Origin: Alphaproteobacteria bacterium UBA3864
GTDB lineage: Bacteria > Pseudomonadota > Alphaproteobacteria > CAAGCB01 > CAG-977
Assembly: GCA_002393065.1 (NCBI GenBank)
Contig: DGGW01000004.1
Span: 16,461 to 80,460 of the forward strand
Direction: 5' to 3'
Length of the DNA stretch: 64,000 bases
Shown: piece by piece, positions 1 through 64,000 of the stretch
Position numbering within the stretch: the first letter of the stretch is position 1
How the letters are laid out: each line of letters begins with the position of its first letter
The notes under the pieces: generated by a model
Databases searched by the model: none
What the model was told of the DNA's origin: nothing
Seen by the model: only the letters and a program-made list of their open reading frames with translations
Program-made: the position numbers and the translations under genes

Positions 1-111
1 GTCAGTTTATCACAACAGGCCGCCCGCATTGAAGTTTTTTCGCAACAAAACTTGATTTTCTCGCCCGAAACGCTCAAAATAATAAAAGTTTTTTAATGGG
101 GTTCGGTTTTT

Positions 112-1860
112 ATGCTTTCAAAATTATCTGTTTGCATAATGTTTCTTTCGGTGCTTTTTTCATCCGTTCCGGCCGGAGCCGTTTTGACGGGGGAAACGAA
201 AAATCCGACAAAACCGACACCGGCGGCGGTCGGTTCCTATATGCTGTATCTGCAGGCGAAACAGGATTTGGACTATCCTTCGGCGATCAACTTTCTGCAC
301 GCCGCCATAAAGGAAGACCCCGACAACGCTTCGTTAAACACGGAAATGTTCGCGCTTTTATCATACGAAGGCCGCCTCAAGGAGGCTTTTCCGTTTGCGC
401 AGGCGGAACTGAGGCGCAATCCGGCATCGTTGCTTCCGACGTTGATTTCCGTCGCTTATCTGGCCAAGACCGGTGATTATAAAGAAGCGCTGAAACAAAT
501 CGAATCCTACCCCGAAAAAGAAGAAAACGCTTTCCTTTTCCCGTTGCTCGAAGTTTGGATCCGCGCGGGATTGAACGACAGGAAGAAAGCCGAAGCGGCC
601 TTGTCGAAACTGAACCGCCGCGGAACGGAATCGCTTTATTTTTTCCATACCGCCTTGCTGAAAGACTACTTTAACGATTCGGACGCCGCCCGCGAAAACT
701 TCCAAAATTTGCTGGGCGAACCGGGCGGCCTGTCTTTGCGGGCCGCACAGGTGTACGGGAATTTTCTGCTTCGCGAAGGCGATGACAAAAAATTCAAAGC
801 CCTGATGAAAGCCTATCGGAAGAATCCGAAAACGTACGCGTTGATCGACGAACTGTTCTTTACGGCCGGCGCCCGCTTCGCCGGAAGGAAGATCCCCAAA
901 TCCGTTTCCACCCCCGAACGGGGATTGGCCGAAGCGTTCTTCGACATTTCGGGCAGTTTGTCGGAAAAGGGAAATTCCGAAACGTCGATCTTTTTCATCC
1001 GGACGGCACTGGCTCTGGATTCCGGTTTGTCGCTGGCCCGTTCCCTGCTGGGCGAGCAATTGGAAAAAGAGGGGCGCTACAAAGAAGCCCTGAAACTTTA
1101 CGAAGCGGAAAGCGAAACGTCCGAAACCTATTTTTACGGCCAAATTCGCGCCGCCGTCCTGCTGGCCAAAAAAGGCGATATCGAAAAAGCCGAAAAACGG
1201 CTGCATTCTTTGGCCGACAAACGCAACGATTCCACGATTCCGTGGACGACTCTCGGCGAAGTGATGATCGAAGCGAAAAAATACGATCGCGCCGTCGACG
1301 CTTATACCGAAGCCTTAAACAGAACGGACGTGCTGACCCGCGCGGACTGGACGCTGTTGTACAGCCGCGGAACGGCCTACGAACGCGCCGGAAAGTGGTC
1401 CGAAGCGGAGGAAGACCTGCAACGCGCCCTGATGCTTTCGCCCGATCAGCCTCTGACGCTGAATTACCTCGGTTATTCGTGGCTGGAACGCGGAAAAAAT
1501 ATTTCCGAAGCGACAAAAATGCTGGAACACGCCGTCCGTATGGCGCCCGAAGACGGCTATATCGCCGATTCGCTCGGTTGGGCTTATTATCTGCGAAAAC
1601 AATACGTCAAAGCCTGCGACATTCTGGAAAAAGCGGTCGAAGCCTCCCCCGGCAGCGCGGTCATCAACGACCACCTCGGCGACGTGTACTGGCGTATAGG
1701 CCGCAAACGCGAAGCCGTGTTCCAATGGAAAAAAGCTTTGTCCGTCAATGATGATCTGGACGCCGAAGGACGGGATCGCGTCACTGAAAAAATCAAAAAG
1801 GGACTGGACGCCGTCGGAGATAAAATCACGGTCGTCATGACGGAAAAAAAGAAAAAATGA
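112..1860 (+). CDS. TPR-repeat protein with N-terminal signal peptide
   Basis: 582-aa ORF. Hydrophobic N-terminus MLSKLSVCIMFLSVLFSSVPAGA. Repeated TPR-like helical motifs (AYxEAL, WxxLGxxYxxxG). Stop overlaps the ispE start in ATGA; TPR-ispE pairing is typical of alphaproteobacteria. Confidence 0.75.
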   Translation: MLSKLSVCIMFLSVLFSSVPAGAVLTGETKNPTKPTPAAVGSYMLYLQAKQDLDYPSAINFLHAAIKEDPDNASLNTEMFALLSYEGRLKEAFPFAQAELRRNPASLLPTLISVAYLAKTGDYKEALKQIESYPEKEENAFLFPLLEVWIRAGLNDRKKAEAALSKLNRRGTESLYFFHTALLKDYFNDSDAARENFQNLLGEPGGLSLRAAQVYGNFLLREGDDKKFKALMKAYRKNPKTYALIDELFFTAGARFAGRKIPKSVSTPERGLAEAFFDISGSLSEKGNSETSIFFIRTALALDSGLSLARSLLGEQLEKEGRYKEALKLYEAESETSETYFYGQIRAAVLLAKKGDIEKAEKRLHSLADKRNDSTIPWTTLGEVMIEAKKYDRAVDAYTEALNRTDVLTRADWTLLYSRGTAYERAGKWSEAEEDLQRALMLSPDQPLTLNYLGYSWLERGKNISEATKMLEHAVRMAPEDGYIADSLGWAYYLRKQYVKACDILEKAVEASPGSAVINDHLGDVYWRIGRKREAVFQWKKALSVNDDLDAEGRDRVTEKIKKGLDAVGDKITVVMTEKKKK

Positions 1861-2702
1861 TCACCGTTTCCGCCCCCGCGAAAGTCAATCTGTATCTGCA
1901 CGTCGTCGGAAAAAGACAGGACGGCTATCACTTGCTTGACAGTCTTTTCGCGTTCACGCGCGACGGCGATGAAATCGTCGTCGAAAACAGCGACGATCTG
2001 ACGCTGACGGTCACAAACCCCGATTTGAGCGCCGGCGAAGACAACATCGTGATGAAAGCGGCGCGCAAATTGGCGCAAGCTTTGGATATCGAACCGAAAG
2101 CCGCGATAACTTTGCGCAAAAACCTGCCCGTCGCGTCGGGGATCGGCGGCGGATCATCGGACGCCGCCGCGACATTGGAAGCGTTGCAGCTTTTATGGGG
2201 AAAACGGCTTGAACCAGCCGCGTTGCACCGGTTAGCGACAGAGCTCGGCGCCGACGTGCCCGCGTGTTTGGAAAAAAAGGCCGTCGCCGTTTCCGGCATC
2301 GGCGAGATCCTGACGCCCGCGCCGGCTTTGCCCCCGTTCGCCGTTTTGCTGGTCAACCCGAACAAACCCGTATCGACGCCCGCCGTTTTCAAAGCCCGCC
2401 GCCCTGTTTTTTCCAAAAAAGCGCCCTTGCCGCCCGAAGCGTTCGCCGACGCAGACCTTTTCGTTCGCGAACTGAAAAAAAGGCATAACGATTTGCAGGA
2501 CGCCGCCTGCGTCATCGAACCGGCCGTCCGCGACGTGCTGGCCGCGCTCGAAAAACGGGATAACGCCTTGTTTTCAGCCATGTCCGGCAGCGGCGGAACC
2601 TGCTTCGCCCTGTTTTCAACGGAAGAAAACGCCCGAAAAGCCGCCGTTGAAATCGCCGGAAACCATCCCGATTGGTGGGTGAAACCGAGCGTTTTGATCT
2701 GA
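1857..2702 (+). CDS. ispE: 4-diphosphocytidyl-2-C-methyl-D-erythritol kinase
   Basis: 281 aa. N-terminus MITVSAPAKVNLYLHVVGKRQDGYHLLDSLF and GHMP-kinase glycine motif PVASGIGGGSSDAAA. Confidence 0.9.
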   Translation: MITVSAPAKVNLYLHVVGKRQDGYHLLDSLFAFTRDGDEIVVENSDDLTLTVTNPDLSAGEDNIVMKAARKLAQALDIEPKAAITLRKNLPVASGIGGGSSDAAATLEALQLLWGKRLEPAALHRLATELGADVPACLEKKAVAVSGIGEILTPAPALPPFAVLLVNPNKPVSTPAVFKARRPVFSKKAPLPPEAFADADLFVRELKKRHNDLQDAACVIEPAVRDVLAALEKRDNALFSAMSGSGGTCFALFSTEENARKAAVEIAGNHPDWWVKPSVLI

Positions 2703-2768
2703 AAATATCGCCGGACGGTTCCGAATTTGGCAAAACGAATAAAAAGCCGTTGAGAAGACCAGCTTTTT

Positions 2769-2796
2769 TTGATATAAAATCTTGTCTAGTTATCGT
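2769..2796 (+). promoter_or_regulatory. candidate sigma70-type promoter for the RND efflux operon (TTGATA, 16-nt spacer, TATCGT)
   Basis: Hexamers sit in the 115-bp spacer between ispE and the adaptor gene; the -10 is weak. Confidence 0.3.
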
Positions 2797-2816
2797 CGCT
2801 GTTTCGGCGACTTTTC

Positions 2817-4016
2817 GTGTTTGGAGACCTTTCGATGTTACAAAATATTCGTCGTTTTTCCTTTTGCCTGATCGCCGTTGCGACCGTTTCGGGATTGAGC
2901 GGTTGTTTGAAGCAGAAACAAGCCGCCGCTCCCGTCATGCAAAAACCGCACGTAACCGTCAGCAAAGCCGTTTACGGCGCTTATACGGAACATTTTTCGT
3001 TCCCCGCCCGCGTGGAAGCCGTCGAATCCGTTACGCTGAAAACCCGCGTTTCCGGCTTTTTGAAAGAACGCCTGTTTGAAGAAGGCGATATCGTCAAAAA
3101 AGGTCAGCTGCTGTTCACCATCGAACGCGAACCGTTCGAAGCGCGCGTCGCCGAAGCGGAGGCGAACCTCGCCAAAGCGAAGGCCGACGCTAAAAATTCG
3201 CAACTGAACTTCAACCGCGCCCTCGAATTGCGCAAAACGGGCAACATATCGCAATCGACCGTCGATACCCGCGAAGCAGAAAGCACCGTTGCCAAAGCCG
3301 CCGTTCTGCAGGCGGAAGCCGCGCTGAACATCGCGAAACTGGACCTTGACTACACCAACGTCAAAGCGCCGTTCACCGGCAAAATCGGTCTGGCTGCCTT
3401 TTCGTCGGGCGAATATCTGCCCGCCAATACCGTTTTGGCGCAAATTGTCAGCTTTAACCCGATCAACGCGATCTTTTCCGTTTCCGAACAGGAATTGCTT
3501 TCCATGCAGAAAGCCGGCGTTTTCAACAACAACGGCAATCTTTCCGTTTCGCTGATCATGGCGGATTCCTCCGTTTACCGTTACAGCGGCCAGATCAACT
3601 TCACCGACGTCGTCGTCAACGACGGAACGGATACCATCAAGCTCCGCGCTGTTTTCCCGAACCCCGAAAAACAGCTGGTTTCCGGTCAGTTTGTTTCCCT
3701 GTTGATGGAATACGAAGCGCCGACCGAAAAAATCATCATCCCGCAGGAAGCGCTGATGTCTTCCGTCGCGTCCAAGTACGTTTACGTGATCGATTCCCAG
3801 AACAAAGTCGTCAACAAACCGGTTCAGGTCGGTGTCGAACAAGGCAAAAACATCGTCGTCCTGAACGGATTGGAAGCCGGTGAGCTGGTCATCCGCGAAG
3901 GCCTCCAGAAAGTCCGCCCCGGACAGGAAGTCGTCATCGACATGCCCGCCCCTGCGAAGCCCGTCGAAAATACAGCCCCCGCCACCGTCGAAAGCATCGA
4001 CGATATTGAAGGATAA
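2817..4016 (+). CDS. RND efflux periplasmic adaptor (membrane fusion protein, AcrA/MexA-like) lipoprotein
   Basis: 399 aa. Lipobox LSGC, coiled-coil segment AEAEANLAKAKADAKNSQLNF and a beta-barrel/MP domain typical of the HlyD/MFP family. An alternative start is at 2835. Sits 7 nt upstream of the RND permease. Confidence 0.85.
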   Translation: MFGDLSMLQNIRRFSFCLIAVATVSGLSGCLKQKQAAAPVMQKPHVTVSKAVYGAYTEHFSFPARVEAVESVTLKTRVSGFLKERLFEEGDIVKKGQLLFTIEREPFEARVAEAEANLAKAKADAKNSQLNFNRALELRKTGNISQSTVDTREAESTVAKAAVLQAEAALNIAKLDLDYTNVKAPFTGKIGLAAFSSGEYLPANTVLAQIVSFNPINAIFSVSEQELLSMQKAGVFNNNGNLSVSLIMADSSVYRYSGQINFTDVVVNDGTDTIKLRAVFPNPEKQLVSGQFVSLLMEYEAPTEKIIIPQEALMSSVASKYVYVIDSQNKVVNKPVQVGVEQGKNIVVLNGLEAGELVIREGLQKVRPGQEVVIDMPAPAKPVENTAPATVESIDDIEG

Positions 4017-4022
4017 AACCGT

Positions 4023-7000
4023 ATGTTTTCGCGTATTTTTATCAAACGCCCCCGTCTGGCGATTGTCATTTCTCTGGTCATCACGATCGCCGGCCTGATC
4101 TCGCTGAAAAACATTCCCGTGGCGCAACTGCCCGATGTCGTTCCGCCGTCCGTTCAGGTTTCGGCGCGCTATCCCGGCGCTTCGGCCGAAGTTATCGAAC
4201 AGACCATCGCGCAGATCATCGAATCGCAGGTCAACGGCGTCGACGACATGCTCTATATGGAATCGAGCAGCGCGAACGACGGCAGCTATTCCCTGACGGT
4301 AACGTTCGCATCCGGCACCAATCCGGACATGAACACGGTCAACGTGCAGAACCGCATCAACCAGATTTCGACGAAACTGCCCGCCGAAGTGCAGCAACAA
4401 GGCGTCACGGTCAAGAAAAGAACGTCGAACATGTTGCTGGGCTTCATGCTGTATTCGCCCGACAACACGCGCGACGACAACTTTCTGGCCAACTACATGA
4501 ACATCCGCGTCAAGGACGTTTTGTCCCGCGTGCGCGGCGTCGGCGAAGTCAACACGTTCGGCGACAAGGACTTCAGTATGCGCGTCTGGCTGGATCCGCA
4601 AAAGCTCGCCAACCTCGGCATCGGCAACGCGGAAGTTATGGCGGCGATCGCGTCGCAGAACATCCAGCCGGCCGTCGGTTCCGTCGGCGCGCCGCCGGCC
4701 CCCTCCGATCAACAGATGCAATTCACGATCAAAACGTCGGGACGATTGAGCACGCCGGAACAGTTCGGCGACATCATCATCCGCGCCAACAAAGACGGCG
4801 GTCTGCTCAAACTGAAAGACGTCGCGACGATAGAGCTGGGAACGACGTCTTACGCCACGGGCACCCAATTCAACGGCAGGATCGCTTCCGGCGCGGTCAT
4901 CAATCTGGCTCCGGGCGCCAACGCGATGGACGTCGCTCACGGCGTAAAAACGGAACTGGAACGCATGAAGGCGTTTTTCCCGGACGGCGTTGATTACGTC
5001 ATCATATTCGATACGACGTTGTTCATCGAATCGACGGTCAGCGAAGTCGTTCATACGATTTTTGAAGCTTTCGTTCTGGTGTTGCTGACGGTTTACCTGT
5101 CTTTGGGAACGTGGCGCGCGACGCTGATTCCGGCCATCGCCGTTCCGGTATCCCTGATCGGCACGTTCATCTTCATGGGCTTGTTCGGCGTTTCCGCCAA
5201 CACCGTTTCTTTGTTGTCCATCGTTCTGGTCATCGGCATCGTGGTCGACGACGCCATCATGGTCGTTGAAAACACCGAACGCGTCATCAGCGAAGAACCG
5301 TCTTTGCCGATTCCCGACGCCGTCGCCAAGGCGATGGCGCAAATCACCGCGCCGATCATCGCGATCACGCTGGTCATTCTGTCCGTGTTCGTCCCCGTCA
5401 TCTTCATTCCGGGCATCACGGGACAGCTGTTCAAGCAATTCGCCGTTACGGTGTCGTGTTCGATGATGATTTCAGCCGTCAACGCATTGACGCTTTCTCC
5501 GGCGTTATGCGCCATTTTGCTGCGGCGAGAGGATCAGAAAACGCGAGGCCTCGTGCCGTGGGTCATGCGGCAGATCGACCGCGGACGCGACGTTTATACC
5601 GCGACCGTGCGCAAGCTCGTTCGTCATTCGTCTTTGTCGATTCTGATCATCGCGGCCGTCGTCGCAGGCGCGTGGCAACTCAATAAGCTAACGCCGGCCG
5701 GCTTTCTGCCCGACGAAGACCAAGGCATGTTCATGATCGACATCCAGTTGCCGGAAGGCGCCGCGATCGACAGAACCAGAAACGTTTTAAAGCAGGTTTA
5801 CGATATCCTCAAACAGAATCCGGCCGTCAAAAACACGATGCAGATCGCCGGATACAGTTTGATCGGCGGCAGCGGTCCGAACATGGCGATGTCGATCGTC
5901 GGTCTGAAACCTTATGAAGAACGTCGCGACCCGTCCATGCAGGTCAAAGCCATCGTTGCGGATCTCCAGCCGAAATTCAACAAACTGATGGGCGCCAACA
6001 TCCGCGCGTTCAACCTGCCCGCCATTCCGGGCGTCGGCGTCGCCAACGGCTTTGATTACCGCTTGCAGAACGCGAACGGCGACGCTGTCGAAAACATGGA
6101 AAGAATCATGTTCAAAATGCTGATGGCCGCCAATCAGGATCCCAAATTGCGAATGGTTTACAGTACGTTCAACACCTCAACGCCGCAATTGTTCCTGGAA
6201 CTCGACCGCGTCAAAGCGCAAATGCTGGGCGTCAACATCAAGGACGTGTTCTATCAGCTTCAAACAACGCTGGGATACGTTTACGTCAACGATTTCGCTC
6301 TGAACGGCCGTGTTTATCAGGTCAACGTTCAGGGTGCGGCGGATTCCCGTTCCACCGCCGAATCGGTTTCGCGCCTGTATGTGAAAAACAACAAGGGCGA
6401 AATGGTCCCGTTGCGCTCGCTCGTTACGATCAAACCCGTTTTAGGCCCCTTGTCCCTGACCCGATACAACAACTCGATGACGGTCAAGATCAACGGTTCG
6501 GCCGCCCCCGGTTTCAGCTCCACACAAGCGATGGACGAAATGGAAAAGCTGTCCAAACAGATTTTGCCGGCGGGATACGAATACGAATGGACCGGCATGT
6601 CTTTGCAGGAAAAGACGGCGGCCGGCCAGATGCCCGTCATTCTGTTTCTGGCGTTCCTGTTCGCGTATCTGTTCCTGGTCGCGTTGTACGAAAGCTGGAT
6701 GATCCCGTATCCCGTTTTGCTGTCCGTGTCCGTCGCGTTGCTGGGCGCGCTGTTTTTCCTGTTCGCGCTGGGACTGGAAAACAACGTCTACGCGCAGATC
6801 GGTATGGTCCTGTTGATCGCGCAGGCGTCCAAGAACGCGATTCTGATCGTCGAATTTGCGAAAGAACTGCGCGAAAAAGACAATATGGAACCTGAAGCGG
6901 CGGCGGTTCAGGCGGCGCATTTGCGTTTCCGCGCCGTTATGATGACGGCCGTTTCCTTCATTCTGGGATTGTGGCCGCTGGTCATCGCGACCGGCGCCGG

Positions 7001-7190
7001 CGCGATCGCCCGCCGCTGTATCGGTACGACCGTGTTCGGCGGCATGATCTTTGCGACGGCGTTCGGTATTCTTGTCGTGCCGATGCTGTTCGTCGTCTTT
7101 GTCAAACGTCGTGAAAAGTTCCACACACGCCGCAAAGCCAGAATGGAAAAACGCGAACAGAAGCGTTTGCAGCGCATGATGATGTCCTGA
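4023..7190 (+). CDS. RND multidrug efflux permease (HAE1 family, AcrB/MexB-like)
   Basis: 1055 aa. Start MFSRIFIKRPRLAIV; 12-TM/large-periplasmic-loop architecture with conserved AcrB motifs (VLVIGIVVDDAIMVVEN). Confidence 0.9.
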   Translation: MFSRIFIKRPRLAIVISLVITIAGLISLKNIPVAQLPDVVPPSVQVSARYPGASAEVIEQTIAQIIESQVNGVDDMLYMESSSANDGSYSLTVTFASGTNPDMNTVNVQNRINQISTKLPAEVQQQGVTVKKRTSNMLLGFMLYSPDNTRDDNFLANYMNIRVKDVLSRVRGVGEVNTFGDKDFSMRVWLDPQKLANLGIGNAEVMAAIASQNIQPAVGSVGAPPAPSDQQMQFTIKTSGRLSTPEQFGDIIIRANKDGGLLKLKDVATIELGTTSYATGTQFNGRIASGAVINLAPGANAMDVAHGVKTELERMKAFFPDGVDYVIIFDTTLFIESTVSEVVHTIFEAFVLVLLTVYLSLGTWRATLIPAIAVPVSLIGTFIFMGLFGVSANTVSLLSIVLVIGIVVDDAIMVVENTERVISEEPSLPIPDAVAKAMAQITAPIIAITLVILSVFVPVIFIPGITGQLFKQFAVTVSCSMMISAVNALTLSPALCAILLRREDQKTRGLVPWVMRQIDRGRDVYTATVRKLVRHSSLSILIIAAVVAGAWQLNKLTPAGFLPDEDQGMFMIDIQLPEGAAIDRTRNVLKQVYDILKQNPAVKNTMQIAGYSLIGGSGPNMAMSIVGLKPYEERRDPSMQVKAIVADLQPKFNKLMGANIRAFNLPAIPGVGVANGFDYRLQNANGDAVENMERIMFKMLMAANQDPKLRMVYSTFNTSTPQLFLELDRVKAQMLGVNIKDVFYQLQTTLGYVYVNDFALNGRVYQVNVQGAADSRSTAESVSRLYVKNNKGEMVPLRSLVTIKPVLGPLSLTRYNNSMTVKINGSAAPGFSSTQAMDEMEKLSKQILPAGYEYEWTGMSLQEKTAAGQMPVILFLAFLFAYLFLVALYESWMIPYPVLLSVSVALLGALFFLFALGLENNVYAQIGMVLLIAQASKNAILIVEFAKELREKDNMEPEAAAVQAAHLRFRAVMMTAVSFILGLWPLVIATGAGAIARRCIGTTVFGGMIFATAFGILVVPMLFVVFVKRREKFHTRRKARMEKREQKRLQRMMMS

Positions 7191-7198
7191 TAAAAAAA

Positions 7199-7222
7199 CG
7201 GGACGGGAAAAATCCCGTCCCT
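7199..7222 (+). terminator. hairpin GGGACGGG-AAAAAT-CCCGTCCC after the RND permease stop
   Basis: Perfect 8-bp GC-rich stem directly after the TGA; the downstream T-tract is weak. Confidence 0.45.
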
Positions 7223-7244
7223 TACAAATCCCGAAAGGAATAAA

Positions 7245-7661
7245 ATGGTTCAATTATTTGATAAAATCTCTTCGGTCTTGAAGGATAATATTATAACGCC
7301 TTTGGACGAACGGCGGCTAAAGGAAATGTGCTATATCGGCGATCTGCCCCTTTTAAAAGAACAGCGCACGCATTTCATTCTGCCGATCGGAGTCGTCATT
7401 TCAAAGTTTGCCACCATCGGAAAAGATTGCGTTATTTACCAGAACGTGACCATCGGCGGACGCGATTTCATCCAAAACGGCGATCCGAAAAATTATCCTC
7501 ACATCGGCGATAATTGCATCATTTATCCGGGCGCTTTCATCGTCGGGCCGATCACGATCGGGGAAAATTCCGTTATCGGAGCCAACTCCGTCGTCGTGTC
7601 GAATATCCCGCCGAATTCGATCGTCGGGGGCAATCCCGCCCGAATCATGCCGAAAAGCTGA
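7245..7661 (+). CDS. left-handed beta-helix (hexapeptide-repeat) acyltransferase
   Basis: 138 aa with hexapeptide repeats (IGDNCIIYPGAFIVGPITIGENSVIGANSVVV). GC is lower than in the core genes. Confidence 0.7.
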   Translation: MVQLFDKISSVLKDNIITPLDERRLKEMCYIGDLPLLKEQRTHFILPIGVVISKFATIGKDCVIYQNVTIGGRDFIQNGDPKNYPHIGDNCIIYPGAFIVGPITIGENSVIGANSVVVSNIPPNSIVGGNPARIMPKS

Positions 7662-7691
7662 CGACGCGAATTCTTGCTCCACACCAGAAAA

Positions 7692-7707
7692 TGTTTCACG
7701 TAAAACA
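7692..7707. promoter_or_regulatory. parS-like site TGTTTCACGTAAAACA (one mismatch to the canonical ParB-binding palindrome)
   Basis: Matches 15 of 16 positions of the two perfect copies at 49206 and 63015 and shares their AAAATG 5' flank. Confidence 0.55.
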
Positions 7708-7892
7708 CACCGTCCCGCCGGAATGGATTGCTTTCGTTCCATCGCGGGAAAGGCGTGATATCGTCGTTTCAACACTTAAACAATTAAGCACGTATTTAAT
7801 TAAATGTTTTTCCCTTTGTTTTCAAACATTAAAAATTAAAACTTCATTTACTCGTTTAATTGTGTTATGGTTTCCGGTGAAAGGATGTTTTT

Positions 7893-8249
7893 ATGACGCT
7901 ATCGCAAAACGACACTCCCTCGAACGAAAACGGATTAACGACGCCGAATTTGACGGCCGTTGCCAACGCCTTCAAGTCGTTAGATGATGATATGCGGCTT
8001 CGGATCTTTTGGTTGTTGCGCGACGGCGAAAAAAGCGTCGGAGAAATAGCGGCTTTGATGAAAATGAGCTGTCCGGCCGTTTGTCATCATTTAAAACAGC
8101 TGAAAATCGGCGGATTGCTGGTCAGCCGCCGCGACGGCAAAGAGGTTTACTATACAAAAGCGCAAACGACGCGAACGAATCTGCTTTGCCTGACGATCGA
8201 AGGGTTGATAAAACTCGGTCCGGAGACGTCCGCTTCTTCGCTTCGTTGA
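7893..8249 (+). CDS. ArsR/SmtB-family winged-helix transcriptional regulator
   Basis: 118 aa. HTH segment LRLRIFWLLRDGEKSVGEIAALMKMSCPAVCHHLKQLKIGGLL. Preceded by a 230-bp very AT-rich spacer. Confidence 0.7.
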   Translation: MTLSQNDTPSNENGLTTPNLTAVANAFKSLDDDMRLRIFWLLRDGEKSVGEIAALMKMSCPAVCHHLKQLKIGGLLVSRRDGKEVYYTKAQTTRTNLLCLTIEGLIKLGPETSASSLR

Positions 8250-8360
8250 AAAACGGGAGTTTGCTTAAAAGACCGAAACGATCAAATCGAAGTGAACAAT
8301 GACGGACTTGAAAAATCCGGTCGATTCATTAATAATCATTCCTGTTCATTGGCAGAAACG

Positions 8361-8450
8361 AAAAAAAGCCCTGATTTCTCAAGGCTTTTAAATTGGTGCG
8401 GATAGCGGGACTCGAACCCGCACGAGGATAAGCCTCAACAGATTTTAAGT
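8361..8450. repeat. left copy of a roughly 90-bp direct repeat (tRNA-Leu 3' half plus downstream terminator)
   Basis: About 95% identical to 12655-12745. Contains ...CTGATTTCTCAAGGCTTTT..TGGTGCGGATAGCGGGACTCGAACCCGCACGAGGA.AAGCCTCAACAGATTTTAAGT. Confidence 0.8.
8394..8450 (-). pseudogene. truncated tRNA-Leu fragment (3' 57 nt, from the anticodon loop to CCA)
   Basis: The reverse complement equals the 3' part of the intact tRNA-Leu at 12689-12775, then diverges exactly in the anticodon loop. Confidence 0.8.
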
Positions 8451-8553
8451 TAAAGCTTTGAATTTTTCACCGTTGTTTACGGACATTCTTTGTAATTCAT
8501 ATTCTATAATGAAATCAAAGAGTTATTTGATTACTTCCGTTTTTCGTAATTAA

Positions 8554-8823
8554 AATCTTTCCATCACGATTGATGTTAAAAGTTGCAAAGAGGTTGCAAC
8601 GGAAATCCGCAAAGCGACGGCGGAAACGGAGGCGGCAAAGAGGAAAACGGCGGATTTGAGACGTGAATATGACGCTTTTATCGAACGGACGAACAAGAAT
8701 TACTCTTTCTTCAAAAGCTTTCTTGAATCGCGTCCGGAATGGAAAAAGGAGTTCCTGCGACAGCGTGAGGAGTTGGCGCGGTCGCAGGAAAACCGTTCCA
8801 GAAATTACGGACGGGAACGGTAA
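8554..8823 (+). pseudogene. paralog of the small protein at 11850-12110, lacking a canonical start codon
   Basis: Open frame ...RREYDAFIERTNKNYSFFKSFLESRPEWKKEFLRQREELARSQENRSRNYGRER*. No in-frame ATG/GTG/TTG in the 5' part. Confidence 0.35.
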
Positions 8824-8962
8824 TAACATTAGGGCATCTTTCTGACAAAATCGTAGTATTATTCCTAATTAGAATAGCTATCTATAAAAACAAACGATTA
8901 GACATAGGATCGAAAACTCTTTAAGGTTAAATCAATACCAACCGAACAAAGGAGTTTTCAAA

Positions 8963-10021
8963 ATGACATTGACGAAGAAAGTGCTGACATCTGTTGCCGC
9001 AGTAAGCGTGTTTTTTACGATGGGGTGCGCCTCAATCTGCAAAAAAGATCCGACAAAGCCCGTTTCTATGGTTAAAGAATGGGATAAAGTGTTTCCGAAA
9101 AGCGATAAGGTTGAACATAAAAAAGTGACCTTTAAAAATCGCTACGGTTTATCTTTGGTTGCCGATTTGTATTTGCCGAAAGACTTGAACGGCAAAGCGG
9201 CGGCGATCGCGGTCAGCGGTCCGTTCGGCGCGGTTAAAGAACAGTCTTCCGGTCTATATGCGCAAACGATGGCGGAACGCGGTTTTGTCACTTTGGCTTT
9301 TGATCCGTCCTATACGGGCGAAAGCGGCGGACAGCCCCGCAACATAGCGTCTCCCGACATCAATACCGAAGATTTTTCCGCCGCCGTCGATTATTTAAGC
9401 GTTCAGCCGTTTGTCGACGCGGATAAAATCGGAATCATCGGCATTTGCGGCTGGGGTGGTTTTGCTTTGAACGCCGCAGCGGCAGACACACGCATTAAAG
9501 CGACCGTCACGTCGACGATGTATGATATGACGCGGGTTTCCGCCAGAGGATACAACGATTCAATGTCTGCGGACGATTTGTATAAGATGCGGCAGAATTT
9601 GAACAATCAACGCACACGGGATTATAAAAACGAAACTTTCGCCGAAGCCGCCGGATTGCCGGACAAGCTGACGGGAAGTGAACCGCAGTTTGTAAAAGAC
9701 TATTTCGGGTATTATAAAACGCCGTTAGGGTTTCATTCCCGTTCCATCAATTCCAACGGTCATTGGAAGACGACTTCCTCTTTATCTTTAATTACACAGC
9801 CGATTTTGTCTTACGCAAACACGATTAAAAGCCCCGTTTTGATGATTCACGGAGAAAAAGCGCATAGCCGTTATTTCAGCGAAGGGGCTTTTAAAAAACT
9901 TACCGGAAAAAACAAGGAATTGATGATTATTCCGAACGCGAACCACACGGATTTATACTATAAAACCGATGTCATTCCGTTTGATAAAATGGAGCGGTTC
10001 TTCAAGACAAATCTGAAATAA
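8963..10021 (+). CDS. alpha/beta-hydrolase-fold lipoprotein (dienelactone-hydrolase/BAAT-like, Cys nucleophile)
   Basis: 352 aa. Strong RBS AAGGAG. Lipobox FFTMGCAS, nucleophile elbow GICGWGG and a C-terminal His (NHTD). Confidence 0.75.
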   Translation: MTLTKKVLTSVAAVSVFFTMGCASICKKDPTKPVSMVKEWDKVFPKSDKVEHKKVTFKNRYGLSLVADLYLPKDLNGKAAAIAVSGPFGAVKEQSSGLYAQTMAERGFVTLAFDPSYTGESGGQPRNIASPDINTEDFSAAVDYLSVQPFVDADKIGIIGICGWGGFALNAAAADTRIKATVTSTMYDMTRVSARGYNDSMSADDLYKMRQNLNNQRTRDYKNETFAEAAGLPDKLTGSEPQFVKDYFGYYKTPLGFHSRSINSNGHWKTTSSLSLITQPILSYANTIKSPVLMIHGEKAHSRYFSEGAFKKLTGKNKELMIIPNANHTDLYYKTDVIPFDKMERFFKTNLK

Positions 10022-10043
10022 AGAAAAAACGGCGGGACAAAAA

Positions 10044-10382
10044 ATGAACATTCTTGTCGGAAGCATAATGTTGGCAGTCGCGCTTGAAAACAATCCGACG
10101 GCGGCGGCGATTTCGGAAAAATTGCCGCTGACCGTTGATATGGCGGAGCTGAACGGCAACGAAAAATACGTTTATCTGCCTTTTTCCCTGCCGTCAAATC
10201 CGGAGCCTGTCGGAAACATCAAAGCCGGAGATGTGATGTTGTTCGGCGATGATTGTCTGGTGATTTTCTATCAGAATTTTAAAACGTCCTACACTTATAC
10301 AAAAATAGGACGGATAGAAAATGCGGAAAATCTTTTTGAAATTCTGAAACGCGGAAAAGTATCCGTCTCTTTTACAAAATAA
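10044..10382 (+). CDS. cyclophilin-like-fold protein
   Basis: 112 aa. Pattern ...AVALENNPTAAA...LPLTVDM..L.....YLP........G...AGDVMLFGD.CLVIFY resembles the cyclophilin-like family that is commonly paired with flavodoxin-like genes. Confidence 0.6.
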   Translation: MNILVGSIMLAVALENNPTAAAISEKLPLTVDMAELNGNEKYVYLPFSLPSNPEPVGNIKAGDVMLFGDDCLVIFYQNFKTSYTYTKIGRIENAENLFEILKRGKVSVSFTK

Positions 10383-10393
10383 AGGAGTTTGAT

Positions 10394-10933
10394 GTGAAAA
10401 AAGTTGTTATCGTTTCTTCTTCGCCGCGTAAAAACGGCAATTCTGAAATACTGGCGTTTGAAGCCGCCAAAGGCGCAAAAGACGCTGGAAATGAAGTCGA
10501 AATTTTGCTTTTGCGCGACAAAACAATCAATTTCTGCCGCGGCTGTCTGGCTTGTCAAAAGATGCTGAAATGCGTCATTAAAGACGATATGGCGGAAATG
10601 ATTGAAAAAGTCAGAAACGCTGATACCGTTATTTTCGCAACGCCGATCTATTATTATGAAATGAGCGGACAGCTGAAAACTTTTCTCGACCGGTGCAATC
10701 CGATCTATCCGCAGGTATACGCTTTTCGTGATGTTTATCTGTTAAGTTCCTCTGCGGAGGAAGGGCAAAATGCCGCCGAACGCGCCGTTTCCGGTTTAAA
10801 AGGCTGGATCGAATGCTTTGAAAAGGCAAAGTTCGCCGGAGCCTTTAACGCGGGCGGCGTTACCGCGCCGAACGATGTTCTGAAAAACGCGGAAATGCTG
10901 AAAGCCGCTTATGATATGGGCAGGAATATTTAA
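10394..10933 (+). CDS. flavodoxin-like NADPH-dependent FMN reductase / iron-sulfur flavoprotein family protein
   Basis: 179 aa. GTG start 7 nt after AAAGGAG. N-terminus MKKVVIVSSSPRKNGNSEIL; motifs CRGCLAC and IFATPIYYYEMSGQLKTFLDR. Confidence 0.8.
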   Translation: MKKVVIVSSSPRKNGNSEILAFEAAKGAKDAGNEVEILLLRDKTINFCRGCLACQKMLKCVIKDDMAEMIEKVRNADTVIFATPIYYYEMSGQLKTFLDRCNPIYPQVYAFRDVYLLSSSAEEGQNAAERAVSGLKGWIECFEKAKFAGAFNAGGVTAPNDVLKNAEMLKAAYDMGRNI

Positions 10934-11808
10934 ACGCGAACGGCTTGTTCGACACATTCCAATAACAAAGCGGCAACGGGTGTAAAAGCCTGATACTTCC
11001 GCCAAACAAAATAGAACGGACATTCCAACGGCGGGTTCAGCGGGATAAAGCTGAACTCGCTGTCTTTTCCGCAATACAGCAATTTGTCAAACGTCAGCAT
11101 CACCGCCATATTTTCCCGAACAAACGCCGTTCCGTTATACGGCAGGGTGTTAAAGCCGATAAAATCCAATTCATCCCTTTTTTCGCCGCACCAACGCGGT
11201 AAATCTTTATGAAAGCACTGTTCGGAACAAATCAGGGAATACTTCTTCAAATCGTTAAAAGAAACACTTTCCAGACGGCTCAACGGGTGATTTTTCAGAA
11301 CGACCGCCCCGAAGGAATCATTTTCGGGAACACGGACGACATTGTATTTCGATAGATTGGGATTTTCTACGAATACAGCCAAATCCAAAAAACCCTTGTC
11401 CAGTTTTTCCGCAACGTGTTCCGTATCGCCGCTGAACATATGAAAATGAATGTTCGGACAGGTTTCCCGCACTTTTTTCAATGCCTTGACCAGATAACGG
11501 ATTTGATACGATTCCGCACACCCCAAATACACGTCGCCGCCGGTCATATCGCTCAGCGTTTTAAATTCGCCGATGGTTTTATCCGTCATACCGACAATGT
11601 CCTCCGCGCGTTTTTTCAGGAGAAGTCCTTCTTCGGTCAACACCATTTTAGTGCTTTTACGCAGGAAAAGCTTCTTACCCAATTCCTCTTCCAATTCTTT
11701 CAACGCTTTTGACAAAGTCGGTTGAGTGACGTGAAGAATTTCCGACGCTTTTGTCATATTTTCCATACGGGCGATCGTCAAAAAATAACGTAACGATTTG
11801 ATTTCCAT
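10930..11808 (-). CDS. LysR-family transcriptional regulator
   Basis: 292 aa. N-terminal HTH MEIKSLRYFLTIARMENMTKASEILHVTQPTLSKALKELEEELG. Convergent 4-nt overlap with the flavodoxin-like gene. Confidence 0.85.
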   Translation of the reverse strand: MEIKSLRYFLTIARMENMTKASEILHVTQPTLSKALKELEEELGKKLFLRKSTKMVLTEEGLLLKKRAEDIVGMTDKTIGEFKTLSDMTGGDVYLGCAESYQIRYLVKALKKVRETCPNIHFHMFSGDTEHVAEKLDKGFLDLAVFVENPNLSKYNVVRVPENDSFGAVVLKNHPLSRLESVSFNDLKKYSLICSEQCFHKDLPRWCGEKRDELDFIGFNTLPYNGTAFVRENMAVMLTFDKLLYCGKDSEFSFIPLNPPLECPFYFVWRKYQAFTPVAALLLECVEQAVRV

Positions 11809-11849
11809 TTGTCCTCTCTGGTTGATACGGAATATCCGGTCAATGCTTT

Positions 11850-12110
11850 TTGTTTCTGCCCATAAGATTACGGTATTTTTCTTTTATAAGAAACAGTTTA
11901 TTGAACGGGATAAGAAACGTTCCGTTGCGGCGGGAATACAACGCTTTCATCGAACGGACGAACAAGAATTATTCTTTCTTCAAAAGCTTTCTTGAATCGC
12001 GTCCGGAATGGAAAAAGGAGCTTTTGCGACAACGTGAAGAATTGATCCGATCGCAGGAAAACCGTTCCAGAGATTACGGACGGGAACAATCAATAGGACG
12101 GGAAAGGTAA
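11850..12110 (+). CDS. small conserved hypothetical protein (island-end paralog family)
   Basis: 86 aa. The C-terminal ~55 aa are paralogous to 8665-8818; synonymous differences outnumber non-synonymous ones in this frame (8 vs 5), so the plus frame is the coding one. The true start is uncertain (TTG possible). Confidence 0.45.
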   Translation: MFLPIRLRYFSFIRNSLLNGIRNVPLRREYNAFIERTNKNYSFFKSFLESRPEWKKELLRQREELIRSQENRSRDYGREQSIGRER

Positions 12111-12192
12111 ATACGAACGCTTACGTTTGAAGCACGACGTAATAAACAACAGTTTATTGCCAAAATGAAAAGAATCGTATAAAAAGTAAAAG

Positions 12193-12224
12193 TCCGGTGG
12201 GTGCAACCGCCGGACTTTTGAAAC
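12193..12224 (+). terminator. rho-independent terminator hairpin GTCCGGTGG-GTGCAA-CCGCCGGAC followed by TTTTG
   Basis: A 9-bp stem with one G.U-type mismatch and a T-run, about 80 nt after the small ORF stop. Confidence 0.45.
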
Positions 12225-12447
12225 CCCACAAGGAATCAATATACCTAATTCCTCTGCTCGGTTTCAGGATATGAAAATGTAAGGCTTTTGTCAAGCATTT
12301 TCAGTTGGTTCCTTCTCAACGCGGTAATGTTTCCGCAAAATGGAGGAATAATACGTTTTTATGAGATCAAAGTCCGCCTTTATTGGCTGGCTTTGCGCAT
12401 TATCGAGATTCTGTCTGTCTTAATCAGATAGGCGGAAGATCGGAGAA

Positions 12448-12478
12448 CGGCAGGGATTTTCCCTGCCGTTTCTTTTCA
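12448..12478 (+). terminator. rho-independent terminator ACGGCAGGG-ATTTT-CCCTGCCGT followed by TTCTTTTC
   Basis: Perfect 9-bp stem with a T-rich tail, directly after the 20-codon micro-ORF. Confidence 0.5.
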
Positions 12479-12654
12479 CGGGATTTCGTTTTTAACAAGC
12501 GGACAAAACAAATAAAAACCCCGCCTTTCGATTTCAGAAATCGGTTGCAAAAACAGAGGCGTTTTACAATAATGGATTCGGAAACGGGTTGCAAAGAGGT
12601 TGCAACGGTGATTTTTCAAAGGAAAGGCTTTTTCTGCGGCGAATGTTTCGGGCA

Positions 12655-12745
12655 ATAAAAAAGCTCTGATTTCTCAAGGCTTTTCGATTGGTGCGGATAG
12701 CGGGACTCGAACCCGCACGAGGACAAGCCTCAACAGATTTTAAGT
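12655..12745. repeat. right copy of the roughly 90-bp direct repeat (terminator plus tRNA-Leu 3' half)
   Basis: See 8361-8450; three short mismatch clusters separate the two copies. Confidence 0.8.
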
Positions 12746-12775
12746 CTGTTGTGTCTACCATTCCACCATATCCGC
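12689..12775 (-). tRNA. tRNA-Leu (anticodon UAA), type II with long variable arm
   Basis: Reverse complement GCGGATATGGTGGAATGGTAGACACAACAGACTTAAAATCTGTTGAGGCTTGTCCTCGTGCGGGTTCGAGTCCCGCTATCCGCACCA folds as a cloverleaf. Anticodon loop CTTAAAA; CCA is encoded. Confidence 0.9.
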
Positions 12776-12801
12776 GTCTTTTTCGTTTTTAACACAAGGC
12801 G

Positions 12802-13218
12802 ATGATAATGAAAAGATTGTTTTTGTTTTTTTTCCTGTTGCTTGTCAACGCTTGTTCGTCGGAAGCCGTCTTCGCTCCGCCGTCCGGTTCCATGACGAGC
12901 GTTTTGTTCATGCCGAACAACGCTATTGTCGGTCAGGACGGACAAAAAGGGCTTTGCGAGTACGGGAAGAACGTTTCCGAAAGCGAAGCCGTTTATGTAT
13001 ACGGAAGCGTGTCCCGCCACGGCTCCGCGCGCGAACAAATGATGCTGGCGACCAAACGAATCCTCGAAATCATCAAAATCCTGCGTCGATGCGGGCTTGC
13101 CGAAGATCAGATTATCGCCGACGCCGATCCGAATCCGAAAAGAGTGGGCTTGCAAACGCCCCTTTTCTATGACGATGAAAAAGACGACCGCGTCTTCCTG
13201 CAAAAAATCATTCGCTGA
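12802..13218 (+). CDS. hypothetical lipoprotein
   Basis: 138 aa with signal peptide plus lipobox (LLLVNACSS). The overlapping minus-strand ORF 12730-13305 is Arg/Trp-rich junk. Confidence 0.5.
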   Translation: MIMKRLFLFFFLLLVNACSSEAVFAPPSGSMTSVLFMPNNAIVGQDGQKGLCEYGKNVSESEAVYVYGSVSRHGSAREQMMLATKRILEIIKILRRCGLAEDQIIADADPNPKRVGLQTPLFYDDEKDDRVFLQKIIR

Positions 13219-13927
13219 CTTCCGGCGGGACCAAATCCCGACACGCCGTTTCGATCCGTTTTTCCAGCTCCGCCAAAAATGCACGGCGCTCCATCCCCGG
13301 CGCAATCGGTTCCAGAAAGCGGATGATGACGGTTCCCTTTTTCTTGATAAAAGAGTTCTTGCCCCAAAAATATCCGGAATTCAACGCGACGGGAACGATT
13401 GGAACGTTGCATTTTTCATACAGAAACGCAACGCCGGGATTGTACTTCGTCGGAGCGAGAGGCTTCATGCGCGTGCCTTCGGGAAAGATGACGACGGGAC
13501 GTTCGTTCGCCAGATTTTCCTTTGTTCCCGCCAACATCTTGCGCATCGCCTTCCCGCCGGACGAACGGTCGATCGGAACGCTGTTCATCATCGCCAACGC
13601 CCAGCCGAACAAAGGCAGGTACATCAGCTCTTTTTTCAAAATATAGGCCGGGACCGGCAAAATATAGTGAAAGGCTATCGTTTCCAACGCCGATTCATGT
13701 TTCGACGCAACGATGTATTTTTTATCCTTCGGCAGGTTTTCAAGCCCTTCCACCCGCAATTCCAATCCGACAAGGTGTTTCATCATCCAAACCGTCGGAA
13801 CGCTGAACACGCGCGAAAGAACGAACTTGCGTTTTTTCGTCCAAAACAAAGCAAGCCCCAGCAAGCAGGCGACAACAGTATCGGCAACATAAAAAATATC
13901 AAACAAAATACTGCGAATCAGCGTCAT
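13208..13927 (-). CDS. 1-acyl-sn-glycerol-3-phosphate acyltransferase family protein (lysophospholipid acyltransferase)
   Basis: HxxxxE box ASKHESALETIAF and FPEGTR motif. ATG at 13927 overlaps the upstream stop in ATGA; the six-frame ORF extends to 14053. Confidence 0.8.
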   Translation of the reverse strand: MTLIRSILFDIFYVADTVVACLLGLALFWTKKRKFVLSRVFSVPTVWMMKHLVGLELRVEGLENLPKDKKYIVASKHESALETIAFHYILPVPAYILKKELMYLPLFGWALAMMNSVPIDRSSGGKAMRKMLAGTKENLANERPVVIFPEGTRMKPLAPTKYNPGVAFLYEKCNVPIVPVALNSGYFWGKNSFIKKKGTVIIRFLEPIAPGMERRAFLAELEKRIETACRDLVPPEVSE

Positions 13928-14550
13928 TCGAAACATCCTTCCCCAATATCGAAACGAACCGTCCTGAACGGCAAAACGTGCCGGACCGAAACGATCAAGA
14001 ATTTGGTGTATTCGGAAATCAACAAAGCCGCGGATCCGCGCCATTTCCACCATTCCGTATTTTTAAAGGACGTCGTAAAAACGGGATAAACGCGGATATC
14101 GGCGTCCGGCATGGCAGCTTTAAATTCCGACAAACTGCGCGGCATATGATACGCCGCCGTGACGAGCCTGACCGATTTGAAACCGTTTTTTTCCATCCAG
14201 GCTTTGCTTTCCAGTGCGTTTTCCTCCGTATTGCAGGCGGAATGTCCCAACGTGATGCGTTCGGACAATTCGTCGGGCAGATTTTCAACGGTTTTTGTCA
14301 GCAAGGACCAATCGACGTTTTTATTGACGCCGGAAATCAGCAATTTCTGCGCTTTGCCGTTTTTAAGCAGTCCGACCGCGGTGGCCAGTCTGTCCGTTCC
14401 GCCCGTCAAAGCGACGAGAGCTTCCGTCGAAACATCAAGATCTTTCGGCAAGGTATTGATTTTTGAAGAAAACAGAAACAATCCGACCAGCCATAAAACC
14501 AACGCGGGCACAAAAAGATACAAAACGAAAAAAGCGGCTTTGCGTTTCAT
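13924..14550 (-). CDS. DUF218/YdcF (ElyC-like) family membrane-anchored protein
   Basis: ATG at 14550 preceded by AAGGAGG. One N-terminal TM helix then a DUF218-like fold (LISGVNKN..., TAAYHMPRS). ATGA overlap with the ftsX stop. Confidence 0.7.
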   Translation of the reverse strand: MKRKAAFFVLYLFVPALVLWLVGLFLFSSKINTLPKDLDVSTEALVALTGGTDRLATAVGLLKNGKAQKLLISGVNKNVDWSLLTKTVENLPDELSERITLGHSACNTEENALESKAWMEKNGFKSVRLVTAAYHMPRSLSEFKAAMPDADIRVYPVFTTSFKNTEWWKWRGSAALLISEYTKFLIVSVRHVLPFRTVRFDIGEGCFE

Positions 14551-15443
14551 AAAAGCCTCCTTAACATACCGCGCACCGTCCAAAAAGCGGTTAAAGAGGC
14601 TAAAACCGTCGCCAGAAGAGGAATCATGCAAAGCAGCATTTTCGCCGCCAAATCAAAGCGGGCTTCCGCCAGCAGACCGCCCTGGATACCGGCAACGGCG
14701 GAAGAAAGCGTCATCAGAATCGGCAAAACGAACAAAAAACCGGGCAACGCCCCGCAAAACGCCAGAAAGCCCATTCGCCGCGCATATTGCACCGCGATAT
14801 AGGAATCGTGAGCGCCCGTCAGATGCAGCAGCTCTATCACGGGTTTATGGACCGACAACGAAGAAATCGTAACGTAAATGACGATGATCGACGTTGACGT
14901 GATGACCAGCGTCAGCAACAACGACGCCAATCCGTCCAGCCGGCGCGTCAGGGCGATCAGTTTGCCCAGCCAGAGCTTGTGAACGTCCATGGTGGCGTTC
15001 GGCGTTCTGTTTTTCAGCAGCGTGCGCAACATGTCCAGATCCGTTTCGGCGTCGGGCATCAGTCTGACGTCGATCAGATACGGCAAAGGCAGGTCGTCCA
15101 GCACGGCGCCGCCGCCGATCCACGGTTTCAGCAATTCTTTCATTTGCCGGTCGGTCAGCAGGTTGGCCGAAGCGATGCCGGGCGTTTTGCGCAAAACGGC
15201 CAAAGCCTCCTCCGCCTCCTGCATCGTTCTTTTCCGGTCGATCCGCCCGTCCGTTTCGAACGGCAATATCTGGACGGTCAGCGTCCCCGACAACGAACGG
15301 CTCCATCGCGACAGCATACTGTTCAGCGACAATGTTCCCGCCGTCGTCAGCGTCGCGAAAAAGACCATCAGCATCACCATGAACGGCAAAAACCAGCCCA
15401 GAGCGTCTTTCGAAAAAGGCAAATCGCTTGTTTTTCTAAACAC
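14547..15443 (-). CDS. ftsX: cell-division ABC transporter permease FtsX
   Basis: Four-TM FtsX topology with a large periplasmic loop. Likely GTG start at 15443 preceded by AGGGAGG, 4 nt after the ftsE stop. The longer ORF to 15485 overlaps ftsE. Confidence 0.8.
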   Translation of the reverse strand: MFRKTSDLPFSKDALGWFLPFMVMLMVFFATLTTAGTLSLNSMLSRWSRSLSGTLTVQILPFETDGRIDRKRTMQEAEEALAVLRKTPGIASANLLTDRQMKELLKPWIGGGAVLDDLPLPYLIDVRLMPDAETDLDMLRTLLKNRTPNATMDVHKLWLGKLIALTRRLDGLASLLLTLVITSTSIIVIYVTISSLSVHKPVIELLHLTGAHDSYIAVQYARRMGFLAFCGALPGFLFVLPILMTLSSAVAGIQGGLLAEARFDLAAKMLLCMIPLLATVLASLTAFWTVRGMLRRLL

Positions 15444-16143
15444 GGAAAGCCTCCCTGATGACGGCGCCGGCGGGATAAACGCCAAGGCGACCGTTCGTTA
15501 AGTGCAGACGCGGGAAAGGAAAAGAACGGATCAGTCCTTCGTTGTGCGTGGCGATGATGACCGTCGTCCCCCGACGGTTGAGTTCGACGAACAATCGCAT
15601 CAGCCGCGCGGCGGATTTGTCGTCCATGTTTCCGGTCGGTTCGTCGGCGACCAGCAAACGCGGCCTGTTGATCACGGCGCGGGCGATGGCGACGCTTTGT
15701 TTTTGTCCGCCCGAAAGGGTCGGCGGCGTCGCGTTCAGGTGGTTTCCCAATCCGACCCAGATCAGCAATTCGTTGACTCTTTTGGCGATTTCGGATTCGG
15801 GGTATCCCGCCACTCTCAAAGGCAGAGCGACGTTGTCGGTCGCGGACAAATGGTCCAACAGTCTGAAATCCTGAAAAACAACGCCGATGCTCCGGCGGAT
15901 TTCCGGCAACCGGTCGCGAGGCAACGCCGCAACGTTGTATCCGAACAACCGGATTTGTCCGCGCGTTTGCGGCCGAGCCAGATAGAGCAGGCTCAACAAC
16001 GACGTTTTGCCGGCCCCGCTTTCGCCCGTTAAAAAGTGGAAAGACCCTTCCGGCAAAGCGAAAGCTATATCGCGCAAAACTTCGGCTCCTTGGCCGTAGC
16101 GCAAACCGACGCCGTCAAATTCCACAATATTTTGCCCCGTCAC
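15436..16143 (-). CDS. ftsE: cell-division ATP-binding protein FtsE
   Basis: 235 aa. Walker A GESGAGKTS, ABC signature LSGGQKQ, Walker B LLVADEPTG. Confidence 0.9.
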   Translation of the reverse strand: MTGQNIVEFDGVGLRYGQGAEVLRDIAFALPEGSFHFLTGESGAGKTSLLSLLYLARPQTRGQIRLFGYNVAALPRDRLPEIRRSIGVVFQDFRLLDHLSATDNVALPLRVAGYPESEIAKRVNELLIWVGLGNHLNATPPTLSGGQKQSVAIARAVINRPRLLVADEPTGNMDDKSAARLMRLFVELNRRGTTVIIATHNEGLIRSFPFPRLHLTNGRLGVYPAGAVIREAFRV

Positions 16144-16221
16144 GGTGACATCCTTTGTTGATTCAAAAACTGTTGCGATATACTATATCAGAAACTTTAA
16201 AAAAGATAAAAGGGCAGACTG

Positions 16222-16965
16222 ATGTTTTTTACATGTCCGAATTGCGGCACCGTTTACGACGTTCCGACGGACAAAGCCGTTTTGGCGCCGAAATTCGGGT
16301 GCGCCAAGTGCGGTCATGTCTGGAAACCGGCTTATTCCGATCCGCAGGAACCGTATTCCGTTCCGGACGAAACGGCCGTTTTTAAAGAAAATTCGTTCAA
16401 AAATCGGGAACAACGGACAGAATCGTCCGCGAATCCGGCGAAAAATACGGCGGAAGACCCGCTTGACGCGGCGGCGAACGATTTTGAAAACCCCGTTTTT
16501 TCGGTCGAAGATCCCGATTGCGAAAACGAAACGCCCGATTTGTCCGCGTTCAAACCGATTTTCAAACAACCGGAAGACAAGCCTTTTTATTTTAAATGGC
16601 TTCGCCCGCTTTATGTCGCCGGCGTTTTTTGTTCGATCATTGCCGTTTATACGCTGTTCTTTCATGAACCGCGTCTGCCCGATCTGACGATCGAATCTCT
16701 TTCTCCGGAGTTTGTGGAAAAAAATCAGACAGAAGAATTGCACCTGAACGCCGTTTTGAAGAACAACACGACCGATTCCCTGATCGTCGGCGGTTTTGAA
16801 GTCGCTTTTATCGACGGGGAAGGACGTCTTATCATCAGGCAAAAGGTGGACGTTTCCGATTTGAAGATCGATTCCGGCGAAACGAAATCCTATTCTTTGC
16901 GGCTGGGGCGTCGGCCCGCCAAAGCGCTTCGCATCGAAGCCAAAGTAACGAAAATCATCCGCTGA
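16222..16965 (+). CDS. MJ0042-type zinc-ribbon membrane protein (DUF3426-like)
   Basis: N-terminus MFFTCPNCGTVYDV...CAKCGHVW (CxxC...CxxC), acidic linker, one TM helix and a C-terminal beta domain. Divergent from ftsEX, as in many alphaproteobacteria. Confidence 0.65.
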   Translation: MFFTCPNCGTVYDVPTDKAVLAPKFGCAKCGHVWKPAYSDPQEPYSVPDETAVFKENSFKNREQRTESSANPAKNTAEDPLDAAANDFENPVFSVEDPDCENETPDLSAFKPIFKQPEDKPFYFKWLRPLYVAGVFCSIIAVYTLFFHEPRLPDLTIESLSPEFVEKNQTEELHLNAVLKNNTTDSLIVGGFEVAFIDGEGRLIIRQKVDVSDLKIDSGETKSYSLRLGRRPAKALRIEAKVTKIIR

Positions 16966-18205
16966 TCCAATCGGGATCGAGCTGAACGCCCATCATGTCT
17001 TCGACGGTCTGACGCCGGCGAACGACGGCGAACCGATCGCCTTTGACCAGCACTTCGGGCGCCAGAGGACGGCAGTTGTACGTCGAGCTCATCGTCGCGC
17101 CGTAAGCTCCGGCCGTGCAGAGAGCCACATAGTCTCCGGCTTCGAGTTCCGGCAACGTCCGGTCGCGGCCGAAAACGTCGCTGCTTTCGCAAACGGGGCC
17201 GACAACGTCGTACACGGTGTCCGGTTCTTTTCCGCTCAAAGCGACGACGTCGTGATAAGCGTCGTACAGCGCCGGACGGAGCAAATCGTTCATACCGGCG
17301 TCCAAAACGGCGAAGTTTTTACCGCCGGTGCGCTTCGTCCGGACGACGCGCGCCAGCAACCATCCCGCGTTCGCGACGATGAATCGTCCCGGTTCGAACA
17401 CGAACTCCCCCTGAAAAAACGAAAGTTCCTCTTTTAACAGCGCCGCGTAGGTTTTCGGCGAAAGAGCGGATTCGCCGCTCCGGTAAGGAACGCCCAATCC
17501 GCCGCCGACGTCGACGGTGTCGATCCGGACGCCGTCCGATTCCAGATCCCGCAACATGGCGGCCGTTTTTTTGAACGTTTCGCGAAAAGGCTTTTCCGAC
17601 AGCAGTTGCGACCCGACATGGATTTCGATTCCGGAAAGCGCGATGTCGTCCGAACGGGCGTACCGGCGATATAACGGACAGGCGTCCGTCCAATCGATAC
17701 CGAATTTGGCGCCTTTCGTCCCCGTCGTGATTTTCGCGTGCGTATGCGCGTCCACATCGGGATTGACGCGGATTCCGACAACGGGTCTTTGTCCCGTTTT
17801 TCGGGCGATATCGGCGATCGTTTCCAATTCTTCCGCCGATTCGGCGTTGATTTGTTTTATTCCGGCTTTAACGGCGGCGGTTATTTCCTCTTCGGTCTTG
17901 CCGACACCGGAAAAAACGATTTTTCCGGCGGGGATACCGGCGCGCAGAGCCAATTCGAGCTCCGTTCCCGAAACGATGTCGGCGCCGGCGCCCGATCGCG
18001 CCAGAACGCGTAAAACGGCCATGTTGGCGTTGCTTTTGACGGCAAAGCAGACCGTCCGTTCCGGAAAAACGGAAACGGCGTCGCAGAAGACCGCCCAGTT
18101 TTTTTCAATGGCCGATTGAGAATAAACGTAAACAGGCGTTCCCGTTTTTTCGGCGATCGAAGCGGCGGAAACGTTTTCAATGCGAAAACCGTCCTTATTT
18201 TTCAT
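16955..18205 (-). CDS. lysA: diaminopimelate decarboxylase
   Basis: PLP-dependent fold III decarboxylase motifs (FAVKSN, GGGLGVPY, CESSD). Start taken at MKNKDGF (18205); alternative upstream ATG at 18229. Confidence 0.85.
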   Translation of the reverse strand: MKNKDGFRIENVSAASIAEKTGTPVYVYSQSAIEKNWAVFCDAVSVFPERTVCFAVKSNANMAVLRVLARSGAGADIVSGTELELALRAGIPAGKIVFSGVGKTEEEITAAVKAGIKQINAESAEELETIADIARKTGQRPVVGIRVNPDVDAHTHAKITTGTKGAKFGIDWTDACPLYRRYARSDDIALSGIEIHVGSQLLSEKPFRETFKKTAAMLRDLESDGVRIDTVDVGGGLGVPYRSGESALSPKTYAALLKEELSFFQGEFVFEPGRFIVANAGWLLARVVRTKRTGGKNFAVLDAGMNDLLRPALYDAYHDVVALSGKEPDTVYDVVGPVCESSDVFGRDRTLPELEAGDYVALCTAGAYGATMSSTYNCRPLAPEVLVKGDRFAVVRRRQTVEDMMGVQLDPDWISG

Positions 18206-18425
18206 CGGCTTCCCTTTCCAGCTTTTCAAAAATACCTATCACGTTTTTCGGCGCATCGTCTTCTTCCGTTTCGTCGGAGATCGCCTTGTTCTTTTGAACA
18301 GGGTCGTGCGGCGCCGGATACGTTTGCACGGTAAAACGCGATCCCGGCGGAAAATCGAGCCGCCCGCGCTTGCCGCACGCCGTCAAAGCCAAAAAAAAGC
18401 CTAACGCCAATATCGTTTTTTTCAT
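18195..18425 (-). CDS. small lipoprotein immediately upstream of lysA (LptM-like position)
   Basis: MKKTILALGFFLALTACGK lipoprotein signal, about 76 aa, acidic C-terminus. RBS GAGGTGG. Confidence 0.55.
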   Translation of the reverse strand: MKKTILALGFFLALTACGKRGRLDFPPGSRFTVQTYPAPHDPVQKNKAISDETEEDDAPKNVIGIFEKLEREADEK

Positions 18426-18495
18426 TTCCACCTCTTTTTTGCGGATGGTATCAGCTTTTAAAAACTTTTTCACTCTTTTTGAGTATGCTGTCCTT

Positions 18496-19143
18496 ATGAA
18501 AAAAGCTTTCTTTTTGATTTTTTTGCTGTTCGCGTCGCAGACAAAAGCGCAGGTCACGTATTCCGGCGCGAACGTTCCGCCCGTTTTTCCGATGTCTTAT
18601 CCGAAAGAAACGCCGTCCGCGACGTTTCAAAACGAATTCGGACAACCGGTCGGTATCAAAAGCTTTCGCGGAAAAGTCCTGATCGTGAACATCTGGTCGA
18701 CGAACTGCACGCAATGTTTGCTGGAATTGCCGATGCTCGACCGGCTTCAGCGCGAAATGGGCGGTCCGGATTTTCAGGTCATCGCGATTTCTTCCGGTAT
18801 CGAGGCCGTTCCCGTCATCCGCCGACTGTTCGACGCGCGCCGTCTGACGGATCTGCGCATCTATACCGACAGCATGGCCTCTTATTCCAAAGCGGCCGGC
18901 GTCAAAGGTCTGCCGACGACGTTCCTGATTGACGCGAGCGGGTACGAACGCGGCCGGATCCGCGGCATATCGGATTGGACGAGCCCGAAAATCAAAGCGC
19001 AGATACGCCAGCTGATCAACGAAAGCGCCGCAAACAAAGCCGCAGCGGAAAAAGCGCAAAAACTGCAAAAGACTCCGTCGCCCGCTTCGGAACCGCCCGC
19101 CAAAACGGGATCGTCCGATTTCAACAGCTGGTTTAAAAAATAG
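18496..19143 (+). CDS. TlpA/ResA-like periplasmic thiol:disulfide oxidoreductase (thioredoxin fold)
   Basis: Signal peptide MKKAFFLIFLLFASQTKA and CxxC motif WSTNCTQC. The longer upstream ORF start is unlikely. Confidence 0.75.
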   Translation: MKKAFFLIFLLFASQTKAQVTYSGANVPPVFPMSYPKETPSATFQNEFGQPVGIKSFRGKVLIVNIWSTNCTQCLLELPMLDRLQREMGGPDFQVIAISSGIEAVPVIRRLFDARRLTDLRIYTDSMASYSKAAGVKGLPTTFLIDASGYERGRIRGISDWTSPKIKAQIRQLINESAANKAAAEKAQKLQKTPSPASEPPAKTGSSDFNSWFKK

Positions 19144-19230
19144 ATATTTCCTTGCTTTAAAGAAAAAAGCTTGATTCTCGTGTTAAAAGGTTTAAAAAAA
19201 AGCTTTCCGTAATCAGATGGGGAGTCGGTT

Positions 19231-19716
19231 ATGTCCGAACAACGCTATTTAACGATTTCATGGGAAAGATTCCATGAGGACGCGCGCGCTTTGGCGGCGA
19301 AATTGATTCATCGCAAAGATTTGAAAAAAATCGTTTGCGTTACGCGCGGAGGGCTTTTGCCCGCCGGTATTCTGGCGCGCGAGCTTGAAATCCGATGGGT
19401 CGATACGATCTGCGTTGTCGGTTATGACGAAGAAACCCGCGGCAGCGAGGCTTCGTTGCTGAAAGTTCCCGAAACGGACGGCGAAGGCGTTCTGGTCGTC
19501 GACGATCTGGTCGATTCGGGACGGACGGGACGGATCATCCGCAAAATCATGCCGAAAGCGTACTTCGTTACGCTGTACGCCAAACCGAAAGGTCAGGAAG
19601 TCGTTGACGAATACGTCGTCGCCGTCAATCAAAACGAATGGGTCCTCTTCCCGTGGGAAGCCGAGATGTCGCCGGCAACGCCCCTGATAACACGGGAAAG
19701 CGAATCGAAAAAATAA
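19231..19716 (+). CDS. gpt: xanthine-guanine phosphoribosyltransferase
   Basis: 161 aa. PRPP-binding motif VLVVDDLVDSGRT; N-terminus MSEQRYLTISWERF is typical of Gpt. Confidence 0.85.
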   Translation: MSEQRYLTISWERFHEDARALAAKLIHRKDLKKIVCVTRGGLLPAGILARELEIRWVDTICVVGYDEETRGSEASLLKVPETDGEGVLVVDDLVDSGRTGRIIRKIMPKAYFVTLYAKPKGQEVVDEYVVAVNQNEWVLFPWEAEMSPATPLITRESESKK

Positions 19717-19769
19717 TTTTTAAAAAGCTCCGCTTTCCGTCGGAGCTTTTTCTTACAGGAGTTTCATAT

Positions 19770-20669
19770 ATGGCAAAAATCACTTGGAAAGCCGGAACGA
19801 TGCTTTATCCCCTGCCCGCGGTCATGGTCACGAGCGGAACGATGGAAAAAGCCAATATTTTTACGGCAGCGTGGACGGGAATCGTCAATTCCGAACCCGC
19901 GATGACTTACGTTTCGATTCGTCCCGAACGCTTTTCCCATGCTTTGATTTCGAAAAGCGGAGAATTCGTCATCAACCTGACGAACGAAAAACTGTTGCAC
20001 GCCGCCGATTTCTGCGGCGTCCGTTCGGGAAAAGACACGGATAAATTCGAACAGACCGGTCTGACCAAAGCGCCGTGCGCGTTCGTTAAAGCGCCGCAAA
20101 TCGAAGAAAGCCCGATCAGTCTTGAATGTCGGGTCGTCGAAGTCAAACGGTTGGGGTCGCACGACCTTTTTCTGGCTGAAATCCTTGCCGTCAACGTCGA
20201 CGATTCCCTATTGGACGAAACGGGACGGCTCGCGTTGGAAAAAAGCGATCTGGTCGCTTTCTGCCACGGCGAATACAGGAAAATCGGCGCAAAACTCGGT
20301 AAATTCGGCTTTTCCGTCGAAAAAAAGAAAAGCAGGAAACAACGGATTCGCGAAATCAAGACGGAACGCAAAGCGCGTAAGGCCGCCCGACGGAACGACG
20401 CCAAAAAAATCGAAAAGCCGGTCGAAACGAAGAAACGGAAACAAGCCTTTGACAAACCCGTTCGCCGTTCAGCTGAAAACAGGGCTGAAAAAGACTCTTT
20501 CAACACGGAAAGAAAACCGCGCAACGATAAAAAGTTTGACGGCAAACAGACAGGATACAAAAAATCCCGTCCCGAAAAGGAAAACGAACAAACAGGTCGA
20601 AAAAGTTTCGATAAGCCTTTAAAAAATAAAAGCTTTAAGCATAAGCCTAGTGCGCGTCGGCCCAGCTGA
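19770..20669 (+). CDS. flavin reductase-like FMN-binding domain protein with a ~130-aa Lys/Arg-rich C-terminal tail
   Basis: ATG at 19770 after AGGAG. N-terminal ~170 aa flavin-reductase-like (LYPLPAVMVTSG..., AAWTGIVNSEP). The tail is KKKSRKQRIREIKTERKARKAARRNDAKK... The 3' end overlaps polA convergently by 23 nt. Confidence 0.7.
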   Translation: MAKITWKAGTMLYPLPAVMVTSGTMEKANIFTAAWTGIVNSEPAMTYVSIRPERFSHALISKSGEFVINLTNEKLLHAADFCGVRSGKDTDKFEQTGLTKAPCAFVKAPQIEESPISLECRVVEVKRLGSHDLFLAEILAVNVDDSLLDETGRLALEKSDLVAFCHGEYRKIGAKLGKFGFSVEKKKSRKQRIREIKTERKARKAARRNDAKKIEKPVETKKRKQAFDKPVRRSAENRAEKDSFNTERKPRNDKKFDGKQTGYKKSRPEKENEQTGRKSFDKPLKNKSFKHKPSARRPS

Positions 20670-23400
20670 ACGCGATTCCGGCTTCGGCAATCAGAGGTAC
20701 GGTCAGCGAAACGGCATTTTCCATGACGTTCCTGACCGTTTCCTTTAAGCGTTCCGCTTCGTTTTCGGGCGTTTCAAAGATCAATTCGTCATGCACCTGC
20801 AAAATCATGACGGCGTTCAATCCGGCTTCCGTCAGGGCGGCCGGCATGCGTACCATCGCTTTTTTCAGGATATCGGCGGCGCCGCCCTGAATCGGCGCGT
20901 TGATGGCCGAACGTTCGGCGTATTGCCGAATCGCCGCGTTTTTGTCGTTGATCGTCGGAATCGGGCAACGCCGTCCGAACGGCGTTTCGACATATCCGTG
21001 TCGACGGACGAAAGCGACCGTTCGTTCCATATACGCTTTGATTTCAGGATATTTTTCAAAATAGGCGTCGATGTAAGCTTGCGCTTCCCGTCGTTCGACA
21101 CCGATTTGTCGGGCCAGTCCGAATGCGGAGATCCCGTAAATAATGCCGAAATTGATCGCTTTGGCGCGGCGGCGGATCATCGGGTCCATCCCTTCGACAG
21201 GAACGCCGAACACATGGGACGCCGTCGCCGCGTGAATGTCGATTCCCCGCGCGAAAGCTTCCTTCAAATGCCTGACGTCGGCGACGTGCGCCATCAGCCT
21301 TAATTCGATTTGCGAATAATCGGCGGACAACAGCAATTTTCCCTTTTCCGCCGTAAAAGCGCGACGAATCATCCGGCCTTCTTCGGAACGGACGGGAATG
21401 TTCTGCAAATTCGGATCGGCGGACGACAACCGTCCCGTCAGCGTCCCCGTTTGCATAAACGTCGTGTGGACACGGCCCGTCGCCGGATTGATTTGATTTT
21501 GCAACGCGTCCGTATAAGTCGATTTCAGTTTGGCGAATTGGCGATAGGTCAGAATGTCGTCGGCGATTTGAACGCCTTGTTCCGCCAGCGTTTCCAAGAC
21601 CTTGACATCGGTCGAAAACGTTCCCGTTTTGCTTTTTTTCCCTCCGGAAAGGTTCATTTTTTCAAACAATATCCTACCGATCTGCGACGGAGAATTGACG
21701 TTGAAATGTTCGCCCGCCTCTTCGCATATCCGGTTTTCGACTTCCGCCATTTTGGAACCGAATTCCGCGCTCATAGAACTCAACGCCGCGACATCGACTT
21801 TGATGCCGGCGCGTTCCATCCGATACAGGACGGAAACGGCGGGGCGATCGAGTTTTTCATACAACTCCGTTCGTTTTTCCTCAAGCAAACGGCCGCGCAA
21901 CAAAGGATACAGCCGGAAAACAGCTTCGACGCGCCGTCCGATGACATCCGCGACGGTTTCATCGGACAAATCCTTCGGCGATTTGAGCTTTTCCTGTTTA
22001 AGAACGGTCTGAAATTCGGGCAGAACCGTTGTCAAATACCGTTCCGCAACATTGTTTTCATCCGACGGGAACGCCGTTCCGTCCAAATCATAAGCCATGA
22101 CGCGCGTATCCGTTACCGGTTCCATCGAAACGGGACCGACGTTCGACAAGGCGTGCCAAACGCTTTTGATATCGTGTCCGATTTTCAATACGCCGGCGTT
22201 TTCGAAAACGGGCCGTAACAACGATAAAACTTCGGCGGCGGAAAGCTTTTCCTCCGACGGGGCGGGAGCGTCAAAGAGGGATATCTGCTTTTTTTCCGAT
22301 CGTCCGAACGGAACGTAAAAAGCTTCCCCTGCGGCGAAAGACAACGCCAATCCGACGGGGATTCTCTTCGGCGGCGGCAAATCGTCTTCGGGAACGGATA
22401 GCGCCAGCAATCCCGATTCGACGGCTTTTTCCGCTACGTTTGCCAAGTTTTCTTTCGTGCGGACGATCGTCGTTTTAACGCTGTGAACGGCACTTTCGAC
22501 CGGCCGGTCTTCAACCTGTTTTTCGTTAGCGGACAAAAAGCTTTTTATTTTCGGAACCAGACTCCTGAAACCCATTTCCGTCATAAAGTCCGTCAAAACG
22601 GTTTCATCGGGCGATTTAACGGCGAAATCTTCCAACTTTTTCAAAACGGGAGCATGGTCGTTCAGCGTTACGAGCCGCTTTGAAATCCGCGCCAGTTCGT
22701 CGTTGTCGATCAACGCCTGCCGGCGTTTTTCCTGTTTGATGTCGCTCGCGTGAGCCAACAGGTTTTCCAACGTACCGTATTCGGTGATCAGTTGCGCCGC
22801 CGTTTTCGGCCCGATTCCGGGAACTCCGGGAACGTTATCCACGCTGTCGCCCGTCAAAGATTGGACTTCAACGACTTTATCGGGCGATACGCCGAACTTT
22901 TCAAAGACCTGCTCTTCGCCGACGACGCGGTTTTTCATCGGATCGAATACGACCGTTCCGCCGCCGACCAGCTGCATCAGGTCTTTGTCGGCGGACACGA
23001 CGGTAACAGCCGCTCCCGCTTCGCGCGCCAGACGCGCGTATGTCGCCAGCAAATCGTCGGCTTCGTATCCGTTTTCCTCCGTTTGCGCGATGTTGAAAGC
23101 GTCGACGGCCCGACGAAGCAACGGAAACTGCGGAATCAGATCCTCGGGCGTTTCGCGGCGCGTCGCTTTATAGGCGGGGTAAATATCCTGTCTGAACGTT
23201 TTGCGCGCAGCGTCGAAAACGACGGCCAGATAATCCGCCGGCATTTCCCGCAAAAGCTTCATCATCATCGCGCAAAAACCGTACACGGCGTTGACGGGCG
23301 TTCCGTCGGACGGACGCGTCATCGGCGGCAGAGCGTAAAAAGCCCGAAAAATATAACCGGAACCGTCGATCAGAACGACTTTCTTTCCCGTCAGCTTCAT
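20647..23400 (-). CDS. polA: DNA polymerase I
   Basis: 5'-3' exonuclease N-terminus (LIDGSGYIFRAFYA), 3'-5' exonuclease and polymerase motifs (RRAAKAINFGIIYG, QVHDEL). Start taken at MKLTGKK (23400); the ORF extends to 23442. Confidence 0.9.
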   Translation of the reverse strand: MKLTGKKVVLIDGSGYIFRAFYALPPMTRPSDGTPVNAVYGFCAMMMKLLREMPADYLAVVFDAARKTFRQDIYPAYKATRRETPEDLIPQFPLLRRAVDAFNIAQTEENGYEADDLLATYARLAREAGAAVTVVSADKDLMQLVGGGTVVFDPMKNRVVGEEQVFEKFGVSPDKVVEVQSLTGDSVDNVPGVPGIGPKTAAQLITEYGTLENLLAHASDIKQEKRRQALIDNDELARISKRLVTLNDHAPVLKKLEDFAVKSPDETVLTDFMTEMGFRSLVPKIKSFLSANEKQVEDRPVESAVHSVKTTIVRTKENLANVAEKAVESGLLALSVPEDDLPPPKRIPVGLALSFAAGEAFYVPFGRSEKKQISLFDAPAPSEEKLSAAEVLSLLRPVFENAGVLKIGHDIKSVWHALSNVGPVSMEPVTDTRVMAYDLDGTAFPSDENNVAERYLTTVLPEFQTVLKQEKLKSPKDLSDETVADVIGRRVEAVFRLYPLLRGRLLEEKRTELYEKLDRPAVSVLYRMERAGIKVDVAALSSMSAEFGSKMAEVENRICEEAGEHFNVNSPSQIGRILFEKMNLSGGKKSKTGTFSTDVKVLETLAEQGVQIADDILTYRQFAKLKSTYTDALQNQINPATGRVHTTFMQTGTLTGRLSSADPNLQNIPVRSEEGRMIRRAFTAEKGKLLLSADYSQIELRLMAHVADVRHLKEAFARGIDIHAATASHVFGVPVEGMDPMIRRRAKAINFGIIYGISAFGLARQIGVERREAQAYIDAYFEKYPEIKAYMERTVAFVRRHGYVETPFGRRCPIPTINDKNAAIRQYAERSAINAPIQGGAADILKKAMVRMPAALTEAGLNAVMILQVHDELIFETPENEAERLKETVRNVMENAVSLTVPLIAEAGIAFSWADAH

Positions 23401-23454
23401 CGTTTTGCCTTTCGTAAAAGAAAAGGCTTGACCGGACATCAAGCCTTTTCGGTT

Positions 23455-24231
23455 TTATTTCGCTTCCGTTTTGGGGGCTTCCGCTTTTTTCTTCAATCGC
23501 AGGAAAATAATCGAACAAACGGGAACGCTTGCCAGATAAAACAGGAACGTCAGGCTGAAAATCAACCAAGGCCTGTACAGCATGGCGCCGAGGTAAAATC
23601 CCGCCAACGCCATCACCAACACGACGAAATGAACAGGAATGCGGATATGCTTCAATGAAATCGTCGGCAATCTGGACGCCATCAGCAACGCACTGATCAG
23701 CAGGAAGCTTTCGACGACGGGACCGCTCTTGAACGCCTCGATCCCCGTTTGGAAATAAAGCATGGCGGGTGTCATCGCGACGAAAGCGCCGCCCGGCGCC
23801 GGCAATCCGACAAAGAAATGCGTCCAGTAGGACGGTTGCGGTTCTTCGTCCAGCATAACGTTGAAACGCGCCAAACGCAACGCGCAACAGACGGGAACGA
23901 ACAAAGCGAAGACCCATCCGGCGGAATCGGCGGACGTCAAAGCCCAGCGATACATCAGCACTCCGGGCGCGACGCCAAAGCAAATGACGTCGGACAGGGA
24001 ATCCAGTTCCGCGCCGAAATCCGACGATCCGTTCAGCATACGGGCGACGCGGCCGTCCAAAGCGTCGAAAAACGCGGCGGCGACGATGGCCAAAACGGCC
24101 ATCTGGAAATTGCCTTCCATTCCGAAACGCAGAGAGGTAACGCCCGAACAAAGCGCCATCATGGTCACCATGTTGGGCGCGATACGGTTCAACGGCAAGT
24201 CTTTGATACGTTTTCCGGTTGTTTTAAGCAT
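23455..24231 (-). CDS. pssA: CDP-diacylglycerol--serine O-phosphatidyltransferase (CDP-alcohol phosphatidyltransferase family)
   Basis: Motif DALDGRVAR...G...DSLSD; multi-TM. Confidence 0.85.
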   Translation of the reverse strand: MLKTTGKRIKDLPLNRIAPNMVTMMALCSGVTSLRFGMEGNFQMAVLAIVAAAFFDALDGRVARMLNGSSDFGAELDSLSDVICFGVAPGVLMYRWALTSADSAGWVFALFVPVCCALRLARFNVMLDEEPQPSYWTHFFVGLPAPGGAFVAMTPAMLYFQTGIEAFKSGPVVESFLLISALLMASRLPTISLKHIRIPVHFVVLVMALAGFYLGAMLYRPWLIFSLTFLFYLASVPVCSIIFLRLKKKAEAPKTEAK

Positions 24232-24932
24232 CAGAAAATTTCCCCTTTACGCGGTTCGCCTTTACCGGCCATATCGGCCAAAATCGTTTCGCCGGCAACG
24301 GCCGTTTGTCCTTCAATGACCATGGGCGCGACGCCTTTGGGCAAATAAACGTCCAGCCGCGATCCGAAACGGATCAGACCGAAACGCTGTCCGGCCTGAA
24401 CCTCGTCGCCTTCTTTAACAAAAGTAACGATACGGCGCGCGATCAGTCCCGCGATTTGAACGAAAGCGATTTTTTTACCGTCTTTCGTTTCAAGGGCCAA
24501 CTCCTGCCGTTCGTTGTTTTCGCTTTCCTTATCCAGCGAAACATCGACGAAGGCGCCTGGGCGATAGTACATTTTCGTGATTTTTCCGCTCATCGGAGCA
24601 CGGTTGACGTGAACGCTGAACACGCTCATGAAAATGCTGATACGGGTCATCGGCTCTTCGCCGATTTCAAGTTCTTTCGGCGGAACGACGTTCGCGATTT
24701 TGCTGACGATGCCGTCCGCAGGGCTTAACACGAGCGTTTCACCGGCGGGAACGGCGCGCGGCGGATCGCGGAAAAAGAAGTAGCACCATACCGTTACGAT
24801 CAGGCATAAAAATCCAAAAGGCTTGCTCAAAGTGAACATCAGCAACGTAACAGCGGCAAAAACGGCGATAAACCGCCATCCTTCGGGATGAACGGGCGGC
24901 ATGACGAAACGACGCCAGGACAAATCAACCAT
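24231..24932 (-). CDS. psd: phosphatidylserine decarboxylase (short-form proenzyme)
   Basis: 233 aa with the FGSRLD cleavage/pyruvoyl-site motif. Immediately upstream of pssA (TGATG junction), the psd-pssA operon typical of alphaproteobacteria. Confidence 0.85.
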   Translation of the reverse strand: MVDLSWRRFVMPPVHPEGWRFIAVFAAVTLLMFTLSKPFGFLCLIVTVWCYFFFRDPPRAVPAGETLVLSPADGIVSKIANVVPPKELEIGEEPMTRISIFMSVFSVHVNRAPMSGKITKMYYRPGAFVDVSLDKESENNERQELALETKDGKKIAFVQIAGLIARRIVTFVKEGDEVQAGQRFGLIRFGSRLDVYLPKGVAPMVIEGQTAVAGETILADMAGKGEPRKGEIF

Positions 24933-25000
24933 AGTGAAAGCTCCTCGTTATGATAACAAGCTTTTCTTTTTTATCCGAAAAGCCTTTTTTTGTAAACGGC

Positions 25001-25957
25001 TTATTTTGCGGCCTTTGCGGGAACGACAAAAACCTGATTCGGATAGATCAAATCAGGATTCTTGATCTGTTTTTTGTTCGCTTTGTAAATCGTAACATAG
25101 GCTTGGCCGTCGCCGTACAGGTACTTGGCGATTTTCCACAAACAATCGCCTTTGACGACGCGAATCCGCTTCGTTTTATCTATGTCCGCGCCTTCTTCGA
25201 TTTCGAACGGGACTTCCACGCGGCCGGAAACGCGGCCGGAAGCATCCGTTTTATCGGCGCGGATCATGTATTTGACGCCTTTTTTCATCTTACGCGTCGC
25301 TTTGACTTTCCAATCGCCGGCTTTGTCCGCAAACATATTGCCGACAAAATCGTTGTTGATATAAACGTTGATTTTTCCCGTTGAAAGCACTTTTCCGCTG
25401 ACAGTCAACAGGCCTTTGGCGTAATTGACCGATTGAATGTCGATATCCGTTTCGACGATTTCTTCTTCTTTGACCTGTAAAACGGTGACGTTTTCGGCGT
25501 CCGGCGAAAGCTTGACGGCCATCGTGTCGGCGGGAAGCGCCCGTTCCGCGACGGAAAGAAGGACCGTTTCGGCGCAATCCTTCGTTTTGCAGGCGGACGT
25601 CTGCAACCACAACTCATGCAATCCGGGATCCAGCGGGTCGGCGGGGATATAGACCCATTCGCCGTCGTCGTTGACAATGATTCGCGACAAAAGGTCGTCG
25701 CCGTCCATCAGGTTGATGCTGTCGGCCGGTTCGCCCCGTCCGGCCGCGACCAGAACGCCGGTATCGTCGACTCTGACGACGTCAAACGACGCGGCGGCGA
25801 CGGCCGGTTCATCGGCGACCGCTTCGGCCGTTTGCGAAATCGCCGGTTCGGCGTTGGCGGGGACAGGGACGTTTTTACGGTTTTTAACTGTGAAAAACAC
25901 GGCGATTCCGGCAATTAATATTGCGGCAATCGAAACGGAAAGGACCTTTTTGTTCAT
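25001..25957 (-). CDS. LysM peptidoglycan-binding domain protein with N-terminal TM anchor
   Basis: C-terminal LysM (VKGDCLWKIAKYLYGDGQAYVTIYKANKKQIKNPDLIYPNQVFVVP); TM helix near the N-terminus. Confidence 0.7.
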   Translation of the reverse strand: MNKKVLSVSIAAILIAGIAVFFTVKNRKNVPVPANAEPAISQTAEAVADEPAVAAASFDVVRVDDTGVLVAAGRGEPADSINLMDGDDLLSRIIVNDDGEWVYIPADPLDPGLHELWLQTSACKTKDCAETVLLSVAERALPADTMAVKLSPDAENVTVLQVKEEEIVETDIDIQSVNYAKGLLTVSGKVLSTGKINVYINNDFVGNMFADKAGDWKVKATRKMKKGVKYMIRADKTDASGRVSGRVEVPFEIEEGADIDKTKRIRVVKGDCLWKIAKYLYGDGQAYVTIYKANKKQIKNPDLIYPNQVFVVPAKAAK

Positions 25958-25995
25958 AGGCGACACCTAAAAAAATCAAAAATCAAAAAAACTTC

Positions 25996-26024
25996 TTGCA
26001 GTTTTTTTAATATAGCACTATAAG
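25996..26024 (+). promoter_or_regulatory. candidate promoter for tRNA-Pro (TTGCAG, 17-nt spacer, TATAAG)
   Basis: Hexamers positioned about 15 nt upstream of the tRNA 5' end. Confidence 0.4.
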
Positions 26025-26038
26025 TTCGCTTATGCAAT

Positions 26039-26115
26039 CGGAGTGTAGCTCAGCTTGGTAGAGCACTACGTTCGGGACGTAGGGGTCGGAGGTTCAAATC
26101 CTCTCACTCCGACCA
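26039..26115 (+). tRNA. tRNA-Pro (anticodon CGG)
   Basis: CGGAGTGTAGCTCAGCTTGGTAGAGCACTACGTTCGGGACGTAGGGGTCGGAGGTTCAAATCCTCTCACTCCGACCA folds as a cloverleaf. Anticodon loop TTCGGGA; CCA is encoded. Confidence 0.9.
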
Positions 26116-26122
26116 ATATAAG

Positions 26123-26156
26123 CCCTTGAAAACGATGTGTTTTCAAGGGTTTTTCT
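26123..26156 (+). terminator. rho-independent terminator (11-bp stem CCCTTGAAAAC / GTTTTCAAGGG followed by TTTTTC)
   Basis: Perfect hairpin plus T-tract 8 nt after the tRNA-Pro 3' end. Confidence 0.8.
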
Positions 26157-26611
26157 TTTGCCGGAAAACAGCTCTGAAACAGCCACAAGGTAACAAATAG
26201 GTAACACACAACGGGGGCTTTTACAGGCTCAAAAAAAATTTCACATCGAATCGGTAAAAGCGGAAAGTTTTCGCCGCCGTTTTATGGCTGTGAAAGCGAG
26301 ACGGCGGAACGGAATAATATTGTCTAGTTGAGTGTGGATTTTTTGTCCGGCTTTGACCAATTTGACCGAGTCCTGATAGCGCAGGAAAAATCCTTCCGTC
26401 AGCCCGAAACAACGCATCAACCGCAAATCCGTATCAGCAGTAATTCCTCTTGATACATATAATATATATCCTTTATTTTACAAGCGCTTATAAGAGTTTG
26501 AATGTCCCTATGTTAAAATTGGTCCTTTTTTTGAATTTACGAAATTTTGAAGCGAAAAATCCTTTAAAATCAATATCCGTTCCTCAGGAGCCTACCAAGG
26601 TAAAATGAGGT

Positions 26612-26638
26612 AAAAAAGGCTTTTTTCGTAAAAAAGCC
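26612..26638 (-). terminator. terminator hairpin GGCTTTTTT-CGT-AAAAAAGCC (T-tract on the minus strand) downstream of ogt
   Basis: 9-bp stem and 3-nt loop, about 45 nt after the ogt stop. Confidence 0.5.
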
Positions 26639-26684
26639 ATGTGGTTAGCCTTGGCGTATTGAAATCTTTATTTTATTATAAAAT

Positions 26685-27224
26685 TTACAATGCTGTCCCG
26701 TTTTTCGGCACAAAAAAGCCGGACATATTCACTTTTTCTAACTCCAGTAGTTTGATTTTTTTTGTTATTCCACCCGCATAACCTGTTAGATTGCCTTTCG
26801 TTCCCACGACACGATGACAGGGAATAATCAATGAAATAGAATTATGCCCGACAGCCCCGCCAACCGCTTGCGCCGACATCTGTTTAATGCCTTTTTCTCT
26901 GGCGATTTTATCGGCAATCTGTCCATAAGTCATCGTTTGCCCGAATGGAATTGTAAGCATAATTTCCCATACTCTCTTTCTAAAAGGTGTTGTAAGTATT
27001 TTAAGCGGTGGCGTAAAATCAGGTGTCTGACCGCTAAAATAAATATCAAGCCACCTATCAGCCTTTTCAAAAACAGGCAAATCTTTTTCTGGCGCATTTT
27101 CATCTATTGTATCTGCGAAAAACTTCTGTCCATCAAACCACAAACCGATTAGGTATCTTCCCTCGCTTGCCACTGTTATACCACCAAGCGGTGATTGATA
27201 ATGATGTATATAGTTATTTATCAC
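26685..27224 (-). CDS. ogt: methylated-DNA--protein-cysteine methyltransferase
   Basis: 179 aa. Active-site motif IPCHRVV; upstream helix-turn-helix YGQIADKIAREKG. Confidence 0.85.
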   Translation of the reverse strand: MINNYIHHYQSPLGGITVASEGRYLIGLWFDGQKFFADTIDENAPEKDLPVFEKADRWLDIYFSGQTPDFTPPLKILTTPFRKRVWEIMLTIPFGQTMTYGQIADKIAREKGIKQMSAQAVGGAVGHNSISLIIPCHRVVGTKGNLTGYAGGITKKIKLLELEKVNMSGFFVPKNGTAL

Positions 27225-27394
27225 GTATATTTTTCCTTTTTTATTTATTATATTTGATATAAGTATTTGATATTAAAAATCTTTGTCAATATAAAATGTT
27301 TGTTCGTAAATAATTATTATAAGGTGTTCAGCCGGGGAACGCTGTGCGATTCCGGCCTGATTTCCGATACGGGAACGGCGGAAATACGGTAAAA

Positions 27395-28018
27395 TCACCG
27401 TCGAATATGCAGATAAATCAACGGGATACTGATCAGGGAAATGGCGTACTTAACGATAAAGTTGAACATAAAAATCTGCCAAATAATGTCCCAACCGTAT
27501 GTTCCGGCAAAGGCGCCGACGCAAAAAATCGCGTTATCGACAGGAATGCTGACGGTGTTGCTGACAAAAACACGCCCCCATTTACGCCTTTCACCAAACC
27601 GCTTTTCATAAACGTGATAGACTTCCGTATCGACCAGTTCACTGACCAGTTGAGCCAATAAGGAAAAAGCAACGATACGCCAAACCGGCGCCAGACAATC
27701 GTTGAACGCCACCGAAGCCGACGATGACGGATTGGACGGAAACAAAGCGACGAACGCGAAATAACCGGACATCAGCAAATTCAGAAAAACGGCGAAATAA
27801 ATGCATTTTCGCGTCATTTCTCTGCCCAGTTCGCGATGCATCAGATCGCGCAAAGTAAATGTCAGCGGATAGAGAAACACGCCCATATCGACCGCATAGC
27901 CGAAAATAAATCCGACTTTAATGCTGCTGATGTTTGAAATCAGTTGCAACGCGACATAAGACAAAGAAACAAACAAAGCCACGGACGTCATTTTATTCAC
28001 TATAACGTTTTTAAACAA
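27395..28018 (-). CDS. queuosine-precursor transporter (YhhQ/VUT family, DUF165)
   Basis: 207 aa, six predicted TM helices. Motifs FIFGYAVDMGVFLYPLTFTLRDL and IPVDNAIF are typical of YhhQ. Confidence 0.7.
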   Translation of the reverse strand: MFKNVIVNKMTSVALFVSLSYVALQLISNISSIKVGFIFGYAVDMGVFLYPLTFTLRDLMHRELGREMTRKCIYFAVFLNLLMSGYFAFVALFPSNPSSSASVAFNDCLAPVWRIVAFSLLAQLVSELVDTEVYHVYEKRFGERRKWGRVFVSNTVSIPVDNAIFCVGAFAGTYGWDIIWQIFMFNFIVKYAISLISIPLIYLHIRR

Positions 28019-28061
28019 AAAAAAGAAACGTCCGGCGGAAAATCATCCGTTTTTTTAATTC

Positions 28062-28682
28062 TTACCGTTCCGAACGCGCAGCGCGAGCTTTTTCCAAAAC
28101 GGCCATTCCCGTTTCGATCCGTTTCAGCGTCGATACCGCCGGTTGCCACCCGAAACGCAATCCGTAGCGTTTTTTCAGGCTTTCCATTGATTGCTGCGCC
28201 TGCGTGTTTTTAACGCCCGTTCGCAGGACCCGCAGATAATCGTTGATGTCATCGACGTTATACTGCGATGTGACGCCGATCAAAGCCCGATAGCTTTCAA
28301 TAAAGTCCTTTCGGTCGTAGTCCAGTTTTTTCAATTCGGGATTCAGCTTGGAGAGCTTGTCGATTTCCTTGTTGACGGCAACCAAAGCCGACGGGATTTC
28401 CGCTTCGAACTTTTGGGCGGACCGGGCTTTGACCGGATCGTCCGATTGCAGATAAGACGACGCGATCGAATACTTTAAAAACGCTTTCCGATAATCGTAT
28501 TCGGCTTCGGCCGGCGTTTTACCGTCCAAAAACTTGTATCGTCCGGCGATTCCCGTCAATCCGGTCATTTCCTCCAACCGGACGGCGTGCGCCGTATATT
28601 TGATAACCCCGTTTTCCTTGTAATGACCGTGACGGTCATACGCGTTTTCGATTTCTTCCGGTGTTTTTACTTCGTTCGTCAT
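28062..28682 (-). CDS. hypothetical protein (no recognisable domain)
   Basis: Start taken at MTNEVKTPEE (28682) after an AAAGAG RBS; the longer ORF to 28733 would swallow the palindrome at 28699-28714. Host-like codon usage. Confidence 0.45.
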   Translation of the reverse strand: MTNEVKTPEEIENAYDRHGHYKENGVIKYTAHAVRLEEMTGLTGIAGRYKFLDGKTPAEAEYDYRKAFLKYSIASSYLQSDDPVKARSAQKFEAEIPSALVAVNKEIDKLSKLNPELKKLDYDRKDFIESYRALIGVTSQYNVDDINDYLRVLRTGVKNTQAQQSMESLKKRYGLRFGWQPAVSTLKRIETGMAVLEKARAARSER

Positions 28683-28698
28683 CTCTTTCGTCCTTTTT

Positions 28699-28714
28699 GT
28701 TTGACTAGTCAAAC
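28699..28714. promoter_or_regulatory. perfect 16-bp palindrome GTTTGACTAGTCAAAC abutting the RBS of the hypothetical gene
   Basis: TTGAC-TA-GTCAA inverted repeat; also contains a TTGACT -35-like hexamer. Confidence 0.3.
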
Positions 28715-28837
28715 TTATAAGTTTCATAAACAAAATTCAAGTAAAAAAAGCAGTTGGGCGAAAATTTTTTACCGACCGCATCCCTTCCCTGCCATCGGAA
28801 AGAGAATCCTTAAAATTCAAGGTGTTATGCTGTTTTC

Positions 28838-29470
28838 TTAAAAAATAAAGCGAAATCCGACGGTTATTTCGTGGAACATATGATCGCGCCGGTCGGTATA
28901 TTGAACGGCATCGGCCTTTTCCTGAAAATCAATTTTATTCAGTATCAAAAATTTATATCCGATATCCAGCCAGGAAGTCGGCGCCACCCGAATCCCCAAT
29001 CCCGCTTTCGCGCTGGCAGCCATGACCGTCGGCTTTCTTTCTTCCAACAGATCGTTGTCGTATTTGATTTCCAAATCCGCCACACCGACGCCGATCCCCA
29101 AATAAGGCCGAAGGTTCCTGTTCGGTCGGAAATCAATATATTCGTTGAGCAGATAGGTTTTGACACGAACTTTTGTTTTATAAATCGTTTCGCCGAATTT
29201 CGCCGGATAAGGATCGTTTTCCAAAACGCTCAACTCCAGCTCCGTTCTGAGCATTGCGCCCTGCACGCCGATGGCCGCTTCAACAACGGAATTGTCCGTA
29301 TGGAAAATTTTTGCCTTGTCTTTGTTCAAACGCAGTCTGGTCATTCCCCGGGAATAACCCGTTCTTGCCGAAAAGTACGTCGCGTAATCGTAATCATTGT
29401 AAGTGGGTCTTGAAAAAGCGGACGAAGCGATTCCCATGACCAAAATCAATACGGAAAAGAACAGTTTCAT
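28838..29470 (-). CDS. outer-membrane beta-barrel protein (OmpA-like / OmpW-like small porin family)
   Basis: Signal peptide MKLFFSVLILVMGIASSAFS, alternating amphipathic beta-strands and a C-terminal aromatic signature ...VGFRFIF. Confidence 0.65.
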   Translation of the reverse strand: MKLFFSVLILVMGIASSAFSRPTYNDYDYATYFSARTGYSRGMTRLRLNKDKAKIFHTDNSVVEAAIGVQGAMLRTELELSVLENDPYPAKFGETIYKTKVRVKTYLLNEYIDFRPNRNLRPYLGIGVGVADLEIKYDNDLLEERKPTVMAASAKAGLGIRVAPTSWLDIGYKFLILNKIDFQEKADAVQYTDRRDHMFHEITVGFRFIF

Positions 29471-29479
29471 CTCTCTACC

Positions 29480-29938
29480 TCACACGGTCAAGCCGTCATA
29501 TCCGCCCGTTTGGCGCAATGCCTCGCCCAAAACGACAGCCCCCGCCAAAGCGACGTTGATCGATCGCGCGTCGGAACGCATCGGAATACGCAATCGCGCA
29601 TCAACGGCCGAATGGACCTTATCGGGCACGCCTGCACTCTCACGTCCTAATATCAATACGTCATTTTGGTTAAAAATAAATTTATGATAAGCCTGTGCTC
29701 CGTGTGTTGTGAGCAAAACAAGCCGTCCGGTTTTCGCGGCGTAAAATTTTTCCCATGAATCCCAGCGCGTTACCCTGACAAAATCAAGATAATCCATGCC
29801 GGCGCGGCGCAAACGCCGGTCGTCGAAGATAAAACCGCACGGTTCGATGATGTCGACCGGCACGTCAAAACACGACGCCAGTCTTAACAACGTTCCCGCA
29901 TTCTGCGGGATATCGGGTTCAAAAAGTGCTAAACGCAC
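29480..29938 (-). CDS. trmL: tRNA (cytidine/uridine-2'-O)-methyltransferase, SpoU/TrmL family
   Basis: 152 aa. SPOUT knot motifs (LILGRESAGVP, SINVALAGAVVL). Confidence 0.8.
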   Translation of the reverse strand: MRLALFEPDIPQNAGTLLRLASCFDVPVDIIEPCGFIFDDRRLRRAGMDYLDFVRVTRWDSWEKFYAAKTGRLVLLTTHGAQAYHKFIFNQNDVLILGRESAGVPDKVHSAVDARLRIPMRSDARSINVALAGAVVLGEALRQTGGYDGLTV

Positions 29939-29950
29939 ACTGAAAAATCC

Positions 29951-31057
29951 TCATACGTTAAACAAGAAATGGCAAATGTCCCCGTCCTGCATGACATAAG
30001 CCTTTCCTTCGGCGCGGAGTTTCCCGCATTCGCGGGCCTTCGCCTCGCTCTTACATTCGATAAAATCCTGATAAGAAATGATTTCGGCGCGAATAAAGCC
30101 GCGTTCGAAATCGGAGTGGATCACGCCGGCTGCCTGCGGCGCCGTCATGCCGTCTTTGATCGTCCAGGCGCGAGACTCCTTCGGTCCCGTCGTAAAGAAC
30201 GTCTTCAGATTCAGCAACTTGTAGCCCGCCGCGATCACACGGTTCAGCCCCGTTTCCGACAAGCCGAGCGTTTCCAGAAAATCCTTCTGTTCGGCGGGAT
30301 CCGTCAGTTGCGCGACTTCGGCTTCGATCGCCGCGGAAACGACGACGGCCTGATTGCCCTCTTTTTCCGCCAATTCGAAAACGCGCTTCGAAAAATCGTT
30401 GCCCGTCGCCGCCGACGCTTCGTCCACGTTGCAAACGTACAAGACGGGCTTCGAGGTCAGCAAAAACAGCTGCTTGTAAATCTTTTCCCGTTCCTCGTCG
30501 CCCGCATAGGAAACGACGCGCGCTGGTTTTCCGGCGTTCAGCGCGTCCAGAACGTCTTTCATGACGCCGTAAACGACTTTGGCGTCCTTTTCGCCGGATT
30601 TGGCTTTCTTTTCAAAAGGAACGATCCGCCGTTCGAGCGAATCAAGGTCGGCGAGCATCAATTCCGTTTCGATCGTCTGCGCGTCGCGGACGGGATCAAT
30701 CGAACCTTCGACGTGCGTGATGTCCGTGTCTTCAAAACAACGCAAGACGTGAACGATCGCGTCGACTTCGCGGATCGACGCCAGAAACTGGTTGCCGAGC
30801 CCTTCCCCGCGCGACGCCCCGCGGACAAGCCCCGCGATGTCGACGAATTCAAGCTGGGTGAAGATCGTCTGCTTCGATTCGGACAGCTTCGTCAGCACGT
30901 CCAGACGGGGGTCCGGAACGGCGACGCGTCCGATATTCGGTTCGATCGTGCAAAACGGATAATTCGCCGCCTGCGCCGCCTGCGTCGACGTCAGCGCGTT
31001 GAACAGCGTCGATTTTCCGACGTTCGGCAATCCGACTATTCCGCAATTAAACCCCAT
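29951..31057 (-). CDS. ychF: ribosome-binding ATPase YchF (Obg-family GTPase)
   Basis: G1 motif GIVGLPNVGKSTLFNALT, TGS-like C-terminus, 368 aa. Confidence 0.9.
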   Translation of the reverse strand: MGFNCGIVGLPNVGKSTLFNALTSTQAAQAANYPFCTIEPNIGRVAVPDPRLDVLTKLSESKQTIFTQLEFVDIAGLVRGASRGEGLGNQFLASIREVDAIVHVLRCFEDTDITHVEGSIDPVRDAQTIETELMLADLDSLERRIVPFEKKAKSGEKDAKVVYGVMKDVLDALNAGKPARVVSYAGDEEREKIYKQLFLLTSKPVLYVCNVDEASAATGNDFSKRVFELAEKEGNQAVVVSAAIEAEVAQLTDPAEQKDFLETLGLSETGLNRVIAAGYKLLNLKTFFTTGPKESRAWTIKDGMTAPQAAGVIHSDFERGFIRAEIISYQDFIECKSEAKARECGKLRAEGKAYVMQDGDICHFLFNV

Positions 31058-31060
31058 GGC

Positions 31061-31639
31061 TCATCCTTTCCCTTTCGACTTGTACACCGCCAGTCTCGAC
31101 GTGAAAGCGGCGGGCCCTTCCTTAAACAGGACAGGCAGTATTTCCGCGACGTCTTCAAAAGTTTCTTTCATGATGTCTTTATCGGCTTTGGCGAATCCCG
31201 TCAAGACCCAATTCACGACTTGCTCCCTGCTTTGCGGGTGACCGACGCCGAAACGCACGCGCGCGTAGTCCGGCGAACAATGTGCGTCGATACTGCGCAA
31301 TCCGTTGTGACCGCCGGCGCCGCCGCCCGTTTTCGCTTTGACTTTGCCGACGGGCAGATCCATGTCGTCGTGAAGAACAACGATTTTTTCGATCGGCAGT
31401 TTGAAAAAATCCATCGCGGCGCGAACGGCTTGTCCCGAGTTGTTCATAAACGTCAACGGCTTTAAAACGACAATTTTTTCGCCGTCGATCGATCCTTCCG
31501 CCGTTTCGCCGTTAAAACGCTTTTTCCAACCGGAAAAATTATAGCGACGGACGAATTCGTCCGCCGCCATAAATCCGGCATTATGCCGCGTGTTTTCGTA
31601 CTCCGTCCCGGGATTGCCGAGACCCGTCAGCAAAAACAT
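31061..31639 (-). CDS. pth: peptidyl-tRNA hydrolase
   Basis: N-terminus MFLLTGLGNPGTEYENTRHNAGF with the catalytic His. Confidence 0.9.
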   Translation of the reverse strand: MFLLTGLGNPGTEYENTRHNAGFMAADEFVRRYNFSGWKKRFNGETAEGSIDGEKIVVLKPLTFMNNSGQAVRAAMDFFKLPIEKIVVLHDDMDLPVGKVKAKTGGGAGGHNGLRSIDAHCSPDYARVRFGVGHPQSREQVVNWVLTGFAKADKDIMKETFEDVAEILPVLFKEGPAAFTSRLAVYKSKGKG

Positions 31640-31650
31640 CCGCGACAGCC

Positions 31651-32292
31651 TTATTTCTTCGCGTCGGCCGCAGGAGCCGCTTCGGCGGCGGGCGCCGCTT
31701 CAGCCGCAGAAGCCGCTTCAGATTCGTCGGAAGCCGGAGCCGCGATCGCCGCGATCGTAACGCTTTCGTCCTCGACGGGTTTGACACCGGCGGGGAACTT
31801 GACATCGCCCATCTTGACGACGTCACCCATGTTCAATCCGGACAGATCGACCGTCAGAACTTCGGGAATGTCCTTCGGTTTGCAGGAAACCATGATTTCA
31901 CGATAAATCGCGTTCAGCACGCCGCCCATCTTCATGCCCGGGCAGGCGGCTTCGTTATCGTACATGACCGGAATTTCGATCTGCAGTTCGGTGTTGGCGG
32001 AAACGCGCAGGAAATCGATGTGAATCGGACGATCCGTGATCGGATGGGTCTGAATGTCCTGGCAAATCGCGTGCACCTTTTGATTGCCGACGTTAATTTC
32101 GAACAAGCGGGTCCAAAAACCCTTCTGCCGCATTTGAGCATCCAGATCCAGAGCGGAAATGGAGAACATCACGGGCGTTTCTTTTTCGCCGTAAATGACA
32201 CCGGGAATGAACCCCGCGCGACGTTCGGCACGAGCCGCCCCCTTACCTGCCGTTTTGCGTTCGTTAACGCGAATAGAAGCTGTTTTAGCCAT
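31651..32292 (-). CDS. rplY: 50S ribosomal protein L25 / general stress protein Ctc
   Basis: N-terminal L25 domain (RAERRAGFIPGVIYG), beta-barrel Ctc extension and an Ala/Glu-rich tail. pth-ychF sit downstream as usual. Confidence 0.9.
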   Translation of the reverse strand: MAKTASIRVNERKTAGKGAARAERRAGFIPGVIYGEKETPVMFSISALDLDAQMRQKGFWTRLFEINVGNQKVHAICQDIQTHPITDRPIHIDFLRVSANTELQIEIPVMYDNEAACPGMKMGGVLNAIYREIMVSCKPKDIPEVLTVDLSGLNMGDVVKMGDVKFPAGVKPVEDESVTIAAIAAPASDESEAASAAEAAPAAEAAPAADAKK

Positions 32293-32425
32293 TTTTTTGA
32301 TCCTTTATTTTAAAATCACAAGCGGCCGGCCTCCAGGGGTGCCGACACGCGTTTTTGTTATTACAGCATTTTTTTATCGAAATCAACAGGTTTTATCGAC
32401 TTTTTCAAGCTTTTCCGCAGATATG

Positions 32426-32460
32426 AAAAAAGCGCCCCCGAAGGAGCGCTTTTCCGTTTT
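32426..32460 (-). terminator. terminator hairpin (AGCGCCCC-CGAA-GGAGCGCT) with flanking A/T runs after the lipoprotein gene
   Basis: Stem with one mismatch. The T-tract reads on both strands, so it may act bidirectionally. Confidence 0.45.
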
Positions 32461-32462
32461 CA

Positions 32463-32981
32463 TCACAAGGACTGGGAAAGAACGATTTTGATTTTCTTTC
32501 CGCCTTTGACGGAAAGCTTCGACATGACGGTTCCGCCTTCGGTCTGGTCTTCCGGATCGTCCGGATTGCCCCAAACGATTTTCGTAACCGCATAGTAATC
32601 GCCGTCGGCGACGTCTTCGAACAGGAATTTCCCTTCAACGTCGCAGAACGTTTTTTTGCTCAATTTATAAAACTGCTCTTCATCGGGAATGAAAGCCAGC
32701 TGTTTCGTGATTTCCCGACCGCCGCGTTCGGCGTTGCCGTACTGATGTTTGATCCGTTCCTCGGCATACTTCGTCGCCGGATAAAGGGTGACCTGATAAC
32801 CGGCGCAGGTCTGAACGTGACCGTTCTTTTCACGCCAAAGGGCGGAACCTTCGATCGTGTTTTTTCCTTCCTTCATTTGTTTTCCGGCCTGTTCCGCGTC
32901 GAATTTTTCGGTCAGCATGACCGGATCCGCGGCGCAGGAGCACAAGACCAGCAAAGCGGCCGCCAAACATGATTTTTTCAT
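32463..32981 (-). CDS. hypothetical periplasmic lipoprotein
   Basis: MKKSCLAAALLVLCSCAAD lipoprotein signal; 172 aa; no recognisable domain. Confidence 0.5.
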   Translation of the reverse strand: MKKSCLAAALLVLCSCAADPVMLTEKFDAEQAGKQMKEGKNTIEGSALWREKNGHVQTCAGYQVTLYPATKYAEERIKHQYGNAERGGREITKQLAFIPDEEQFYKLSKKTFCDVEGKFLFEDVADGDYYAVTKIVWGNPDDPEDQTEGGTVMSKLSVKGGKKIKIVLSQSL

Positions 32982-33157
32982 AAGTTTCTTCCTCCCATCG
33001 GAAATTATTAAAATCTGTCATCCGCCGACAAAACGAGGGCTGTCAGGCTTCCGCCGCTTTGCCTATGACCGTATGATGATATCCGATGAGCTTTCGCGCT
33101 TCAAACAAAAAAGCCGCTTTCCAGAAAGAAAAGCGGCTTTTCGGGAAAGATTGAAAC

Positions 33158-34090
33158 TTAATAGAACAGGCTGGTGACCGAGCGTTCTTCGCTGATGCGC
33201 AGGATCGATTCGCCGACCAGTTCCGCCACCGAAACGATGCGGATGTTGCGCGCGTTCTTGACCGCTTCGTTCGCGGCGATCGTGTCCGTGATGACCAGCG
33301 ATTCCAGCGGGGAAGCCGTCACGCGGTTCACCGCTTCGCCCGACAAGACGCCGTGCGTCACATAAGCGTGGACGGAATTGGCGCCGGCTTCTTTCAGCGC
33401 GATCGCGGCGTTGCACAGCGTTCCCGCCGAATCGACAATGTCGTCGACCAGAATACAGTCCTGACCTTTGACGTCGCCGATGATGTTCATGACTTCCGAA
33501 ACGCCGGCGCGTTCGCGGCGTTTGTCGATGATCGCCAGATCGGCGTGCAGACGCTTGGCGATCGTGCGGGCGCGAACGACGCCGCCGACGTCCGGCGAAA
33601 CGATCATCGGGGTTTTGTCGCGGAAATGATACATAATGTCTTTAACGATGACGGGCGCCGCCATCAGGTTGTCGACCGGAATGTCGAAGAATCCCTGAAT
33701 CTGTCCCGCGTGAAGGTCCATCGTCACAACGCGGTTGGCGCCGGCGGAAACGATCAGGTTCGCCACCAGTTTAGCGGAAATCGGCGTGCGCGGCGCGGAA
33801 CGGCGGTCTTGACGGGCGTAACCGAAATACGGAACGACGGCGGTGATCCGGCGTGCCGACGACCGGCGGAACGTGTCGAGCATGATCAACAGCTCCATCA
33901 GGTTGTCGTTCACGGGCGAGCTGGTCGGCTGAACGATAAAAACATCCTGTCCGCGCACGGTTTCCTGAACTTCGACGAACACTTCGTTATCCGCGAACCG
34001 GCGAACGGAACATTTTGACAGCGTCGTGTCCATATAGTTCGCAACCGCCTGCGCAAACGGAATGTTGCTGTTACCCGAAAAAATTTTCAT
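33158..34090 (-). CDS. prs: ribose-phosphate pyrophosphokinase
   Basis: Start MKIFSGNSN at 34090. PRPP-binding loop [12 protein letters not shown]. The upstream part of the six-frame ORF lies in a noncoding spacer. Confidence 0.9.
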
Positions 34091-34110
34091 GTCTTTCCCC
34101 ATGGTTAAAG

Positions 34111-34875
34111 TTAAAACAACCTGTCGTCCAACAGACCGATGACCGATATCTGCCGTCCGCATTGGCGACCTTTTTGCGACGAGCGGCGATACGAAAAGTA
34201 TTCGCTTTCCAAAGCGTACGTATCTTCGTTCACCCACTCCCCGCTGCCGATTCCCAGCCGTTCCAGCCGCGCCAGAACGAAACCGGGCAGGTCAAATCGG
34301 TACTTTCCGGATCCGACCGGAACAAAAAACAGGTCGGATTTCAGATCCGCCTGTAAAAATTCGCGGCGCATGTCTTCGCCGACCTCATAGGACTGCGGCG
34401 CGATGCACGGACCAACCAGCGCCGTGATCCGCGAAGCATCCGCCCCCAACGAAAGCATCGTTTTGACGGTGTTTTCCAAAATCCCGCCGAAAGCGCCGCG
34501 CCATCCCGCATGCGCCGCCGCGACGACGCCGGCTTCCTCGTCCGCCAACAAGACGGGCGCGCAATCCGCCGTTTTAATGCCCAGACACACGTTCGGCACT
34601 TTCGTGACCAAAGCGTCGGCAAAAGGCGTTTTGGCAAAAGGTTCGTTACGGTCGATGACGACGACGTCGGTCGAATGATGCTGGTGCAGGACGAACAGCT
34701 TTTCGACCGTGACACCGCAGTGTTTAGCGACCCTGCGCATATTTTCGCGAACTTTGGCGGGATCGTCCCCGGCTCTGATCGAACAGTTCAAAGAGGCGAA
34801 ATCGCCTTCGGAAACGCCGTTTTTCCGCGTAAAGAACCGAGCCCTGACATTTTCGGCAAAATGAATCCGCGTCAT
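34111..34875 (-). CDS. pgeF: peptidoglycan editing factor PgeF (YfiH / DUF152 purine-nucleoside-phosphorylase-like)
   Basis: Start MTRIHFAEN at 34875 with a GAGGAGGG RBS; ATGA overlap with the upstream stop. Conserved H/C/H residues of the YfiH family ([20 protein letters not shown]). Confidence 0.8.
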
Positions 34876-35552
34876 GATCCGCCCTCCTCTTTCGAACGAA
34901 CCGCTTCTTTCAGTTCCTCGACCGTTTCGATCAACTTGGTTTCGAGCCGTTCCTGTTTTTCCCCGATCTTTTCGATCTTCCGTTCGATTCGCCGCTGTTT
35001 TTCCGTCAACCGCTTTTCCAACGTGGCCCGTCTGTGTTTCAAGAAACGAATCGTCCAGGCGTACGACGCCCAGGAACACACGATCATCCACGGCACACAG
35101 CCGATCGACATCGCGACGCCCCAATCCTTAACCAGAAAAGCGCATAAAGCCTTGGTCGCTTCCCACAAGCCTTCTTCGCTCATCACGTTTTTAATCATGC
35201 CGTAAAATTTGGCGTATCCCGTTCTTTGTTCGAAAGAACCGGTCATCAGTTTGCCGGTCAGGTAAAAAGTGTAATAAATCGGCGGCATCGTAAAAACATT
35301 CGTCACCCAGTTCCACGCGATCGCGACGGGCAGACTGAACCGCCATTTGAACAGCTTTCGGGCGCCGAGCCAAATCATAAAGGTCAGATACATCTGTATG
35401 CCGACCAAAGGCGTCATCGCCACCGCCATTCCGACCAAGGAACCGCGCGCGATGACTTCGGGTTTTTCCTTTGACCGGACCATCGGCGCGATCACTTTGA
35501 CCCGAAACAGCAAAACAAGTGTTTTTGAAAGACCCCTTCTTCTGAACGACAT
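34872..35552 (-). CDS. DUF2062-family membrane protein with C-terminal coiled coil
   Basis: N-terminus MSFRRRGLSKTL...PEVIARGSLVGMAVAMTPLVG matches the DUF2062 signature; three TM helices; Lys/Glu-rich tail. Confidence 0.55.
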   Translation of the reverse strand: MSFRRRGLSKTLVLLFRVKVIAPMVRSKEKPEVIARGSLVGMAVAMTPLVGIQMYLTFMIWLGARKLFKWRFSLPVAIAWNWVTNVFTMPPIYYTFYLTGKLMTGSFEQRTGYAKFYGMIKNVMSEEGLWEATKALCAFLVKDWGVAMSIGCVPWMIVCSWASYAWTIRFLKHRRATLEKRLTEKQRRIERKIEKIGEKQERLETKLIETVEELKEAVRSKEEGGS

Positions 35553-35604
35553 GGACGCCTCGTTAAATCACCGCTTTACTGATAACAGACTTTGACACCG
35601 GAGT

Positions 35605-36411
35605 CTAAACCTTTTTCGCACTCCACAGCATCATGATCAATCCGATAAGCAGCATCGGCAACGTCAGCAGCTGCCCCATCGTGACCCGCGCGAACAAAAA
35701 TCCGATTTGCGGATCCGGTTCGCGGAAGTTTTCCAAAATGAACCGCGCGACGGCGTATCCCGTCAGGAACATCCCCGACGTAAAGCCCGGACGGATGCGG
35801 ATCCACACGCTTTTCGTCCATGACGTATAAAGCAGGACAAACAGCAGAACGCCTTCGAAAAGAGCTTCGTACAGCTGGCTCGGATGACGGGGGATCGGAC
35901 CGCCGTTCGGGAAAATCACCGCCCACGGGACGGAGGTCGTGACGCGACCGTACAGTTCGGCGTTGACGAAGTTCGCCAGACGGCCGAAAAACAAACCTAT
36001 CGGCGCGACGCAAGCCATCAGATCGGCGATTTCGAAAAACCCGACTTTGACCTTTCGGGCGAAAATCCACGTCGCGACGATAACGCCCAACAGTCCGCCG
36101 TGGAACGACATGCCGCCGTGCCAAAGTTCAAGGATCTGCAACGGATTTTCCATATAATAATTGAAATTATAAAACAGAACGTATCCGATTCGCCCGCCCA
36201 GAATGATCCCGAGCGTTATCCAGAAACAGACATCGTCCAACATCGGAACGGTCACGGCCGACGGATAACGCGTGATCATGCGGCGGATCAGCCACCATCC
36301 GGCCAGAATGCCGAACAGATACGCCAACGAATACCAACGCAAACCGAAAGAGCCGATATAAACGGCCACCGGATCGATTGTCGGAAAGGTGATTCCGCTG
36401 TAAACGGTCAT
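35605..36411 (-). CDS. lgt: prolipoprotein diacylglyceryl transferase
   Basis: 268 aa. Lgt signature (HGGMSFHGGLLG) and conserved N-terminal SFGLRWYSLAYLFGIL. Confidence 0.9.
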   Translation of the reverse strand: MTVYSGITFPTIDPVAVYIGSFGLRWYSLAYLFGILAGWWLIRRMITRYPSAVTVPMLDDVCFWITLGIILGGRIGYVLFYNFNYYMENPLQILELWHGGMSFHGGLLGVIVATWIFARKVKVGFFEIADLMACVAPIGLFFGRLANFVNAELYGRVTTSVPWAVIFPNGGPIPRHPSQLYEALFEGVLLFVLLYTSWTKSVWIRIRPGFTSGMFLTGYAVARFILENFREPDPQIGFLFARVTMGQLLTLPMLLIGLIMMLWSAKKV

Positions 36412-36422
36412 TTCAGTTCTCC

Positions 36423-37412
36423 TTAACGGTACGGATCGGACGAGGACAGCCAGTCTTTGACATACCGTTCGACGCCTTCCTCAAGCGGCGTGAACGATTT
36501 TGTATAGCCGGCGGCGCGCAGTTTCGTTACATCCGCCTGCGTAAAGTATTGATAAATGCCTTTCAGATCGGAGGGCAAATCAATAAAGTCCATTTCCGGT
36601 TTTTCGCCGACGGCCGCGTAAACGGCGCGCAAAACGTCCGCATACGTCCGCGCCAGCCCCGTTCCGACGTTGAACACGCCGGTCACGTCGCGGTGTTCCA
36701 AAAACCACAAAACGACGTCCGCGCAATCTTCGATCCACATGAAATCGCGCATCTGGTCGCCGTTTTTATACGCCGGATTTTCCGAACGGAACAACGGAAA
36801 AAGCTTGCCGTTTTTAGCGCAGTTGTAAATCGGCGGAATGACGCTTTGATGGCCGGTCTTATGGTATTCGTTCGGACCGTAGAGGTTGAAAAAGCGCAGG
36901 CTGACCCATTGCGGCGGAACGGGTTTGTTCTGGATTTCGTATTCGATGATGCGTCGTTCGACGAACAGCTTCGTCCACGCCATCGGCGTCAGCGGATTCA
37001 GTCTGGCCAAAGCGTCGCGGGAATCGTCGTCTTTGAACCCGAACGCCCCGTCGCCGTACACCCCGGCGGTCGACGCGAACAACAAAGGCTTTTCGTGTTC
37101 CGTACACCACGAAAACAAATCGTCGGTGAAATGAATGTTCGAATGAACGATCGCGTCGACGTGTCCGGCTTCCGAATTATACATCGCGCCGAAGTGCAGA
37201 ACGGCTTCGACTTCGTTGGCATGGCGGTTCAGATACGGAATCAGGTTTTCGGTAAAGATGATGTCCCGCAACGAATACCGTTTCGAAACGTTGCGCCATT
37301 TCGCGGTGTCGAACAATCTGTCGGCGATGACGACTTCGCCGAGTTGCCTTTTTTCGATCTCGGCCAAAATATTGGAACCTATAAAGCCGGCTCCGCCCGT
37401 GATAACGAACAT
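36423..37412 (-). CDS. hldD: ADP-L-glycero-D-manno-heptose 6-epimerase (SDR family)
   Basis: N-terminus MFVITGGAGFIGSNI; catalytic YxxxK; near-colinear with E. coli HldD (FNLYGPNEYHK, GVFNVGTG, YQYFTQADVTKLRAAGY). Confidence 0.8.
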   Translation of the reverse strand: MFVITGGAGFIGSNILAEIEKRQLGEVVIADRLFDTAKWRNVSKRYSLRDIIFTENLIPYLNRHANEVEAVLHFGAMYNSEAGHVDAIVHSNIHFTDDLFSWCTEHEKPLLFASTAGVYGDGAFGFKDDDSRDALARLNPLTPMAWTKLFVERRIIEYEIQNKPVPPQWVSLRFFNLYGPNEYHKTGHQSVIPPIYNCAKNGKLFPLFRSENPAYKNGDQMRDFMWIEDCADVVLWFLEHRDVTGVFNVGTGLARTYADVLRAVYAAVGEKPEMDFIDLPSDLKGIYQYFTQADVTKLRAAGYTKSFTPLEEGVERYVKDWLSSSDPYR

Positions 37413-37575
37413 ACAAAAACTCCCGAGAGTTTAAAGCGTTTTTTCTGTTATACGATAAAACGCGTCCAATCCAAAACTTTTTTATCCGAAGAGCGAACTT
37501 TTCCGACATTTTCCTTTCAAAAACCGCCTTTTGCGTTTATTTTACCGGAAAAACGTCTTGTCAGGAGGAAATCTC

Positions 37576-38391
37576 ATGGAACGAAAAGGTTTGTTGATCG
37601 TCGGATGCGGCAAAATGGGCGGCGCCGTGTTGCGCGGATGTTTGAAGAACGGTTTGAAAGCCGAAGACGTTCGCGTCGTCGAACCGTCGGCCGAAATCCG
37701 CGCCGCTTTATCGAAGAAAGGAATAGAAGCCGCCGAAACGCCCGCCGCCTTTGCCGGTTTTTCGCCGGAAGTCGTCTTTTCGGCGGTCAAACCGTTCAAG
37801 ATCGCCGACGTCGTCGATTCGTTCAAACCCTTTACGGACAAAGGCGCCGTTCTTTTGACGATCGTCGCGGGGAAGCCCCTATCCTTCTATGAAGCGCATC
37901 TGGGCGCCGCCGCGATCGTGCGCGCCATGCCGAACACGCCCGCCGCCGTCGGCGAAGGCATCACCGGCGCCGTCGCGTCAAAAGCGGTTTCGGCGCAACA
38001 GAAGCAAGCCGTCGGAGAAATCTTGCGGGCGTGCGGCGAAGTCGTTTGGGTCGACGACGAAGCGAAAATCGACGGGATCACCGCCGTTTCGGGCAGCGGT
38101 CCCGCTTACGTTTTCTTTTTGACCGAAGCGCTGGCGGCGGCGGCGGAAAAGCTCGGTTTCGACAGGGAAAGCGCCGAAAGACTCGCCAAAGCGACGGTAT
38201 GCGGTTCGGCCGCCCTGATGAAACAAAGCGCCGATTCCCCCGCCCGTCTGCGCGAAAACGTCACCACGCCGAACGGCACGACGGCGGCCGCGCTCGACAT
38301 TCTGATGAACGATAAAAACGGTTTCGTCCCGCTGATGACCGAAGCGGTCAAAGCCGCGGAACGGCGATCGAAGGAACTCGGTAAAGCCTGA
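37576..38391 (+). CDS. proC: pyrroline-5-carboxylate reductase
   Basis: ATG at 37576 after AGGAGG. Rossmann motif GCGKMGGA and P5CR C-terminal dimerisation domain. Confidence 0.85.
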   Translation: MERKGLLIVGCGKMGGAVLRGCLKNGLKAEDVRVVEPSAEIRAALSKKGIEAAETPAAFAGFSPEVVFSAVKPFKIADVVDSFKPFTDKGAVLLTIVAGKPLSFYEAHLGAAAIVRAMPNTPAAVGEGITGAVASKAVSAQQKQAVGEILRACGEVVWVDDEAKIDGITAVSGSGPAYVFFLTEALAAAAEKLGFDRESAERLAKATVCGSAALMKQSADSPARLRENVTTPNGTTAAALDILMNDKNGFVPLMTEAVKAAERRSKELGKA

Positions 38392-38432
38392 AACAAAGAA
38401 ATCCCGCAAGATCAAAATCTTGCGGGATGTTT

Positions 38433-39089
38433 TTAAACGCTGGTATCAATATGGACCGGTTCAGCGTTTTCCTTGCCGGGCATAGGACCGCCGCGCGTGA
38501 CGACGACCATGGCTTCGCGCAGGACGCGGTCGCCGCCGATCATATAGCCTTTCTGCCATTCCTGAACGATCGTTCCCGACGGTTTTTCGGGGTCTTCGAT
38601 TTCCTGAACGACTTTGTGAACATTCGGATCAAAAACTTTCCCGACGCTGTCGACGGGCGTAACGCCGTTCTTTTCCAACGCCGAATCCAGTGATTTGCGC
38701 GTCAGATCCAATCCGACCAGCAGATTTTTGACGACTTCCGGCTGTTGTTCGCGCATTTCCGGCGTCATCGCGTCCAACGCGCGCGACAGATTGTCGTTGA
38801 CGGTCAGCAGATCCTTGGCGAAAGCGGAAACGGCGAATTTCGACCGTTTTTCAAGCTCGATCTGCGTCCGGCGGCGCAGGTTTTCCATCTCCGCCTGCGA
38901 ACGGACGTACAAATCCTTGAATTTTTCGACCTCTTCCTTCAAAGCCGCGATTTCGTCGCCGTTTGCGGGTTCGGGCGCGCTCTCTTCGGCGAAATCCTCC
39001 CGCGGTTCTTCTTCGGCCGCGATTTCGTCAACGGATTGTTCCGTTTCGTTTTCTTCGATATGGTCATGACGATGATGATGTTTGCTCAT
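38433..39089 (-). CDS. grpE: nucleotide exchange factor GrpE
   Basis: 218 aa. Acidic N-terminus, a long paired helix, and the GrpE C-terminal beta domain (VVQEWQKGYMIGGDRVLREAMVVV). Confidence 0.9.
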   Translation of the reverse strand: MSKHHHRHDHIEENETEQSVDEIAAEEEPREDFAEESAPEPANGDEIAALKEEVEKFKDLYVRSQAEMENLRRRTQIELEKRSKFAVSAFAKDLLTVNDNLSRALDAMTPEMREQQPEVVKNLLVGLDLTRKSLDSALEKNGVTPVDSVGKVFDPNVHKVVQEIEDPEKPSGTIVQEWQKGYMIGGDRVLREAMVVVTRGGPMPGKENAEPVHIDTSV

Positions 39090-39093
39090 AATT

Positions 39094-40146
39094 TCACCCT
39101 ATCAGTTTACTGATGACTTGAGACGTGTAATCCACCAGAGGAATAAGTCTGGCGTAATTCATGCGGGTCGGTCCGATGATGCCTATCGCGCCGACGATTT
39201 TTTCCCGACTGTCGCGATACGGCGCCGTGATGACCGAACACCCCGACAATCTGAACAGCGCGTTTTCCGCGCCGATGTAAATCTGTATGCCGTCCGCCGA
39301 TTTCGTTAAATCCAGCAGGTTCGACACGGTTTCCTGCTTTTCCAATTCGTCGAACAGAACTTTTATCCTGTCCAGATCCCGAACGGCCTGAACGTCGTTC
39401 AGCAAATTCGCACGGCCTTTGACGATCAGGGCGTTTTTCCGTTCCCCGCTCCAGGCCGCGATTCCCTGCGACACGAGGTTTGCCGCCGTTTTATCCAGCA
39501 AAGCCTTGTTCGACCGCGTTTCCGATTCGATTTCCGCGCGCGCCTCGTCGAGCGTCCGCCCCTGCAGCCGGCGGGTCAGATAATTGCCCGCCTCGATCAG
39601 AGAAGACGGCAGAGTGCCGGGGGGAACTTCGATGACTTTATTTTCGACCGTTCCGTCCGTGCCGACCGTGACGACCAGCGCTTTCCGTGCGCTCAACGGC
39701 ACGAATTCGATATGTTTCAGCGGCGTTTGGTCAAGCTTCGGCGCGATGACGAGACCGGCGCACTGCGACAAGCCGGACAGTGTCGCCGTAACTTGCGTCA
39801 GCATATCCTCGATGCTGACGCCTTCGACGGAGCAACGCGCTTCGATCGCCTGTCTTTCCGACGATTCAAGGACTCCGATTTCCAGCAATCCGTCAACGAA
39901 CAGCTTCAATCCCCGCTCGGTCGGGACGCGGCCGGCCGACGTGTGGGGCGACGTCAGCAATCCGGCTTTTTCCAGATCCGCCATAATGTTGCGGACGGAC
40001 GCCGACGATAGCGGAAAATCAAGCAGTCCCGCCACCGTTTTCGATCCGACGGGCAGCCCCGTTTCCAGATACGAATCGACCAGCGCCCTGAAAACATCGC
40101 AGGAACGCTGATTTAATTGAGCCGACGCTGTTCTTTTCTTGTTCAT
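39094..40146 (-). CDS. hrcA: heat-inducible transcription repressor HrcA
   Basis: 350 aa. N-terminal winged helix (RSCDVFRALVDSYLETGLPVGSKTVA); hrcA-grpE operon. Confidence 0.9.
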   Translation of the reverse strand: MNKKRTASAQLNQRSCDVFRALVDSYLETGLPVGSKTVAGLLDFPLSSASVRNIMADLEKAGLLTSPHTSAGRVPTERGLKLFVDGLLEIGVLESSERQAIEARCSVEGVSIEDMLTQVTATLSGLSQCAGLVIAPKLDQTPLKHIEFVPLSARKALVVTVGTDGTVENKVIEVPPGTLPSSLIEAGNYLTRRLQGRTLDEARAEIESETRSNKALLDKTAANLVSQGIAAWSGERKNALIVKGRANLLNDVQAVRDLDRIKVLFDELEKQETVSNLLDLTKSADGIQIYIGAENALFRLSGCSVITAPYRDSREKIVGAIGIIGPTRMNYARLIPLVDYTSQVISKLIG

Positions 40147-40221
40147 CGCCTTTCAATGTAGTAATCATAAAAACAAACGTCAACAGCTCAAATTTATTTA
40201 TTTTGCCGAAAGGAAAAGAGC

Positions 40222-40938
40222 ATGGAAAGACCGTCCAAAAGAAAAGCCGACGAACTGCGTCCCGTAACCATCGAACCGAACGTCAACAAGCACGCCGAAG
40301 GGTCGTGCCTGATCAAATGCGGCGACACGCACGTCATCTGCACCGCCAGCGTCGAAGACAAAGTCCCCGTCTGGATGCGCAATTCCGGCCGCGGCTGGGT
40401 CACAGCCGAATACGGCATGATCCCGCGCGCCACGGGCGTCCGCACCGACCGCGAAGCCAAAAAAGGCCAAAGCGGCAGAACCGAGGAGATCCAACGCCTG
40501 ATCGGACGGGCGCTGCGCTCCGTCGTCGATCTGAAAGCGCTCGGCGAAATGTGCGTCAAGATCGACTGCGACGTCATTCAGGCGGACGGCGGCACGCGTA
40601 CCGCCTCCATCACGGGCGGCTTTGTCGCGTTAAGGCTGGCCCTGCAAAAACTCGTCGACCAACACCGCTTGTCCTCCCTGCCGTTGTTCGACACGGTTTC
40701 CGCGATCTCCTGCGGCATCTGCAACGACGAACCCGTGCTGGACCTCGACTATCTGGAGGATTCGACGGCGCAGACGGACGCGAACTTCGTCATCACCGGC
40801 AAAGGCGGCATCGTCGAAATCCAGGGAACGGCCGAACGCAAGCCGTTCACCGAAGAGGAGTTCCTGAAACTTTACGCTCTGGCGCGCAAAGGAACGTCGG
40901 AAATCGCCGAAATCCAGAAAAAGGCGTTCGGAGGCTGA
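40222..40938 (+). CDS. rph: ribonuclease PH
   Basis: 238 aa. Motifs [22 protein letters not shown] and [17 protein letters not shown]. Confidence 0.9.
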
Positions 40939-40941
40939 TCC

Positions 40942-41535
40942 ATGCGGAAACTGACCGAAAAGGAAGTCGTCCTCGCCACGCACAACAAAGGCAAAGTCGC
41001 CGAACTGCAGGCTTTGCTCGAACCGTACGGGATCACCGTTTTGTGTTCCGACGACTTGGGATTGTCCGAACCCGAGGAAACGGGCAAAACTTTCGCCGAA
41101 AACGCGAAAATCAAAGCCGTCACCGCCGCGTTCGAAGCCGAACGTCCCGCCATTGCCGACGATTCGGGACTGTGCGTCCACGCGTTGAACGGGCGTCCCG
41201 GCATTTATTCCGCGCGCTACAACGAACCGAAAAAAAACGGATTCGCCTATGCGATGGAAAAGCTGAACGAAGAGCTCGGCGATTCGACCGACCGGTCGGC
41301 ACATTTCGCGTCGGCCGTCGTTCTGGCCTGGCCCGACGGAACGGTCAACGTTTTCGAAGGCCGCGTCGACGGAACGCTTTGCTGGCCGCCGCGCGGTGAA
41401 AAAGGGTTCGGATACGACCCGATGTTCGTTCCCGACGGATACGACAAAACTTTTGCCGAACTGCCCGCCGACGTTAAAAACACGATCAGTCACCGCGCCC
41501 GCGCGACGACCGCCCTCGTCAAGGCGTGCCTGTGA
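40942..41535 (+). CDS. rdgB: dITP/XTP pyrophosphatase (RdgB/HAM1 family)
   Basis: 197 aa. Motifs LATHNKGKVAEL and FGYDPMFVP. Confidence 0.9.
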   Translation: MRKLTEKEVVLATHNKGKVAELQALLEPYGITVLCSDDLGLSEPEETGKTFAENAKIKAVTAAFEAERPAIADDSGLCVHALNGRPGIYSARYNEPKKNGFAYAMEKLNEELGDSTDRSAHFASAVVLAWPDGTVNVFEGRVDGTLCWPPRGEKGFGYDPMFVPDGYDKTFAELPADVKNTISHRARATTALVKACL

Positions 41536-42647
41536 GCTTCGGTATATATATCCATTGGCCGTTTTGCCGGTCGAAGTGCCCGTATTGCGATTTCCCGAGC
41601 CGTCCGGCCAAAACGGTCGACCTTAACGTTTGGGAAAAAGCGTATGAAGACTCTTTGACCGGCTACGCCGCGCGTCTGCCCGACAAGACCGTCAGATCGG
41701 TCTTTTTCGGCGGCGGCACACCGTCGATGACGGATCCGGCGTTGATCGAAAAGTTGATTTCAACAATTAAAAAATCGTTTAAAGTATCTGACGATGTTGA
41801 AATTTCTTTGGAAGCCAATCCGGATTCCGCCAACGAAGAAAAAATGCTTTCATGGCGCAAAGCGGGGGTGAACCGGCTTTCCGTCGGCGTCCAATCCCTG
41901 ATCGACCGGGATCTGAAATTTTTAGGCCGTCTCCATTCGGCCGAAGACGCTCTGAAAACGATCGAAGCGGCGAAAGCGGTTTTTCCCGTCGTGTCCGCGG
42001 ATTTCATTTACGCCCGTCCGGATCAAACGCTTGCGGCGTGGAAAAACGAACTGCGTCAAATCCTCGATCTGAATCTTCTTCATTATTCGTTTTACCAGCT
42101 GACGATTGAGGAAGGGACTTTTTTTCACAAAAAAGGCGTCGAACCGCCCGAAGAGGGTCTTTGCGCCGATATGTTCGATTTGACCGACAGGGAAACGCGT
42201 TTGGCGGGCGTTCCGCGCTATGAAGTGTCGAACCATGCCGATAAAGCGCACCACTGCCGACATAATCAGCTGTATTGGCAGGGCGGCGAATGGATCGGCG
42301 TCGGAACGGGCGCGCACGGCCGCTTTACGGAAAACGGACGCTTCGTCGCGACGGCCGAAAGCCCCTTGCCCGACGATTTCATCAATCGCCGCGGGCACGA
42401 AGAATACGTCCTGACGCAAAAAGAAAAAGCCGAAGAACTGATTTTGACCGCCCTGCGCACGGAAGACGGACTGAACCGGGACGTTTTCCGCGCCCTTGTC
42501 GGTTCGGATTTCGAAAACTTTTTAGACGCGGGCGTATTGCAGGACTATCAGACGGACGGTTTTCTCGTCTGCGATAAAAAAGGCCTCCGCACCACGGCGA
42601 AAGGCCTTCTTATCCTCAACGCGCTGTTTCCGTCGCTGTTAGTTTGA
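41526..42647 (+). CDS. hemW: radical-SAM heme chaperone HemW (HemN-like, non-CPO)
   Basis: CxxxCxxC cluster site YIHWPFCRSKCPYCDF and a HemN C-terminal domain. rph-rdgB-hemW is conserved synteny. Confidence 0.85.
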   Translation: MPVSFGIYIHWPFCRSKCPYCDFPSRPAKTVDLNVWEKAYEDSLTGYAARLPDKTVRSVFFGGGTPSMTDPALIEKLISTIKKSFKVSDDVEISLEANPDSANEEKMLSWRKAGVNRLSVGVQSLIDRDLKFLGRLHSAEDALKTIEAAKAVFPVVSADFIYARPDQTLAAWKNELRQILDLNLLHYSFYQLTIEEGTFFHKKGVEPPEEGLCADMFDLTDRETRLAGVPRYEVSNHADKAHHCRHNQLYWQGGEWIGVGTGAHGRFTENGRFVATAESPLPDDFINRRGHEEYVLTQKEKAEELILTALRTEDGLNRDVFRALVGSDFENFLDAGVLQDYQTDGFLVCDKKGLRTTAKGLLILNALFPSLLV

Positions 42648-44483
42648 AATCACCGGCTTTTGAACGGCCTTCCGGTAAACGGGCTTTTGCGTCGGTTTTT
42701 CAATAACGGGTTTCTGGACCGCTTTTTTCACGGCGGGCTTCTGCGTCGCTTTTTCGATGACCGGTTTTTGCACCGCCTTTTCAACGACAGGCTTTTGCGT
42801 CGCTTTTTCGATAACGGGTTTCTGCACCGGTTTTTCGATAACGGGTTTTTGCACTGCCTTTTCAACGACCGGTTTCTGCACCGGTTTTTCAATAACCGGT
42901 TCCTGAACGGCTTTTTCATCCGTTTTTTGTTCCGCCGGTTCCGTTAAAACGATTTCCTTGTCCGTCGTTTCGTCGACAATGACCGTTTCCGCTTCCGGCA
43001 CATAAATCAGCGCGGGCGAAAAACGGAATCCGCCGATAAAAACTTCCGGCGCCTGGACGGGATCGTTTTCAAATTTTTCAATGGCCGGCGACAAAGTAAC
43101 GAAACCGCGCCGCTCCACGCCCAAAACCTCCAAACCGCGTTCCGATTCGCCGTTCGGCAACAAACGGAACAGCCCGTCCACACCGTTGAACCCCGAAGGC
43201 GTCGTCAGATTGGAATACGAAAAACCGCCCATATCCGTCAAAACGGACGCCAGAGCCACCGCGTCATACGCCTGGGAAGCGATCCTTAACGGCTTTTCAC
43301 CGTAAATCTCTTTAAAGCGGGCCGCAAATCCCTGGAATCCCGCCGTCGGCAAATTGGCGAACCAGCCGCCGATCAACGACGATTCGCGCGCAGGCTTGGC
43401 TTCCGCCCACTGCGACGTTCCCAAAACGCGGATTTCCTTCGGCAGATCGTAATACGAGAACAAAGCTCCCAAAGAACGCAAACGCGAACCGTCATCGGAA
43501 ACGAAAATCGCGTCAAATTCGAACGGATCGCGAATCAACTCTTTCGTTTTCAGCGCTTCGATCGTTTCATCCAGCTGTTTTTCCGTCATGTGGACGTCTT
43601 TCCATTCGCCCGTTTCCTCGTCCTTCATCGGAACGGGTTTGCCCGCATAAACCAATTCGATCGACGATTCCAGCCGCTTTATTTCCTCATCGCGTTCTTT
43701 TTCCAGATCTTCCATCATACGGGGCATGATCGACGCGACGGAAGGCTGCAAATTGTCGATTTTCGGATCGTAAAAGCCCGCCTTGGTGATTTTCGCGCCG
43801 CATTCGTCCGTCGCCTTTTTGATAGCGTAGGAAATAATATCCCCGGTCATGTTGTCCTGACTGAGAATCGCAAATCTTTTATATCCTTTTTCACAGGCGT
43901 ACCGCGTGATCATTTCCGCCTGTTGCGACGTCAGCGTGCTGATGGTGTAAACGCCTTTTCCGAAATTCGACGGATCCGACGAAAACGTGATGACGCCGAT
44001 ATCCGCGTCGCGCGCGATGGGACGAACGGAGTGAACCTCTTTGGAAAAAACGGGGCCGATAATCAGCTCGACTCCTTGCGAAACGGCCGTTTCCGCCGCT
44101 TTGCGCGCGCCTTCCTGCGTTCCTTCCGTATCGTAAAACTGCAAAATCAGTTTCGGATTGTTCATATCGAACAACGCCATCATCGCCGATTTTTGCAGAT
44201 TTTCGCCCAATTTGGCGGAAGGTCCGGACAACGGGACCAAAACACCGACTCTGTAACGTTCGACCGGTTTTTTCAGAACGATGCTTTCCGTCGGCTGTTC
44301 AACGGAAGCAACGGGGCTCTGCTCCGCCAGATCCGCGTCCGATATGTTGAATACGCTCTTGTCGATAGGAACTCTCGTTCTTCCGCAAGAAGCCGCCGCA
44401 AGAATTAAAACCGCCGTAAAGAACTGTCGAAAAAAGTATCGCAAAGGATTTGCTCCCGATAAAAGAATGGGTTTAAGATGCAT
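42639..44483 (-). CDS. LpoA-like penicillin-binding-protein activator / periplasmic-binding-fold lipoprotein with C-terminal tandem repeats
   Basis: Lipobox ILAAASCG, type-1 periplasmic binding fold (VGVLVPLSGPSAKLG...), and about 11 copies of PVQKPVIEK at the C-terminus. Divergent from rsmI-yraN as lpoA is in E. coli. Start taken at MHLKP (44483); the ORF extends to 44522. Confidence 0.6.
   Translation of the reverse strand: MHLKPILLSGANPLRYFFRQFFTAVLILAAASCGRTRVPIDKSVFNISDADLAEQSPVASVEQPTESIVLKKPVERYRVGVLVPLSGPSAKLGENLQKSAMMALFDMNNPKLILQFYDTEGTQEGARKAAETAVSQGVELIIGPVFSKEVHSVRPIARDADIGVITFSSDPSNFGKGVYTISTLTSQQAEMITRYACEKGYKRFAILSQDNMTGDIISYAIKKATDECGAKITKAGFYDPKIDNLQPSVASIMPRMMEDLEKERDEEIKRLESSIELVYAGKPVPMKDEETGEWKDVHMTEKQLDETIEALKTKELIRDPFEFDAIFVSDDGSRLRSLGALFSYYDLPKEIRVLGTSQWAEAKPARESSLIGGWFANLPTAGFQGFAARFKEIYGEKPLRIASQAYDAVALASVLTDMGGFSYSNLTTPSGFNGVDGLFRLLPNGESERGLEVLGVERRGFVTLSPAIEKFENDPVQAPEVFIGGFRFSPALIYVPEAETVIVDETTDKEIVLTEPAEQKTDEKAVQEPVIEKPVQKPVVEKAVQKPVIEKPVQKPVIEKATQKPVVEKAVQKPVIEKATQKPAVKKAVQKPVIEKPTQKPVYRKAVQKPVISN
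42645..42915. repeat. 24-bp-period imperfect tandem repeat (about 11 units) encoding the (K/E)(A/P)VQKPV(I/V)EK repeat
   Basis: Visible as CGATAACGGGTTT(C/T)TGCACCGGTTTTT-type units on the plus strand. Confidence 0.8.
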
Positions 44484-44510
44484 ACTAACCGTTTTTATTC
44501 CGGAGTGCAA

Positions 44511-45356
44511 ATGTCTGAACAAACTTTTATCAAAGGATTGTATCTTGTCGCCACACCCATCGGCAATTTGGGCGACCTTTCCGCCCGCGCCGTCGACGTT
44601 TTAAAAGCCGCCGACCTGATCGCGTGCGAAGACACGCGCGTTACGGCAAAACTGCTTTCCCATTGGGGAATCGCGACAAAAACGACGCCTTATCACGAAC
44701 ATAACGCCGATAAAGCCCTGCCCAAACTGATGGAACGGCTGAAAAACGGCGATATGATCGCGCAGGTTTCCGACGCCGGAACGCCGATCGTCAGCGATCC
44801 GGGATACCGGCTCGTTCAGGCTTGTCTGGCGGAAAACGTATATGTGACCGCCGTTCCGGGGGCTTCGGCCGTTCTGACGGCTTTGCAATTGTCGGGGCTG
44901 CCGTCGCACCGGTGGCTTTTCGAAGGCTTTTTGCCCCCGAAGACCGCCGCCAAAGAAAAAGAGCTGAATCTGCTGAAAGAGATTCCCGCAACGCTGATTT
45001 TTTACGAATCGCCGAACCGTCTGACCGAAACGCTGAAGTCCATGCGCGCCGTTTTGGGCGACCGGCAAGCCGCCGTATCGCGCGAACTGACCAAAAAATT
45101 CGAAGAAACCGTCCGCGGGAATCTTGATTTCCTGATCGAAAAATACGAAACCGAAGGCGCGCCCAAAGGAGAGATCGTCATCACTGTCGCTCCCGTCAAA
45201 GAAAAAGTATTAAAAATAGAAAATATAGAAGAATTACTCAAACAATCGTTGCAAACGATGAAAGTCAAAGACGCCGCCGCTTTCGTCGCGGAACAAACCG
45301 GATTGTCCAGAAAAGAGCTGTATCAAAAAGCGTTGGCTTTAAAAAATGACAAATAA
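44511..45356 (+). CDS. rsmI: 16S rRNA (cytidine1402-2'-O)-methyltransferase
   Basis: Start MSEQTFIKGLYLVATPIGNLGDLS; tetrapyrrole-methylase fold. Confidence 0.85.
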   Translation: MSEQTFIKGLYLVATPIGNLGDLSARAVDVLKAADLIACEDTRVTAKLLSHWGIATKTTPYHEHNADKALPKLMERLKNGDMIAQVSDAGTPIVSDPGYRLVQACLAENVYVTAVPGASAVLTALQLSGLPSHRWLFEGFLPPKTAAKEKELNLLKEIPATLIFYESPNRLTETLKSMRAVLGDRQAAVSRELTKKFEETVRGNLDFLIEKYETEGAPKGEIVITVAPVKEKVLKIENIEELLKQSLQTMKVKDAAAFVAEQTGLSRKELYQKALALKNDK

Positions 45357-45729
45357 AGAACAAAGCGGTCAAAAGGCTTTTCGGAACGGACACAAAGCGG
45401 AAACGATCGCCGCTTTGTTCCTTCGCCTTAAAGGATACAAGCTCGTCGAAAAGAATTTCAAACCGCCGAGGGGAACGGGCGCCGGCGAAATCGATCTGAT
45501 CGTCGAAAAGAACATGACCGTCGTCTTTGTCGAAGTCAAATTACGCCAAACGACGGATACCGCCGCCGAATCCGTTTCCGAAACCGTCAAACGGCGACGC
45601 ATCCGCGGCGCGGAGTATTTTTTGGCCCTGCATCCGGAATTTGAAAAACACGATAAACGCTTTGACGTCGTACTGATGGCCCCGAAAAAATTTCCGGTCC
45701 ACATCAAAAACGCTTTTATCTGCGAATAA
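45346..45729 (+). CDS. yraN: YraN-family (UPF0102) endonuclease-like protein
   Basis: 127 aa. Motif GEIDLIVEK...VVFVEVKLRQ; overlaps the rsmI 3' end by 11 nt. Confidence 0.8.
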   Translation: MTNKEQSGQKAFRNGHKAETIAALFLRLKGYKLVEKNFKPPRGTGAGEIDLIVEKNMTVVFVEVKLRQTTDTAAESVSETVKRRRIRGAEYFLALHPEFEKHDKRFDVVLMAPKKFPVHIKNAFICE

Positions 45730-45743
45730 AAGCCTAAAGTCGC

Positions 45744-46667
45744 TTATATCCTGACTTCGTCCAGTTTGACGATCGCCTGCTTGATGGCGTCTTCTTCTTC
45801 GGGCGAAAGGGAATCCGTCATGCTTTGACGAACGCCTTTGCCGGTCAGAACGCACGGCAGACTGACACAAGGACCGGTAAAGCCCAATTCGCCTTTCAGC
45901 GGACGGGTCAACGGAACGATCGCCGTCTGATTGTTCAGAACGACGGAAGCCAGATACGCCGTGCATCCGGCGATACCGTAATGCGTGCGGCCTTTGCCTT
46001 TGATGATTTCGGCGCCCATGCCGGCAACGCGTTTCGCGATGGCTTCCTTATCCGCGTCGGTCATCGTCAGTCCGTTTTCCGCCAGATACGTTTTAAGCGG
46101 CAGTCCTTTTATTTCAACGGAACTCCACAACAAAACCTGTCCCGCGCCGTGTTCGCCCGCGACCATCGCCCAAACGGCTTTTTCAGGCAACTTCAAAAAG
46201 TCGGCCAGCACATACGTAAAACGGGCGGCGTCAAGCATACAACCGGTTCCGAAAACATGACCGTCCGTTTCATTCAGCCTTTCCGCAATAATGCGCGTCA
46301 TCACGTCAACGGGATTGGATACGACGATAACGGGCGCTTTGGCCTTATTTGCTTTCAGGCAATCGGCGACGCTGATCGCGATTTTCGAATTTTTACCGAT
46401 CAGGTCGAGACGGCTTTCATCGGCTTTACGGTTGAATCCCGCGGTAACGATGATCAGATCGCTGTCGCCCGTATCCGCCCAGTTGCCGGCGAAAACACGG
46501 GTCGGACTGATAAAGGAAAAGCCCGGACGGATATCGGCGGCTTCCGCTTTAACGGCGGTTTCGTTGATATCTATCAAAGCGATTTCTTCGGCGATTTCCG
46601 TCAACATCAGCGAATAAGCGATGCTTGATCCGACGAATCCAGTTCCTATGACAGAAATTTTACTCAT
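45744..46667 (-). CDS. L-lactate/malate dehydrogenase-family 2-hydroxyacid dehydrogenase (LDH-like)
   Basis: N-terminus MSKISVIGTGFVGSS and catalytic region GEHG...; 307 aa. Confidence 0.75.
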   Translation of the reverse strand: MSKISVIGTGFVGSSIAYSLMLTEIAEEIALIDINETAVKAEAADIRPGFSFISPTRVFAGNWADTGDSDLIIVTAGFNRKADESRLDLIGKNSKIAISVADCLKANKAKAPVIVVSNPVDVMTRIIAERLNETDGHVFGTGCMLDAARFTYVLADFLKLPEKAVWAMVAGEHGAGQVLLWSSVEIKGLPLKTYLAENGLTMTDADKEAIAKRVAGMGAEIIKGKGRTHYGIAGCTAYLASVVLNNQTAIVPLTRPLKGELGFTGPCVSLPCVLTGKGVRQSMTDSLSPEEEDAIKQAIVKLDEVRI

Positions 46668-46697
46668 GCTTTCTCCCCATTTCAGTATGTAGAATTC

Positions 46698-47708
46698 TTA
46701 TTGACCGGAAATGACATCGTCGTTTTTATCGAACGAATCGTCAAAAACGACATCGCCGACATCGTCCTTTTCCATTTGGATGACATCGTCCGTAACCGCG
46801 TCGCTGCCGATAATCGTATCTTCGGAAACGGCCGGCTTTTCAGGTTCCGCATGATTGTTTCCCAAACGTCCGATGATGAAATCGAGCTCTTCAAGCGAAG
46901 CATACGAAACGACCAACTCCCCGCCTTTGGCTTTGGGACGGATGGAAACTTTCAATTCGAGCATTTGCGACAATTCGTTGGCCAAAAATTCCCATTCGTC
47001 GTTTTTCTTGTTCGTTTTATCGACGGATTTCTTTTGCTTCTTTTCGGGAATGCCTTTTTGGGCAAGCTTTTCCGTTTGACGGACGCTCAATCCTTTTGAA
47101 ACGACTTCTTCGGCCAAAGCGACGGGATCTTTTGCCGTCAGCAACGCGCGGGCGTGGCCGCCGGTCAGTTTTCCGCTTTCCAACAATTCTTTGACGGGTT
47201 GCGGAAGGCCGAGCAATCGCATCGTGTTCGCGACATGACTGCGACTTTTTCCGACAGCCTGCGCCAGTTCTTCCTGCGTATTGGCAAATTCCTCCATCAG
47301 ACGGCGGTAGCCTTCGGCTTCTTCCAAAGCGTTCAAATCCTGCCGCTGCAGGTTTTCGATCAAAGCGACTTCCAGAGCTTCCTTGTCCGAAAAGTCTTTG
47401 ATCAAAACGGGAACTTCCGTCAATCCCGCCGCCTGCGCCGCGCGCCAACGCCGTTCGCCGCCGATGATTTCGTATTTTTCGGCTTCGTTCGGAATCCTGC
47501 GAACGATCAAAGGCTGTAAAATCCCTTTGACTTTAACGGATTCGATCAAGTCCCGAATAGCGTCTTCGTTAAAAACCCGTCGAGGCTGAAACCGACTGGG
47601 TTCCAAGTCGGAAACGGGCAAAGACGAAACGGATCCCGTCGATCTGTTCGTATTTTCTTCTTCGGCGCCGAGCAACATGCTTAAACCGCGACCCAAACCT
47701 TTACTCAT
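46698..47708 (-). CDS. parB: chromosome partitioning protein ParB with an acidic C-terminal extension
   Basis: ParB box GERRWRAA, HTH, dimerisation domain, plus an extra ~40-aa Asp/Val-rich tail. Confidence 0.9.
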   Translation of the reverse strand: MSKGLGRGLSMLLGAEEENTNRSTGSVSSLPVSDLEPSRFQPRRVFNEDAIRDLIESVKVKGILQPLIVRRIPNEAEKYEIIGGERRWRAAQAAGLTEVPVLIKDFSDKEALEVALIENLQRQDLNALEEAEGYRRLMEEFANTQEELAQAVGKSRSHVANTMRLLGLPQPVKELLESGKLTGGHARALLTAKDPVALAEEVVSKGLSVRQTEKLAQKGIPEKKQKKSVDKTNKKNDEWEFLANELSQMLELKVSIRPKAKGGELVVSYASLEELDFIIGRLGNNHAEPEKPAVSEDTIIGSDAVTDDVIQMEKDDVGDVVFDDSFDKNDDVISGQ

Positions 47709-48493
47709 TTTTTCACCTCTTGTTTTAATATTTCCGCCGCCAAACCTATATAAGCCTGCGATCCTCTGCTTTTGAAATCGTACAGCAAAATCGGTTTGCC
47801 GTGCGACGGCGCTTCGGAAACGCGAACGTTTCTGGGAATGACGGTTTTATAAACCTTGTCCCCGAAATAGCTTCGCACGTCTTGGGCAACGACCTCGGAA
47901 AGCCCCGTCCGGCCGTCATACATCGTCAAAACCAGCCCTTGAATGATCAAATCGTGATTGAAATTCCTGTGCACCAGTTCGACCGTTTTCATCAGATCGG
48001 CCAGACCTTCCAGCGCCAGATATTCGCATTGGACGGGAATCATGACGCCGCGGGCCGCGACAAGAGCGTTGACTGTCAGCATCCCGACGGAAGGCGGACA
48101 ATCTATAAAAATGTAATCATATGCCAGCGATTCCTGATCGAAAGCTTTTTTCAGATAAAACTGCGGATTCTTTTTTTGCGCCAGTTCGAAATCGACACCG
48201 GCCAGATCCTTTGACGCCGCGATAACGGACAAGTTCGGAATCTTCGTCCAAATGATGGCGGACGAAATCGTCGCGTCACCCATCATAACATCGTAAGCGT
48301 TTCTGGCGGCCTTGACCCGGCTGACGCCCAGACTGACCGTCGCGTTTCCCTGCGGATCCAGATCGATCAGCAAAACTTTTCGCCCGGCCGCCGCCAAAGC
48401 GGTCGCCACATTAATTGCCGTCGTCGTTTTGCCGACACCGCCTTTCTGATTCGAAACGGCGATGATGTACGGTTTTTTATTCAGGACATTCAT
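47705..48493 (-). CDS. parA: chromosome partitioning ATPase ParA (Soj)
   Basis: Deviant Walker A KGGVGKTT; 262 aa. Confidence 0.9.
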   Translation of the reverse strand: MNVLNKKPYIIAVSNQKGGVGKTTTAINVATALAAAGRKVLLIDLDPQGNATVSLGVSRVKAARNAYDVMMGDATISSAIIWTKIPNLSVIAASKDLAGVDFELAQKKNPQFYLKKAFDQESLAYDYIFIDCPPSVGMLTVNALVAARGVMIPVQCEYLALEGLADLMKTVELVHRNFNHDLIIQGLVLTMYDGRTGLSEVVAQDVRSYFGDKVYKTVIPRNVRVSEAPSHGKPILLYDFKSRGSQAYIGLAAEILKQEVKK

Positions 48494-49110
48494 TTCTTAC
48501 GAACCTCCGCCATACATAAAATACGGCCTTCTTCACTGGTCTGACTTTGAACCTTTTTAAGGTCAAAATCAAATTTTTTCAAACACGTTTTAATTTCTTC
48601 CTCGGCTTTTTTCCCTTTCATGAACAAACAACGGGTATGTTTATCCGTAAACGGCAAAGCGTAAGCCGTCAATTTATCAAGCGAAGCCAACGCTCGCGCC
48701 GTGATGACATCGACTTTGAAAGGCGTCATTTTTTCGATTCTGCCGTTATGAACGATAATATTGTCAGCCCCGCACTTCAAGGCGGCCTCTTTCAAAAAAT
48801 CACTTTTACGCCCTTCGCTTTCCGTTAAATGGAAAATCTTGTCCGGATTCATCAGCGCCAGAACGAAAGCCGGAAAACCGGCGCCGCTTCCAAAATCCAA
48901 AATCGTTTTATCCGTTGTCTTCAACAAACCGGACAACTGCGCCGAATCCAAAACATGACGCGTCCATATCACCGGTAACGTCGAATCGGCGATCAAATTC
49001 ATAACGGACTGGGTTTGTTCAAGAAAAGAAATATAAACATCCAATTTGCCGACGACATCCTCGGACAAATTCAAACGCTTCAAAACCGTTTCGCGTTCAT
49101 CGGAAATCAC
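48490..49110 (-). CDS. rsmG: 16S rRNA (guanine527-N7)-methyltransferase
   Basis: 206 aa. SAM motif DFGSGAGFP; rsmG-parA-parB joined by ATGA overlaps. Confidence 0.9.
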   Translation of the reverse strand: MISDERETVLKRLNLSEDVVGKLDVYISFLEQTQSVMNLIADSTLPVIWTRHVLDSAQLSGLLKTTDKTILDFGSGAGFPAFVLALMNPDKIFHLTESEGRKSDFLKEAALKCGADNIIVHNGRIEKMTPFKVDVITARALASLDKLTAYALPFTDKHTRCLFMKGKKAEEEIKTCLKKFDFDLKKVQSQTSEEGRILCMAEVRKK

Positions 49111-49205
49111 AATGCAAACTCCTTAAACCGATTTCTTAAGAAACCGTTACGGCTAAAATAGCTTGCTTAAGGGGATAGGACAAGAAAAATTTTACATTTT
49201 CAAAA

Positions 49206-49221
49206 TGTTTCACGTGAAACA
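49206..49221. promoter_or_regulatory. parS centromere site TGTTTCACGTGAAACA (perfect match)
   Basis: Canonical 16-bp ParB-binding palindrome, 96 bp upstream of the rsmG start in the rsmG-hslU spacer. Confidence 0.85.
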
Positions 49222-49319
49222 TAAAACAGAATATAAAGAAAACAGACAGATAGCTCCGCTAAAACAAAAACGGCGACAGAATCCCGACGCCGTTGAAAAT
49301 AAGAAAGCTAAACAAAACG

Positions 49320-50624
49320 TTACAAAATAAACTTCGACAAATCTGTACGCTTCGACAATTTGCCGACCTTTTCGCGAACGTCTTGCGCCGTAATCACTTT
49401 TGATTCACCACTTTTGTCCGGTGCTTCAAAACTGATGTCTTCCAACAGCTTTTCCAATATCGTATGCAACCGCCGCGCGCCGATGTTTTCAACGGATTCG
49501 TTGATTTCCGTGCACAAAGAAGCGATTTCCTTCAAAGCGTCGTCGTCGAAATCCAGATCAAAGTTTTCCGTTTTCAGCAACGCCTTGTACTGCAGAATCA
49601 AATTATTCTCCGGTTCGGTTAAGATTCGGTAAAAATCCTCTTGTTTCAATGAATCCAATTCGACGCGGATAGGCAAACGTCCCTGCAGTTCCGGCAATAA
49701 ATCCGACGGTTTCGATACATGGAAAGCGCCGGAAGCGATAAAGAGAATGTGATCCGTTTTAACGGCGCCTCGTTTTGTCTGAACGGTCGTCCCTTCGATC
49801 AAAGGCAACAAATCGCGCTGAACGCCTTCGCGGGAAATGTCCGGTCCACGGCTTTCGCTACGCCCGCAAATTTTGTCAAATTCGTCGATAAAAACGATGC
49901 CGTTGTTTTCAACGGATTCAATGGCGGCTTTAACGACTTTTTCGTCGTCGATCAGATTATCGCTTTCTTCGGTGATCAGGATATCGTACGAATCCGCCAC
50001 CGTCATTTTCTTTTTCTTGAACGAAACCATCTTGCCGCCGAGCAGATCGCTCAAAGAAAACATCCCCATCTGCGCGCCGGGCATTCCCGGAACGTCAAAC
50101 GTCGGCATGGCATTGTTTTTATTATCGCGAATGTCGATTTCTATTTCCCTGTTCGCCAGAGAACCGTTCCGCAACATTTCCTTAAATTTGGCGCGTGTTT
50201 CGTCGGACGCCTTTTCGCCGACCAAAGCATCAAGGACGCGTTCTTCGGCACGGGCTTCCGCTTTGACGCGAACTTCCTTGCGCATGGCTTGGCGCGTCAT
50301 GTTGATCGACGTTTCCAGCAAATCGCGAATGATGCTTTCGACGTCGCGGCCGACATAGCCGATTTCGGTGAACTTCGTCGCTTCGACTTTGATGAAAGGG
50401 GCTTGTGCCAGTTTTGCCAGCCGACGGGCGATCTCCGTTTTGCCGACGCCGGTCGGTCCGATCATCAGGATATTTTTAGGAACGATCTCTTCGCGTAAAA
50501 AAGGCGAAAGCTGCTGACGCCGCCACCGGTTGCGCAAAGCGATGGCAACGGCGCGCTTGGCATCGGTTTGACCGATAATGTAGCGATCCAATTCGGAAAC
50601 GATTTCTCTGGGTGAAAAAGTCAT
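49320..50624 (-). CDS. hslU: ATP-dependent protease ATPase subunit HslU
   Basis: Walker A GPTGVGKT; 434 aa. Confidence 0.9.
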
Positions 50625-51151
50625 AGTTTTTCCATAATGATGTTATGATTGGTGTAAATGCAGATATCGGCGGCGATCGTCATCGCTTTCATCGCGATCT
50701 GTTCGGCCGTCAGATCGGAATCCGCCAAAGCCAAAGCGGCGGCCTGCGCGAACGACCCGCCCGAACCGATGCCGACGATGCCGTTTTGAGGTTCCAAAAC
50801 GTCGCCGTTTCCCGTCAGGACAAGAATCGTTTCCTTGTCGGCAACAATCATCATCGCTTCAAGCTTTCTTAAATACCGATCCGTTCTCCAGTCTTTGGCG
50901 AGTTCGACGCAGGCGCGGGTCAGCTGTCCCGAATGCTTTTCGATTTTTTCTTCCAGCCGTTCGCACAGCGTAAAGGCATCCGCCGTCGCACCGGCAAATC
51001 CGGTTACGATGTCGCCCTTTCCCAAACGGCGAAGTTTTTTAGCATTGCTTTTCAAAACGGTATTGCCAAACGTCACCTGACCGTCGCCGGCCATGACGAC
51101 ATCGCCGTCTTTGCGCACGCAAAGGATTGTCGTCCCTCTTAAATCGTCCAT
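50621..51151 (-). CDS. hslV: ATP-dependent protease subunit HslV (with short N-terminal propeptide)
   Basis: Mature N-terminus [10 protein letters not shown] is preceded by MDDLRG, as in alphaproteobacterial HslV. Confidence 0.9.
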
Positions 51152-51264
51152 GTCAAAACCTCCTTTTCCGATTCGGCTTTGAAAAGATTTTGACGGAACA
51201 AAAGTTAAAAATCAATGCGTTCTTCCGAATAAAAACTCCCTTCGGTTGACGAAGGGAGCTTTTA

Positions 51265-51840
51265 TCACCAGTTGTTCATTTTCAATTCGTAATAAGCCTT
51301 GGCGTGCAAACATGCCGGACACATTTCCGGCGGTTCTTCGCCGACATAGGTGTAACCGCAGTTCCGGCATTGCCACACGGTTTCTTTGTTTCGTTTGAAA
51401 ACGCGGCCTTCTTTGATGTTTTCGGCCAAATCAAGATAGCGCTGTTCGTGATTTCTTTCGGCGACGATGATCGCACGGAAAGCGGCGGCAACTTCGGGAT
51501 ATCCTTCTTCGTCCGCCGTTTTTGCAAAAGAAGGATATAAGTCTTCGGCTTCGTGATGTTCGCCGGCGGCGGCTTCCGTCAGATTATCAAGCGTCGTGCC
51601 GATAACGCCGGCCGGATAAGTCCCTTCGATAACGCATTCGCCGCCTTCCAGAAATTTAAAAAAACGTTCGGCGTGTTCTTTTTCCTGATCGGCCGTTAAT
51701 CTGAAAATGTCGGCGATCTGTTCGTATCCTTCCTTTTTCGCCTGCGACGCCCAAAAAGTGTAGCGCATTCTGGCCTGGCCTTCGCCGGCGAAAGCGGCCA
51801 TTAAATTCTTTTCCGTTTGAGAACCTTTGATACACTTCAT
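51265..51840 (-). CDS. rubrerythrin (ferritin-like di-iron domain plus C-terminal rubredoxin-like CxxC...CxxC)
   Basis: Motifs EGQARMRY, EKEHAE, EHHEAE and C-terminal CRNCGY...CPAC. Confidence 0.85.
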   Translation of the reverse strand: MKCIKGSQTEKNLMAAFAGEGQARMRYTFWASQAKKEGYEQIADIFRLTADQEKEHAERFFKFLEGGECVIEGTYPAGVIGTTLDNLTEAAAGEHHEAEDLYPSFAKTADEEGYPEVAAAFRAIIVAERNHEQRYLDLAENIKEGRVFKRNKETVWQCRNCGYTYVGEEPPEMCPACLHAKAYYELKMNNW

Positions 51841-51949
51841 TTTTTTTCCTTTCAGTTTGATAAAAAAAATTTAGAGGAAAGGAAAAAAAAGTAAATCGCG
51901 TCTTACGGATAAAAAAATCCTCTTTAAGTTTTAAAGAGGATTTTTGTTT

Positions 51950-53203
51950 TTAAGAGTTCATCGCTTCAAAGAAATCGTGGTTGTTTTTTGACTGTTTGAG
52001 TTTTTCCATCAAAAATTCCATTGCGTCCGCCGGTCCCATCGGCATCAGGATACGACGCAATACCCACATTTTCGATTGAGTGTTCTTATCGACAAGCAAT
52101 TCTTCCTTGCGCGTTCCCGAACGGGTGATGTCGATCGCGGGGAAGATGCGTTTATCGGACACTTTGCGGTCAAGAATGATTTCCGAATTGCCCGTTCCTT
52201 TGAATTCTTCAAAAATAACTTCGTCCATACGGGAACCGGTGTCGATCAGGGCGGTCGCGATAATGGTCAGGGAACCGCCTTCCTCGATATTGCGGGCGGC
52301 GCCGAAAAAGCGTTTCGGTTTTTGAAGAGCGTTGGCGTCGACGCCGCCGGTCAGCACCTTTCCGGAGCTGGGAACGACCGTATTGTAAGCGCGTGCCAAA
52401 CGCGTGATCGAATCGAGCAGAATGACGACGTCGCGCTTGTGTTCGACAAGGCGTTTCGCTTTTTCGATGACCATTTCGGCGACCTGAACGTGACGGGCCG
52501 CCGGTTCGTCAAACGTCGAGCTGATGACTTCGCCTTTGATCGACCGGCTCATTTCCGTAACTTCTTCGGGGCGTTCGTCGATCAACAGGACAATCAGGTA
52601 CATTTCAGGATTGTTCTGCGTAATGGCGTGAGCGATGTTCTGCAACATGACGGTTTTACCGGTTCTGGGCGGCGCGACGATCATGCCGCGCTGTCCTTTG
52701 CCTTGCGGACAAATCAGGTCGATGATGCGGGACGTCATGTTTTTGCTGTCGACATCGCCTTCCATTTTGATTTTTTCCGTCGGATGAAGCGGCGTCAGGT
52801 TGTCGAAATTGATACGATAACGGACCGATTCGGGATCGCAGAAGTTGATTTTCAACACCTTCGTCAAAGAAAAATAACGTTCGCCGTCCTTCGGGGCGCG
52901 GATTTCCCCTTCGACGGTATCGCCGGTTCTTAAACCGAATTTTTTGATTTGGCTGGGCGAAACGTAAATATCATCGGAACCGGCCAGATAGTTTGCCTGC
53001 GGAGAACGCAGAAAACCGAATCCGTCCTGCATGACCTCTATGACGCCTTCATCAATGAGTATTTCGTCGTTTTTGGCCAGTTGTTTCAAAACGGCGAACG
53101 TCAGATCTTGCGTCCGCAACATGGATGCGTTTTCGATACCTTGTTCTTCGGCTAAATTCAACAATTCGGCAGGGGATTTTTTCTTTAATTCTTTTAAATG
53201 CAT
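51950..53203 (-). CDS. rho: transcription termination factor Rho
   Basis: Start MHLKELKK at 53203. Motifs GFGFLR, Walker [10 protein letters not shown] and R loops. The longer ORF start is unlikely. Confidence 0.9.
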
Positions 53204-53642
53204 GGAAACCGCACTATAATATTTATCGTAAGAGGGGGAGAAAACGGCATCAGAACCGTGCCGCACGATTTTTTGTATGCTTAAAAAGCATCGGCGTCAA
53301 GCACAAAGAGTTTTCCCTTCTAAAAATATAAATATTAAAAAGATGATGTTTGATATTATTCCCTGTTGATAAGTATGACGCAATATTATCAACACTTTTT
53401 GCACATAAGGAGTCAAAAGCTTTTTATTCTTTCCGACGATGTTGACAATCGGGAACGACTCCGTCAAAACGGGCGGAAAACCTTTGTCTGTGAATAAGTT
53501 TGATAACTTTTTATCCCTTTTTTGACCGGTTTGAGCAAAAAAATCTGTTCAGAGTACATAAAAAAGAGGACTTTTGTTCGCAAAAGGGATAAAAAGGAAA
53601 CAGGCGCTTTTTTATCATACTTATACACAAGGAGGGCTAAAC
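53204..53642. other. candidate chromosomal replication origin (oriC) or extended rho leader: AT-rich divergent rho/maf spacer with DnaA-box-like 9-mers
   Basis: TTATCAACA at 53386-53394 (+) and 53364-53372 (-); TTATTCACA at 53489-53497 (-). Coding-strand bias switches here; parS sites lie nearby. Confidence 0.45.
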
Positions 53643-54233
53643 ATGTTGATATTGGCTTCGCAAAGCAAAAGCAGACAGGAAATGCTTGACGCCGCAGGTG
53701 TTGAGTTCACGGTCGTTTCCGCCGGTATTGACGAAGACGCCGTCCGCGACCGTTCCCGCGCCGAAGGGGATACGTCCAAAGAAGCGAGCATGAAACTGGC
53801 TTTGGCCAAAGCGATGGCCGTTTCCGAACAGTATCCGGAAGCGTACGTCATCGGCGCGGATCAGATCCTTGATCTGAACGGGGAATGGTTCAGCAAACCC
53901 GAAAATTTAAGTATGGCGCACAAGCATTTGAAAAAATTGCGTAATAAGAGCCATTTGCTGGTCAACGGCATCGCGGTCGTCAAAAATAAAAAGGTGATTT
54001 GGTGCGACAACAGCGTCGTTAAAGTGACGATGCGCGATTTTTCGGACAATTTCCTGGACGATTATCTGGCCGAAGCGGGGGAGGAAGTTTGCGAATCCGT
54101 CGGTGCTTATTATCTTGAGGATTTAGGTGCTCAACTGGTCAAATCGATCGACGGCGATTTCTTTTCCGTTCTCGGGTTGCCGCTTTTGCCGTTGCTTGAC
54201 TGTCTGCGTTCGTGCGGAGAGCTTCAAAAATGA
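53643..54233 (+). CDS. maf: Maf-like nucleoside-triphosphate pyrophosphatase
   Basis: Start MLILASQSKSRQEML after an AAGGAGGG RBS; Maf signature. Confidence 0.85.
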   Translation: MLILASQSKSRQEMLDAAGVEFTVVSAGIDEDAVRDRSRAEGDTSKEASMKLALAKAMAVSEQYPEAYVIGADQILDLNGEWFSKPENLSMAHKHLKKLRNKSHLLVNGIAVVKNKKVIWCDNSVVKVTMRDFSDNFLDDYLAEAGEEVCESVGAYYLEDLGAQLVKSIDGDFFSVLGLPLLPLLDCLRSCGELQK

Positions 54234-55027
54234 AAAAAGCCGGAGTCGTCGGAAATCCGGTCGCCCATTCAAAATCGCCGCTGATCCATTCGTACTGGCT
54301 TAAAAAGTACGAAATAGAGGCTTCGTATGAAAAAATCAAAGCGGATGATATCGCTTCGTTTATAAAAAACGCCGGAGAATACACGGGTTTTAACGTTACC
54401 GTTCCTTTTAAAACGGATATAATGCCGTTTATGGACGTTTTGTCGGATCAGGCAAAAAAAGCCGGCGCCGTCAATACGGTCGTCGTTCGTTCGGACGGTT
54501 CCTTTTACGGTCATAATACGGACGGAGCGGGATTCGTCGCCAACGTAAAAAGGGCTGATCCTTCTTTTAATATTAAAGAGTCTGTCGTCGTCATACTCGG
54601 GACCGGCGGTGCGGCCCGCGGTGTTTGTGCGGCCCTGACGGAAGCCAAAGAGGTCAGACTTGTTTACAGAACTCTTGAAAAGGCCGAAAAAATAAAGGAA
54701 TCCGTCGGTGAAAACATTGTTTTGATTCCGTGGGCGGATAAAGAGGACGTTTTATCCGATGCCGATTTGCTGGCCAACGCTACGACTCTGGGCATGAACG
54801 GATTTGATCCGCTTAAAATAGATTTGACGCCTTTGAAAAAAACGGCCGTTGTTTCTGATCTTGTTTACGCCCCTTTGAAAACGGATTTGCTGAAACAGGC
54901 CGAAAAGAAAGGTTTTATAACGGCCGACGGATTGGGAATGCTGCTTGAACAGGCCAGACCCGCCTTTAAGGAATGGTTCGGCGTTTTTCCGGAAATCACT
55001 GACGAATTAAGGGCTTTGGTCTTATGA
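54230..55027 (+). CDS. aroE: shikimate dehydrogenase
   Basis: Start MKKAGVVGNPVAHSKSPLIH (ATGA overlap with maf); motif ILGTGGAARG. Confidence 0.85.
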   Translation: MKKAGVVGNPVAHSKSPLIHSYWLKKYEIEASYEKIKADDIASFIKNAGEYTGFNVTVPFKTDIMPFMDVLSDQAKKAGAVNTVVVRSDGSFYGHNTDGAGFVANVKRADPSFNIKESVVVILGTGGAARGVCAALTEAKEVRLVYRTLEKAEKIKESVGENIVLIPWADKEDVLSDADLLANATTLGMNGFDPLKIDLTPLKKTAVVSDLVYAPLKTDLLKQAEKKGFITADGLGMLLEQARPAFKEWFGVFPEITDELRALVL

Positions 55028-55602
55028 TCATAGGATTGACGGGCGAAATGGGCGCCGGAAAATCAACGGCCGCGCAAATGTTAAGAAAAACGGGATTGCC
55101 CGTTTTTGACGCCGACGAGCAAGTTCATCTTTTAATGAAAAATAACAAAGAGTTAAAAGATATATTTAAGGAAAAATTTAAAGAATCCGTCACCGAAAAC
55201 GGAATCGACAGGACCGTTTTGAGCCGTTTAATCAGCGAAGGAAAAACGACTCCGGAAATCATTGAAAAACTGATTTATCCTTTTTTGATCAAAGAGTTGG
55301 ATAAATTTCTTGATTTGAACGATCCCGCCGTTCTGGACGTTCCCCTTTTATTTGAAGCGGGATGGGACAAATACTGCGATAAAATCGTTTTTCTGACGGC
55401 GTCGCCCGAAACACTGCGTCAAAGGGTTTTCGCCCGTTCGGGAATGACGGAAGAAAAATATAAAGCTTTGAGTGCCCGTTTTTGGAATACGGATTTGAAA
55501 AAAAGTAAATCCGATTATATCATTTTTACCGATGAAGGACTTGAACCCGTTGAAAGACGGCTGATCGAAATAAGGAACGAGTTATGCGCGAAATCGTTTT
55601 AG
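55024..55602 (+). CDS. coaE: dephospho-CoA kinase
   Basis: P-loop GLTGEMGAGKST; ATGA overlap with aroE. Confidence 0.85.
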   Translation: MIIGLTGEMGAGKSTAAQMLRKTGLPVFDADEQVHLLMKNNKELKDIFKEKFKESVTENGIDRTVLSRLISEGKTTPEIIEKLIYPFLIKELDKFLDLNDPAVLDVPLLFEAGWDKYCDKIVFLTASPETLRQRVFARSGMTEEKYKALSARFWNTDLKKSKSDYIIFTDEGLEPVERRLIEIRNELCAKSF

Positions 55603-56276
55603 ATACGGAAACGACGGGATTGGACCCGTATTCGGGACACCGTTTGGTTTCCGTCGGATGCGTCGAATTGGAAAATCACCGGCCGACGGGAAAAAAGTAT
55701 TACCGTCTGATCAATCCCGAACGCGACGTTCCCGAAGAAGTCGTCAAAGTTCACGGTTTAACCAACGAAATCCTTGATAAAGAACCGCCGTTCAGGGATA
55801 TCGTCGATGAATTTTTGGCTTTTATAAGCGATTCTCCGCTCGTCATTCATAATGCGGAATTCGATATGAAATTCCTGAACGCCGAACTGTCGATGGCGGG
55901 AAAGCCCGTTTTGCCGATGGAAAGGGCAATAGACACGCTTCTGATCGCGCGCCGCAAATTTCCCGGCAGCCGCGTCAGTTTGGACGAGCTTTGCAAACGT
56001 TTCGGCATCGATAATTCAAAAAGAACGACTCACGGGGCTTTGTTGGATTCCGAATTATTGGCCGACGTTTATTTCGAATTGCTCGGCGGCCATGAAACAG
56101 GGTCTTTGTTTGAGGAAAAAAAGCAGACGGTCCTTGAAATCAAAGCGGCGAACGAAGCGCTCCGAATGCCGGAAAAGCCCCGGATCGAACCGAGACCGCC
56201 CGTTTTTTGCGACGGCGAGCTCGATAATCACGAGGCTTTCGTTAAAAAGCTGAAAAAACCGCTTTGGCTCAATTGA
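55584..56276 (+). CDS. dnaQ: DNA polymerase III epsilon subunit (3'-5' exonuclease)
   Basis: Exo I motif VLDTETTGLDP, Exo II and Exo III (HGALLDSELLADVY). Confidence 0.9.
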   Translation: MREIVLDTETTGLDPYSGHRLVSVGCVELENHRPTGKKYYRLINPERDVPEEVVKVHGLTNEILDKEPPFRDIVDEFLAFISDSPLVIHNAEFDMKFLNAELSMAGKPVLPMERAIDTLLIARRKFPGSRVSLDELCKRFGIDNSKRTTHGALLDSELLADVYFELLGGHETGSLFEEKKQTVLEIKAANEALRMPEKPRIEPRPPVFCDGELDNHEAFVKKLKKPLWLN

Positions 56277-56757
56277 GCTTTTCTTTGTTTTGCTCTTCCT
56301 GCTGTTTCTTCAATTCGGCCAAACGCTGATGATACAGGCCGACAAAGTCGATCGGATTGATCATGAGCGGCGGGAATCCGCTGTCACGAGTCATATCCGC
56401 AATGATGTTGCGAACGAACGGGAACAGCAAACGCGGCACTTCGATCAGCAAAATCGGTTCGACGTGTTCCGGCGGCAGAGCGATCGTCGTCAAACAACCG
56501 TAATCGACTTCGCACAAAAAAGCCACCTTGTCTTCGACTTTGGCTTCGGCTTTAATTTTCAGACTGACCTGAAACAGGTTTTCCTGAACTTTTCCGGCTT
56601 CGACGTTGACATTGACGGAAATTTCGGGCGCTGATTTCAGTTCGGTGAAAATTTGCGGGACATGGGGCGCTTCAAAAGAAACGTCTTTGACAAACTGGGC
56701 GTTGATCGTGATGGCTTGTTGCGGTTGTTGAGCCGCTTCGTTGTTTTTTTCGGTCAT
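56269..56757 (-). CDS. secB: protein-export chaperone SecB
   Basis: 162 aa. SecB fold (FTELKSAPEISVNVNVE...); acidic C-terminus. Confidence 0.9.
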   Translation of the reverse strand: MTEKNNEAAQQPQQAITINAQFVKDVSFEAPHVPQIFTELKSAPEISVNVNVEAGKVQENLFQVSLKIKAEAKVEDKVAFLCEVDYGCLTTIALPPEHVEPILLIEVPRLLFPFVRNIIADMTRDSGFPPLMINPIDFVGLYHQRLAELKKQQEEQNKEKLN

Positions 56758-56823
56758 GGTTAACTCCTGAATTGAAATTTTGGGCAGTTTAACTTAAACT
56801 GTCCTAAAAAGAAAGAGAAAGGT

Positions 56824-57507
56824 TTGAAAATTATGTCACAGCAGTTGCAATTTATGGATATCGTCTTTTTGGGTATCGTCGTTCTTCTTCTTGTCATACG
56901 GCTGCGCGGCGTTTTGGGAACACGCCCGGACAATGATGTCCGCAAACAGAATTTTAAATCTAAAATCGTTGATATTTCAGAATACCGTACCGTTAAAAAC
57001 GATAACGAAACGCAAGACATTCCCGTTGAAAACATAACGGACAAAGACGAGGAAGTTTTAAAAACCGTTCGTCGGATCACGGAAAAATATCCGCAATTCA
57101 ACCTTTCCGATTTTATGCGCAAGGCGACGCGGGCTTTCGAATATATCGCGCAGGCTTTCGCGAACGGAAACAAGCAGGATCTGCTTCCGTTGTTGAGCCA
57201 TGATATCTACAAACGGTTCGAAAAAGTCATTGATGAACGGAAAAGCAAAGGCGAAACGGCTGAATTTTCCCTGATCGGATTTAAGAATGTCAAATTGGTA
57301 GGTGCTGGGGAAATAGGCGATCTGGTGGAAATGACCGTCGAATTTGAAACGGAGCAGACGAATATCGTCAAAAACGCGGCCGGCGATATCATCATGGGTG
57401 ATCCGACCTATATCGAAACGGTAACGGATGTATGGACTTTGCGGAAAGAAATGACGGAAAAAACGCCCGTTTGGATTTTGACTGCGACACATCATAAGCA
57501 ACCGTAA
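56824..57507 (+). CDS. Tim44-like domain membrane protein
   Basis: N-terminal TM helix and a C-terminal Tim44/NTF2-like fold. Adjacent to secB as in alphaproteobacteria. Confidence 0.65.
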   Translation: MKIMSQQLQFMDIVFLGIVVLLLVIRLRGVLGTRPDNDVRKQNFKSKIVDISEYRTVKNDNETQDIPVENITDKDEEVLKTVRRITEKYPQFNLSDFMRKATRAFEYIAQAFANGNKQDLLPLLSHDIYKRFEKVIDERKSKGETAEFSLIGFKNVKLVGAGEIGDLVEMTVEFETEQTNIVKNAAGDIIMGDPTYIETVTDVWTLRKEMTEKTPVWILTATHHKQP

Positions 57508-57510
57508 AGC

Positions 57511-58509
57511 ATGAAGCTTGTTTATTTCGCCGTTTTTGCCCTTTCGTTCTGTCTGACCGTTTGCTTTTTTGAAAAAGGGTCCGAAAAGGAAATCGTTGAT
57601 AAAGAGTTGGCGCTTGTCGGTTTTGAGCGTTTGAACGGTTTTTCAAAAGATAACGTTCTTGAAGCCTTACCGGCTTTGAAAAAAAGTTGCACGGTCCTTA
57701 AAAAAAAGCGGCGGTGGAAGAAGTTTTGTTTCGCGCTGAAAAATAAGAAATTTGAAACGTCTGCCGATCTGGCCGATTTTATAAAAGAACGGATGAAACC
57801 GTACTCTTTCGGTCAAACGGGACTGTTTACGGGATATTATAAACCGGAACTGGACGGTGCTTTATCAAAAACGGAAAAATTCAAAGTTCCCGTGTACGGT
57901 ATGCCGTCCGAAAGCAAAAAAAATCTGACGCGTAAGGAAATAGACGAAGGGGCGTCGGACGCCGAACCGATAGCGTGGATCGAACATAAGGCCGATTTGT
58001 TTATCGTGCAGGTTCAGGGATCCGCTGTTTTAAATCTTCCCGACGGCAAAAAAATATCGCTGAATTATGCCGGAAACAATGGTCACCCTTTCTTCGGAAT
58101 AGGTAAAGTGATGGCGAAAAAGGGGATCCATGATATGCAAAAAATCAGGCGTTGGCTGATCGATCATCCGGAAAAAGCCGACGCCTTCATGCATTTGAAC
58201 AAGCGTTATATTTATTTCAAAACGGATAGGGAAACGGATGCCATCGGGACTTTGGGCGTTGCGTTGACGGCGCAAAGAAGCATGGCCGTCGATCCTGCTT
58301 TCGTTCCGTTGGGAGCGCCGGTTTGGTTGGAAACGGTCGATTCCGACGGTCGGCCTCTTCGCCGTTTGGTCGTCGCGCAGGATACGGGAAGCGCGATAAA
58401 AGGACGCGTTCGCGGCGACTTTTATTGGGGAAGCGGTCAAAAGGCTTTGGAAAAAGCCGGCCGTATGAAGTCCAAAGGGACTTATTTTATTTTGTTGCCC
58501 GACGAATAA
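57511..58509 (+). CDS. mltA: murein transglycosylase A (MltA, 3D domain)
   Basis: Signal peptide plus the C-terminal 3D domain motif VAQDTGSAIKG..RGDFYWGSG. Confidence 0.8.
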   Translation: MKLVYFAVFALSFCLTVCFFEKGSEKEIVDKELALVGFERLNGFSKDNVLEALPALKKSCTVLKKKRRWKKFCFALKNKKFETSADLADFIKERMKPYSFGQTGLFTGYYKPELDGALSKTEKFKVPVYGMPSESKKNLTRKEIDEGASDAEPIAWIEHKADLFIVQVQGSAVLNLPDGKKISLNYAGNNGHPFFGIGKVMAKKGIHDMQKIRRWLIDHPEKADAFMHLNKRYIYFKTDRETDAIGTLGVALTAQRSMAVDPAFVPLGAPVWLETVDSDGRPLRRLVVAQDTGSAIKGRVRGDFYWGSGQKALEKAGRMKSKGTYFILLPDE

Positions 58510-58578
58510 AGTTTGAAATCAAAAGTCCTTGCGCGGAAACGGTCGCGGCGGTATCCTGTCAGACCGAAGGAAAAAATT

Positions 58579-59061
58579 ATGTTGAATATCAAACCGCCGA
58601 CACGTGAAGAAAAGCTCATTTTTCAGGGATTGCAAAAAGCGATCCTTGAAGACAAGGCCTTTATTGAAATCAATTTCAGACGGTTGAACAGGTTCGGATC
58701 GCCTTTTTTCAATCCGTGGGAAAATATTTTGCCACTGTTGTTTTTTGTTTTTCTGTTTTTTGCCACGTTGTTTGTGTTCGGCATGGCGGCGGCGACGGTG
58801 TTATTGGCTTTTCTGGCTTTGGGATACGCTTTTCTGATGCCGTATTTCTTAAAGCCTTTTATGAAAAACAGAGTTATTAAAAGAATCGTTCCCAGAATCG
58901 AAAAATTTTTGATCGCATGGCGTTTCGGCGGCTTTACGATTTATCTGGCGGCGGATCCGAATTATAAATGCCGCGCCATGCTGGACGATTGGAAACCGTT
59001 TGTTCAGACATACTTTGCCGATCTGATTCCCGCCGATTCGGAGGAAAAAGAAAATGAGTGA
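58579..59061 (+). CDS. hypothetical membrane protein
   Basis: Start MLNIKPP after a GAAGGAAAAAA RBS; two or three TM helices; between mltA and the smr gene. Confidence 0.45.
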   Translation: MLNIKPPTREEKLIFQGLQKAILEDKAFIEINFRRLNRFGSPFFNPWENILPLLFFVFLFFATLFVFGMAAATVLLAFLALGYAFLMPYFLKPFMKNRVIKRIVPRIEKFLIAWRFGGFTIYLAADPNYKCRAMLDDWKPFVQTYFADLIPADSEEKENE

Positions 59062-59572
59062 CGACGATCTTTGGCAAGCCGTCGTCAAAACGGTCAAACC
59101 TCTCGGTTCGAAAAAAAATCCCGAAAAAGCGGAAAATATATCATTAGAAAAGAAATTATCTTTAAATATCAAGCCCTTAAGACGTGATCCAGATTTGGAT
59201 GTCAAAACATACGCTCCGTTGGAAGCTGGGGATATTTCCGCTCTGGACAGAAAGAACGGCAAACGATTGAAAGCGGGTGAGATGCCCGTTGAAGGACGGC
59301 TCGATTTGCACGGCCACACGCTTGAAACGGGATTCGAAGCGTTAAAGAACTTTATTTACCATTATAATAAAGTCAATGCGCGTTGTCTGCTGGTCATTAC
59401 CGGCAAAGGCGGTTTTTCGGGACGCGGCGTGATCAGGGCGGAATTTCAAAACTGGATGAATTCGCCCGAGATACGCAGTTTGATTCTGGCTTTTTCGCCG
59501 GCGCAGATCCGTGACGGCGGCGACGGCGCTTTTTATGTTCTGCTCCGGCGATGCAGAAAGGACAAATCATGA
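59054..59572 (+). CDS. Smr-domain protein
   Basis: C-terminal Smr motif LDLHGHTLETGFEALKNFIYHY...LLVITGKG. Confidence 0.75.
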   Translation: MSDDDLWQAVVKTVKPLGSKKNPEKAENISLEKKLSLNIKPLRRDPDLDVKTYAPLEAGDISALDRKNGKRLKAGEMPVEGRLDLHGHTLETGFEALKNFIYHYNKVNARCLLVITGKGGFSGRGVIRAEFQNWMNSPEIRSLILAFSPAQIRDGGDGAFYVLLRRCRKDKS

Positions 59573-60876
59573 AGAATACGATTTTCGCTCCGGCAACGGC
59601 GGCGGGAAAAGCCGGTGTTGCGATCGTGCGTGTTTCCGGACCGGACGCCACGGCCGTTTTTGAAAGATTTGGGGTCCGAAAAGACATCGAACCGCGCAAA
59701 GCCGTTTTCGCGAAGCTGAAAAAAGCCGACGGAACGCCGATCGACGACGCGGTCGTCCTTTATTTCAAAGCACCGAACAGCTTTACGGGCGAAGACGTCG
59801 TCGAGCTTCAGACTCACGGCGGCCGCGCCGTTTTGTCGTCCGTTTTGGCCGAATTGAGCCTGATCGACGGTTTCCGTCCCGCCGACAGGGGCGAATTCAC
59901 CCGCCGTGCCGTCGAAAACGGTAAAATGGATCTGACGGCCGCCGAAGGATTGGCGGATCTGGTCGATGCCGAAACGGAACAACAGCGGAAGCAGGCTTTG
60001 CGGCAAATGAACGGCGACCTCGGCCGGCTGTACGACGGATGGCGGGAGGAGCTTGTCCGCCTTTTGGCGTGGAGTGAAGCCTACATCGACTTTCCCGAAG
60101 AGGAGATCCCCGCCGACGTTTCCGAAAGAATCAGGGGAAAAATCACGGAGCTGAAAGCCGCCGTTGAAAATCATCTGCAAAACGGAAAACGGGGCGAACG
60201 GTTGCGCGACGGGTTCCAGATCGCGATCGTCGGCGCGCCGAACGCCGGCAAGTCAAGCCTAATGAACCGGTTGGCCGACCGCGACGTCGCGATCGTGTCG
60301 TCAACGGCGGGAACGACGCGGGACGTGATCGAGGTCCGCATGGACATCAACGGATATCCCGTCGTCATCGCGGATACGGCCGGATTACGGCAAACGGACG
60401 AGGTAATCGAGGCCGAAGGCGTCCGCCGCGCCAAAAAGCGGGCGAAGGAGGCCGATTTGATTCTGGCCGTTTACGACGCTTCCGCACCGGTGGAGGACTC
60501 CGAAACGAAGGCTTTTCAGGGCGGCAACGTTTTGAAAATCATGAACAAGAAGGACAAGGTGTCCGATTGTTCGGGCGAAGGGCTTTGGATTTCCGCCAAA
60601 ACGGGGGAAGGAACGGACGCTTTGCTCGACAGGATCGCCGGCTTTGTCGAAAACGCCCTTTCGATGAGGGAGGAGCCGTCTCTGACGCGCGTGCGGCACA
60701 GACAGTCTTTGGAGGAGTACCGCGATTATCTCGAACGGTCGCTTTCGGCACCTGAAATCGAATTGGCGGCGGAGGATCTGCGCCTTGCCATGCGGGCTTT
60801 GGGAAAAATCACGGGTGCCGTCCGCGTCGAGGAATTGCTGGATATCATTTTTAAGGATTTTTGCATAGGGAAATGA
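59569..60876 (+). CDS. mnmE: tRNA modification GTPase MnmE
   Basis: Start MKNTIFAPATAAGKAGVAIVRVSG (ATGA overlap with smr). G-domain GAPNAGKSSL and C-terminal CIGK. Confidence 0.9.
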   Translation: MKNTIFAPATAAGKAGVAIVRVSGPDATAVFERFGVRKDIEPRKAVFAKLKKADGTPIDDAVVLYFKAPNSFTGEDVVELQTHGGRAVLSSVLAELSLIDGFRPADRGEFTRRAVENGKMDLTAAEGLADLVDAETEQQRKQALRQMNGDLGRLYDGWREELVRLLAWSEAYIDFPEEEIPADVSERIRGKITELKAAVENHLQNGKRGERLRDGFQIAIVGAPNAGKSSLMNRLADRDVAIVSSTAGTTRDVIEVRMDINGYPVVIADTAGLRQTDEVIEAEGVRRAKKRAKEADLILAVYDASAPVEDSETKAFQGGNVLKIMNKKDKVSDCSGEGLWISAKTGEGTDALLDRIAGFVENALSMREEPSLTRVRHRQSLEEYRDYLERSLSAPEIELAAEDLRLAMRALGKITGAVRVEELLDIIFKDFCIGK

Positions 60877-62735
60877 ACATGTATGACGTTATAGTTGTCG
60901 GTGGCGGCCACGCCGGTTGCGAAGCGGCGGCGGCGGCGGCGCGGACCGGAGCGAACACGCTGCTTTTGACGCATAAGATCGCGACGCTCGGTGAAATGTC
61001 GTGCAATCCGGCGATCGGCGGGCTGGGCAAAGGGCACTTGGTCCGCGAAATCGACGCGCTGGACGGGCTGATGGGGCGGATCGCGGACAAAGGCGGCATT
61101 CAGTTTCGCATGCTGAACGCGTCGAAAGGGCCGGCTGTCCGCGGTTTGCGCGCGCAGGAGGACCGGAAGCTCTACCGCGATGCCATGCGCGAGGAATTGC
61201 TGCATTACGACGGCCTGACCGTTATCGAAGGCGCCGTTGAAGGGCTTTTGTTCGAAGAAACCGTCGGCCGGAAGACCGTCACGGGCGTCGAAACGGCGGA
61301 TCACACCGTTTATAAGGGAAAAACCGTTGTTCTGACGGCGGGGACTTTTCTGAAAGGTCTGATGCATGTCGGCGAACGGAAAACCGTCGGCGGACGTGTC
61401 GGCGAGATTTCCTGCGAACACGTTTCGGATTCGCTCGCGGCTTTGGGGCTGACTGTCGGACGGTTGAAAACGGGAACGCCCGCGCGTCTGGACGGCCGGA
61501 CGATCGATTATTCGCAACTTCAAAAGCAGGACGGTGATGCGGTCATCGAACCGTTTTCTTATCTGGACAAGGAAATCACGACGCCGCAGGTCCCCTGCTA
61601 CATCACGGCGACGAACATCGAAACGCATAGGATCATTCGCGCGAACATGAGCAGGGCGCCCCTGTTTTCAGGTCAGATCAAAGGCGTCGGTCCCCGCTAT
61701 TGTCCCAGTATCGAAGACAAGCTCGTCAAATTCCCCGACCGCGATTCCCACCACGTATTTTTGGAACCGGAGGGATTGGACGATTTCACCGTGTATCCGA
61801 ACGGAATTTCGACGTCCTTGCCCGAAGACGTGCAGGACGCGATGATCCATTCGATCAAAGGATTGGAAAACGTGCGGATTATCCGGCCGGGCTACGCGAT
61901 CGAATACGATTATGTCGATCCCGTCGAAATGAAGCGGACGCTTGAAACGAAAAAGGTCGAAAATCTGTTTATCGCCGGACAACTCAACGGCACGACCGGA
62001 TACGAGGAAGCAGGGGCTCTGGGATTGCTGGCGGGTGTCAACGCGGCATTGAAGGCGGCAAACGATTCCCGCGAATTCACCCTCGATCGGGCGGACGCTT
62101 ATCTGGGCGTGATGATCGACGATTTGACGACGAAAGGCGTCGATGAGCCGTACCGCATGTTTACCTCCCGTGCCGAATACCGGTTGCTGTTGCGTTCGGA
62201 CAATGCGGATATGCGGCTGACGCAAAAAGGGATCGACATCGGTTGCGTCGGCAAAGCCCGTCGCGACGCTTTTTACGACAAACGCAATCGGTTGGAGGAG
62301 GCGCACGAAAAACTTCTTTCGGTCGGCGGTACGCCGCGCGAATTGGAAAAACTCGGCTTCACGGTCAACCGCGACGGCGCCCGGCGGACGGGGGAAGACC
62401 TGCTTTCCTACGAAGGCGTGACGTGGGATAAATTAGCCGAAGTGTTTCCCGTTTTGAAAGGCACGCGGACGGACGTCGCCGAACAGTTGGAAATCGCGTC
62501 TTTATATAAAGGCTATCTCCAACGGCAGGAATCGGATATCCGCGCTTTCCGCAAAGACGAGGCGATGAAGATCCCCGCCGATATAGATTACGGAAAAGTC
62601 GGCGGTCTGTCGAACGAGATCCGGATCAAGCTGTCAAAGTTCAGACCGGAAACGCTTGGCGCGGCATCCCGCGTTTCAGGTGTGACACCGGCGGCGGTGA
62701 CGGCGATCCTCGGCTATGTGAAGTCGATGAAATAA
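60873..62735 (+). CDS. mnmG: tRNA uridine 5-carboxymethylaminomethyl modification enzyme MnmG (GidA)
   Basis: FAD motif YDVIVVGGGHAGCEAA. Start MNMYDV at 60873 (ATGA overlap with mnmE) or 60879. Confidence 0.9.
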   Translation: MNMYDVIVVGGGHAGCEAAAAAARTGANTLLLTHKIATLGEMSCNPAIGGLGKGHLVREIDALDGLMGRIADKGGIQFRMLNASKGPAVRGLRAQEDRKLYRDAMREELLHYDGLTVIEGAVEGLLFEETVGRKTVTGVETADHTVYKGKTVVLTAGTFLKGLMHVGERKTVGGRVGEISCEHVSDSLAALGLTVGRLKTGTPARLDGRTIDYSQLQKQDGDAVIEPFSYLDKEITTPQVPCYITATNIETHRIIRANMSRAPLFSGQIKGVGPRYCPSIEDKLVKFPDRDSHHVFLEPEGLDDFTVYPNGISTSLPEDVQDAMIHSIKGLENVRIIRPGYAIEYDYVDPVEMKRTLETKKVENLFIAGQLNGTTGYEEAGALGLLAGVNAALKAANDSREFTLDRADAYLGVMIDDLTTKGVDEPYRMFTSRAEYRLLLRSDNADMRLTQKGIDIGCVGKARRDAFYDKRNRLEEAHEKLLSVGGTPRELEKLGFTVNRDGARRTGEDLLSYEGVTWDKLAEVFPVLKGTRTDVAEQLEIASLYKGYLQRQESDIRAFRKDEAMKIPADIDYGKVGGLSNEIRIKLSKFRPETLGAASRVSGVTPAAVTAILGYVKSMK

Positions 62736-62751
62736 AGGGTTGAAACAAAAG

Positions 62752-62779
62752 AAAAGGCGGGGTCTGTCCCCGCCTTTTT
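62752..62779. terminator. bidirectional terminator AAAA-GGCGGGG-TCTGT-CCCCGCC-TTTTT between convergent mnmG and yggS
   Basis: Perfect 7-bp GC stem flanked by an A-run and a T-run. Confidence 0.75.
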
Positions 62780-63434
62780 ATGCGTAATTTCGTTGTCCGA
62801 AAATCGCCGTCCCGACGCGAACGTATGTCGCGCCCAGTTGGACGGCAATCGGGAAATCATTGCTCATTCCCATTGAAAGTTCTTTTAAATTCAGCTGTTT
62901 GGCAAGCTTTTTTAACAGTGCGAAATGTGGTGCCGGTTCATCGTCCACAGGGGGGATACACATCAATCCGACGATATTCAGTCCTAATTCCAGACACTTA
63001 GCGGCGAAACTTAATGTTTCACGTGAAACAATCCCCGATTTCTGAACTTCAGATCCCGTGTTAACTTCGATGAAACAAGGCAGAAAACGGTTTTGTTTCT
63101 TCATTTCATCCGCCAGTTTTTCCGCCACTTCGATGCGGTCAACCGTTTCGATGACATCAAACAACGCAACGGCGTCTTTGACTTTGTTTGTTTGCAGATG
63201 TCCGATCAGATGCAATTCCAGATTAGGATACTTTTCTTTCAAAATGGTAAATTTTTCTTTGGCTTCCTGTACGCGGTTTTCGCCGAAAACGCGCTGGCCG
63301 GCTTCCAGAACGGGCAGGATCTCGTCAACCGTGTGCATTTTCGAAACGGCGATAAGGGTGATGTCCGACGGGTCGCGACCGCAATCTTTCGCCGCGGCAA
63401 CAAGCTGTTCTTTGACTTGCGAATAAGAAGTCAT
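62778..63434 (-). CDS. yggS: YggS-family pyridoxal-phosphate homeostasis protein (alanine-racemase N-terminal-like barrel)
   Basis: 218 aa with PLP-lysine region IAVSKMH and C-terminal TYVRVGTAIFG. Confidence 0.85.
   Translation of the reverse strand: MTSYSQVKEQLVAAAKDCGRDPSDITLIAVSKMHTVDEILPVLEAGQRVFGENRVQEAKEKFTILKEKYPNLELHLIGHLQTNKVKDAVALFDVIETVDRIEVAEKLADEMKKQNRFLPCFIEVNTGSEVQKSGIVSRETLSFAAKCLELGLNIVGLMCIPPVDDEPAPHFALLKKLAKQLNLKELSMGMSNDFPIAVQLGATYVRVGTAIFGQRNYA
63015..63030. promoter_or_regulatory. parS centromere site TGTTTCACGTGAAACA (perfect match, intragenic in yggS)
   Basis: Same 16-mer as 49206-49221. Encodes IVSRET in the yggS frame, so it is a binding site embedded in coding DNA. 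Confidence 0.8.
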
Positions 63435-63452
63435 GGATTTTGTTCTCCGTTA

Positions 63453-64000
63453 TCAGAAACGAACCGCGGCGCCCGTCAGGAATACGGGTGAGCTGTTCGA
63501 CAGATCCCTGTCGGCGGCCGCGGCTTTGAAATCGATGTATCCCGCGTCGGCGAACACATCAACACCCTTCATGACGGTGTAAACGACGCTTGCCACCGAA
63601 AGGGTGTAAACGTCTTTCTTTCCCGCCGTCGTCAGGCTGTCCGCCCGTGATTGCAGGACGGAGGCCGACGTTTTGAACGGGCCGATTTTGTAAGAGGCAC
63701 CGAGAGCCCATGTAACGCCTTTGGTCGCGTAAACGCCCGTCAGCCTGAAATGACGTCCGACCTCGTCCGACGTGTTGACGGCATGCGCCGCCACGCCGAT
63801 TTCAAAACCGCCGAATCGCGCTTTGATCCCGCCGCCGTACTGGTGGACGTCCTTTTCTTTGACGGGAATGGCGGCGTAAGGCGTTCCTTTGAACGTCGGT
63901 TTCGTATAGGCGTAATCCGCGCTGACGGACAATTCGACTTTGCCGAAATCGTGATTGTACAGGACAGCGGCGTTCGCCCCCCGTTCAAAACGGGTCGTTT
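63453..64000 (-). CDS. outer-membrane beta-barrel (porin-like) protein, 3' part; gene runs off the window end
   Basis: Alternating beta-strand pattern and a C-terminal ...GAAVRF signature. The reading frame remains open to position 64000. Confidence 0.5.
   Translation of the reverse strand, partial: TTRFERGANAAVLYNHDFGKVELSVSADYAYTKPTFKGTPYAAIPVKEKDVHQYGGGIKARFGGFEIGVAAHAVNTSDEVGRHFRLTGVYATKGVTWALGASYKIGPFKTSASVLQSRADSLTTAGKKDVYTLSVASVVYTVMKGVDVFADAGYIDFKAAAADRDLSNSSPVFLTGAAVRF

Follow-up and report, generated by a model that had tools for sequence, protein, structure and literature searches.

A tRNA-Leu(UAA)-bounded genomic island in a gut alphaproteobacterium as a probable deletion derivative of a small integrative element

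RESULTS

Organization of the island and its tRNA boundaries

In the window analysed, the whole 64000-nucleotide (64 kb) stretch of DNA from Alphaproteobacteria bacterium UBA3864, a repeat search located an 89 nt direct repeat at 8362-8450 and 12657-12745, with four mismatches and 4.2 kb between the copies. Each copy contains the 3' 57 nt of tRNA-Leu(UAA) and its terminator. A single intact tRNA-Leu(taa) gene was found by ARAGORN at 12689-12775 on the minus strand (Rfam tRNA, 65.7 bits), and the left tRNA fragment (8394-8450) begins with the 5' edge of the anticodon loop (tRNA position 31). A terminator-like hairpin is predicted inside the left repeat at 8364-8389 (read 8389-8364). The mismatches are C at 8370 against T at 12665, AA at 8390-8391 against CG at 12685-12686, and T at 8429 against C at 12724. 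An earlier note on this DNA had described direct repeats of about 90 bp that include the tRNA 3' half and terminator, a 57 nt fragment at 8394-8450 and a break in the anticodon loop. All three descriptions proved accurate, the fragment to the nucleotide; the repeat identity, put there at about 95%, is indeed high, the actual figure being 96%. An intact tRNA gene thus lies at one end, with a displaced fragment of the same gene in direct orientation at the other, which is the pairing looked for under the Islander principle, in which a regenerated tRNA gene and a displaced fragment mark the island ends and anticodon-centred sites form the commonest class (PMC4383910). The features of the island are as follows.

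8362-8450, minus strand: left direct repeat, i.e. displaced tRNA-Leu(UAA) 3' fragment (8394-8450, anticodon loop to CCA) and terminator hairpin (8362-8393); present as one copy in empty-site strains
8451-8605, plus strand: integrase-proximal arm, with a promoter-like site and the start of the integrase gene (alignment, 97% identity with element L051)
8573-8605, plus strand: integrase gene remnant, ATG and ten codons (MLKVAKRLQRK); same start in the intact L051 and L043 integrases
8582-8602, plus strand: repeat resembling an arm-type site, GTTGCAAAGAGGTTGCAACGG, two GTTGCAA units 11 nt apart; exact copy in the other arm
8656-8823, plus strand: small ORF D1, 55 residues from TTG, in the left copy of a 163 nt repeat (repeat search, ORF frames)
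8963-10021, plus strand: PA2218/YcjY-like alpha/beta hydrolase, nucleophile elbow with cysteine, probable lipoprotein signal (Pfam, PA2218 match)
10044-10382, plus strand: cyclophilin-like fold protein (PF18050, Cyclophil_like2; Pfam)
10394-10933, plus strand: NAD(P)H-dependent FMN reductase/flavodoxin-like protein (FMN_red; Pfam)
10930-11808, minus strand: LysR-family regulator, convergent with the three-gene operon, 3' ends overlapping by 4 nt (Pfam)
11925-12110, plus strand: D1', diverged second copy of the small ORF and 163 nt repeat (repeat search, ORF frames)
12111-12434, unstranded: non-coding island-specific spacer with no recognizable gene relic (no Pfam or tblastx signal)
12435-12656, unstranded: tRNA-proximal arm, with GGTTGCAA at 12543, 12587 and 12598 and the palindrome CGATTTCAGAAATCG at 12529-12543 (homology with relatives)
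12657-12745, minus strand: right direct repeat, i.e. terminator (12657-12688) and the 3' 57 nt of the intact tRNA (repeat search)
12689-12775, minus strand: intact tRNA-Leu(UAA), the integration target (ARAGORN, Rfam)

Cargo genes and composition

Pfam analysis bore out the four cargo assignments of the earlier note (hydrolase, cyclophilin-like protein, flavodoxin-like reductase and LysR regulator). The hydrolase aligned end to end with PA2218 (PDB code 2HDW; E = 5e-124), and its nucleophile-elbow cysteine (GICGWGG) is conserved in this solved homologue. The pairing of hydrolase and cyclophilin-like genes was also found on an Acinetobacter plasmid. No defence matches were detected in the cargo by PADLOC. 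Domain content makes it plausible that the cargo is a flavin-dependent hydrolytic or detoxification cassette. As judged from its matches the cargo is foreign, since the hydrolase matches Pseudomonas aeruginosa PA2218 so closely whereas the backbone PlsC has no such relatives: no PlsC relative exceeded 56% identity outside the species, and none exceeded 38% in a contig scan of GTDB species representatives.

Composition profiling pointed the same way as the earlier note, which had reported a GC content lower than that of the backbone. The island has a GC content of 43.9%, compared with 51.8 ± 3.4% elsewhere in the window (514 same-size windows, minimum 44.5%), and a tetranucleotide distance of 0.327 compared with 0.178 ± 0.036 (maximum 0.284). 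It is thus the segment of lowest GC and most atypical composition in the 64 kb, distinct from the backbone as expected of a tRNA-integrated island.

Arms and integrase remnant

Both ends of the island are homologous with arms found in a family of small elements from related gut Alphaproteobacteria; these elements are integrative and mostly mobilizable. On the left, the tRNA fragment and arm (8391-8604) are 97% identical with positions 10342-10128 of L051, whereas the backbones are only ~73% identical. This arm holds a predicted promoter-like site (8527-8556), followed by the beginning of an integrase gene that is intact in L051 and L043 (403 residues, N-terminus MMLKVAKRLQRKRGIMKANF); the aligned homology with the intact gene stops after 8605. 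The stub now opens a 28-codon ORF (8573-8659), whose TGA stop overlaps the TTG at which the following ORF starts. On the right, positions 12506-12776 are 83-84% identical with L051, L040 and L052, and a weaker tblastx match reaches ~12435. A 29 nt core of the right arm is invariant in six elements, some of them at other tRNA genes. This arm lacks a 28 nt segment that its relatives have, and may therefore be impaired.

The 21 nt GTTGCAA repeat that overlaps the integrase stub recurs exactly in the opposite arm at 12588-12608, where chance would give 0 copies, and the two copies look like arm-type binding sites. GGTTGCAA occurs four times in the whole 64 kb, every time inside the two arms. The arms common to L051, L043 and L068-L070 are absent from the empty sites described below (L024-L027).

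The tyrosine integrase gene, which the Islander principle places inside an island and which is intact in L051, L043 and L068-L070, is represented here by its first 11 codons only. No integrase domain was found in any ORF or six-frame fragment of the island, its non-coding parts yielded no integrase or other domain in six-frame fragments, and neither a xis nor a mob gene was detected by Pfam or among the six-frame fragments. Ten ORFs of intermediate size in the rest of the window proved to be housekeeping genes and not integrases. The earlier statement that no integrase or transposase survives is thus correct for ORFs, but has to be amended for the 5' integrase stub.

The lack of an integrase or transposase ORF would also suit an origin by tandem duplication of the local tRNA region or by insertion of a transposon or IS. 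We give this explanation almost no weight, as the DNA beside each repeat copy is homologous with arms from integrase-bearing elements, and the beginning of the integrase gene is still in place. The four differences between the repeats are unlike a fresh target duplication, and the repeat search found no terminal inverted repeats in the island. It contains no IS and no transposase, and it has none of the marks of an IS or composite transposon (transposase, terminal inverted repeats and short target duplication).

The related element family

The family elements lie at tRNA-Leu(UAA), and the conserved arm also adjoins tRNA-Leu(CAA) and tRNA-Ser(CGA) genes. Intact family integrases combine PF00589 with PF13356 (Arm-DNA-bind_3), as in tyrosine integrases with an N-terminal arm-binding domain. 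Most members also encode a Xis-like HTH_17 protein and a MobV relaxase; the combination of MobV relaxase and integrase identifies these relatives as IMEs (integrative mobilizable elements). Gene content across the family includes HTH_17, Mob_Pre, FtsK-like, McrBC, type I restriction-modification and WYL proteins, the cargo being swappable and mostly concerned with defence. The family is abundant in metagenome-assembled genomes of Alphaproteobacteria. A tblastx comparison of the island with family members gave no match beyond the arms.

Integration at a tRNA gene and a P4-like integrase with an arm-binding domain are also features of phages and their satellites, and the nearest phage integrases are 25-29% identical. 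A prophage or phage-satellite remnant is nevertheless very improbable: neither the island nor any of the seven relatives analysed contains phage genes, and the island has no structural, packaging or replication genes of a prophage or satellite. Where the relatives have mobility genes, these encode a MobV relaxase and an FtsK-like ATPase. A search of 2.9 million viral contigs did not yield the arm motif, and there were no meaningful PHROG matches.

The internal repeat

The cargo is flanked by a diverged coding repeat of 163 nt (8656-8818 and 11925-12087, 89% identity), which a simple deletion does not account for. It had been missed in the earlier note, as had the exact 21 nt repeat (8582-8602 and 12588-12608). 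The codon differences between D1 and D1' comprise ten synonymous and four non-synonymous changes. In strain L035, D1 has 69 residues and its own ATG. D1 belongs to no Pfam, PHROG or NCBIfam family and has no plasmid match; among 5.8 billion proteins it had one homologue, from the same island. Descent of D1 from the C-terminus of the family relaxase was considered and rejected (BLASTP against the L043 relaxase, E = 4), and comparison with a coiled-coil ORF of L001 gave E = 18. The internal repeats also led us to consider tandem accretion of two elements, which was discarded because there is no internal att copy and no third tRNA fragment.

Occupancy of the site among strains

Four conspecific metagenome contigs (L024-L027, flanks ~97% identical) carry an empty site, with one copy of the 89 nt sequence and an uninterrupted tRNA-Leu gene adjoining the ArsR side, which is the configuration that the earlier note had predicted for close relatives. 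Such a site could equally be the outcome of precise loss. A further conspecific contig, L020 (98.9% flank identity), has an L051-type element at the same tRNA gene, and the site within this one species is thus empty, filled by the island or filled by another family member. In the more distant relatives L030-L032 (PlsC ~55% identical), the gene order differs and there is no tRNA-Leu gene at this place. Island copies of different strains are 97-100% identical, about the divergence of the backbone; samples bearing the island are ERZ28612947, ERZ28655517, ERZ27255466, ERZ12302812 and SRR5322979. When the earlier note spoke of an old integrase-mediated insertion, the integrase origin was well founded, given the arm homology and the stub; 'old' holds only in a relative sense, because occupancy is polymorphic.

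The polymorphism could reflect ongoing site-specific mobility, the island being an active non-autonomous hitchhiker that sibling integrases and Xis move in trans, or carry along after tandem accretion. Both arms are kept with their repeats intact, the tRNA fragment and left arm being 97% identical with those of an intact element of another species; in one conspecific strain the site is taken by a sibling element, and the empty-site boundaries are precise. Furthermore, cis-mobilization of CIMEs (cis-mobilizable elements) is documented in other bacteria (PMC5704250). We nonetheless consider this rather unlikely. No circular junction and no tandem array were seen, the right arm bears the 28 nt deletion, and the island copies diverge like the backbone (97%), as vertical inheritance predicts. 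The left junction has decayed differently in three strains, with nested integrase remnants (~36 codons in L001, none in L035), and the L035 deletion removes the arm repeat, suggesting relaxed constraint. A bolder version, which we hold to be quite unlikely, makes the island a living hitchhiker in a hitherto undescribed modular tRNA-targeting family, in which a conserved GTTGCAA arm is combined with Leu-UAA, Leu-CAA or Ser-CGA targets and varied cargo, competing sibling integrases move the cargo-only members, and the 163 nt repeats serve as handles for cargo exchange.

Alternatively, the island may be a dead remnant whose polymorphism arises by homologous recombination only, through loss between the 89 nt repeats and spread via flanking chromosomal DNA. 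We put this at slightly below an even chance. A repeat of 89 nt at 96% identity suffices for RecA-dependent deletion, and the hexapeptide-transferase/ArsR flank is 90-95% identical between occupied and empty strains, compared with ~97% for the rest. The mosaic of repeat mismatches (C-AA in the left copy, T-CG in the right copy and C-CG in the empty site) is also easier to reconcile with homologous exchange than with one crossover at a fixed point. However, the original insertion is left unexplained, and for that event the arm homology and integrase stub indicate site-specific integration. Homologous recombination is compatible with an integrative origin as a later phase.

DISCUSSION

Proposed origin of the island

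Taken together, our results make it highly probable that 8451-12656 plus one repeat copy arose by deletion from a small integrative element that targets tRNA genes. The attP site of the parent element would have comprised a copy of the tRNA-Leu 3' half, the terminator and flanking arms with GTTGCAA repeats, and would have recombined with the chromosomal tRNA-Leu(UAA) gene. As the anatomy and homology show, integration regenerated the tRNA gene and moved its old 3' part to the opposite end. The integrase gene was later deleted after codon 11, with excision and transfer genes now absent and both att sites and both arms retained. What remains is the present LysR-regulated operon (Cys-nucleophile hydrolase, cyclophilin-like protein and FMN reductase) of foreign composition. 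The island presumably cannot move autonomously; it could leave or re-integrate only through an integrase supplied by a sibling, or be lost by homologous recombination between the 89 nt repeats. In the 64 kb of genome in view, we saw neither an excision product of the island nor an attP junction nor an integrase that could act on it in trans.

The repeat mismatches weigh against this origin. If the crossover was a simple one, they would locate it in the terminator (8371-8389), whereas the relatives place it in the tRNA part, as implied by the 60 nt identity block of L051; the mismatch pattern moreover differs among strains. Owing to this conflict, gene conversion or homologous recombination at a later stage has to be assumed.

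Classification and significance

Under the definition in PMC5704250, the island has the two sequence-based features of a CIME. Its att sites are kept, with both 89 nt repeats and both arms present (the right one with the 28 nt deletion). The integration and transfer genes are lost (no int, xis or mob), and the arms and int stub are homologous with those of IMEs. The island is not itself an IME, since it has no integrase and no relaxase, an IME being recognized by its own integrase together with a relaxase or oriT.

The 4.3 kb island is of an ordinary kind, mapped very cleanly, and the understanding of genomic islands is unchanged by it; as a CIME-like island it is an addition to an already known kind of element. 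What it offers is the documentation, from metagenomes, of a single tRNA site in all three of its states (empty, with an autonomous-type element, and with a stripped cargo-only derivative), with the disabling deletion mapped exactly in an uncultured gut alphaproteobacterial lineage that has no close reference genome. It also defines an element family with an arm-binding-domain integrase, a Xis-like protein, a MobV relaxase and defence cargo, which appears common in these bacteria, and flags a mobile PA2218-like hydrolase/cyclophilin-like module that travels between phyla.

Comparison with known systems

The closest likeness is to the CIMEs related to ICESt1 and ICESt3 of Streptococcus thermophilus (Pavlovic 2004 and Bellanger 2011, as cited in PMC5704250), in which, as described there, sibling autonomous elements use the same site, as is the case here. 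The present island differs from that account in its gut alphaproteobacterial host, in a parent that would be a MobV-type IME rather than an ICE, in its tRNA-Leu rather than fda target, and in being known from sequence alone. It resembles the anticodon-centred 'A' class of Islander (PMC4383910) in having a regenerated tRNA and a fragment from the anticodon loop at its ends and a link to the tyrosine integrase family. Islander-type islands normally hold an integrase gene, however, of which 11 codons are left here, and the identity block runs 32 nt beyond the tRNA, through the terminator, because the native terminator of the species equals that of the element. By description, L043 and L068-L070 are similar to NBU1, a Bacteroides IME at tRNA-Leu (PMC5704250, Table 1), likewise being small gut elements that pair a tyrosine integrase with a single relaxase and use the 3' end of tRNA-Leu as target, whereas the island has neither integrase nor relaxase. 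Finally, the island hydrolase resembles the family of PA2218 and Escherichia coli YcjY (PDB code 5XB6) and keeps the elbow motif in its alignment with PA2218, but differs from that family in being island-borne, in its lipoprotein-like signal and in its linkage to cyclophilin-like and FMN-reductase genes.

The tRNA-Leu(UAA) site and its three states

The intact tRNA-Leu(UAA) gene of the window was located by ARAGORN (Rfam concurs, 65.7 bits), and a repeat search of the window identified an 89-nt direct repeat, its two copies differing by four mismatches, that brackets a 4.2-kb insert. The coordinates of repeat and tRNA in an earlier sequence-only note, which had proposed a decayed integrase-mediated island here, agreed exactly with both analyses. 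The features of the island are listed below.

Features of the island and its tRNA gene (window positions)
8362-8450: left copy of the 89-nt repeat, made up of a terminator-like hairpin and T-run (8362-8393) that follow the 3'-terminal 57 nt of the tRNA (8394-8450; position 31, the 5' edge of the anticodon loop, through the encoded CCA)
8451-8605: left, integrase-proximal arm
8656-8818: left copy of a 163-nt internal repeat
8963-10021: alpha/beta hydrolase
10044-10382: Cyclophil_like2 protein
10394-10933: FMN_red protein
10930-11808 (-): LysR regulator
11925-12087: right copy of the 163-nt repeat
12435-12656: right, tRNA-proximal arm
12657-12745: right copy of the 89-nt repeat
12689-12775 (-): intact tRNA-Leu(UAA) gene

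The backbone is that of a gut alphaproteobacterium not yet in culture. Outside the species, relatives of the neighbouring PlsC reach at most 56% identity and, where named, are listed as 'MAG: Alphaproteobacteria bacterium'; nothing close was found among the GTDB representatives. By way of a 99%-identical PlsC variant (P0001) we reached four conspecific Logan contigs (L024-L027), with flanks 96.5-97.8% identical to the window, in which a single 89-nt copy and an intact tRNA-Leu(UAA) join the lipoprotein/PlsC side to the ArsR/hexapeptide-transferase/AcrB side. This is exactly the empty site, with one repeat copy and an uninterrupted tRNA-Leu, that the earlier note had predicted; it fits both a site never occupied and one from which the island was precisely lost, and does not tell the two apart. 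Besides the window, five metagenome samples (L001-L005 and L035) contain the island itself, on contigs that usually end at the repeats; copies of it are 97-100% identical across strains, about like the backbone. A further contig of the species (L020, 98.9% flank identity) carries at the same tRNA an element of the type found in L051, the intact relative described below (94% identical across 782 nt that take in the end of the WYL gene). Thus three states of the site occur in one species: empty, occupied by an autonomous-type family member, and occupied by the stripped island.

Just off the island, the genes for a hexapeptide-repeat transferase (7245-7661) and an ArsR regulator (7893-8249) lie in a stretch of lowered GC (~46% over 7201-8361) and are 90-95% identical between occupied and empty strains vs ~97% for the remaining flank. 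The ArsR region of L024 has a 20-nt indel, and no ArsR gene was called in L024 or L025.

The island ends and the intact sibling element

An exact 21-mer, GTTGCAAAGAGGTTGCAACGG, is present at both 8582-8602 and 12588-12608 (0 expected by chance), and all four copies of the octamer GGTTGCAA in the 64 kb sit in the two island ends. The earlier note mentioned neither the 21-mer nor the 163-nt repeat. Scanning metagenome contigs with the 21-mer/octamer motif recovered contigs of related bacteria (backbone ~73% identical) in which the same ends surround different contents. L051, a 49-kb human-gut contig, has an intact integrase.

Layout of the element in L051
4290-4377: tRNA-Leu(UAA)
terminator and arm, the arm 84% identical to window 12776-12506
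cargo: WYL/WCX regulator, ankyrin-repeat protein and 273-aa protein
8951-10162: tyrosine integrase, 403 aa (PF00589 and PF13356 Arm-DNA-bind_3)
10128-10342: arm and displaced tRNA fragment, together 97% identical to window 8604-8391

Window 8573-8605 encodes MLKVAKRLQRK, and the L051 integrase starts MMLKVAKRLQRKRGIMKANF; homology ends after 8605. So the left 21-mer corresponds to the 5' end of the integrase gene, of which the window keeps only the first 11 codons, directly downstream of a promoter-like site (8527-8556). The resulting int' ORF has 28 codons, and its TGA stop (8657-8659) overlaps the TTG start (8656) of the following ORF. The junction differs in other strains: in L035 a deletion has taken out the stub and some of the arm, and in L001 ~36 integrase codons are fused to an unrelated coiled-coil ORF (3885-4099), followed by a scaffold gap of Ns. 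This gap may hide the left copy of D1, the small ORF of the 163-nt repeat, so that the real structure of the L001 variant is uncertain. The right arm of the window lacks 28 nt present in relatives.

Both arms contain GTTGCAA units with an 11-nt spacing and the same orientation, kept across elements with different cores. These units are probably arm-type sites for the PF13356 domain of the integrase, and the pair overlapping the int start may allow autoregulation. Beside an GGTTGCAA unit in the tRNA-proximal arm lies a perfect 15-nt palindrome, CGATTTCAGAAATCG (12529-12543), which L051 and L020 conserve only in part.

In L051 the direct repeat is limited to the 60-nt tRNA part, and a different, native terminator follows the displaced fragment, which shows that the terminator beside the regenerated tRNA comes from the element. 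The repeat reaches 89 nt in the window because the native terminator of its species nearly matches that of the element. The left and right copies differ at 8370 C/12665 T, 8390-8391 AA/12685-12686 CG and 8429 T/12724 C. With C-AA in the left copy, T-CG in the right and C-CG at the empty site, a single crossover would fall in the terminator (8371-8389), against the tRNA part implied by the relatives. Strains vary among themselves at these positions, and the crossover record has probably been blurred by gene conversion or homologous exchange.

The 554-aa ankyrin-repeat protein of L051 matches the PADLOC candidate PDC-M72A, and the 273-aa protein belongs to no family and has an HNH-like 'HHIDNNGHHN' motif; together with the WYL/WCX gene they may form an uncharacterised defence module (L051 4966-8490). 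The distance from tRNA-Pro(CGG) to tRNA-Leu(UAA) is 0.6 kb in the L051 species (3577-4377) vs 13 kb in the window (tRNA-Pro 26039-26115); the backbone has undergone rearrangement between the two lineages.

Other members of the family

Two further layouts were obtained.

L043: integrase, Mob_Pre (MobV) relaxase, FtsK/SpoIIIE ATPase, McrBC, WYL regulator
L068-L070: integrase, HTH_17 (excisionase-type) protein, Mob_Pre relaxase, three unknown ORFs, type I restriction-modification system

The L068-L070 integrases are 84-88% identical to that of L051, and their arms ~82% identical to those of the window. Alphaproteobacteria MAGs contain many relatives of the integrase, with 310 members in one 94%-identity cluster. 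The tRNA-proximal arm, with an invariant CACCGTTGCAACCTCTTTGCAACCCGTTT core, also lies directly 3' of tRNA-Leu(CAA) in L062 (8203-8437) and of tRNA-Ser(CGA) in L059 (418-704), so the arm module is paired with different tRNA targets. The family appears to have switched targets while retaining the arm; the integrase ends of L062 and L059 are off the contig.

L043 also has a gene for an Mrr-type (type IV) restriction endonuclease (166-1083), flanked by the ArsR homologue and the displaced tRNA fragment; it lies outside the element, with McrBC inside. In L068, positions 1-9835, on the chromosomal side of the displaced fragment, encode HTH_17, AAA ATPase, ASCH and T5orf172-like proteins and an Eco57I-type methylase; this block resembles a further island, mobile or defensive, arranged in tandem at the same site.

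Composition and cargo of the island

The GC content of the island is 43.9%, below the minimum (44.5%) of 514 windows of equal size from the rest of the 64 kb (51.8±3.4%), bearing out on proper calculation the low cargo GC noted earlier. Its tetranucleotide distance from the backbone is likewise the largest (0.327 vs 0.178±0.036, maximum 0.284). The hydrolase can be aligned over its full length with Pseudomonas aeruginosa PA2218 (PDB 2HDW, E 5e-124) and Escherichia coli YcjY, and the 'Cys nucleophile' attributed to it holds at the sequence level since the GICGWGG nucleophile elbow is conserved. From the domains we infer an operon under LysR control that encodes a Cys-hydrolase that is probably a lipoprotein, with a cyclophilin-like partner and an FMN reductase; the cargo would be a metabolic cassette. 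No cargo gene matched the defence-system models.

On the Acinetobacter baumannii plasmid pABA-2f10 (L036, 3362-4941) a cyclophilin-like fold gene lies beside a homologous hydrolase gene, and the pair adjoins IS1008 and an MFS transporter. The two genes seem to form a mobile module that occurs in distant phyla. Plasmids of several phyla carry hydrolase homologues, which fits an accessory module that is widely exchanged.

The 163-nt copies flanking the cargo are 89% identical. In one frame 14 codons differ, 10 synonymously and four non-synonymously; the repeat therefore codes, or once coded, for a small charged protein, which in L035 has 69 aa and its own ATG. No relatives of this protein were found beyond the island, and no family was assigned. 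Tandem accretion was rejected as the source of the internal repeats, there being no internal att copy.

Comparison with known integrative elements

The integrase of the island is lost after codon 11, it has no transfer gene, and no integrase, Xis or relaxase relic was detected in it beyond the stub; both att sites and both arms are kept. For it to move, a sibling integrase would now have to act in trans or following tandem accretion; alternatively, homologous recombination of one 89-nt repeat with the other might delete it. Transcription of the downstream genes may start from the orphaned int promoter. The reading as an integrase-mediated island is supported and refined by the empty site, the arm homology and the int stub. 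Judged by sequence comparison, the island is a strain-variable, integrase-deleted derivative, of the CIME type (cis-mobilizable, att sites kept, integration and transfer genes lost), of a tRNA-targeting integrative/mobilizable family of gut Alphaproteobacteria. Its value lies in the unusually complete set of site states recovered and in the definition of an undescribed element family; it brings no new principle, this kind of element being already known. Anticodon-centred tyrosine-integrase islands are a common class, their ends marked by a regenerated tDNA and a displaced fragment (PMC4383910), and the island of the window has the same anatomy.

Follow-up and report, generated by a model that had tools for sequence, protein, structure and literature searches.

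The 16-bp palindrome TGTTTCACGTGAAACA at positions 49206-49221 of the 64-kb stretch of DNA analysed here (the window) is very probably a chromosomal parS site, at which ParB, whose gene lies 1.5 kb downstream, would load and nucleate as a dimer. The host is an uncultured alphaproteobacterium known from metagenome contigs. We observe an identity of sequence, a non-random occurrence, conservation at orthologous positions, characteristic motifs in ParB and ParA, and the signals of a replication origin. The site, hereafter parS-1, is genuine and well supported but ordinary: its sequence, its protein, its gene context and its proximity to the origin are all those of a textbook alphaproteobacterial ParABS system.

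The initial annotation had described an exact 16-bp ParB-binding palindrome in a 209-bp spacer upstream of the operon that encodes ParB. Both statements hold, as the coordinates and the published consensus match, and the spacer (49111-49319), which runs from the hslU stop codon at 49320 to the GTG start of rsmG at 49110, precedes rsmG-parA-parB. The palindrome is identical to the published global parS consensus TGTTNCACGTGAAACA (PMC6650430, PMC7022226), and purified ParB from the alphaproteobacterium Hyphomonas neptunium binds the same 16-mer in EMSA (PMC6650430; table in PMC7022226). Together with its flanking bases parS-1 forms an 18-bp palindrome (aTGTTTCACGTGAAACAt), and the start codon of rsmG follows 95 bp downstream. 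Two exact copies occur in the 64-kb window, against 1.3e-5 expected from base composition. When up to three mismatches were allowed, the window gave three matches against 0.38 expected, a number that none of 100 shuffled sequences reached. The coordinates of parS-1 and of the features discussed below are collected in Table 1.

Table 1. Positions of the parS sites, genes and predicted signals in the 64-kb window.
Feature	Position	Strand	Details
parS-like site	7692-7707		TGTTTCACGTAAAACA; one mismatch (15/16); in the intergenic spacer that separates an acetyltransferase gene from an ArsR-family gene
malate/lactate dehydrogenase gene	45744-46667	minus	
parB	46698-47708	minus	336 aa; ParB_N, HTH_ParB and ParB_C domains plus acidic C-terminal tail
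parA (soj-type ATPase)	47705-48493	minus	AAA_31, CbiA and ParA domains; deviant Walker A box KGGVGKTT
rsmG (gidB)	48490-49110	minus	first gene of the operon; Pfam GidB E=1e-41; TIGR00138 132 bits, cut-off 99.5
Shine-Dalgarno AAGGAG of rsmG (GTG start)	49124-49119	minus	
proximal parS remnant	49130-49145		minus strand GGTTTCTTAAGAAATC; 9/16 matches; in register with the proximal parS of L082-L085; in predicted 5' UTR
predicted rsmG-parAB promoter	49155-49183	minus	-35 TTGTCC (49183-49178), 17-nt spacer, -10 TATTTT (49160-49155)
parS-1	49206-49221		perfect 16-bp palindrome; 16/16 consensus matches
likely intrinsic hslU terminator	49261-49294	minus	hairpin AACGGCG...CGCCGUU, then UUUGUUUU; -21.1 kcal/mol, z=-3.0
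hslU	49320-50624	minus	TIGR00390, 598 bits
hslV	50621-51151	minus	
rubrerythrin gene	51265-51840	minus	
rho	51950-53266	minus	
candidate oriC (rho/maf spacer region)	53267-53629		DnaA boxes, AT-rich tract and nearby GC-skew minimum
AT-rich tract of candidate oriC	~53320-53360		
DnaA-box-like 9-mer	53364-53372	minus	
DnaA-box-like 9-mer	53386-53394	plus	
DnaA-box-like 9-mer	53489-53497	minus	
DnaA-box-like 9-mer	53621-53629	plus	
yggS-like gene	62778-63434	minus	YggS-family PLP protein; TIGR00044
parS-2	63015-63030		second perfect copy; within the yggS-like gene, codons 135-140 (I-V-S-R-E-T)

The genes downstream of parS-1 encode the expected partners of such a site. The stop and start codons of rsmG and parA, and likewise those of parA and parB, overlap by 4 bp, which fits an operon. 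Among solved structures, the best match of ParB is the protein from Caulobacter crescentus (6T1F, 7BM8; E=2e-68); the alignment to 6T1F is gap-free over the DNA-binding region, and the recognition helix GKSRSHVANTMRLL is identical in the two proteins. Four Caulobacter positions, 173, 179, 184 and 201, determine specificity for parS rather than for the Noc-binding site; of these, R173 and G201 were reported to be absolutely conserved in parS-binding ParBs, and position 184 accepts any residue (Jalal et al., PMC7383237). Judged by the alignment to 6T1F, where R156, T162, G167 and G184 of the window's ParB correspond to R173, T179, A184 and G201, its specificity residues are of the parS type. The residues Q145, G153, K154, S155, N161 and R187 likewise correspond to the Caulobacter contacts Q162, G170, K171, S172, N178 and R204 (defined in PMC7383237), and the specificity and contact residues are all invariant in a 17-sequence alignment of the clade. 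The CTP-binding motif GERRWRA occupies residues 84-90 (G84-E85-R86-R87-W88-R89-A90) and is conserved in the clade; it has the GERRxRA form that clamp closure and sliding require, and we regard a CTPase activity as putative. The NCBIfam models for plasmid RepB, PRTRC ParB and Noc all scored below their cut-offs against this protein.

ParB is also some 40-50 residues longer than Caulobacter-type ParBs, owing to an acidic tail that follows the ParB_C dimerisation domain (window 46698-46860) and carries the motif D-[VI]-G-[DE]-[VI]-[VI]-F-D-[DG]-S-F ... D-[VI]-[IV]-[ST]. The tail is common to relatives of 56-90% identity, and ParBs of the Rhodospirillales type are without it. This conserved segment (…DVGDVVFDDSF…) may be a partner-binding peptide.

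The position of parS-1 was examined in two sets of relatives. Uncultured Alphaproteobacteria are the source of the nearest ParBs, of which one has 90% identity and a large group about 65%. The loci of six close relatives were retrieved individually (L081-L086). A perfect parS lies 90-138 bp upstream of rsmG in all six, and across the seven aligned orthologous spacers the 16 bases of parS-1 are invariant, against a mean column identity of 53% for the spacer. A profile scan of reference genomes with the ParB alignment supplied a distant set of at least 80 alphaproteobacterial parB loci (1.39 Mb, 42-55% identity). Among the matches listed, 80 such loci held 98 perfect and 76 one-mismatch parS sites, and TGTTTCACGTGAAACA itself was present in exact form in 59 of the 80; a composition-matched control palindrome, allowed up to two mismatches, had no occurrence in the same 80 loci. 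Again among the matches listed for these loci, the sites cluster at set points of the gene block: 67 fall in the mnmE/mnmG interval and 53 within the rsmG match, at its 5' end, while 29 are in the mnmG/rsmG interval or a short way upstream of rsmG. With respect to the projected rsmG start, 63 of the 76 distant loci with enough upstream sequence have a parS between -400 and +300 among the matches listed.

The gene order around these sites differs between the two sets. Most Alphaproteobacteria share the block maf(-), rho-mnmE-mnmG-rsmG-parA-parB, and in the close-relative clade hslV-hslU stands before rsmG, sometimes with two chromate-transporter genes in between; L086, whose ParB is 56% identical, keeps the ancestral order mnmE-mnmG-rsmG. 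The block is split in this clade (window 45744-63434): hslVU-rsmG-parAB and mnmE-mnmG are found on opposite sides of the candidate oriC, mnmE-mnmG being downstream of maf-aroE-coaE-dnaQ-like-secB-tim44-mltA-smr.

In four of the six close relatives (L082-L085) the rsmG start codon is preceded, at a distance of 11-18 bp, by another perfect parS. This proximal site is missing, as a perfect copy, from the window and from its 90%-identical relative L081. In its place the window has the sequence GGTTTCTTAAGAAATC, which retains a 12-bp perfect palindrome, TTTCTTAAGAAA, but not the central ACGT, and which seems to be the decayed remains of a proximal parS. Since the promoter-proximal site that is most widely conserved in other Alphaproteobacteria is missing here, individual sites are dispensable, and the contribution of parS-1 in particular can therefore not be ranked.

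The second perfect copy in the window, parS-2, lies within a coding region, 280 bp past the mnmG stop codon. It is also perfect in the sibling contig L087, and L083, with a YggS of 70% identity, has at these codons a parS with one mismatch, a TCA-to-CCA change that replaces Ser by Pro. From these two occurrences we conclude that the orthologous position of parS-2 is conserved as well. The site is an example of a DNA-level constraint laid over protein-coding sequence. The two perfect copies are 13.8 kb apart and straddle the candidate oriC, from which parS-1 is about 4.2 kb and parS-2, on the opposite side, about 9.6 kb distant. For the host genome the scan for parS covered the 64-kb window and about 2.9 kb past its right edge, the latter on the 14-kb sibling contig L087, and no further site was found in those 2.9 kb. 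The one-mismatch site at the left end of the window is about 45.7 kb from the candidate oriC, and its function as a parS is uncertain.

Not far from this last site, the 3' half of a tRNA-Leu(TAA) gene occurs twice together with its downstream flank (8362-8450 and 12657-12745, 96% identical). The same region has a repeat of 163 nt (8656-8818 and 11925-12087, 89%) as well as an exact one of 21 nt. The repeats bracket about 4.3 kb of DNA of lower G+C content (~44%) with genes for an alpha/beta hydrolase, an FMN reductase and a LysR regulator (window 8362-12775). This pattern suggests an insertion at tRNA-Leu, and no integrase was found for it among the ORFs checked.

The window had further been claimed to be origin-proximal. 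Independent support for this comes from the GC skew, whose minimum is at about 52 kb, and from a conserved module of DnaA boxes and AT-rich DNA at 53.3-53.6 kb. The GC skew is negative until about 52 kb and positive afterwards, with the cumulative G-C minimum at 51853, and gene orientation switches at the 307-bp rho/maf spacer (53267-53573), whose A+T content is 66%, where the window as a whole has 49%. Of the eight TTATNNACA motifs in the window, four are found within 266 bp, in or adjoining this spacer, and two of the DnaA-box-like 9-mers (53364-53372 and 53386-53394) form an inverted pair, TTATCAACA, separated by 13 bp and set beside the AT-rich tract. The orthologous spacers of L081 and L085 have the same inverted pair 13 bp apart, made of perfect TTATCCACA boxes, together with an AT-rich tract; in L081 all three TTATNNACA motifs of 21 kb sit in the orthologous rho/maf spacer. 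On the grounds of GC skew, orientation flip, A+T content, DnaA boxes and conserved layout, we predict that oriC likely lies at 53.3-53.6 kb. Among the ORFs of the window that were scanned, none was identified as dnaA. This candidate origin, the two further sites and the decay here of the relatives' promoter-proximal parS were absent from the initial annotation.

On the transcribed strand the hslU/rsmG spacer reads, from 5' to 3', as the hslU terminator, parS-1, an A/T tract, the predicted promoter, a short 5' UTR, the Shine-Dalgarno sequence and the GTG start. The terminator, whose hairpin part is at 49294-49269, lies 40 bp upstream of parS-1; a simple terminator scan overlooked it, its apical region probably being beyond the loop limit of that scan. 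The promoter is inferred because its elements CTTG[TA].. and TAT[CT]TT and the spacing between them are kept in five to six of the seven orthologous spacers, and it resembles the consensus reported for Sinorhizobium, CTTGAC-N17-CTATAT. An Rfam scan of the window returned two tRNAs only.

This arrangement bears on what else parS-1 might be. One reading holds that it is mainly, or additionally, an operator through which ParB autoregulates rsmG-parAB, its position having been selected for transcription control and not for segregation alone; we consider this possible but unlikely. The A/T tract and the -35 of the conserved promoter-like element follow directly after parS-1, whose centre is about 33 bp upstream of the predicted -35, and in L082-L085 two perfect parS bracket the predicted promoter, the second of them in the 5' UTR in a roadblock-like geometry. 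A parS at the 5' end of rsmG, as in those 63 of 76 distant loci among the matches listed, would suit such a role too. Against it, effects of chromosomal ParBs on transcription are generally weak, the rsmG-parAB promoter is itself a prediction, parS-2 lies in yggS without promoter context, and the loss of the proximal site in this genome and in L081 makes autoregulation through that site dispensable. Chromosomal ParBs do affect the expression of genes near parS (review PMC7022226), and an operator role is in any case compatible with centromere function. A bolder version, which we hold to be speculative and distinctly unlikely, would have two perfect parS bracketing the clade's rsmG-parAB promoter, with ParB clamps regulating their own operon. 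The lineage of the window and its 90% relative would then have lost the proximal site, with TTTCTTAAGAAA left behind, rewiring the feedback while keeping segregation, and the ParB tail would possibly be a partner-binding motif.

It is very improbable that the palindrome is no ParB site at all and arose by chance, or serves as an RNA hairpin or terminator, or as the operator of an unrelated dimeric regulator. The minus-strand RNA can indeed fold a short hairpin followed by UUUU, but this fold is weak and A/U-rich (-6 to -7.8 kcal/mol) with an unremarkable z-score of about -1.7 to -2, and the hslU terminator upstream is far better; we rejected parS-1 as a terminator or RNA hairpin on these grounds. 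A simple promoter scan also placed a -35-like hexamer, TTCACG, inside parS-1. The corresponding sigma-70-like promoter (TTCACG-18-TAAAAT) was discarded as well, being one found against 0.9 expected and having a spacing that is unconserved in relatives, which instead keep CTTGTC-17/18-TAT[CT]TT farther downstream. Chance is opposed by the expectation of 1.3e-5 given above, and the spacer holds no Rfam family. The recurrence of an identical 16-mer within coding sequence and, among the matches listed, in 59 of 80 alphaproteobacterial parB loci likewise speaks against these readings. More improbable still, to the point that we give it almost no credence, is that parS-1 belongs to the partition system of a plasmid or secondary replicon rather than to that of the main chromosome. 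ParB does have weak matches to the plasmid models RepB and PRTRC ParB, but these score far below the cut-offs and are outweighed by its chromosomal-type architecture and its likeness to the ParB of Caulobacter. Core housekeeping genes surround the locus (rho, hslUV, mdh, mnmEG, maf, aroE, coaE, dnaQ-like and secB), the synteny is typical of alphaproteobacterial origin regions, and the candidate origin is marked by DnaA boxes rather than by a rep gene.

As a chromosomal parS, parS-1 can be placed in a mechanism that is well described for the family, in which ParB dimers nucleate at parS, bind CTP, close into clamps and slide (PMC7053999, PMC8367383, PMC5815017). What is known of the family suggests ParB binding, CTP-dependent sliding and segregation in this organism too. 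By analogy with Caulobacter ParB, the helix-turn-helix of the protein would read each half-site of parS-1; ParB loaded there would bind CTP, close into a clamp and slide to the flanking DNA. A partition complex would form in this way, stimulate ParA and be segregated together with the origin, the ParA ATPase using the complex to separate newly replicated origin regions. In this role parS-1 would act with at least one other perfect site, parS-2, and perhaps also with the degenerate copy at 7692; together they would mark a centromere region around the candidate oriC.

Nothing in this system is conceptually new. Mildly interesting are the split mnmEG-rsmG-parAB block, the sites that straddle oriC and the decayed site at the rsmG start. 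The practical value of parS-1 is that it would anchor a metagenome-derived contig at the replication origin and identify the centromere of the organism, which may serve assembly orientation, replichore prediction and the design of ParB/parS labelling or binding experiments.

Comparable systems have been characterised in both near and distant bacteria. The parS cluster of Caulobacter crescentus was reportedly treated by Toro in 2008, and the Spo0J-parS system of Bacillus subtilis is said to go back to Lin and Grossman in 1998. The nearest parallel in the sites themselves is Hyphomonas neptunium, also an alphaproteobacterium, which has the identical 16-mer (Jung et al. 2019, PMC6650430). Like the window, it has few perfect sites (two there, two here), upstream of the par operon and a few kb from the origin, with the parAB operon about 7 kb from hemE (PMC6650430). 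Binding was shown there by EMSA and both sites lie upstream of the operon, whereas here binding is predicted and the sites lie at -4.2 kb and +9.6 kb of the candidate oriC. Caulobacter crescentus supplies the closest solved ParB, with which the recognition helix and CTP motif are shared (Tran et al. 2018, PMC5815017; 6T1F, 7BM8). Its parS cluster is near gidAB-parAB, about 8 kb from ori, and some of the sites are within genes (PMC5815017). At least five sites, mostly imperfect, fall within 5 kb on one arm in Caulobacter, whereas those of the window are fewer, perfect, 13.8 kb apart and on both sides of the origin. The ancestral rho-mnmE-mnmG-rsmG-parAB block is, in contrast to Caulobacter, split in the present clade, with hslVU before rsmG. 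The Spo0J-parS system of B. subtilis shares the palindrome consensus, the proximity to the origin, the presence of sites on both sides of oriC and a site in coding sequence (Taylor et al. 2015, PMC4333373), but it belongs to another phylum, the C-terminal domain of its ParB binds DNA non-specifically, and it has more widely spread sites (PMC5815017).

Follow-up and report, generated by a model that had tools for sequence, protein, structure and literature searches.

The origins of chromosome replication in Alphaproteobacteria have been described within a gene neighbourhood of the order rho-hemH-hemE-ori-DUF299-maf-aroE-coaE-dnaQ (PMC2818188, PMC1914354). In Azospirillum and Magnetospirillum the origin has been placed, by prediction, in the same gene cluster (PMC2818188), and experiments in Caulobacter have located the origin, Cori, in the interval from hemE to DUF299 (PMC1914354, PMC6393856). 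Two kinds of sequence have been reported for the single-stranded part within a duplex-unwinding element (DUE). In E. coli, the motif TT[G/A]T(T) lies on the upper DUE strand (PMC10325909), and DnaA-trios are covered by a published rule, which demands at least three consecutive 3'-NAN-5' trios no more than 16 bp from a DnaA box with at most two mismatches (PMC8287927).

Here, we analyzed a 64-kb stretch of DNA (hereafter the window) from an uncultured gut alphaproteobacterium. A sequence-only reading of this DNA had proposed a candidate oriC in an AT-rich gap of 439 bp between rho and maf. The limits of this gap proved exact (53204-53642, running from rho, whose minus-strand ATG is at 53203, to maf, whose ATG is at 53643), and its GC content is 0.367 (37%) versus 0.514 (51%) for the 64-kb window. 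Pfam matches bore out the gene identities given for its surroundings: ParB, ParA, GidB, HslU, HslV, rubrerythrin and Rho are encoded by leftward-reading genes, and Maf, AroE, CoaE, DnaQ, Tim44, MltA, MnmE and MnmG by rightward-reading genes, with SecB on the opposite strand among the latter. The direct flanks of the spacer are rho and maf, and genes for hemE, hemJ/hemH and DUF299 (COG1806) are absent from them. Judged by its gene content, the locus is the canonical rho-hemJ/hemH-hemE-ori-DUF299-maf-aroE-coaE-dnaQ neighbourhood, from which the heme genes and DUF299 have apparently been deleted. The canonical arrangement is present in a Rhizobiales metagenome-assembled genome (MAG), L026, as rho-HemJ-HemE-[372 bp]-DUF299-maf; the literature (PMC2818188, PMC1914354) agrees with the earlier statement that origins of related Alphaproteobacteria adjoin maf-aroE-coaE-dnaQ. 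As detailed below, it is highly likely that the right-hand ~330 bp of the spacer (~53310-53630) constitute the chromosomal oriC of this bacterium, and the spacer is very probably a DnaA-type origin of the common kind, set in the neighbourhood that is usual for Alphaproteobacteria but from which the flanking heme genes have been lost.

The three DnaA-box-like 9-mers that the proposal had named are all present, namely TTATCAACA at 53364-53372 (minus strand) and again at 53386-53394 (plus strand), and TTATTCACA at 53489-53497 (minus strand). Counting matches with at most one mismatch to the consensus over the whole 64-kb window added two boxes in the spacer, TTTTGCACA at 53397-53405 and the perfect TTATACACA at 53621-53629, both on the plus strand. 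Five of the window's 31 near-consensus boxes, and both of its perfect ones, lie in the spacer within 266 bp, and any other 439-bp stretch of the window holds at most two matches. Spacers simulated with a composition-matched first-order Markov model contained 0.44 boxes on average, five being reached in none of 5000 runs, and the two perfect boxes compare with an expectation of 0.015 (P=4e-4).

The same layout was found in 19 related MAGs from gut and rumen (Maf identity 68-83%), in which rho and maf diverge from a spacer of 422-437 bp; sets of 20 sequences referred to in the following comprise the spacer of the window and those of these 19 species-level relatives. Their boxes occupy the same positions and are mostly the perfect TTATCCACA, and the box columns reach an identity of 0.876, compared with 0.641 for the remaining columns of the core (p=5e-5 by permutation). 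Box 1 (TTATCAACA, 53364-53372, minus strand), which adjoins the putative DUE, has a column identity of 0.97 and reads TGTGGATAA on the plus strand in 14 of the 19 aligned sequences. A segment of 13 bp (GTATGACGCAATA, 53373-53385) lies between it and the inverted box 2 (TTATCAACA, 53386-53394, plus strand; column identity 0.93). With a column identity of 0.88-0.91 this segment equals the boxes in conservation, and it is recognisable in the more distant relative L022. Box 3 (TTTTGCACA, 53397-53405, plus strand; column identity 0.87) stands in tandem with box 2 at a gap of 2 bp; eight relatives have the perfect TTATCCACA as box 2, and two have TTATGCACA as box 3. Further to the right, box scan and alignment together define box 4 (TTATTCACA, 53489-53497, minus strand), which reads TGTGGATAA on the plus strand in 11 relatives. 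The alignment adds the weak box 5 (TTATCAAAC, 53498-53506, minus strand; GGGGATAA or GTGGATAA in most relatives), and a TTATCCC motif (53511-53519, plus strand) is located to the right of both. Boxes 6 and 7 (53544-53561) were positioned from the relatives, which carry TTATACACA (10 of 19) directly followed by TCTGCATAA, the reverse complement of TTATGCAGA; in the window they are degenerate (TCTGTTCAG and AGTACATAA). At the right end, a weak box (TTATCATAC, 53612-53620, plus strand) is in tandem with the perfect box 8 (TTATACACA, 53621-53629, plus strand), which abuts the Shine-Dalgarno sequence of maf (53630-53636). This pair reaches column identities of 0.94-0.96, and box 8 conforms to TTAT[A/G]CACA in 18 of 19 sequences. 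In general, the relatives have stronger boxes than the window, which carries TTATCAACA instead of TTATCCACA and in which boxes 6 and 7 have decayed. In L022, an OmpA-like gene replaces rho as left neighbour of the spacer, and 13 boxes (five of them perfect) are kept in the same architecture upstream of maf.

Within the spacer, duplex stability is lowest in the AT-rich 30-mer 53318-53347. Its nearest-neighbour dG of -28.1 places it at the 99.95th percentile of the window's 30-mers, and 17 bp separate its end from box 1. The corresponding position, immediately to the left of box 1, also holds the least stable 30-mer in 17 of the 19 relatives. Next in the window comes a T/G-rich run, GATGATGTTTGATATTATT (53342-53363, plus strand), which shows a 3-nt periodicity, precedes a CCC spacer and is a candidate for the part of the DUE to which DnaA binds in single-stranded form. 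Over the 20 sequences, the lag-3 autocorrelation of the run amounts to 0.61 versus a background of 0.33. Together, the 30-mer and the T-rich run look like an unwinding element.

Within the 33 nt to the left of box 1, TT[G/A]TT occurs 32 times on the plus and 7 times on the minus strand (15 of 20 sequences), the window having a single copy (TTATT) and L003-L007 none. At the position of the run, the relatives L003-L007 carry TAGTAG, which equals 3'-GAT-5' DnaA-trios (PMC8287927). On the expected strand they read 3'-GAT GAT GGG(T) GAT GAT GAA-5'. Which strand is expected, relative to the box, is presumed by analogy with E. coli and B. subtilis. The window, with a start at 16, and L003-L007, with a start at 14, satisfy the published trio rule only just; 14 of the 19 relatives, whose run is of the GTTGTT type with T in the middle position, do not. 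A fixed register of the periodic run relative to box 1 was not found among the 20 sequences. As a source of the periodicity, a micro-ORF (e.g. ATG TTG TTT TTT GTT GTT GCC TGT GGA TAA) was considered and rejected, since an in-frame ATG exists in only 8 of the 20 sequences and in none of L003-L007, and since the alignment contains 1-nt indels.

When GC skew is computed in 1-kb bins, almost all bins between 13 and 52 kb have negative values and those from 52 to 63 kb positive ones, which is the polarity of an origin, and the genes diverge from the spacer, as expected of an origin and not of a terminus. Within the 64 kb of the replicon that are covered, the cumulative skew has its minimum at 51.7-52.2 kb, ~1.1-1.5 kb to the left of the spacer, a displacement due to the locally positive skew of rho. 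Part of the total skew flip stems from the flip in gene orientation. GC3 skew, which is noisy for single genes, becomes informative once genes are grouped by strand and side: for plus-strand genes the median changes from -0.114 left of the spacer to +0.011 right of it (p=2.4e-4, Mann-Whitney), a change that holds with gene strand controlled for, and for minus-strand genes, of which only three lie on the right, the same comparison is not significant (p=0.21). Among the relatives, the right flank has positive skew in 19 of 19 and the left flank negative skew in 15 of 19, and a local cumulative minimum lies no more than 100 bp from the spacer in 10 of 19. The flip in strand preference that had been claimed for the gap is sharp within ~8 kb to the left, but across the whole left 53 kb gene orientation is mixed (31 minus versus 19 plus in a crude ORF call, compared with 10 plus versus 3 minus on the right). 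Two perfect parS sites, stated to lie 4 and 10 kb away, were located at 4.0 kb to the left (TGTTTCACGTGAAACA, 49206-49221, in the rsmG-hslU gap) and 9.4 kb to the right (63015-63030, inside a YggS-like gene, PF01168); a scan allowing up to two mismatches yielded three matches versus 0.01 expected. The parAB genes are within 10 kb of the spacer. A 14-kb contig matched through the YggS-like protein, which would extend the right flank by ~3.4 kb, was left out of the analysis. In a six-frame search for the dnaA motifs DH[ST]TV and G[LV]GKTHL, no match was obtained in the 64-kb window or in any locus of the relatives (+/-8 kb).

Both edges of the spacer carry elements that appear to serve the neighbouring genes. 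On the left, the predicted rho 5' leader (53204-53268, minus strand) contains a GC-rich hairpin followed by a T-run (~53244-53264; 53245-53263 in the stem scan), which resembles an intrinsic terminator. The hairpin recurs in 20 of 20 sequences at 28-40 nt ahead of the rho start codon, and its stems vary among the relatives (GCGG/CCGC, GGCG/CGCC, GGGC/GCCC, GGGA/TCCC), so that pairing is kept through compensatory changes. RNAalifold reported no structure for the leader, since the variable stems were misaligned by MAFFT, and folding of single sequences recovered the hairpin. An Rfam scan of 51-55 kb (E<=1) detected no known RNA family within the spacer. Outside it, a RefA9 match at 51915-51969 remained below threshold (30.7 bits versus a gathering score of 49) and is probably due to chance.

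A predicted rho promoter on the minus strand (-35 TTGACG at 53300-53295, 17-nt spacer, -10 TACAAA at 53277-53272) reads away from the core. In 20 of 20 sequences, TTGAC[C/G] stands 85-97 nt upstream of the rho start codon, with a (G/T)ATAAAAC-like -10 element 17 nt downstream. This promoter resembles the housekeeping consensus of Caulobacter (TTGACGS / GCTANAWC). A generic sigma-70 scan of the spacer gave nothing useful and missed the predicted rho promoter, because it demands T at position 6 of the -10 element. A long rho leader, which the sequence-only reading had offered as the alternative cause of the AT-rich spacer, holds for the left ~100 bp only; the conserved promoter position and L022 speak against it for the remainder. 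That the whole spacer is rho leader was rejected, as L022 keeps the boxes upstream of maf without rho. On the right, a promoter of the maf operon is predicted on the plus strand (-35 AGGACT at 53567-53572, 17 nt, -10 TAAAAA at 53590-53595) from the invariant alignment blocks CGGGAC and GGGATAAAA, the second of which reads GGGATATAAT in L022. In between, two GANTC sites, targets of CcrM-type methylases, are present at 53410-53414 (GAGTC) and 53457-53461 (GACTC). Their number is not above expectation, and it is the conservation of position that stands out: each of the 19 relatives retains CGAnTCG ~25 bp ahead of box 4, often as an inverted repeat CGACTCG...CGAGTCG, of which the window keeps only the left arm.

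The promoter-like elements conserved for both rho and maf would also suit a spacer that is a divergent promoter and regulatory region only, with the DnaA boxes acting as operators for the dnaQ operon and rho and with the origin elsewhere, for instance by dnaA. Box 8 and its weak neighbour are flanked by the predicted promoter and the ribosome-binding site of maf, a position in which DnaA, once bound, could repress transcription, and a dnaA-linked origin or a second box cluster is conceivable given that dnaA was not found in the window. However, promoters and leaders cover ~100 bp at the left end and ~75 bp at the right end, and not the central ~250 bp with at least six conserved boxes. Such a purely regulatory role leaves unexplained the AT-rich element and the T-rich periodic run by box 1, as well as the switch in skew and orientation, the nearby parS sites and the synteny with mapped or predicted origins (PMC1914354, PMC2818188). 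Promoters in or beside origins are normal (PMC6393856) and hence no argument against an origin, and both roles can coexist. We therefore regard regulation without replication as unlikely.

Even less credit is given to the two remaining explanations. Box clusters of high affinity outside oriC occur in model bacteria, and the spacer might be such a non-origin cluster that titrates or recycles DnaA, like datA/DARS in E. coli or the clusters of B. subtilis, and lies near the par region by chance; in favour of this, unwinding of the spacer is a prediction from sequence. Against this, we know of no DUE-like element adjoining a box in datA or DARS, nor, to our knowledge, do titration clusters coincide with a skew minimum, a divergence of gene orientation and an origin neighbourhood, so that we consider this role very unlikely. 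AT-rich intergenic DNA is enriched for TTAT words, and the window-wide box count of 31 versus 24.1 expected is not significant, as would suit 9-mers that arose by chance. Nevertheless, five boxes in none of the 5000 simulated spacers, and the retention of positions and of perfect consensus boxes in the 19 relatives, effectively refute chance, to which we assign a negligible probability. The proposal of an oriC, on the other hand, is supported by the box cluster, the DUE-like element, the sign change of the skew, parS and parAB, and the synteny; of the features by which an oriC is recognised, the spacer shows an enriched, non-coding cluster of DnaA boxes and an AT-rich DUE candidate adjoining a box.

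If the spacer acts as an origin, DnaA would bind the conserved boxes, with box 1 facing the AT-rich element, boxes 2 and 3 in tandem and boxes 4, 5 and 8 further right. An oligomer of ATP-DnaA on boxes 1-3 would melt the adjacent unstable 30-mer (53318-53347) and would next keep hold of the T-rich strand within the periodic run (53342-53360), in the manner of the ssDUE-recruitment model of E. coli and the DnaA-trio model of B. subtilis. The helicase would be loaded, and replication would run both ways. The outward promoters, of rho to the left and of maf-aroE-coaE-dnaQ to the right, may aid opening through the negative supercoiling that RNA polymerase leaves in its wake, an effect proposed for gidA in E. 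coli and for hemE Ps in Caulobacter, and the ParB-parS sites, at distances of 4 and 9 kb, would serve to capture newly replicated origins.

The predicted origin position is well supported and concerns a widespread group of uncultured Alphaproteobacteria from gut and rumen. Both the estimation of growth rates from metagenomes (peak-to-trough, iRep) and replichore-aware genome analysis depend on it. Furthermore, "hemE next to oriC" fails as a marker once the heme biosynthesis genes are lost, and the maf-aroE-coaE-dnaQ side stays a reliable landmark. Specialists are unlikely to be surprised by any of these findings.

In comparison with Cori, the hemE-linked origins of Rickettsia and Wolbachia and those predicted in Azospirillum and Magnetospirillum (PMC1914354, PMC2818188), the locus is alike in having rho on one side, maf-aroE-coaE-dnaQ-secB-Tim44-mltA on the other, and parAB and gidAB nearby; it differs in that mnmEG lies across the origin from rsmG-parAB. 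Like Cori, it is intergenic, ~400 bp long and contains an AT-rich region, DnaA boxes and GANTC sites, and a promoter at its edge reads outward, as does hemE Ps in Cori (PMC6393856). By the Brassinga/Marczynski criteria for such origins (as used in PMC1914354), the embedding between rho and maf-aroE-coaE-dnaQ and the GANTC sites are found, and hemE and DUF299 are missing as direct flanks. Five CtrA sites and a single IHF site are present in Cori, whereas none of the 20 spacers contains the CtrA site TTAA-N7-TTAA or the IHF consensus WATCAANNNNTTR; the relaxed form TTWW-N7-TTWW, with 4-15 matches per spacer, is uninformative in AT-rich DNA. Moreover, Cori uses G-boxes of moderate affinity and weak W-boxes (PMC6393856), whereas the boxes described here are near or equal to the high-affinity consensus of E. 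coli (TTATCCACA in the relatives). Strong boxes combined with no CtrA or IHF consensus site hint that not all members of the class place the origin under cell-cycle control in the way Caulobacter does.

Compared with oriC of E. coli, box 1 is oriented like R1 and the rightmost box in the opposite direction, like R4; tandem boxes with a 2-bp gap, a core of ~250 bp and outward flanking promoters are shared as well. The locus differs in lacking 13-mer repeats and the GATC/SeqA system, in its flanking genes, in having no IHF consensus between box 1 and the next box, and in having an inverted box 13 conserved bp after box 1. The order of elements is alike, from the AT-rich DUE through a T-rich strand with TT[G/A]T(T) and a GC-rich spacer to an R1-like TGTGGATAA, with TT[G/A]T(T) on the T-rich strand by the R1-like box as in an E. 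coli-type ssDUE (PMC10325909).

With the basal unwinding system (BUS) of Bacillus subtilis, Helicobacter pylori and other bacteria, the locus shares a box 3-4 bp from a 3-nt-periodic run, followed by AT-rich DNA (PMC8287927); it departs from the BUS in the failure of the trio rule in the 14 relatives mentioned above and in the variable register of the run relative to the box. Tentatively, the lineage may run an origin independent of CtrA and IHF, with high-affinity boxes of the E. coli consensus kept or regained and with a capture element that alternates within the clade between GAT trios (L003-L007) and TTGTT (other relatives), the window being intermediate. If this is true, the clade would be a natural experiment hinting that the two published unwinding models represent interchangeable sequence solutions to the same interaction of DnaA with single-stranded DNA.

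The non-coding gap of 439 bp described between rho and maf extends exactly from 53204 to 53642, bounded by the rho start codon (53203, minus strand) and the maf start codon (53643, with AGGAGGG upstream), and has a GC content of 0.367 vs 0.514 for the window. Pfam searches recovered all genes named in the sequence-only reading. Leftward genes comprise an Ldh/Mdh-family gene, ParB, ParA, GidB/RsmG, HslU, HslV, rubrerythrin and Rho, and rightward genes Maf, AroE, CoaE, DnaQ, Tim44, MltA, MnmE and MnmG; an Smr-domain gene follows MltA, and SecB lies on the strand opposite to the rightward maf-side genes. Perfect parS sites are located at 49206-49221 and 63015-63030, and one with a single mismatch at 7692.

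DnaA boxes were searched across the 64 kb with TTATNCACA, allowing at most one mismatch. The 31 matches (24.1 expected) are unremarkable for the window as a whole, but five of them, including the window's only two perfect matches, fall between 53364 and 53629, whereas every other 439-bp window holds two at most. In 5000 runs of a first-order Markov simulation with the spacer's own composition, the mean was 0.44 matches per spacer and none reached five; for perfect boxes, the same simulation gave 0.015 expected against two observed (P=4e-4). The observation of an AT-rich, box-bearing spacer is confirmed, and its interpretation as oriC is supported by box conservation, skew polarity and synteny with the alphaproteobacterial origin neighbourhood. 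Judged from these sequence features, the rho-maf spacer is very probably the chromosomal replication origin.

The window is part of a metagenome assembly (ENA ERZ28436069). A genome-collection scan with Maf yielded related loci from uncultured Alphaproteobacteria MAGs of human gut, rumen and horse faeces. In 19 of these (L003-L021; identity to the window 68-83% for Maf and 90-93% for Rho), rho and maf are without exception divergent, with a gap of 422-437 bp. Boxes were counted in all 19 loci; eighteen were aligned together with the window, L004 being left out as near-identical to L003. The boxes occupy the same positions and mostly match the E. coli consensus TTATCCACA perfectly, so the two TTATCAACA boxes of the window are regarded as slightly decayed orthologues of perfect boxes. 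Column identity is 0.876 in boxes vs 0.641 in the rest of the core (p=5e-5, random placement of same-size blocks), a sign that the boxes themselves are under purifying selection. A signature-motif search found dnaA neither in the window nor within 8 kb on either side of the relatives' loci. L004 (CAVCSV010000008.1), with 92.6% identity to the window in Rho and 83% in Maf, carries this alphaproteobacterial rho-oriC-maf locus although its record is titled Limosilactobacillus gorillae; mis-binning or contamination probably accounts for this contig. In the contig L002 from another sample (Logan ERR12351862; 360-807, compared with 53204-53642), the sequence rightward of about 53488, through maf, is the same as in the window, whereas the left part with the candidate duplex-unwinding element (DUE), boxes 1-3 and rho leader is only about 80% identical and has a perfect TTATCCACA as box 2; this step suggests that a recombination breakpoint lies within the probable origin.

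Numbered from left to right, the array starts with box 1 on the minus strand (53364-53372; TGTGGATAA on the plus strand in most relatives), oriented to the DUE as is R1 of E. coli to its own. Between this box and the inverted box 2 lies a 13-bp segment (53373-53385, clade consensus GTCGGACGCAATT) which is conserved as strongly as the boxes, is recognisable even in the more distant locus L022 and matches no known binding motif that could be assigned. Boxes 2 and 3 (53386-53394 and 53397-53405) are plus-strand tandems with a 2-bp gap. The following, poorly conserved stretch of the window spacer contains the GANTC sites GAGTC (53410) and GACTC (53457-53461). A GANTC-containing CGAnTCG is kept in 19/19 relatives (alignment columns 262-290; 7771-7801 in L022), often as an inverted repeat CGACTCG-N8-13-CGAGTCG, of which the window retains the left arm only (53457-53461); this element may serve CcrM methylation or bind a dimeric protein. 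Further to the right are boxes 4 and 5 (53489-53506, minus strand), a TTATCCC motif (53511-53519) and boxes 6 and 7 (53544-53561), degenerate in the window and clear in relatives as TTATACACA then TCTGCATAA. A probable maf promoter (53567-53595) shows the conserved blocks CGGGAC and GGGATAAAA, the second being GGGATATAAT in L022. Finally, TTATCATAC followed by a perfect box TTATACACA (53612-53629) abuts the maf ribosome-binding site.

The candidate DUE is the 30-mer of lowest stability in the spacer (53318-53347, 99.95th percentile of the window), just left of box 1; in 17/19 relatives the least stable 30-mer falls in the same place. This 30-mer is overlapped by a T/G-rich run that is followed by a short C-rich spacer (53342-53363), the run showing a lag-3 autocorrelation of 0.61 vs a background of 0.33. 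In most relatives this run reads GTTGTT...GTTGTT, giving 32 TT[G/A]TT motifs on the plus strand vs 7 on the other; in the E. coli DUE, DnaA binds this motif on the upper, T-rich strand (PMC10325909). Loci L003-L007 carry TAGTAGTGGGTAGTAG in its place, corresponding to 3'-GAT-5' DnaA-trios (PMC8287927), and the window run GATGATGTTTGATATTATT is intermediate between both types. Two kinds of putative ssDNA motif alternate within the clade. The window only just falls within the published BUS search rule, 14 relatives fall outside it, and the periodic run has no fixed register relative to the box, so that the element is not classed as a BUS member; its general mode of action is probably the same.

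GC skew in 1-kb bins is negative almost throughout 13-52 kb and positive from 52 to 63 kb. Together with the divergent gene orientation, this sign change is the polarity of an origin and not of a terminus. The cumulative minimum of the 64-kb window (51.7-52.2 kb) is offset by about 1.1-1.5 kb to the left of the spacer because rho has a positive skew. Since skew is confounded with gene orientation, third-codon-position skew was compared within strands, using ORFs from a crude greedy call. The median for plus-strand genes rises from -0.114 left of the spacer to +0.011 right of it (p=2.4e-4, Mann-Whitney); minus-strand genes, only three of which lie on the right, shift in the same direction (p=0.21). 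Among the relatives, flank skew is positive on the right in 19/19 and negative on the left in 15/19, and in 10/19 the cumulative minimum over the 16.6-kb locus is no more than 100 bp from the spacer.

A long rho leader had been offered as the other explanation for the AT-rich spacer, and a rho leader with promoter is indeed predicted at 53204-53300. The motif TTGAC[C/G] lies 85-97 nt ahead of the rho ATG in all 20 sequences, and a -10 element resembling (G/T)ATAAAAC follows 17 nt further on. Likewise present in 20/20 is a GC-rich hairpin with a T-run behind it (53244-53264, minus strand; 28-40 nt before the ATG), whose stem a separate scan of the window also recovered. It resembles an intrinsic terminator, begins about 7-10 nt past the predicted transcription start and could be an attenuator or a 5' stabilising hairpin; its stem sequences vary among relatives yet still pair, which means that compensatory changes have preserved the stem. 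This conserved promoter, however, confines the predicted rho transcription unit to the left 100 bp or so, and the leader explanation covers that part alone. In L022 (62% identity in Maf), an OmpA-like outer-membrane protein gene takes the place of rho on the left, yet the 418 bp upstream of maf harbor 13 boxes (5 perfect) in the order of the window clade: AT-rich DNA, TGTGGATAA, the conserved spacer and tandem plus-strand boxes, followed by the CGACTC...CGAGTC repeat, TGTGTATAA and TAGGATAA, TTATCCACA, TTTTCCACA then TGTGAATAA, GGGATATAAT, and GTTATCAAAC then TTATTCACA. The box module thus travels with maf and is no part of the rho leader.

Several features of the surroundings were recorded in addition. 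The usually contiguous cluster mnmE-mnmG-rsmG-parA-parB is split: rsmG (48490-49110) and parAB are left of the spacer, mnmE-mnmG (59551-62735) right of it and oppositely oriented. In the Roseovarius locus L024, rho has mnmE as its neighbour. Rearrangement across the probable origin would be consistent with this. At 58513-59061 (plus strand), between the mltA and Smr genes, a 182-aa ORF has no Pfam match and is conserved in position in the related contigs L001 and L032. Two stretches of low GC content (7000-13000 and 26000-29000; 0.40-0.47 vs about 0.53 in neighbours) may be acquired or rearranged segments; the former has a locally positive GC skew, contrary to the adjoining sequence, and is bordered by the one-mismatch parS at 7692. 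The gap between the rho 3' end and rubrerythrin (51841-51949) is very rich in AT (GC 0.28) and gave a sub-threshold Rfam match to the Enterococcus sRNA RefA9 (30.7 bits, E=0.064; gathering score 49), most likely a chance match within terminator or promoter sequence.

The Caulobacter crescentus origin (Cori) was mapped between hemE and a DUF299 gene (PMC1914354, PMC6393856), and the predicted Azospirillum/Magnetospirillum origin has the order rho-hyp-hemH-hemE-[ori]-hyp-maf-aroE-coaE-dnaQ (PMC2818188). A Rhizobiales MAG locus reads rho-HemJ-HemE-[372 bp]-DUF299-maf and the Roseovarius one mnmE-rho-HemJ-[~380 bp]-maf; in the two Rhodobacterales loci, the sole small cluster of near-consensus boxes is found in the gap on the maf side of HemJ. 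The window shows the same neighbourhood minus the heme genes and DUF299, and the missing heme genes are consistent with a loss of heme biosynthesis in this lineage. The differences, among them the alternating ssDNA motifs, are modest variations: the flanking genes are rho and maf instead of the classic hemE/DUF299 pair, the CtrA site TTAA-N7-TTAA and the IHF consensus site are absent from 20/20 spacers, unlike in Cori, and the boxes are of consensus grade, whereas Cori has moderate G-boxes and weak W-boxes. The overall layout is closer to that of E. coli oriC, with a DUE, an R1-like box, an array and an oppositely oriented terminal box, and the promoters predicted to read outward on both sides of the window spacer are also E. 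coli oriC-like.

Follow-up and report, generated by a model that had tools for sequence, protein, structure and literature searches.

Within the coding sequence of yggS, in the 64,000-nt stretch of alphaproteobacterial DNA analysed here (the window), lies a perfect 16-bp palindrome of the kind bound by the chromosome partition protein ParB. This raises the question of whether it is a working chromosomal parS or only reflects the peptide that the gene encodes. The chromosomal parS consensus is tGTTNCACGTGAAACa, and the 16-bp inverted repeat at 63015–63030, TGTTTCACGTGAAACA, is perfectly palindromic and matches TGTTNCACGTGAAACA exactly. Its host gene (62778–63434, minus strand) encodes a 218-aa protein of the PLP-homeostasis family YggS, with a single domain (PF01168, 2.3e-21, residues 26–215), structural matches to PDB 3r79 (1.9e-70) and to E. 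coli YggS (1w8g, 4.5e-38), and both the FGENRVQE motif and Lys32 (in AVSK), presumably the PLP-binding lysine, invariant in an alignment of 22 homologues. It thus has the alanine-racemase-N-type barrel, the conserved lysine and the single-domain architecture of ~220–230 aa of that family. The minus strand is the coding strand of the site, which reads aT/T GTT TCA CGT GAA ACA, in frame as Ile135 to Thr140 (I-V-S-R-E-T), in the wider codon context GGG ATT GTT TCA CGT GAA ACA TTA (G-I-V-S-R-E-T-L); the coordinates, frame and peptide (residues 135–140) given for it in an earlier sequence-only reading of this DNA were all correct.

That reading had also reported that the 16-mer recurs 13.8 kb away and that such a recurrence is vanishingly improbable by chance, and both points are borne out. 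TGTTTCACGTGAAACA is found again, exactly, at 49206–49221, in the intergenic DNA between hslU and the rsmG-parA-parB operon, where it forms an 18-bp palindrome with its flanks, ATGTTTCACGTGAAACAT; arithmetic gives ~1.5e-5 for the expected exact recurrence of one given 16-mer in 64 kb. A parS-like sequence with one mismatch, TGTTTCACGTAAAACA, at 7692–7707, in intergenic DNA past an ORF ending at 7661 and ~45 kb off the probable origin described below, is possibly a weaker ParB site, and brings the window total to two perfect parS and one near-perfect. In dinucleotide-preserving shuffles of the window, matches with up to three mismatches occurred at a mean of 0.38 per shuffle, and none of the 100 shuffles contained three. 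The shared 18-mer, AATGTTTCACGTGAAACA, proposed for the two perfect copies is real, with AA on the left of both (AA precedes all three copies), but its two additional bases are not conserved in relatives and we rejected it as an extended site. In yggS they fall in the codon after that for Thr140, which varies (TTA, TCA, TTT, ATT, AAT), hence the flank lies outside the conserved element and its identity in the two copies is probably a coincidence. An Rfam scan of the window returned two tRNAs only, with no match at the yggS site.

A ParA/ParB pair is encoded 15 kb from the yggS site. The 49206 parS is immediately upstream of the operon, with hslU-hslV on its other side, and the operon comprises, all on the minus strand, rsmG (gidB; 48490–49110; PF02527, 1e-41) as first gene, parA (soj; 47705–48493), whose product is the ParA/MinD-type ATPase (PF13614, 1e-61; PF01656) that should partner a chromosomal parS, and parB (46698–47708), with ParB_N, HTH_ParB and ParB_C (C-terminal dimerisation) domains. 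The GERRxR motif of ParB binds CTP and is required for clamp closure and sliding; the predicted ParB carries it as GERRWR, in GGERRWRAAQ at residues 82–91 (GERR from residue 84). The protein aligns to the Caulobacter ParB-parS structure PDB 6t1f at 2.2e-68, with a near-identical recognition segment (GKSRSHVANTMRLL...GHARA; GKSRSHVANTMRLLGLP...LTGGHARA in the window compared to GKSRSHVANTMRLLALP...LTAGHARA in Caulobacter), and keeps the conserved contact residues Q162, G170, K171, S172, N178 and R204 (numbering as in PMC7383237). Noc and its NBS sites are a close point of comparison, being of the same protein family and with a similar 16-bp palindrome, and Noc structure 7ol9 matches the window ParB at 4e-53. 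However, whereas Noc specificity corresponds to the pattern Q-K-K-R, as opposed to R173 and G201 in the parS type (PMC7383237), the window ParB has Arg, Thr, Gly and Gly at Caulobacter positions 173, 179, 184 and 201, with no Lys at 179 or 184, and the DNA in the window is parS, not NBS. Judged by these residues, the window ParB is of the parS type and not of the Noc type, and the genome with the yggS site thus encodes a predicted cognate ParB with a parS-type helix-turn-helix.

The two perfect sites also flank what is probably the chromosomal origin. Cumulative GC skew reaches a minimum near 52 kb and rises afterwards, and genes are mostly on the minus strand to the left, and mostly on the plus strand to the right, of a 307-bp AT-rich spacer (53267–53573) between the divergent genes rho (51950–53266, minus) and maf (53574–54233, plus), in which several DnaA-box-like 9-mers occur with one mismatch each (53364, 53386, 53489). 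From the skew minimum, the orientation switch, the AT-rich spacer and the DnaA-box-like 9-mers, we infer that oriC is probably at or near this spacer; CtrA-type TTAA-N7-TTAA sites were not found across 51000–54500. With the probable origin at ~52–53.5 kb, the perfect parS lie ~4 kb to its left and ~10 kb to its right, the latter being the yggS site, which is thus origin-proximal. To the right of the par region the gene order is a rubrerythrin gene, rho (minus), the spacer, maf-aroE-coaE-dnaQ (plus), secB, a Tim44-like gene, mltA, smr, mnmE and mnmG (plus), followed on the minus strand by yggS and a porin gene. The rubrerythrin gene (51265–51840, minus) is between hslV and rho, and relatives are found in metagenomes of human gut and horse faeces (L102, L001); these two points suggest an anaerobic or microaerophilic gut-associated alphaproteobacterium. 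Elsewhere in the window, two stretches (8000–12800 and 26000–28000) have a G+C content of 0.41–0.45, compared to ~0.52–0.57 around them, and each adjoins a tRNA gene (tRNA-Leu, 12689–12775, minus; tRNA-Pro, 26039–26115, plus). One contains genes for an alpha/beta hydrolase, an FMN reductase and a LysR regulator, and the other for an Ogt-type methyltransferase and a Vut_1 transporter; both may be acquired DNA.

We consider it very probable that the 16-mer in yggS is a working chromosomal parS and a loading site for this ParB, and we infer from the sequences that ParB binding, clamp loading and a role in segregation take place there. With their helix-turn-helix domains, ParB dimers would recognise the palindrome; they would then bind CTP, and in this form would close as clamps and slide onto the neighbouring DNA. 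The yggS and 49206 sites, perhaps with the weaker one at 7692, would build an origin-proximal partition complex, which would be moved by ParA and would, as is typical, recruit SMC. Since the site is within coding sequence, its bases would be read in two ways: selection for the DNA site would fix GTT-(T/C)CA-CGT-GAA-ACA and the T that ends the codon before it, and through these the peptide V-(S/P)-R-E-T.

ParB could also bind the site in a role that is selected for locally, either by modulating how yggS and the adjacent porin gene are transcribed, or as a dedicated SMC-loading or boundary site where the origin domain ends on the right, and the neighbourhood of yggS in relatives bears on this. 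Upstream of yggS, all relatives share a conserved block that comprises genes for the porin and DUF3576, leuS, lptE and probable holA (a 338-aa gene with a weak DNA_pol3_delta match in L091). Directly downstream of yggS there is a breakpoint, at ~62736–62777 in the window and at ~10650–11000 in the loci L081, L084, L086, L089–L093 and L097. What follows it is mnmG-mnmE in L081 as in the window; L084 has a pilin-like gene and grpE there, and parB at a distance of 9 kb, L089 has rsmI and UPF0102, and L086, L090–L093 and L097 have spoU-ychF-pth. The yggS site has therefore outlasted rearrangements right beside it, and its staying with the porin-yggS block while the downstream DNA rearranges between lineages is what a local role would lead one to expect. 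So is its being the sole parS there, as no other was found within 10 kb either side of it in any relative locus examined (20 kb each). Moreover, the ParB of P. aeruginosa is described as nucleoid-associated and as binding to many motifs related to parS (PMC5961200). Nevertheless, these data fit ordinary nucleation of a partition complex equally well, two lineages (L095 and L092) have lost the site yet kept yggS and the porin gene, and two sites flanking the origin are a typical centromere layout; a selected role that is local is hence improbable. In some lineages only, an insertion with genes for an Eco47II-type restriction enzyme and a MerR-fused DNA cytosine methyltransferase (L084, 1682–3710; L096, 1785–3813) is found between the genes for adenylosuccinate lyase and probable holA; L095, whose YggS protein is identical to that of L096, is without it.

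The distribution of the site on an NJ tree of the neighbouring LeuS (77–97% identity within the clade, ~60% to outgroups) is that of an old but dispensable element. Genomes bearing parS in yggS fall in both major LeuS subclades. L095, which shows no trace of the site (VAPNAA at this place), is sister to the parS-bearing L084 at 97% LeuS identity; L092, nested among parS bearers, retains the right half only (ACA CCT CGT GAA ACA); and L097, on the basal branch of the clade, is without the site. The site is therefore old in the clade, with at least one complete and one partial loss, and is dispensable, at least where other sites exist; it is either younger than the split of L097 or was lost in L097 too. 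In several relatives no par genes were found within 10 kb of yggS, and in these the site is only presumably close to the origin. Among the matches listed, about a third of 80 distant alphaproteobacterial loci (L001–L080, with yggS at 10001) have parS 7–9 kb upstream of yggS, at positions ~400–3400, and some of these loci contain tight arrays of three to five parS spaced ~35–60 bp apart (at 577, 626, 669, 703 and 737 in L038; at 829, 889 and 945 in both L015 and L027), with a further site ~2 kb on. As yggS is thus often close to the origin or par genes in this class, it is an unsurprising place for a useful new parS.

A different possibility is that YggS needs V-P/S-R-E-T for its own function and that codon bias makes this spell parS by chance, with ParB irrelevant. 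We examined this with orthologue DNAs gathered by exact-protein look-up, a metagenome scan and a genome scan, selected on protein similarity only; the matches listed in the genome scan were all distant (at most 63% identity) and were used as negative controls. Homologue identities were graded, from 94–100%, through a large group at 65–72%, to more distant proteins. V-[S/P]-R-E-T is found at the site in 82 of the best 120 YggS homologues, and alphaproteobacterial YggS proteins fairly often have xPRET here (PDB 3r79 and L005, for instance, have IDPRET), so that part of a half-site pre-exists at the protein level. A plausible route to the site starts from this frequent x-P-R-E-T, in which CCN CGN GAR ACN pre-specifies most of one and a half half-sites, and which mostly synonymous changes and a Val codon could then turn into a complete parS. 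The stretch is otherwise variable in the family, though, with more distant homologues reading SPKDA, APNAA, LPKET and similar at the same place.

At the level of DNA, T GTT [T/C]CA CGT GAA ACA is present at the homologous codons in 21 of the 25 orthologues with at least 65% protein identity. The sole variable parS base in the 21 bearers is position 5, the N of TGTTNCACGTGAAACA, which makes the codon TCA (Ser) or CCA (Pro). The preceding codon is ATT, GTT or TGT, so that the residue varies (Ile, Val or Cys) while its third base, the T that is parS base 1, remains constant, contrary to what the protein alone would dictate. All 153 orthologues below 65% identity, among the matches listed, have at least six mismatches to parS, and the few of these that encode PRET choose other codons (CCG CGC GAA ACC, CCG CGT GAG ACC, etc.), with 6–7 mismatches. 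The sequence-only reading had held that orthologues coding for the same peptide without the palindrome would speak against its conservation. Such genes do exist, but all are outside the site-bearing clade, within which the peptide is never encoded by other codons, and so the objection does not apply there; the control instead supports selection at the DNA level. The alignment of orthologues that the same reading had called for thus reveals nucleotide conservation far beyond synonymous drift.

How unusual this conservation is within the gene was gauged from ten site-bearing lineages compared over yggS (64–88% nucleotide identity). They use the same codon at ~45–60% of shared amino acids, other synonymous sites being ~50% randomised, yet all ten keep every synonymous base of the site. 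Of 112 degenerate columns in which the amino acid is invariant, only 10 keep the codon invariant as well, and four of these ten are Val136, Arg138, Glu139 and Thr140 (hypergeometric ~3e-5 for four pre-specified columns, a value conditional on the ten lineages having been picked for carrying the site; the unconditioned figure is the 21 of 25 above). With a 16-base window slid along the codon alignment, parS ranks first in yggS, with 15 of 16 columns invariant, and the FGENRVQE motif ranks lower. The codons are also rare in the genome, as judged from ~20 genes in the window (ACA, 4.4% of Thr; TCA, 6.3% of Ser; CGT, 22% of Arg), and this usage gives a probability of 5.5e-5 for the 16-mer given IVSRET. 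Conservation of the DNA at the yggS site therefore exceeds the protein requirement, as is evident from the invariant codons, the top-ranking window, the rare codons and the distant controls, and protein constraint with codon bias is a very improbable explanation of the palindrome. Together with the cognate ParA and ParB, the codon conservation and the controls uphold the earlier proposal that the 16-mer in yggS is a second parS, constrained both as protein and as a predicted ParB site.

Least probable of all, and rejected, is that the conserved element is an mRNA hairpin in yggS acting in translational pausing or mRNA stability, since the 6-bp hairpin that a perfect 16-base palindrome can make (−6.1 kcal/mol for the window version) folds no better than shuffles (z = −1.1, with 31 of 200 folding equally well or better), the minimum-free-energy fold of the TGTTC variant is not the palindromic hairpin (z = +0.9), position 5 varies without compensation at position 12, as expected of the parS consensus but not of a stem, and the same 16-mer is also present between genes, upstream of the par operon.

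For a working parS in yggS, the variation at position 5 is of interest in itself. The residue encoded by parS bases 5–7 is Pro in 168 of 178 orthologues among the matches listed, and in 109 of the best 120 homologous proteins. Ser appears only with the perfect palindrome: all five Ser cases for which there is DNA have TCA in place of CCA, and VSRET is the peptide in each of the 11 proteins with Ser. On the LeuS tree, Pro-bearing TGTTC lineages come between the window group and L091, which are the two lineages with Ser, and the C-to-T change that perfects the palindrome therefore seems to have occurred twice. This may tentatively be read as selection on the DNA site having overridden the protein, with a near-universal proline lost for a perfect palindrome, though we regard it as rather less probable than not. 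If this were true, and the selection were for a stronger ParB site, nature would here provide a clean case in which a centromere-like site has driven an amino-acid replacement in a housekeeping enzyme.

The layout in the window resembles known ParABS systems, such as the Spo0J sites of B. subtilis and the parS cluster of Caulobacter crescentus, in having the same 16-bp palindrome with ParA and ParB encoded nearby. The founding parS of B. subtilis itself sits inside spo0J, and relatives of the window carry TGTTCCACGTGAAACA, which we take to be the classic B. subtilis parS sequence. The window ParB is ~55–60% identical to Caulobacter ParB (by eye, over 217 aligned residues) and has the same DNA-contact residues. 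In Caulobacter, too, parS is a few kb from the origin (~8 kb), with ParB covering ~10 kb (PMC5815017), the origin in the window being one placed from sequence features; in contrast, the Caulobacter parS form a tight cluster on one arm beside parAB, whereas the perfect sites of the window are on opposite sides of the probable origin. In P. aeruginosa nine of ten parS (parS1–3 and parS5–10) are in coding sequences, and had to be mutated by synonymous changes (PMC4368675). These are likewise in frame in protein-coding genes; here, however, the host gene is yggS, and the dual constraint is apparent from codon comparison across a clade instead of mutagenesis. Among the papers searched for a connection between parS and yggS, the single match was unrelated and none linked the two. 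Intragenic parS are already well known and the yggS site is in this respect ordinary for the field.

The finding accordingly leaves knowledge of ParABS unchanged, and its interest is in overlapping codes. The yggS site shows dual coding by comparison with unusual clarity: across a clade of uncultured gut- and animal-associated Alphaproteobacteria, whose divergence we estimate from LeuS identities of 77–97% as roughly that of a genus to a family, 16 bp hold synonymous positions fixed, impose rare codons and shape the peptide encoded there. In analyses of evolutionary rate, such a frozen stretch should not pass for constraint at the protein level. For the uncultured organism itself, the skew minimum and the pair of parS at 49206 and 63015 pin down the region of its chromosome that holds the probable origin and the predicted centromere.
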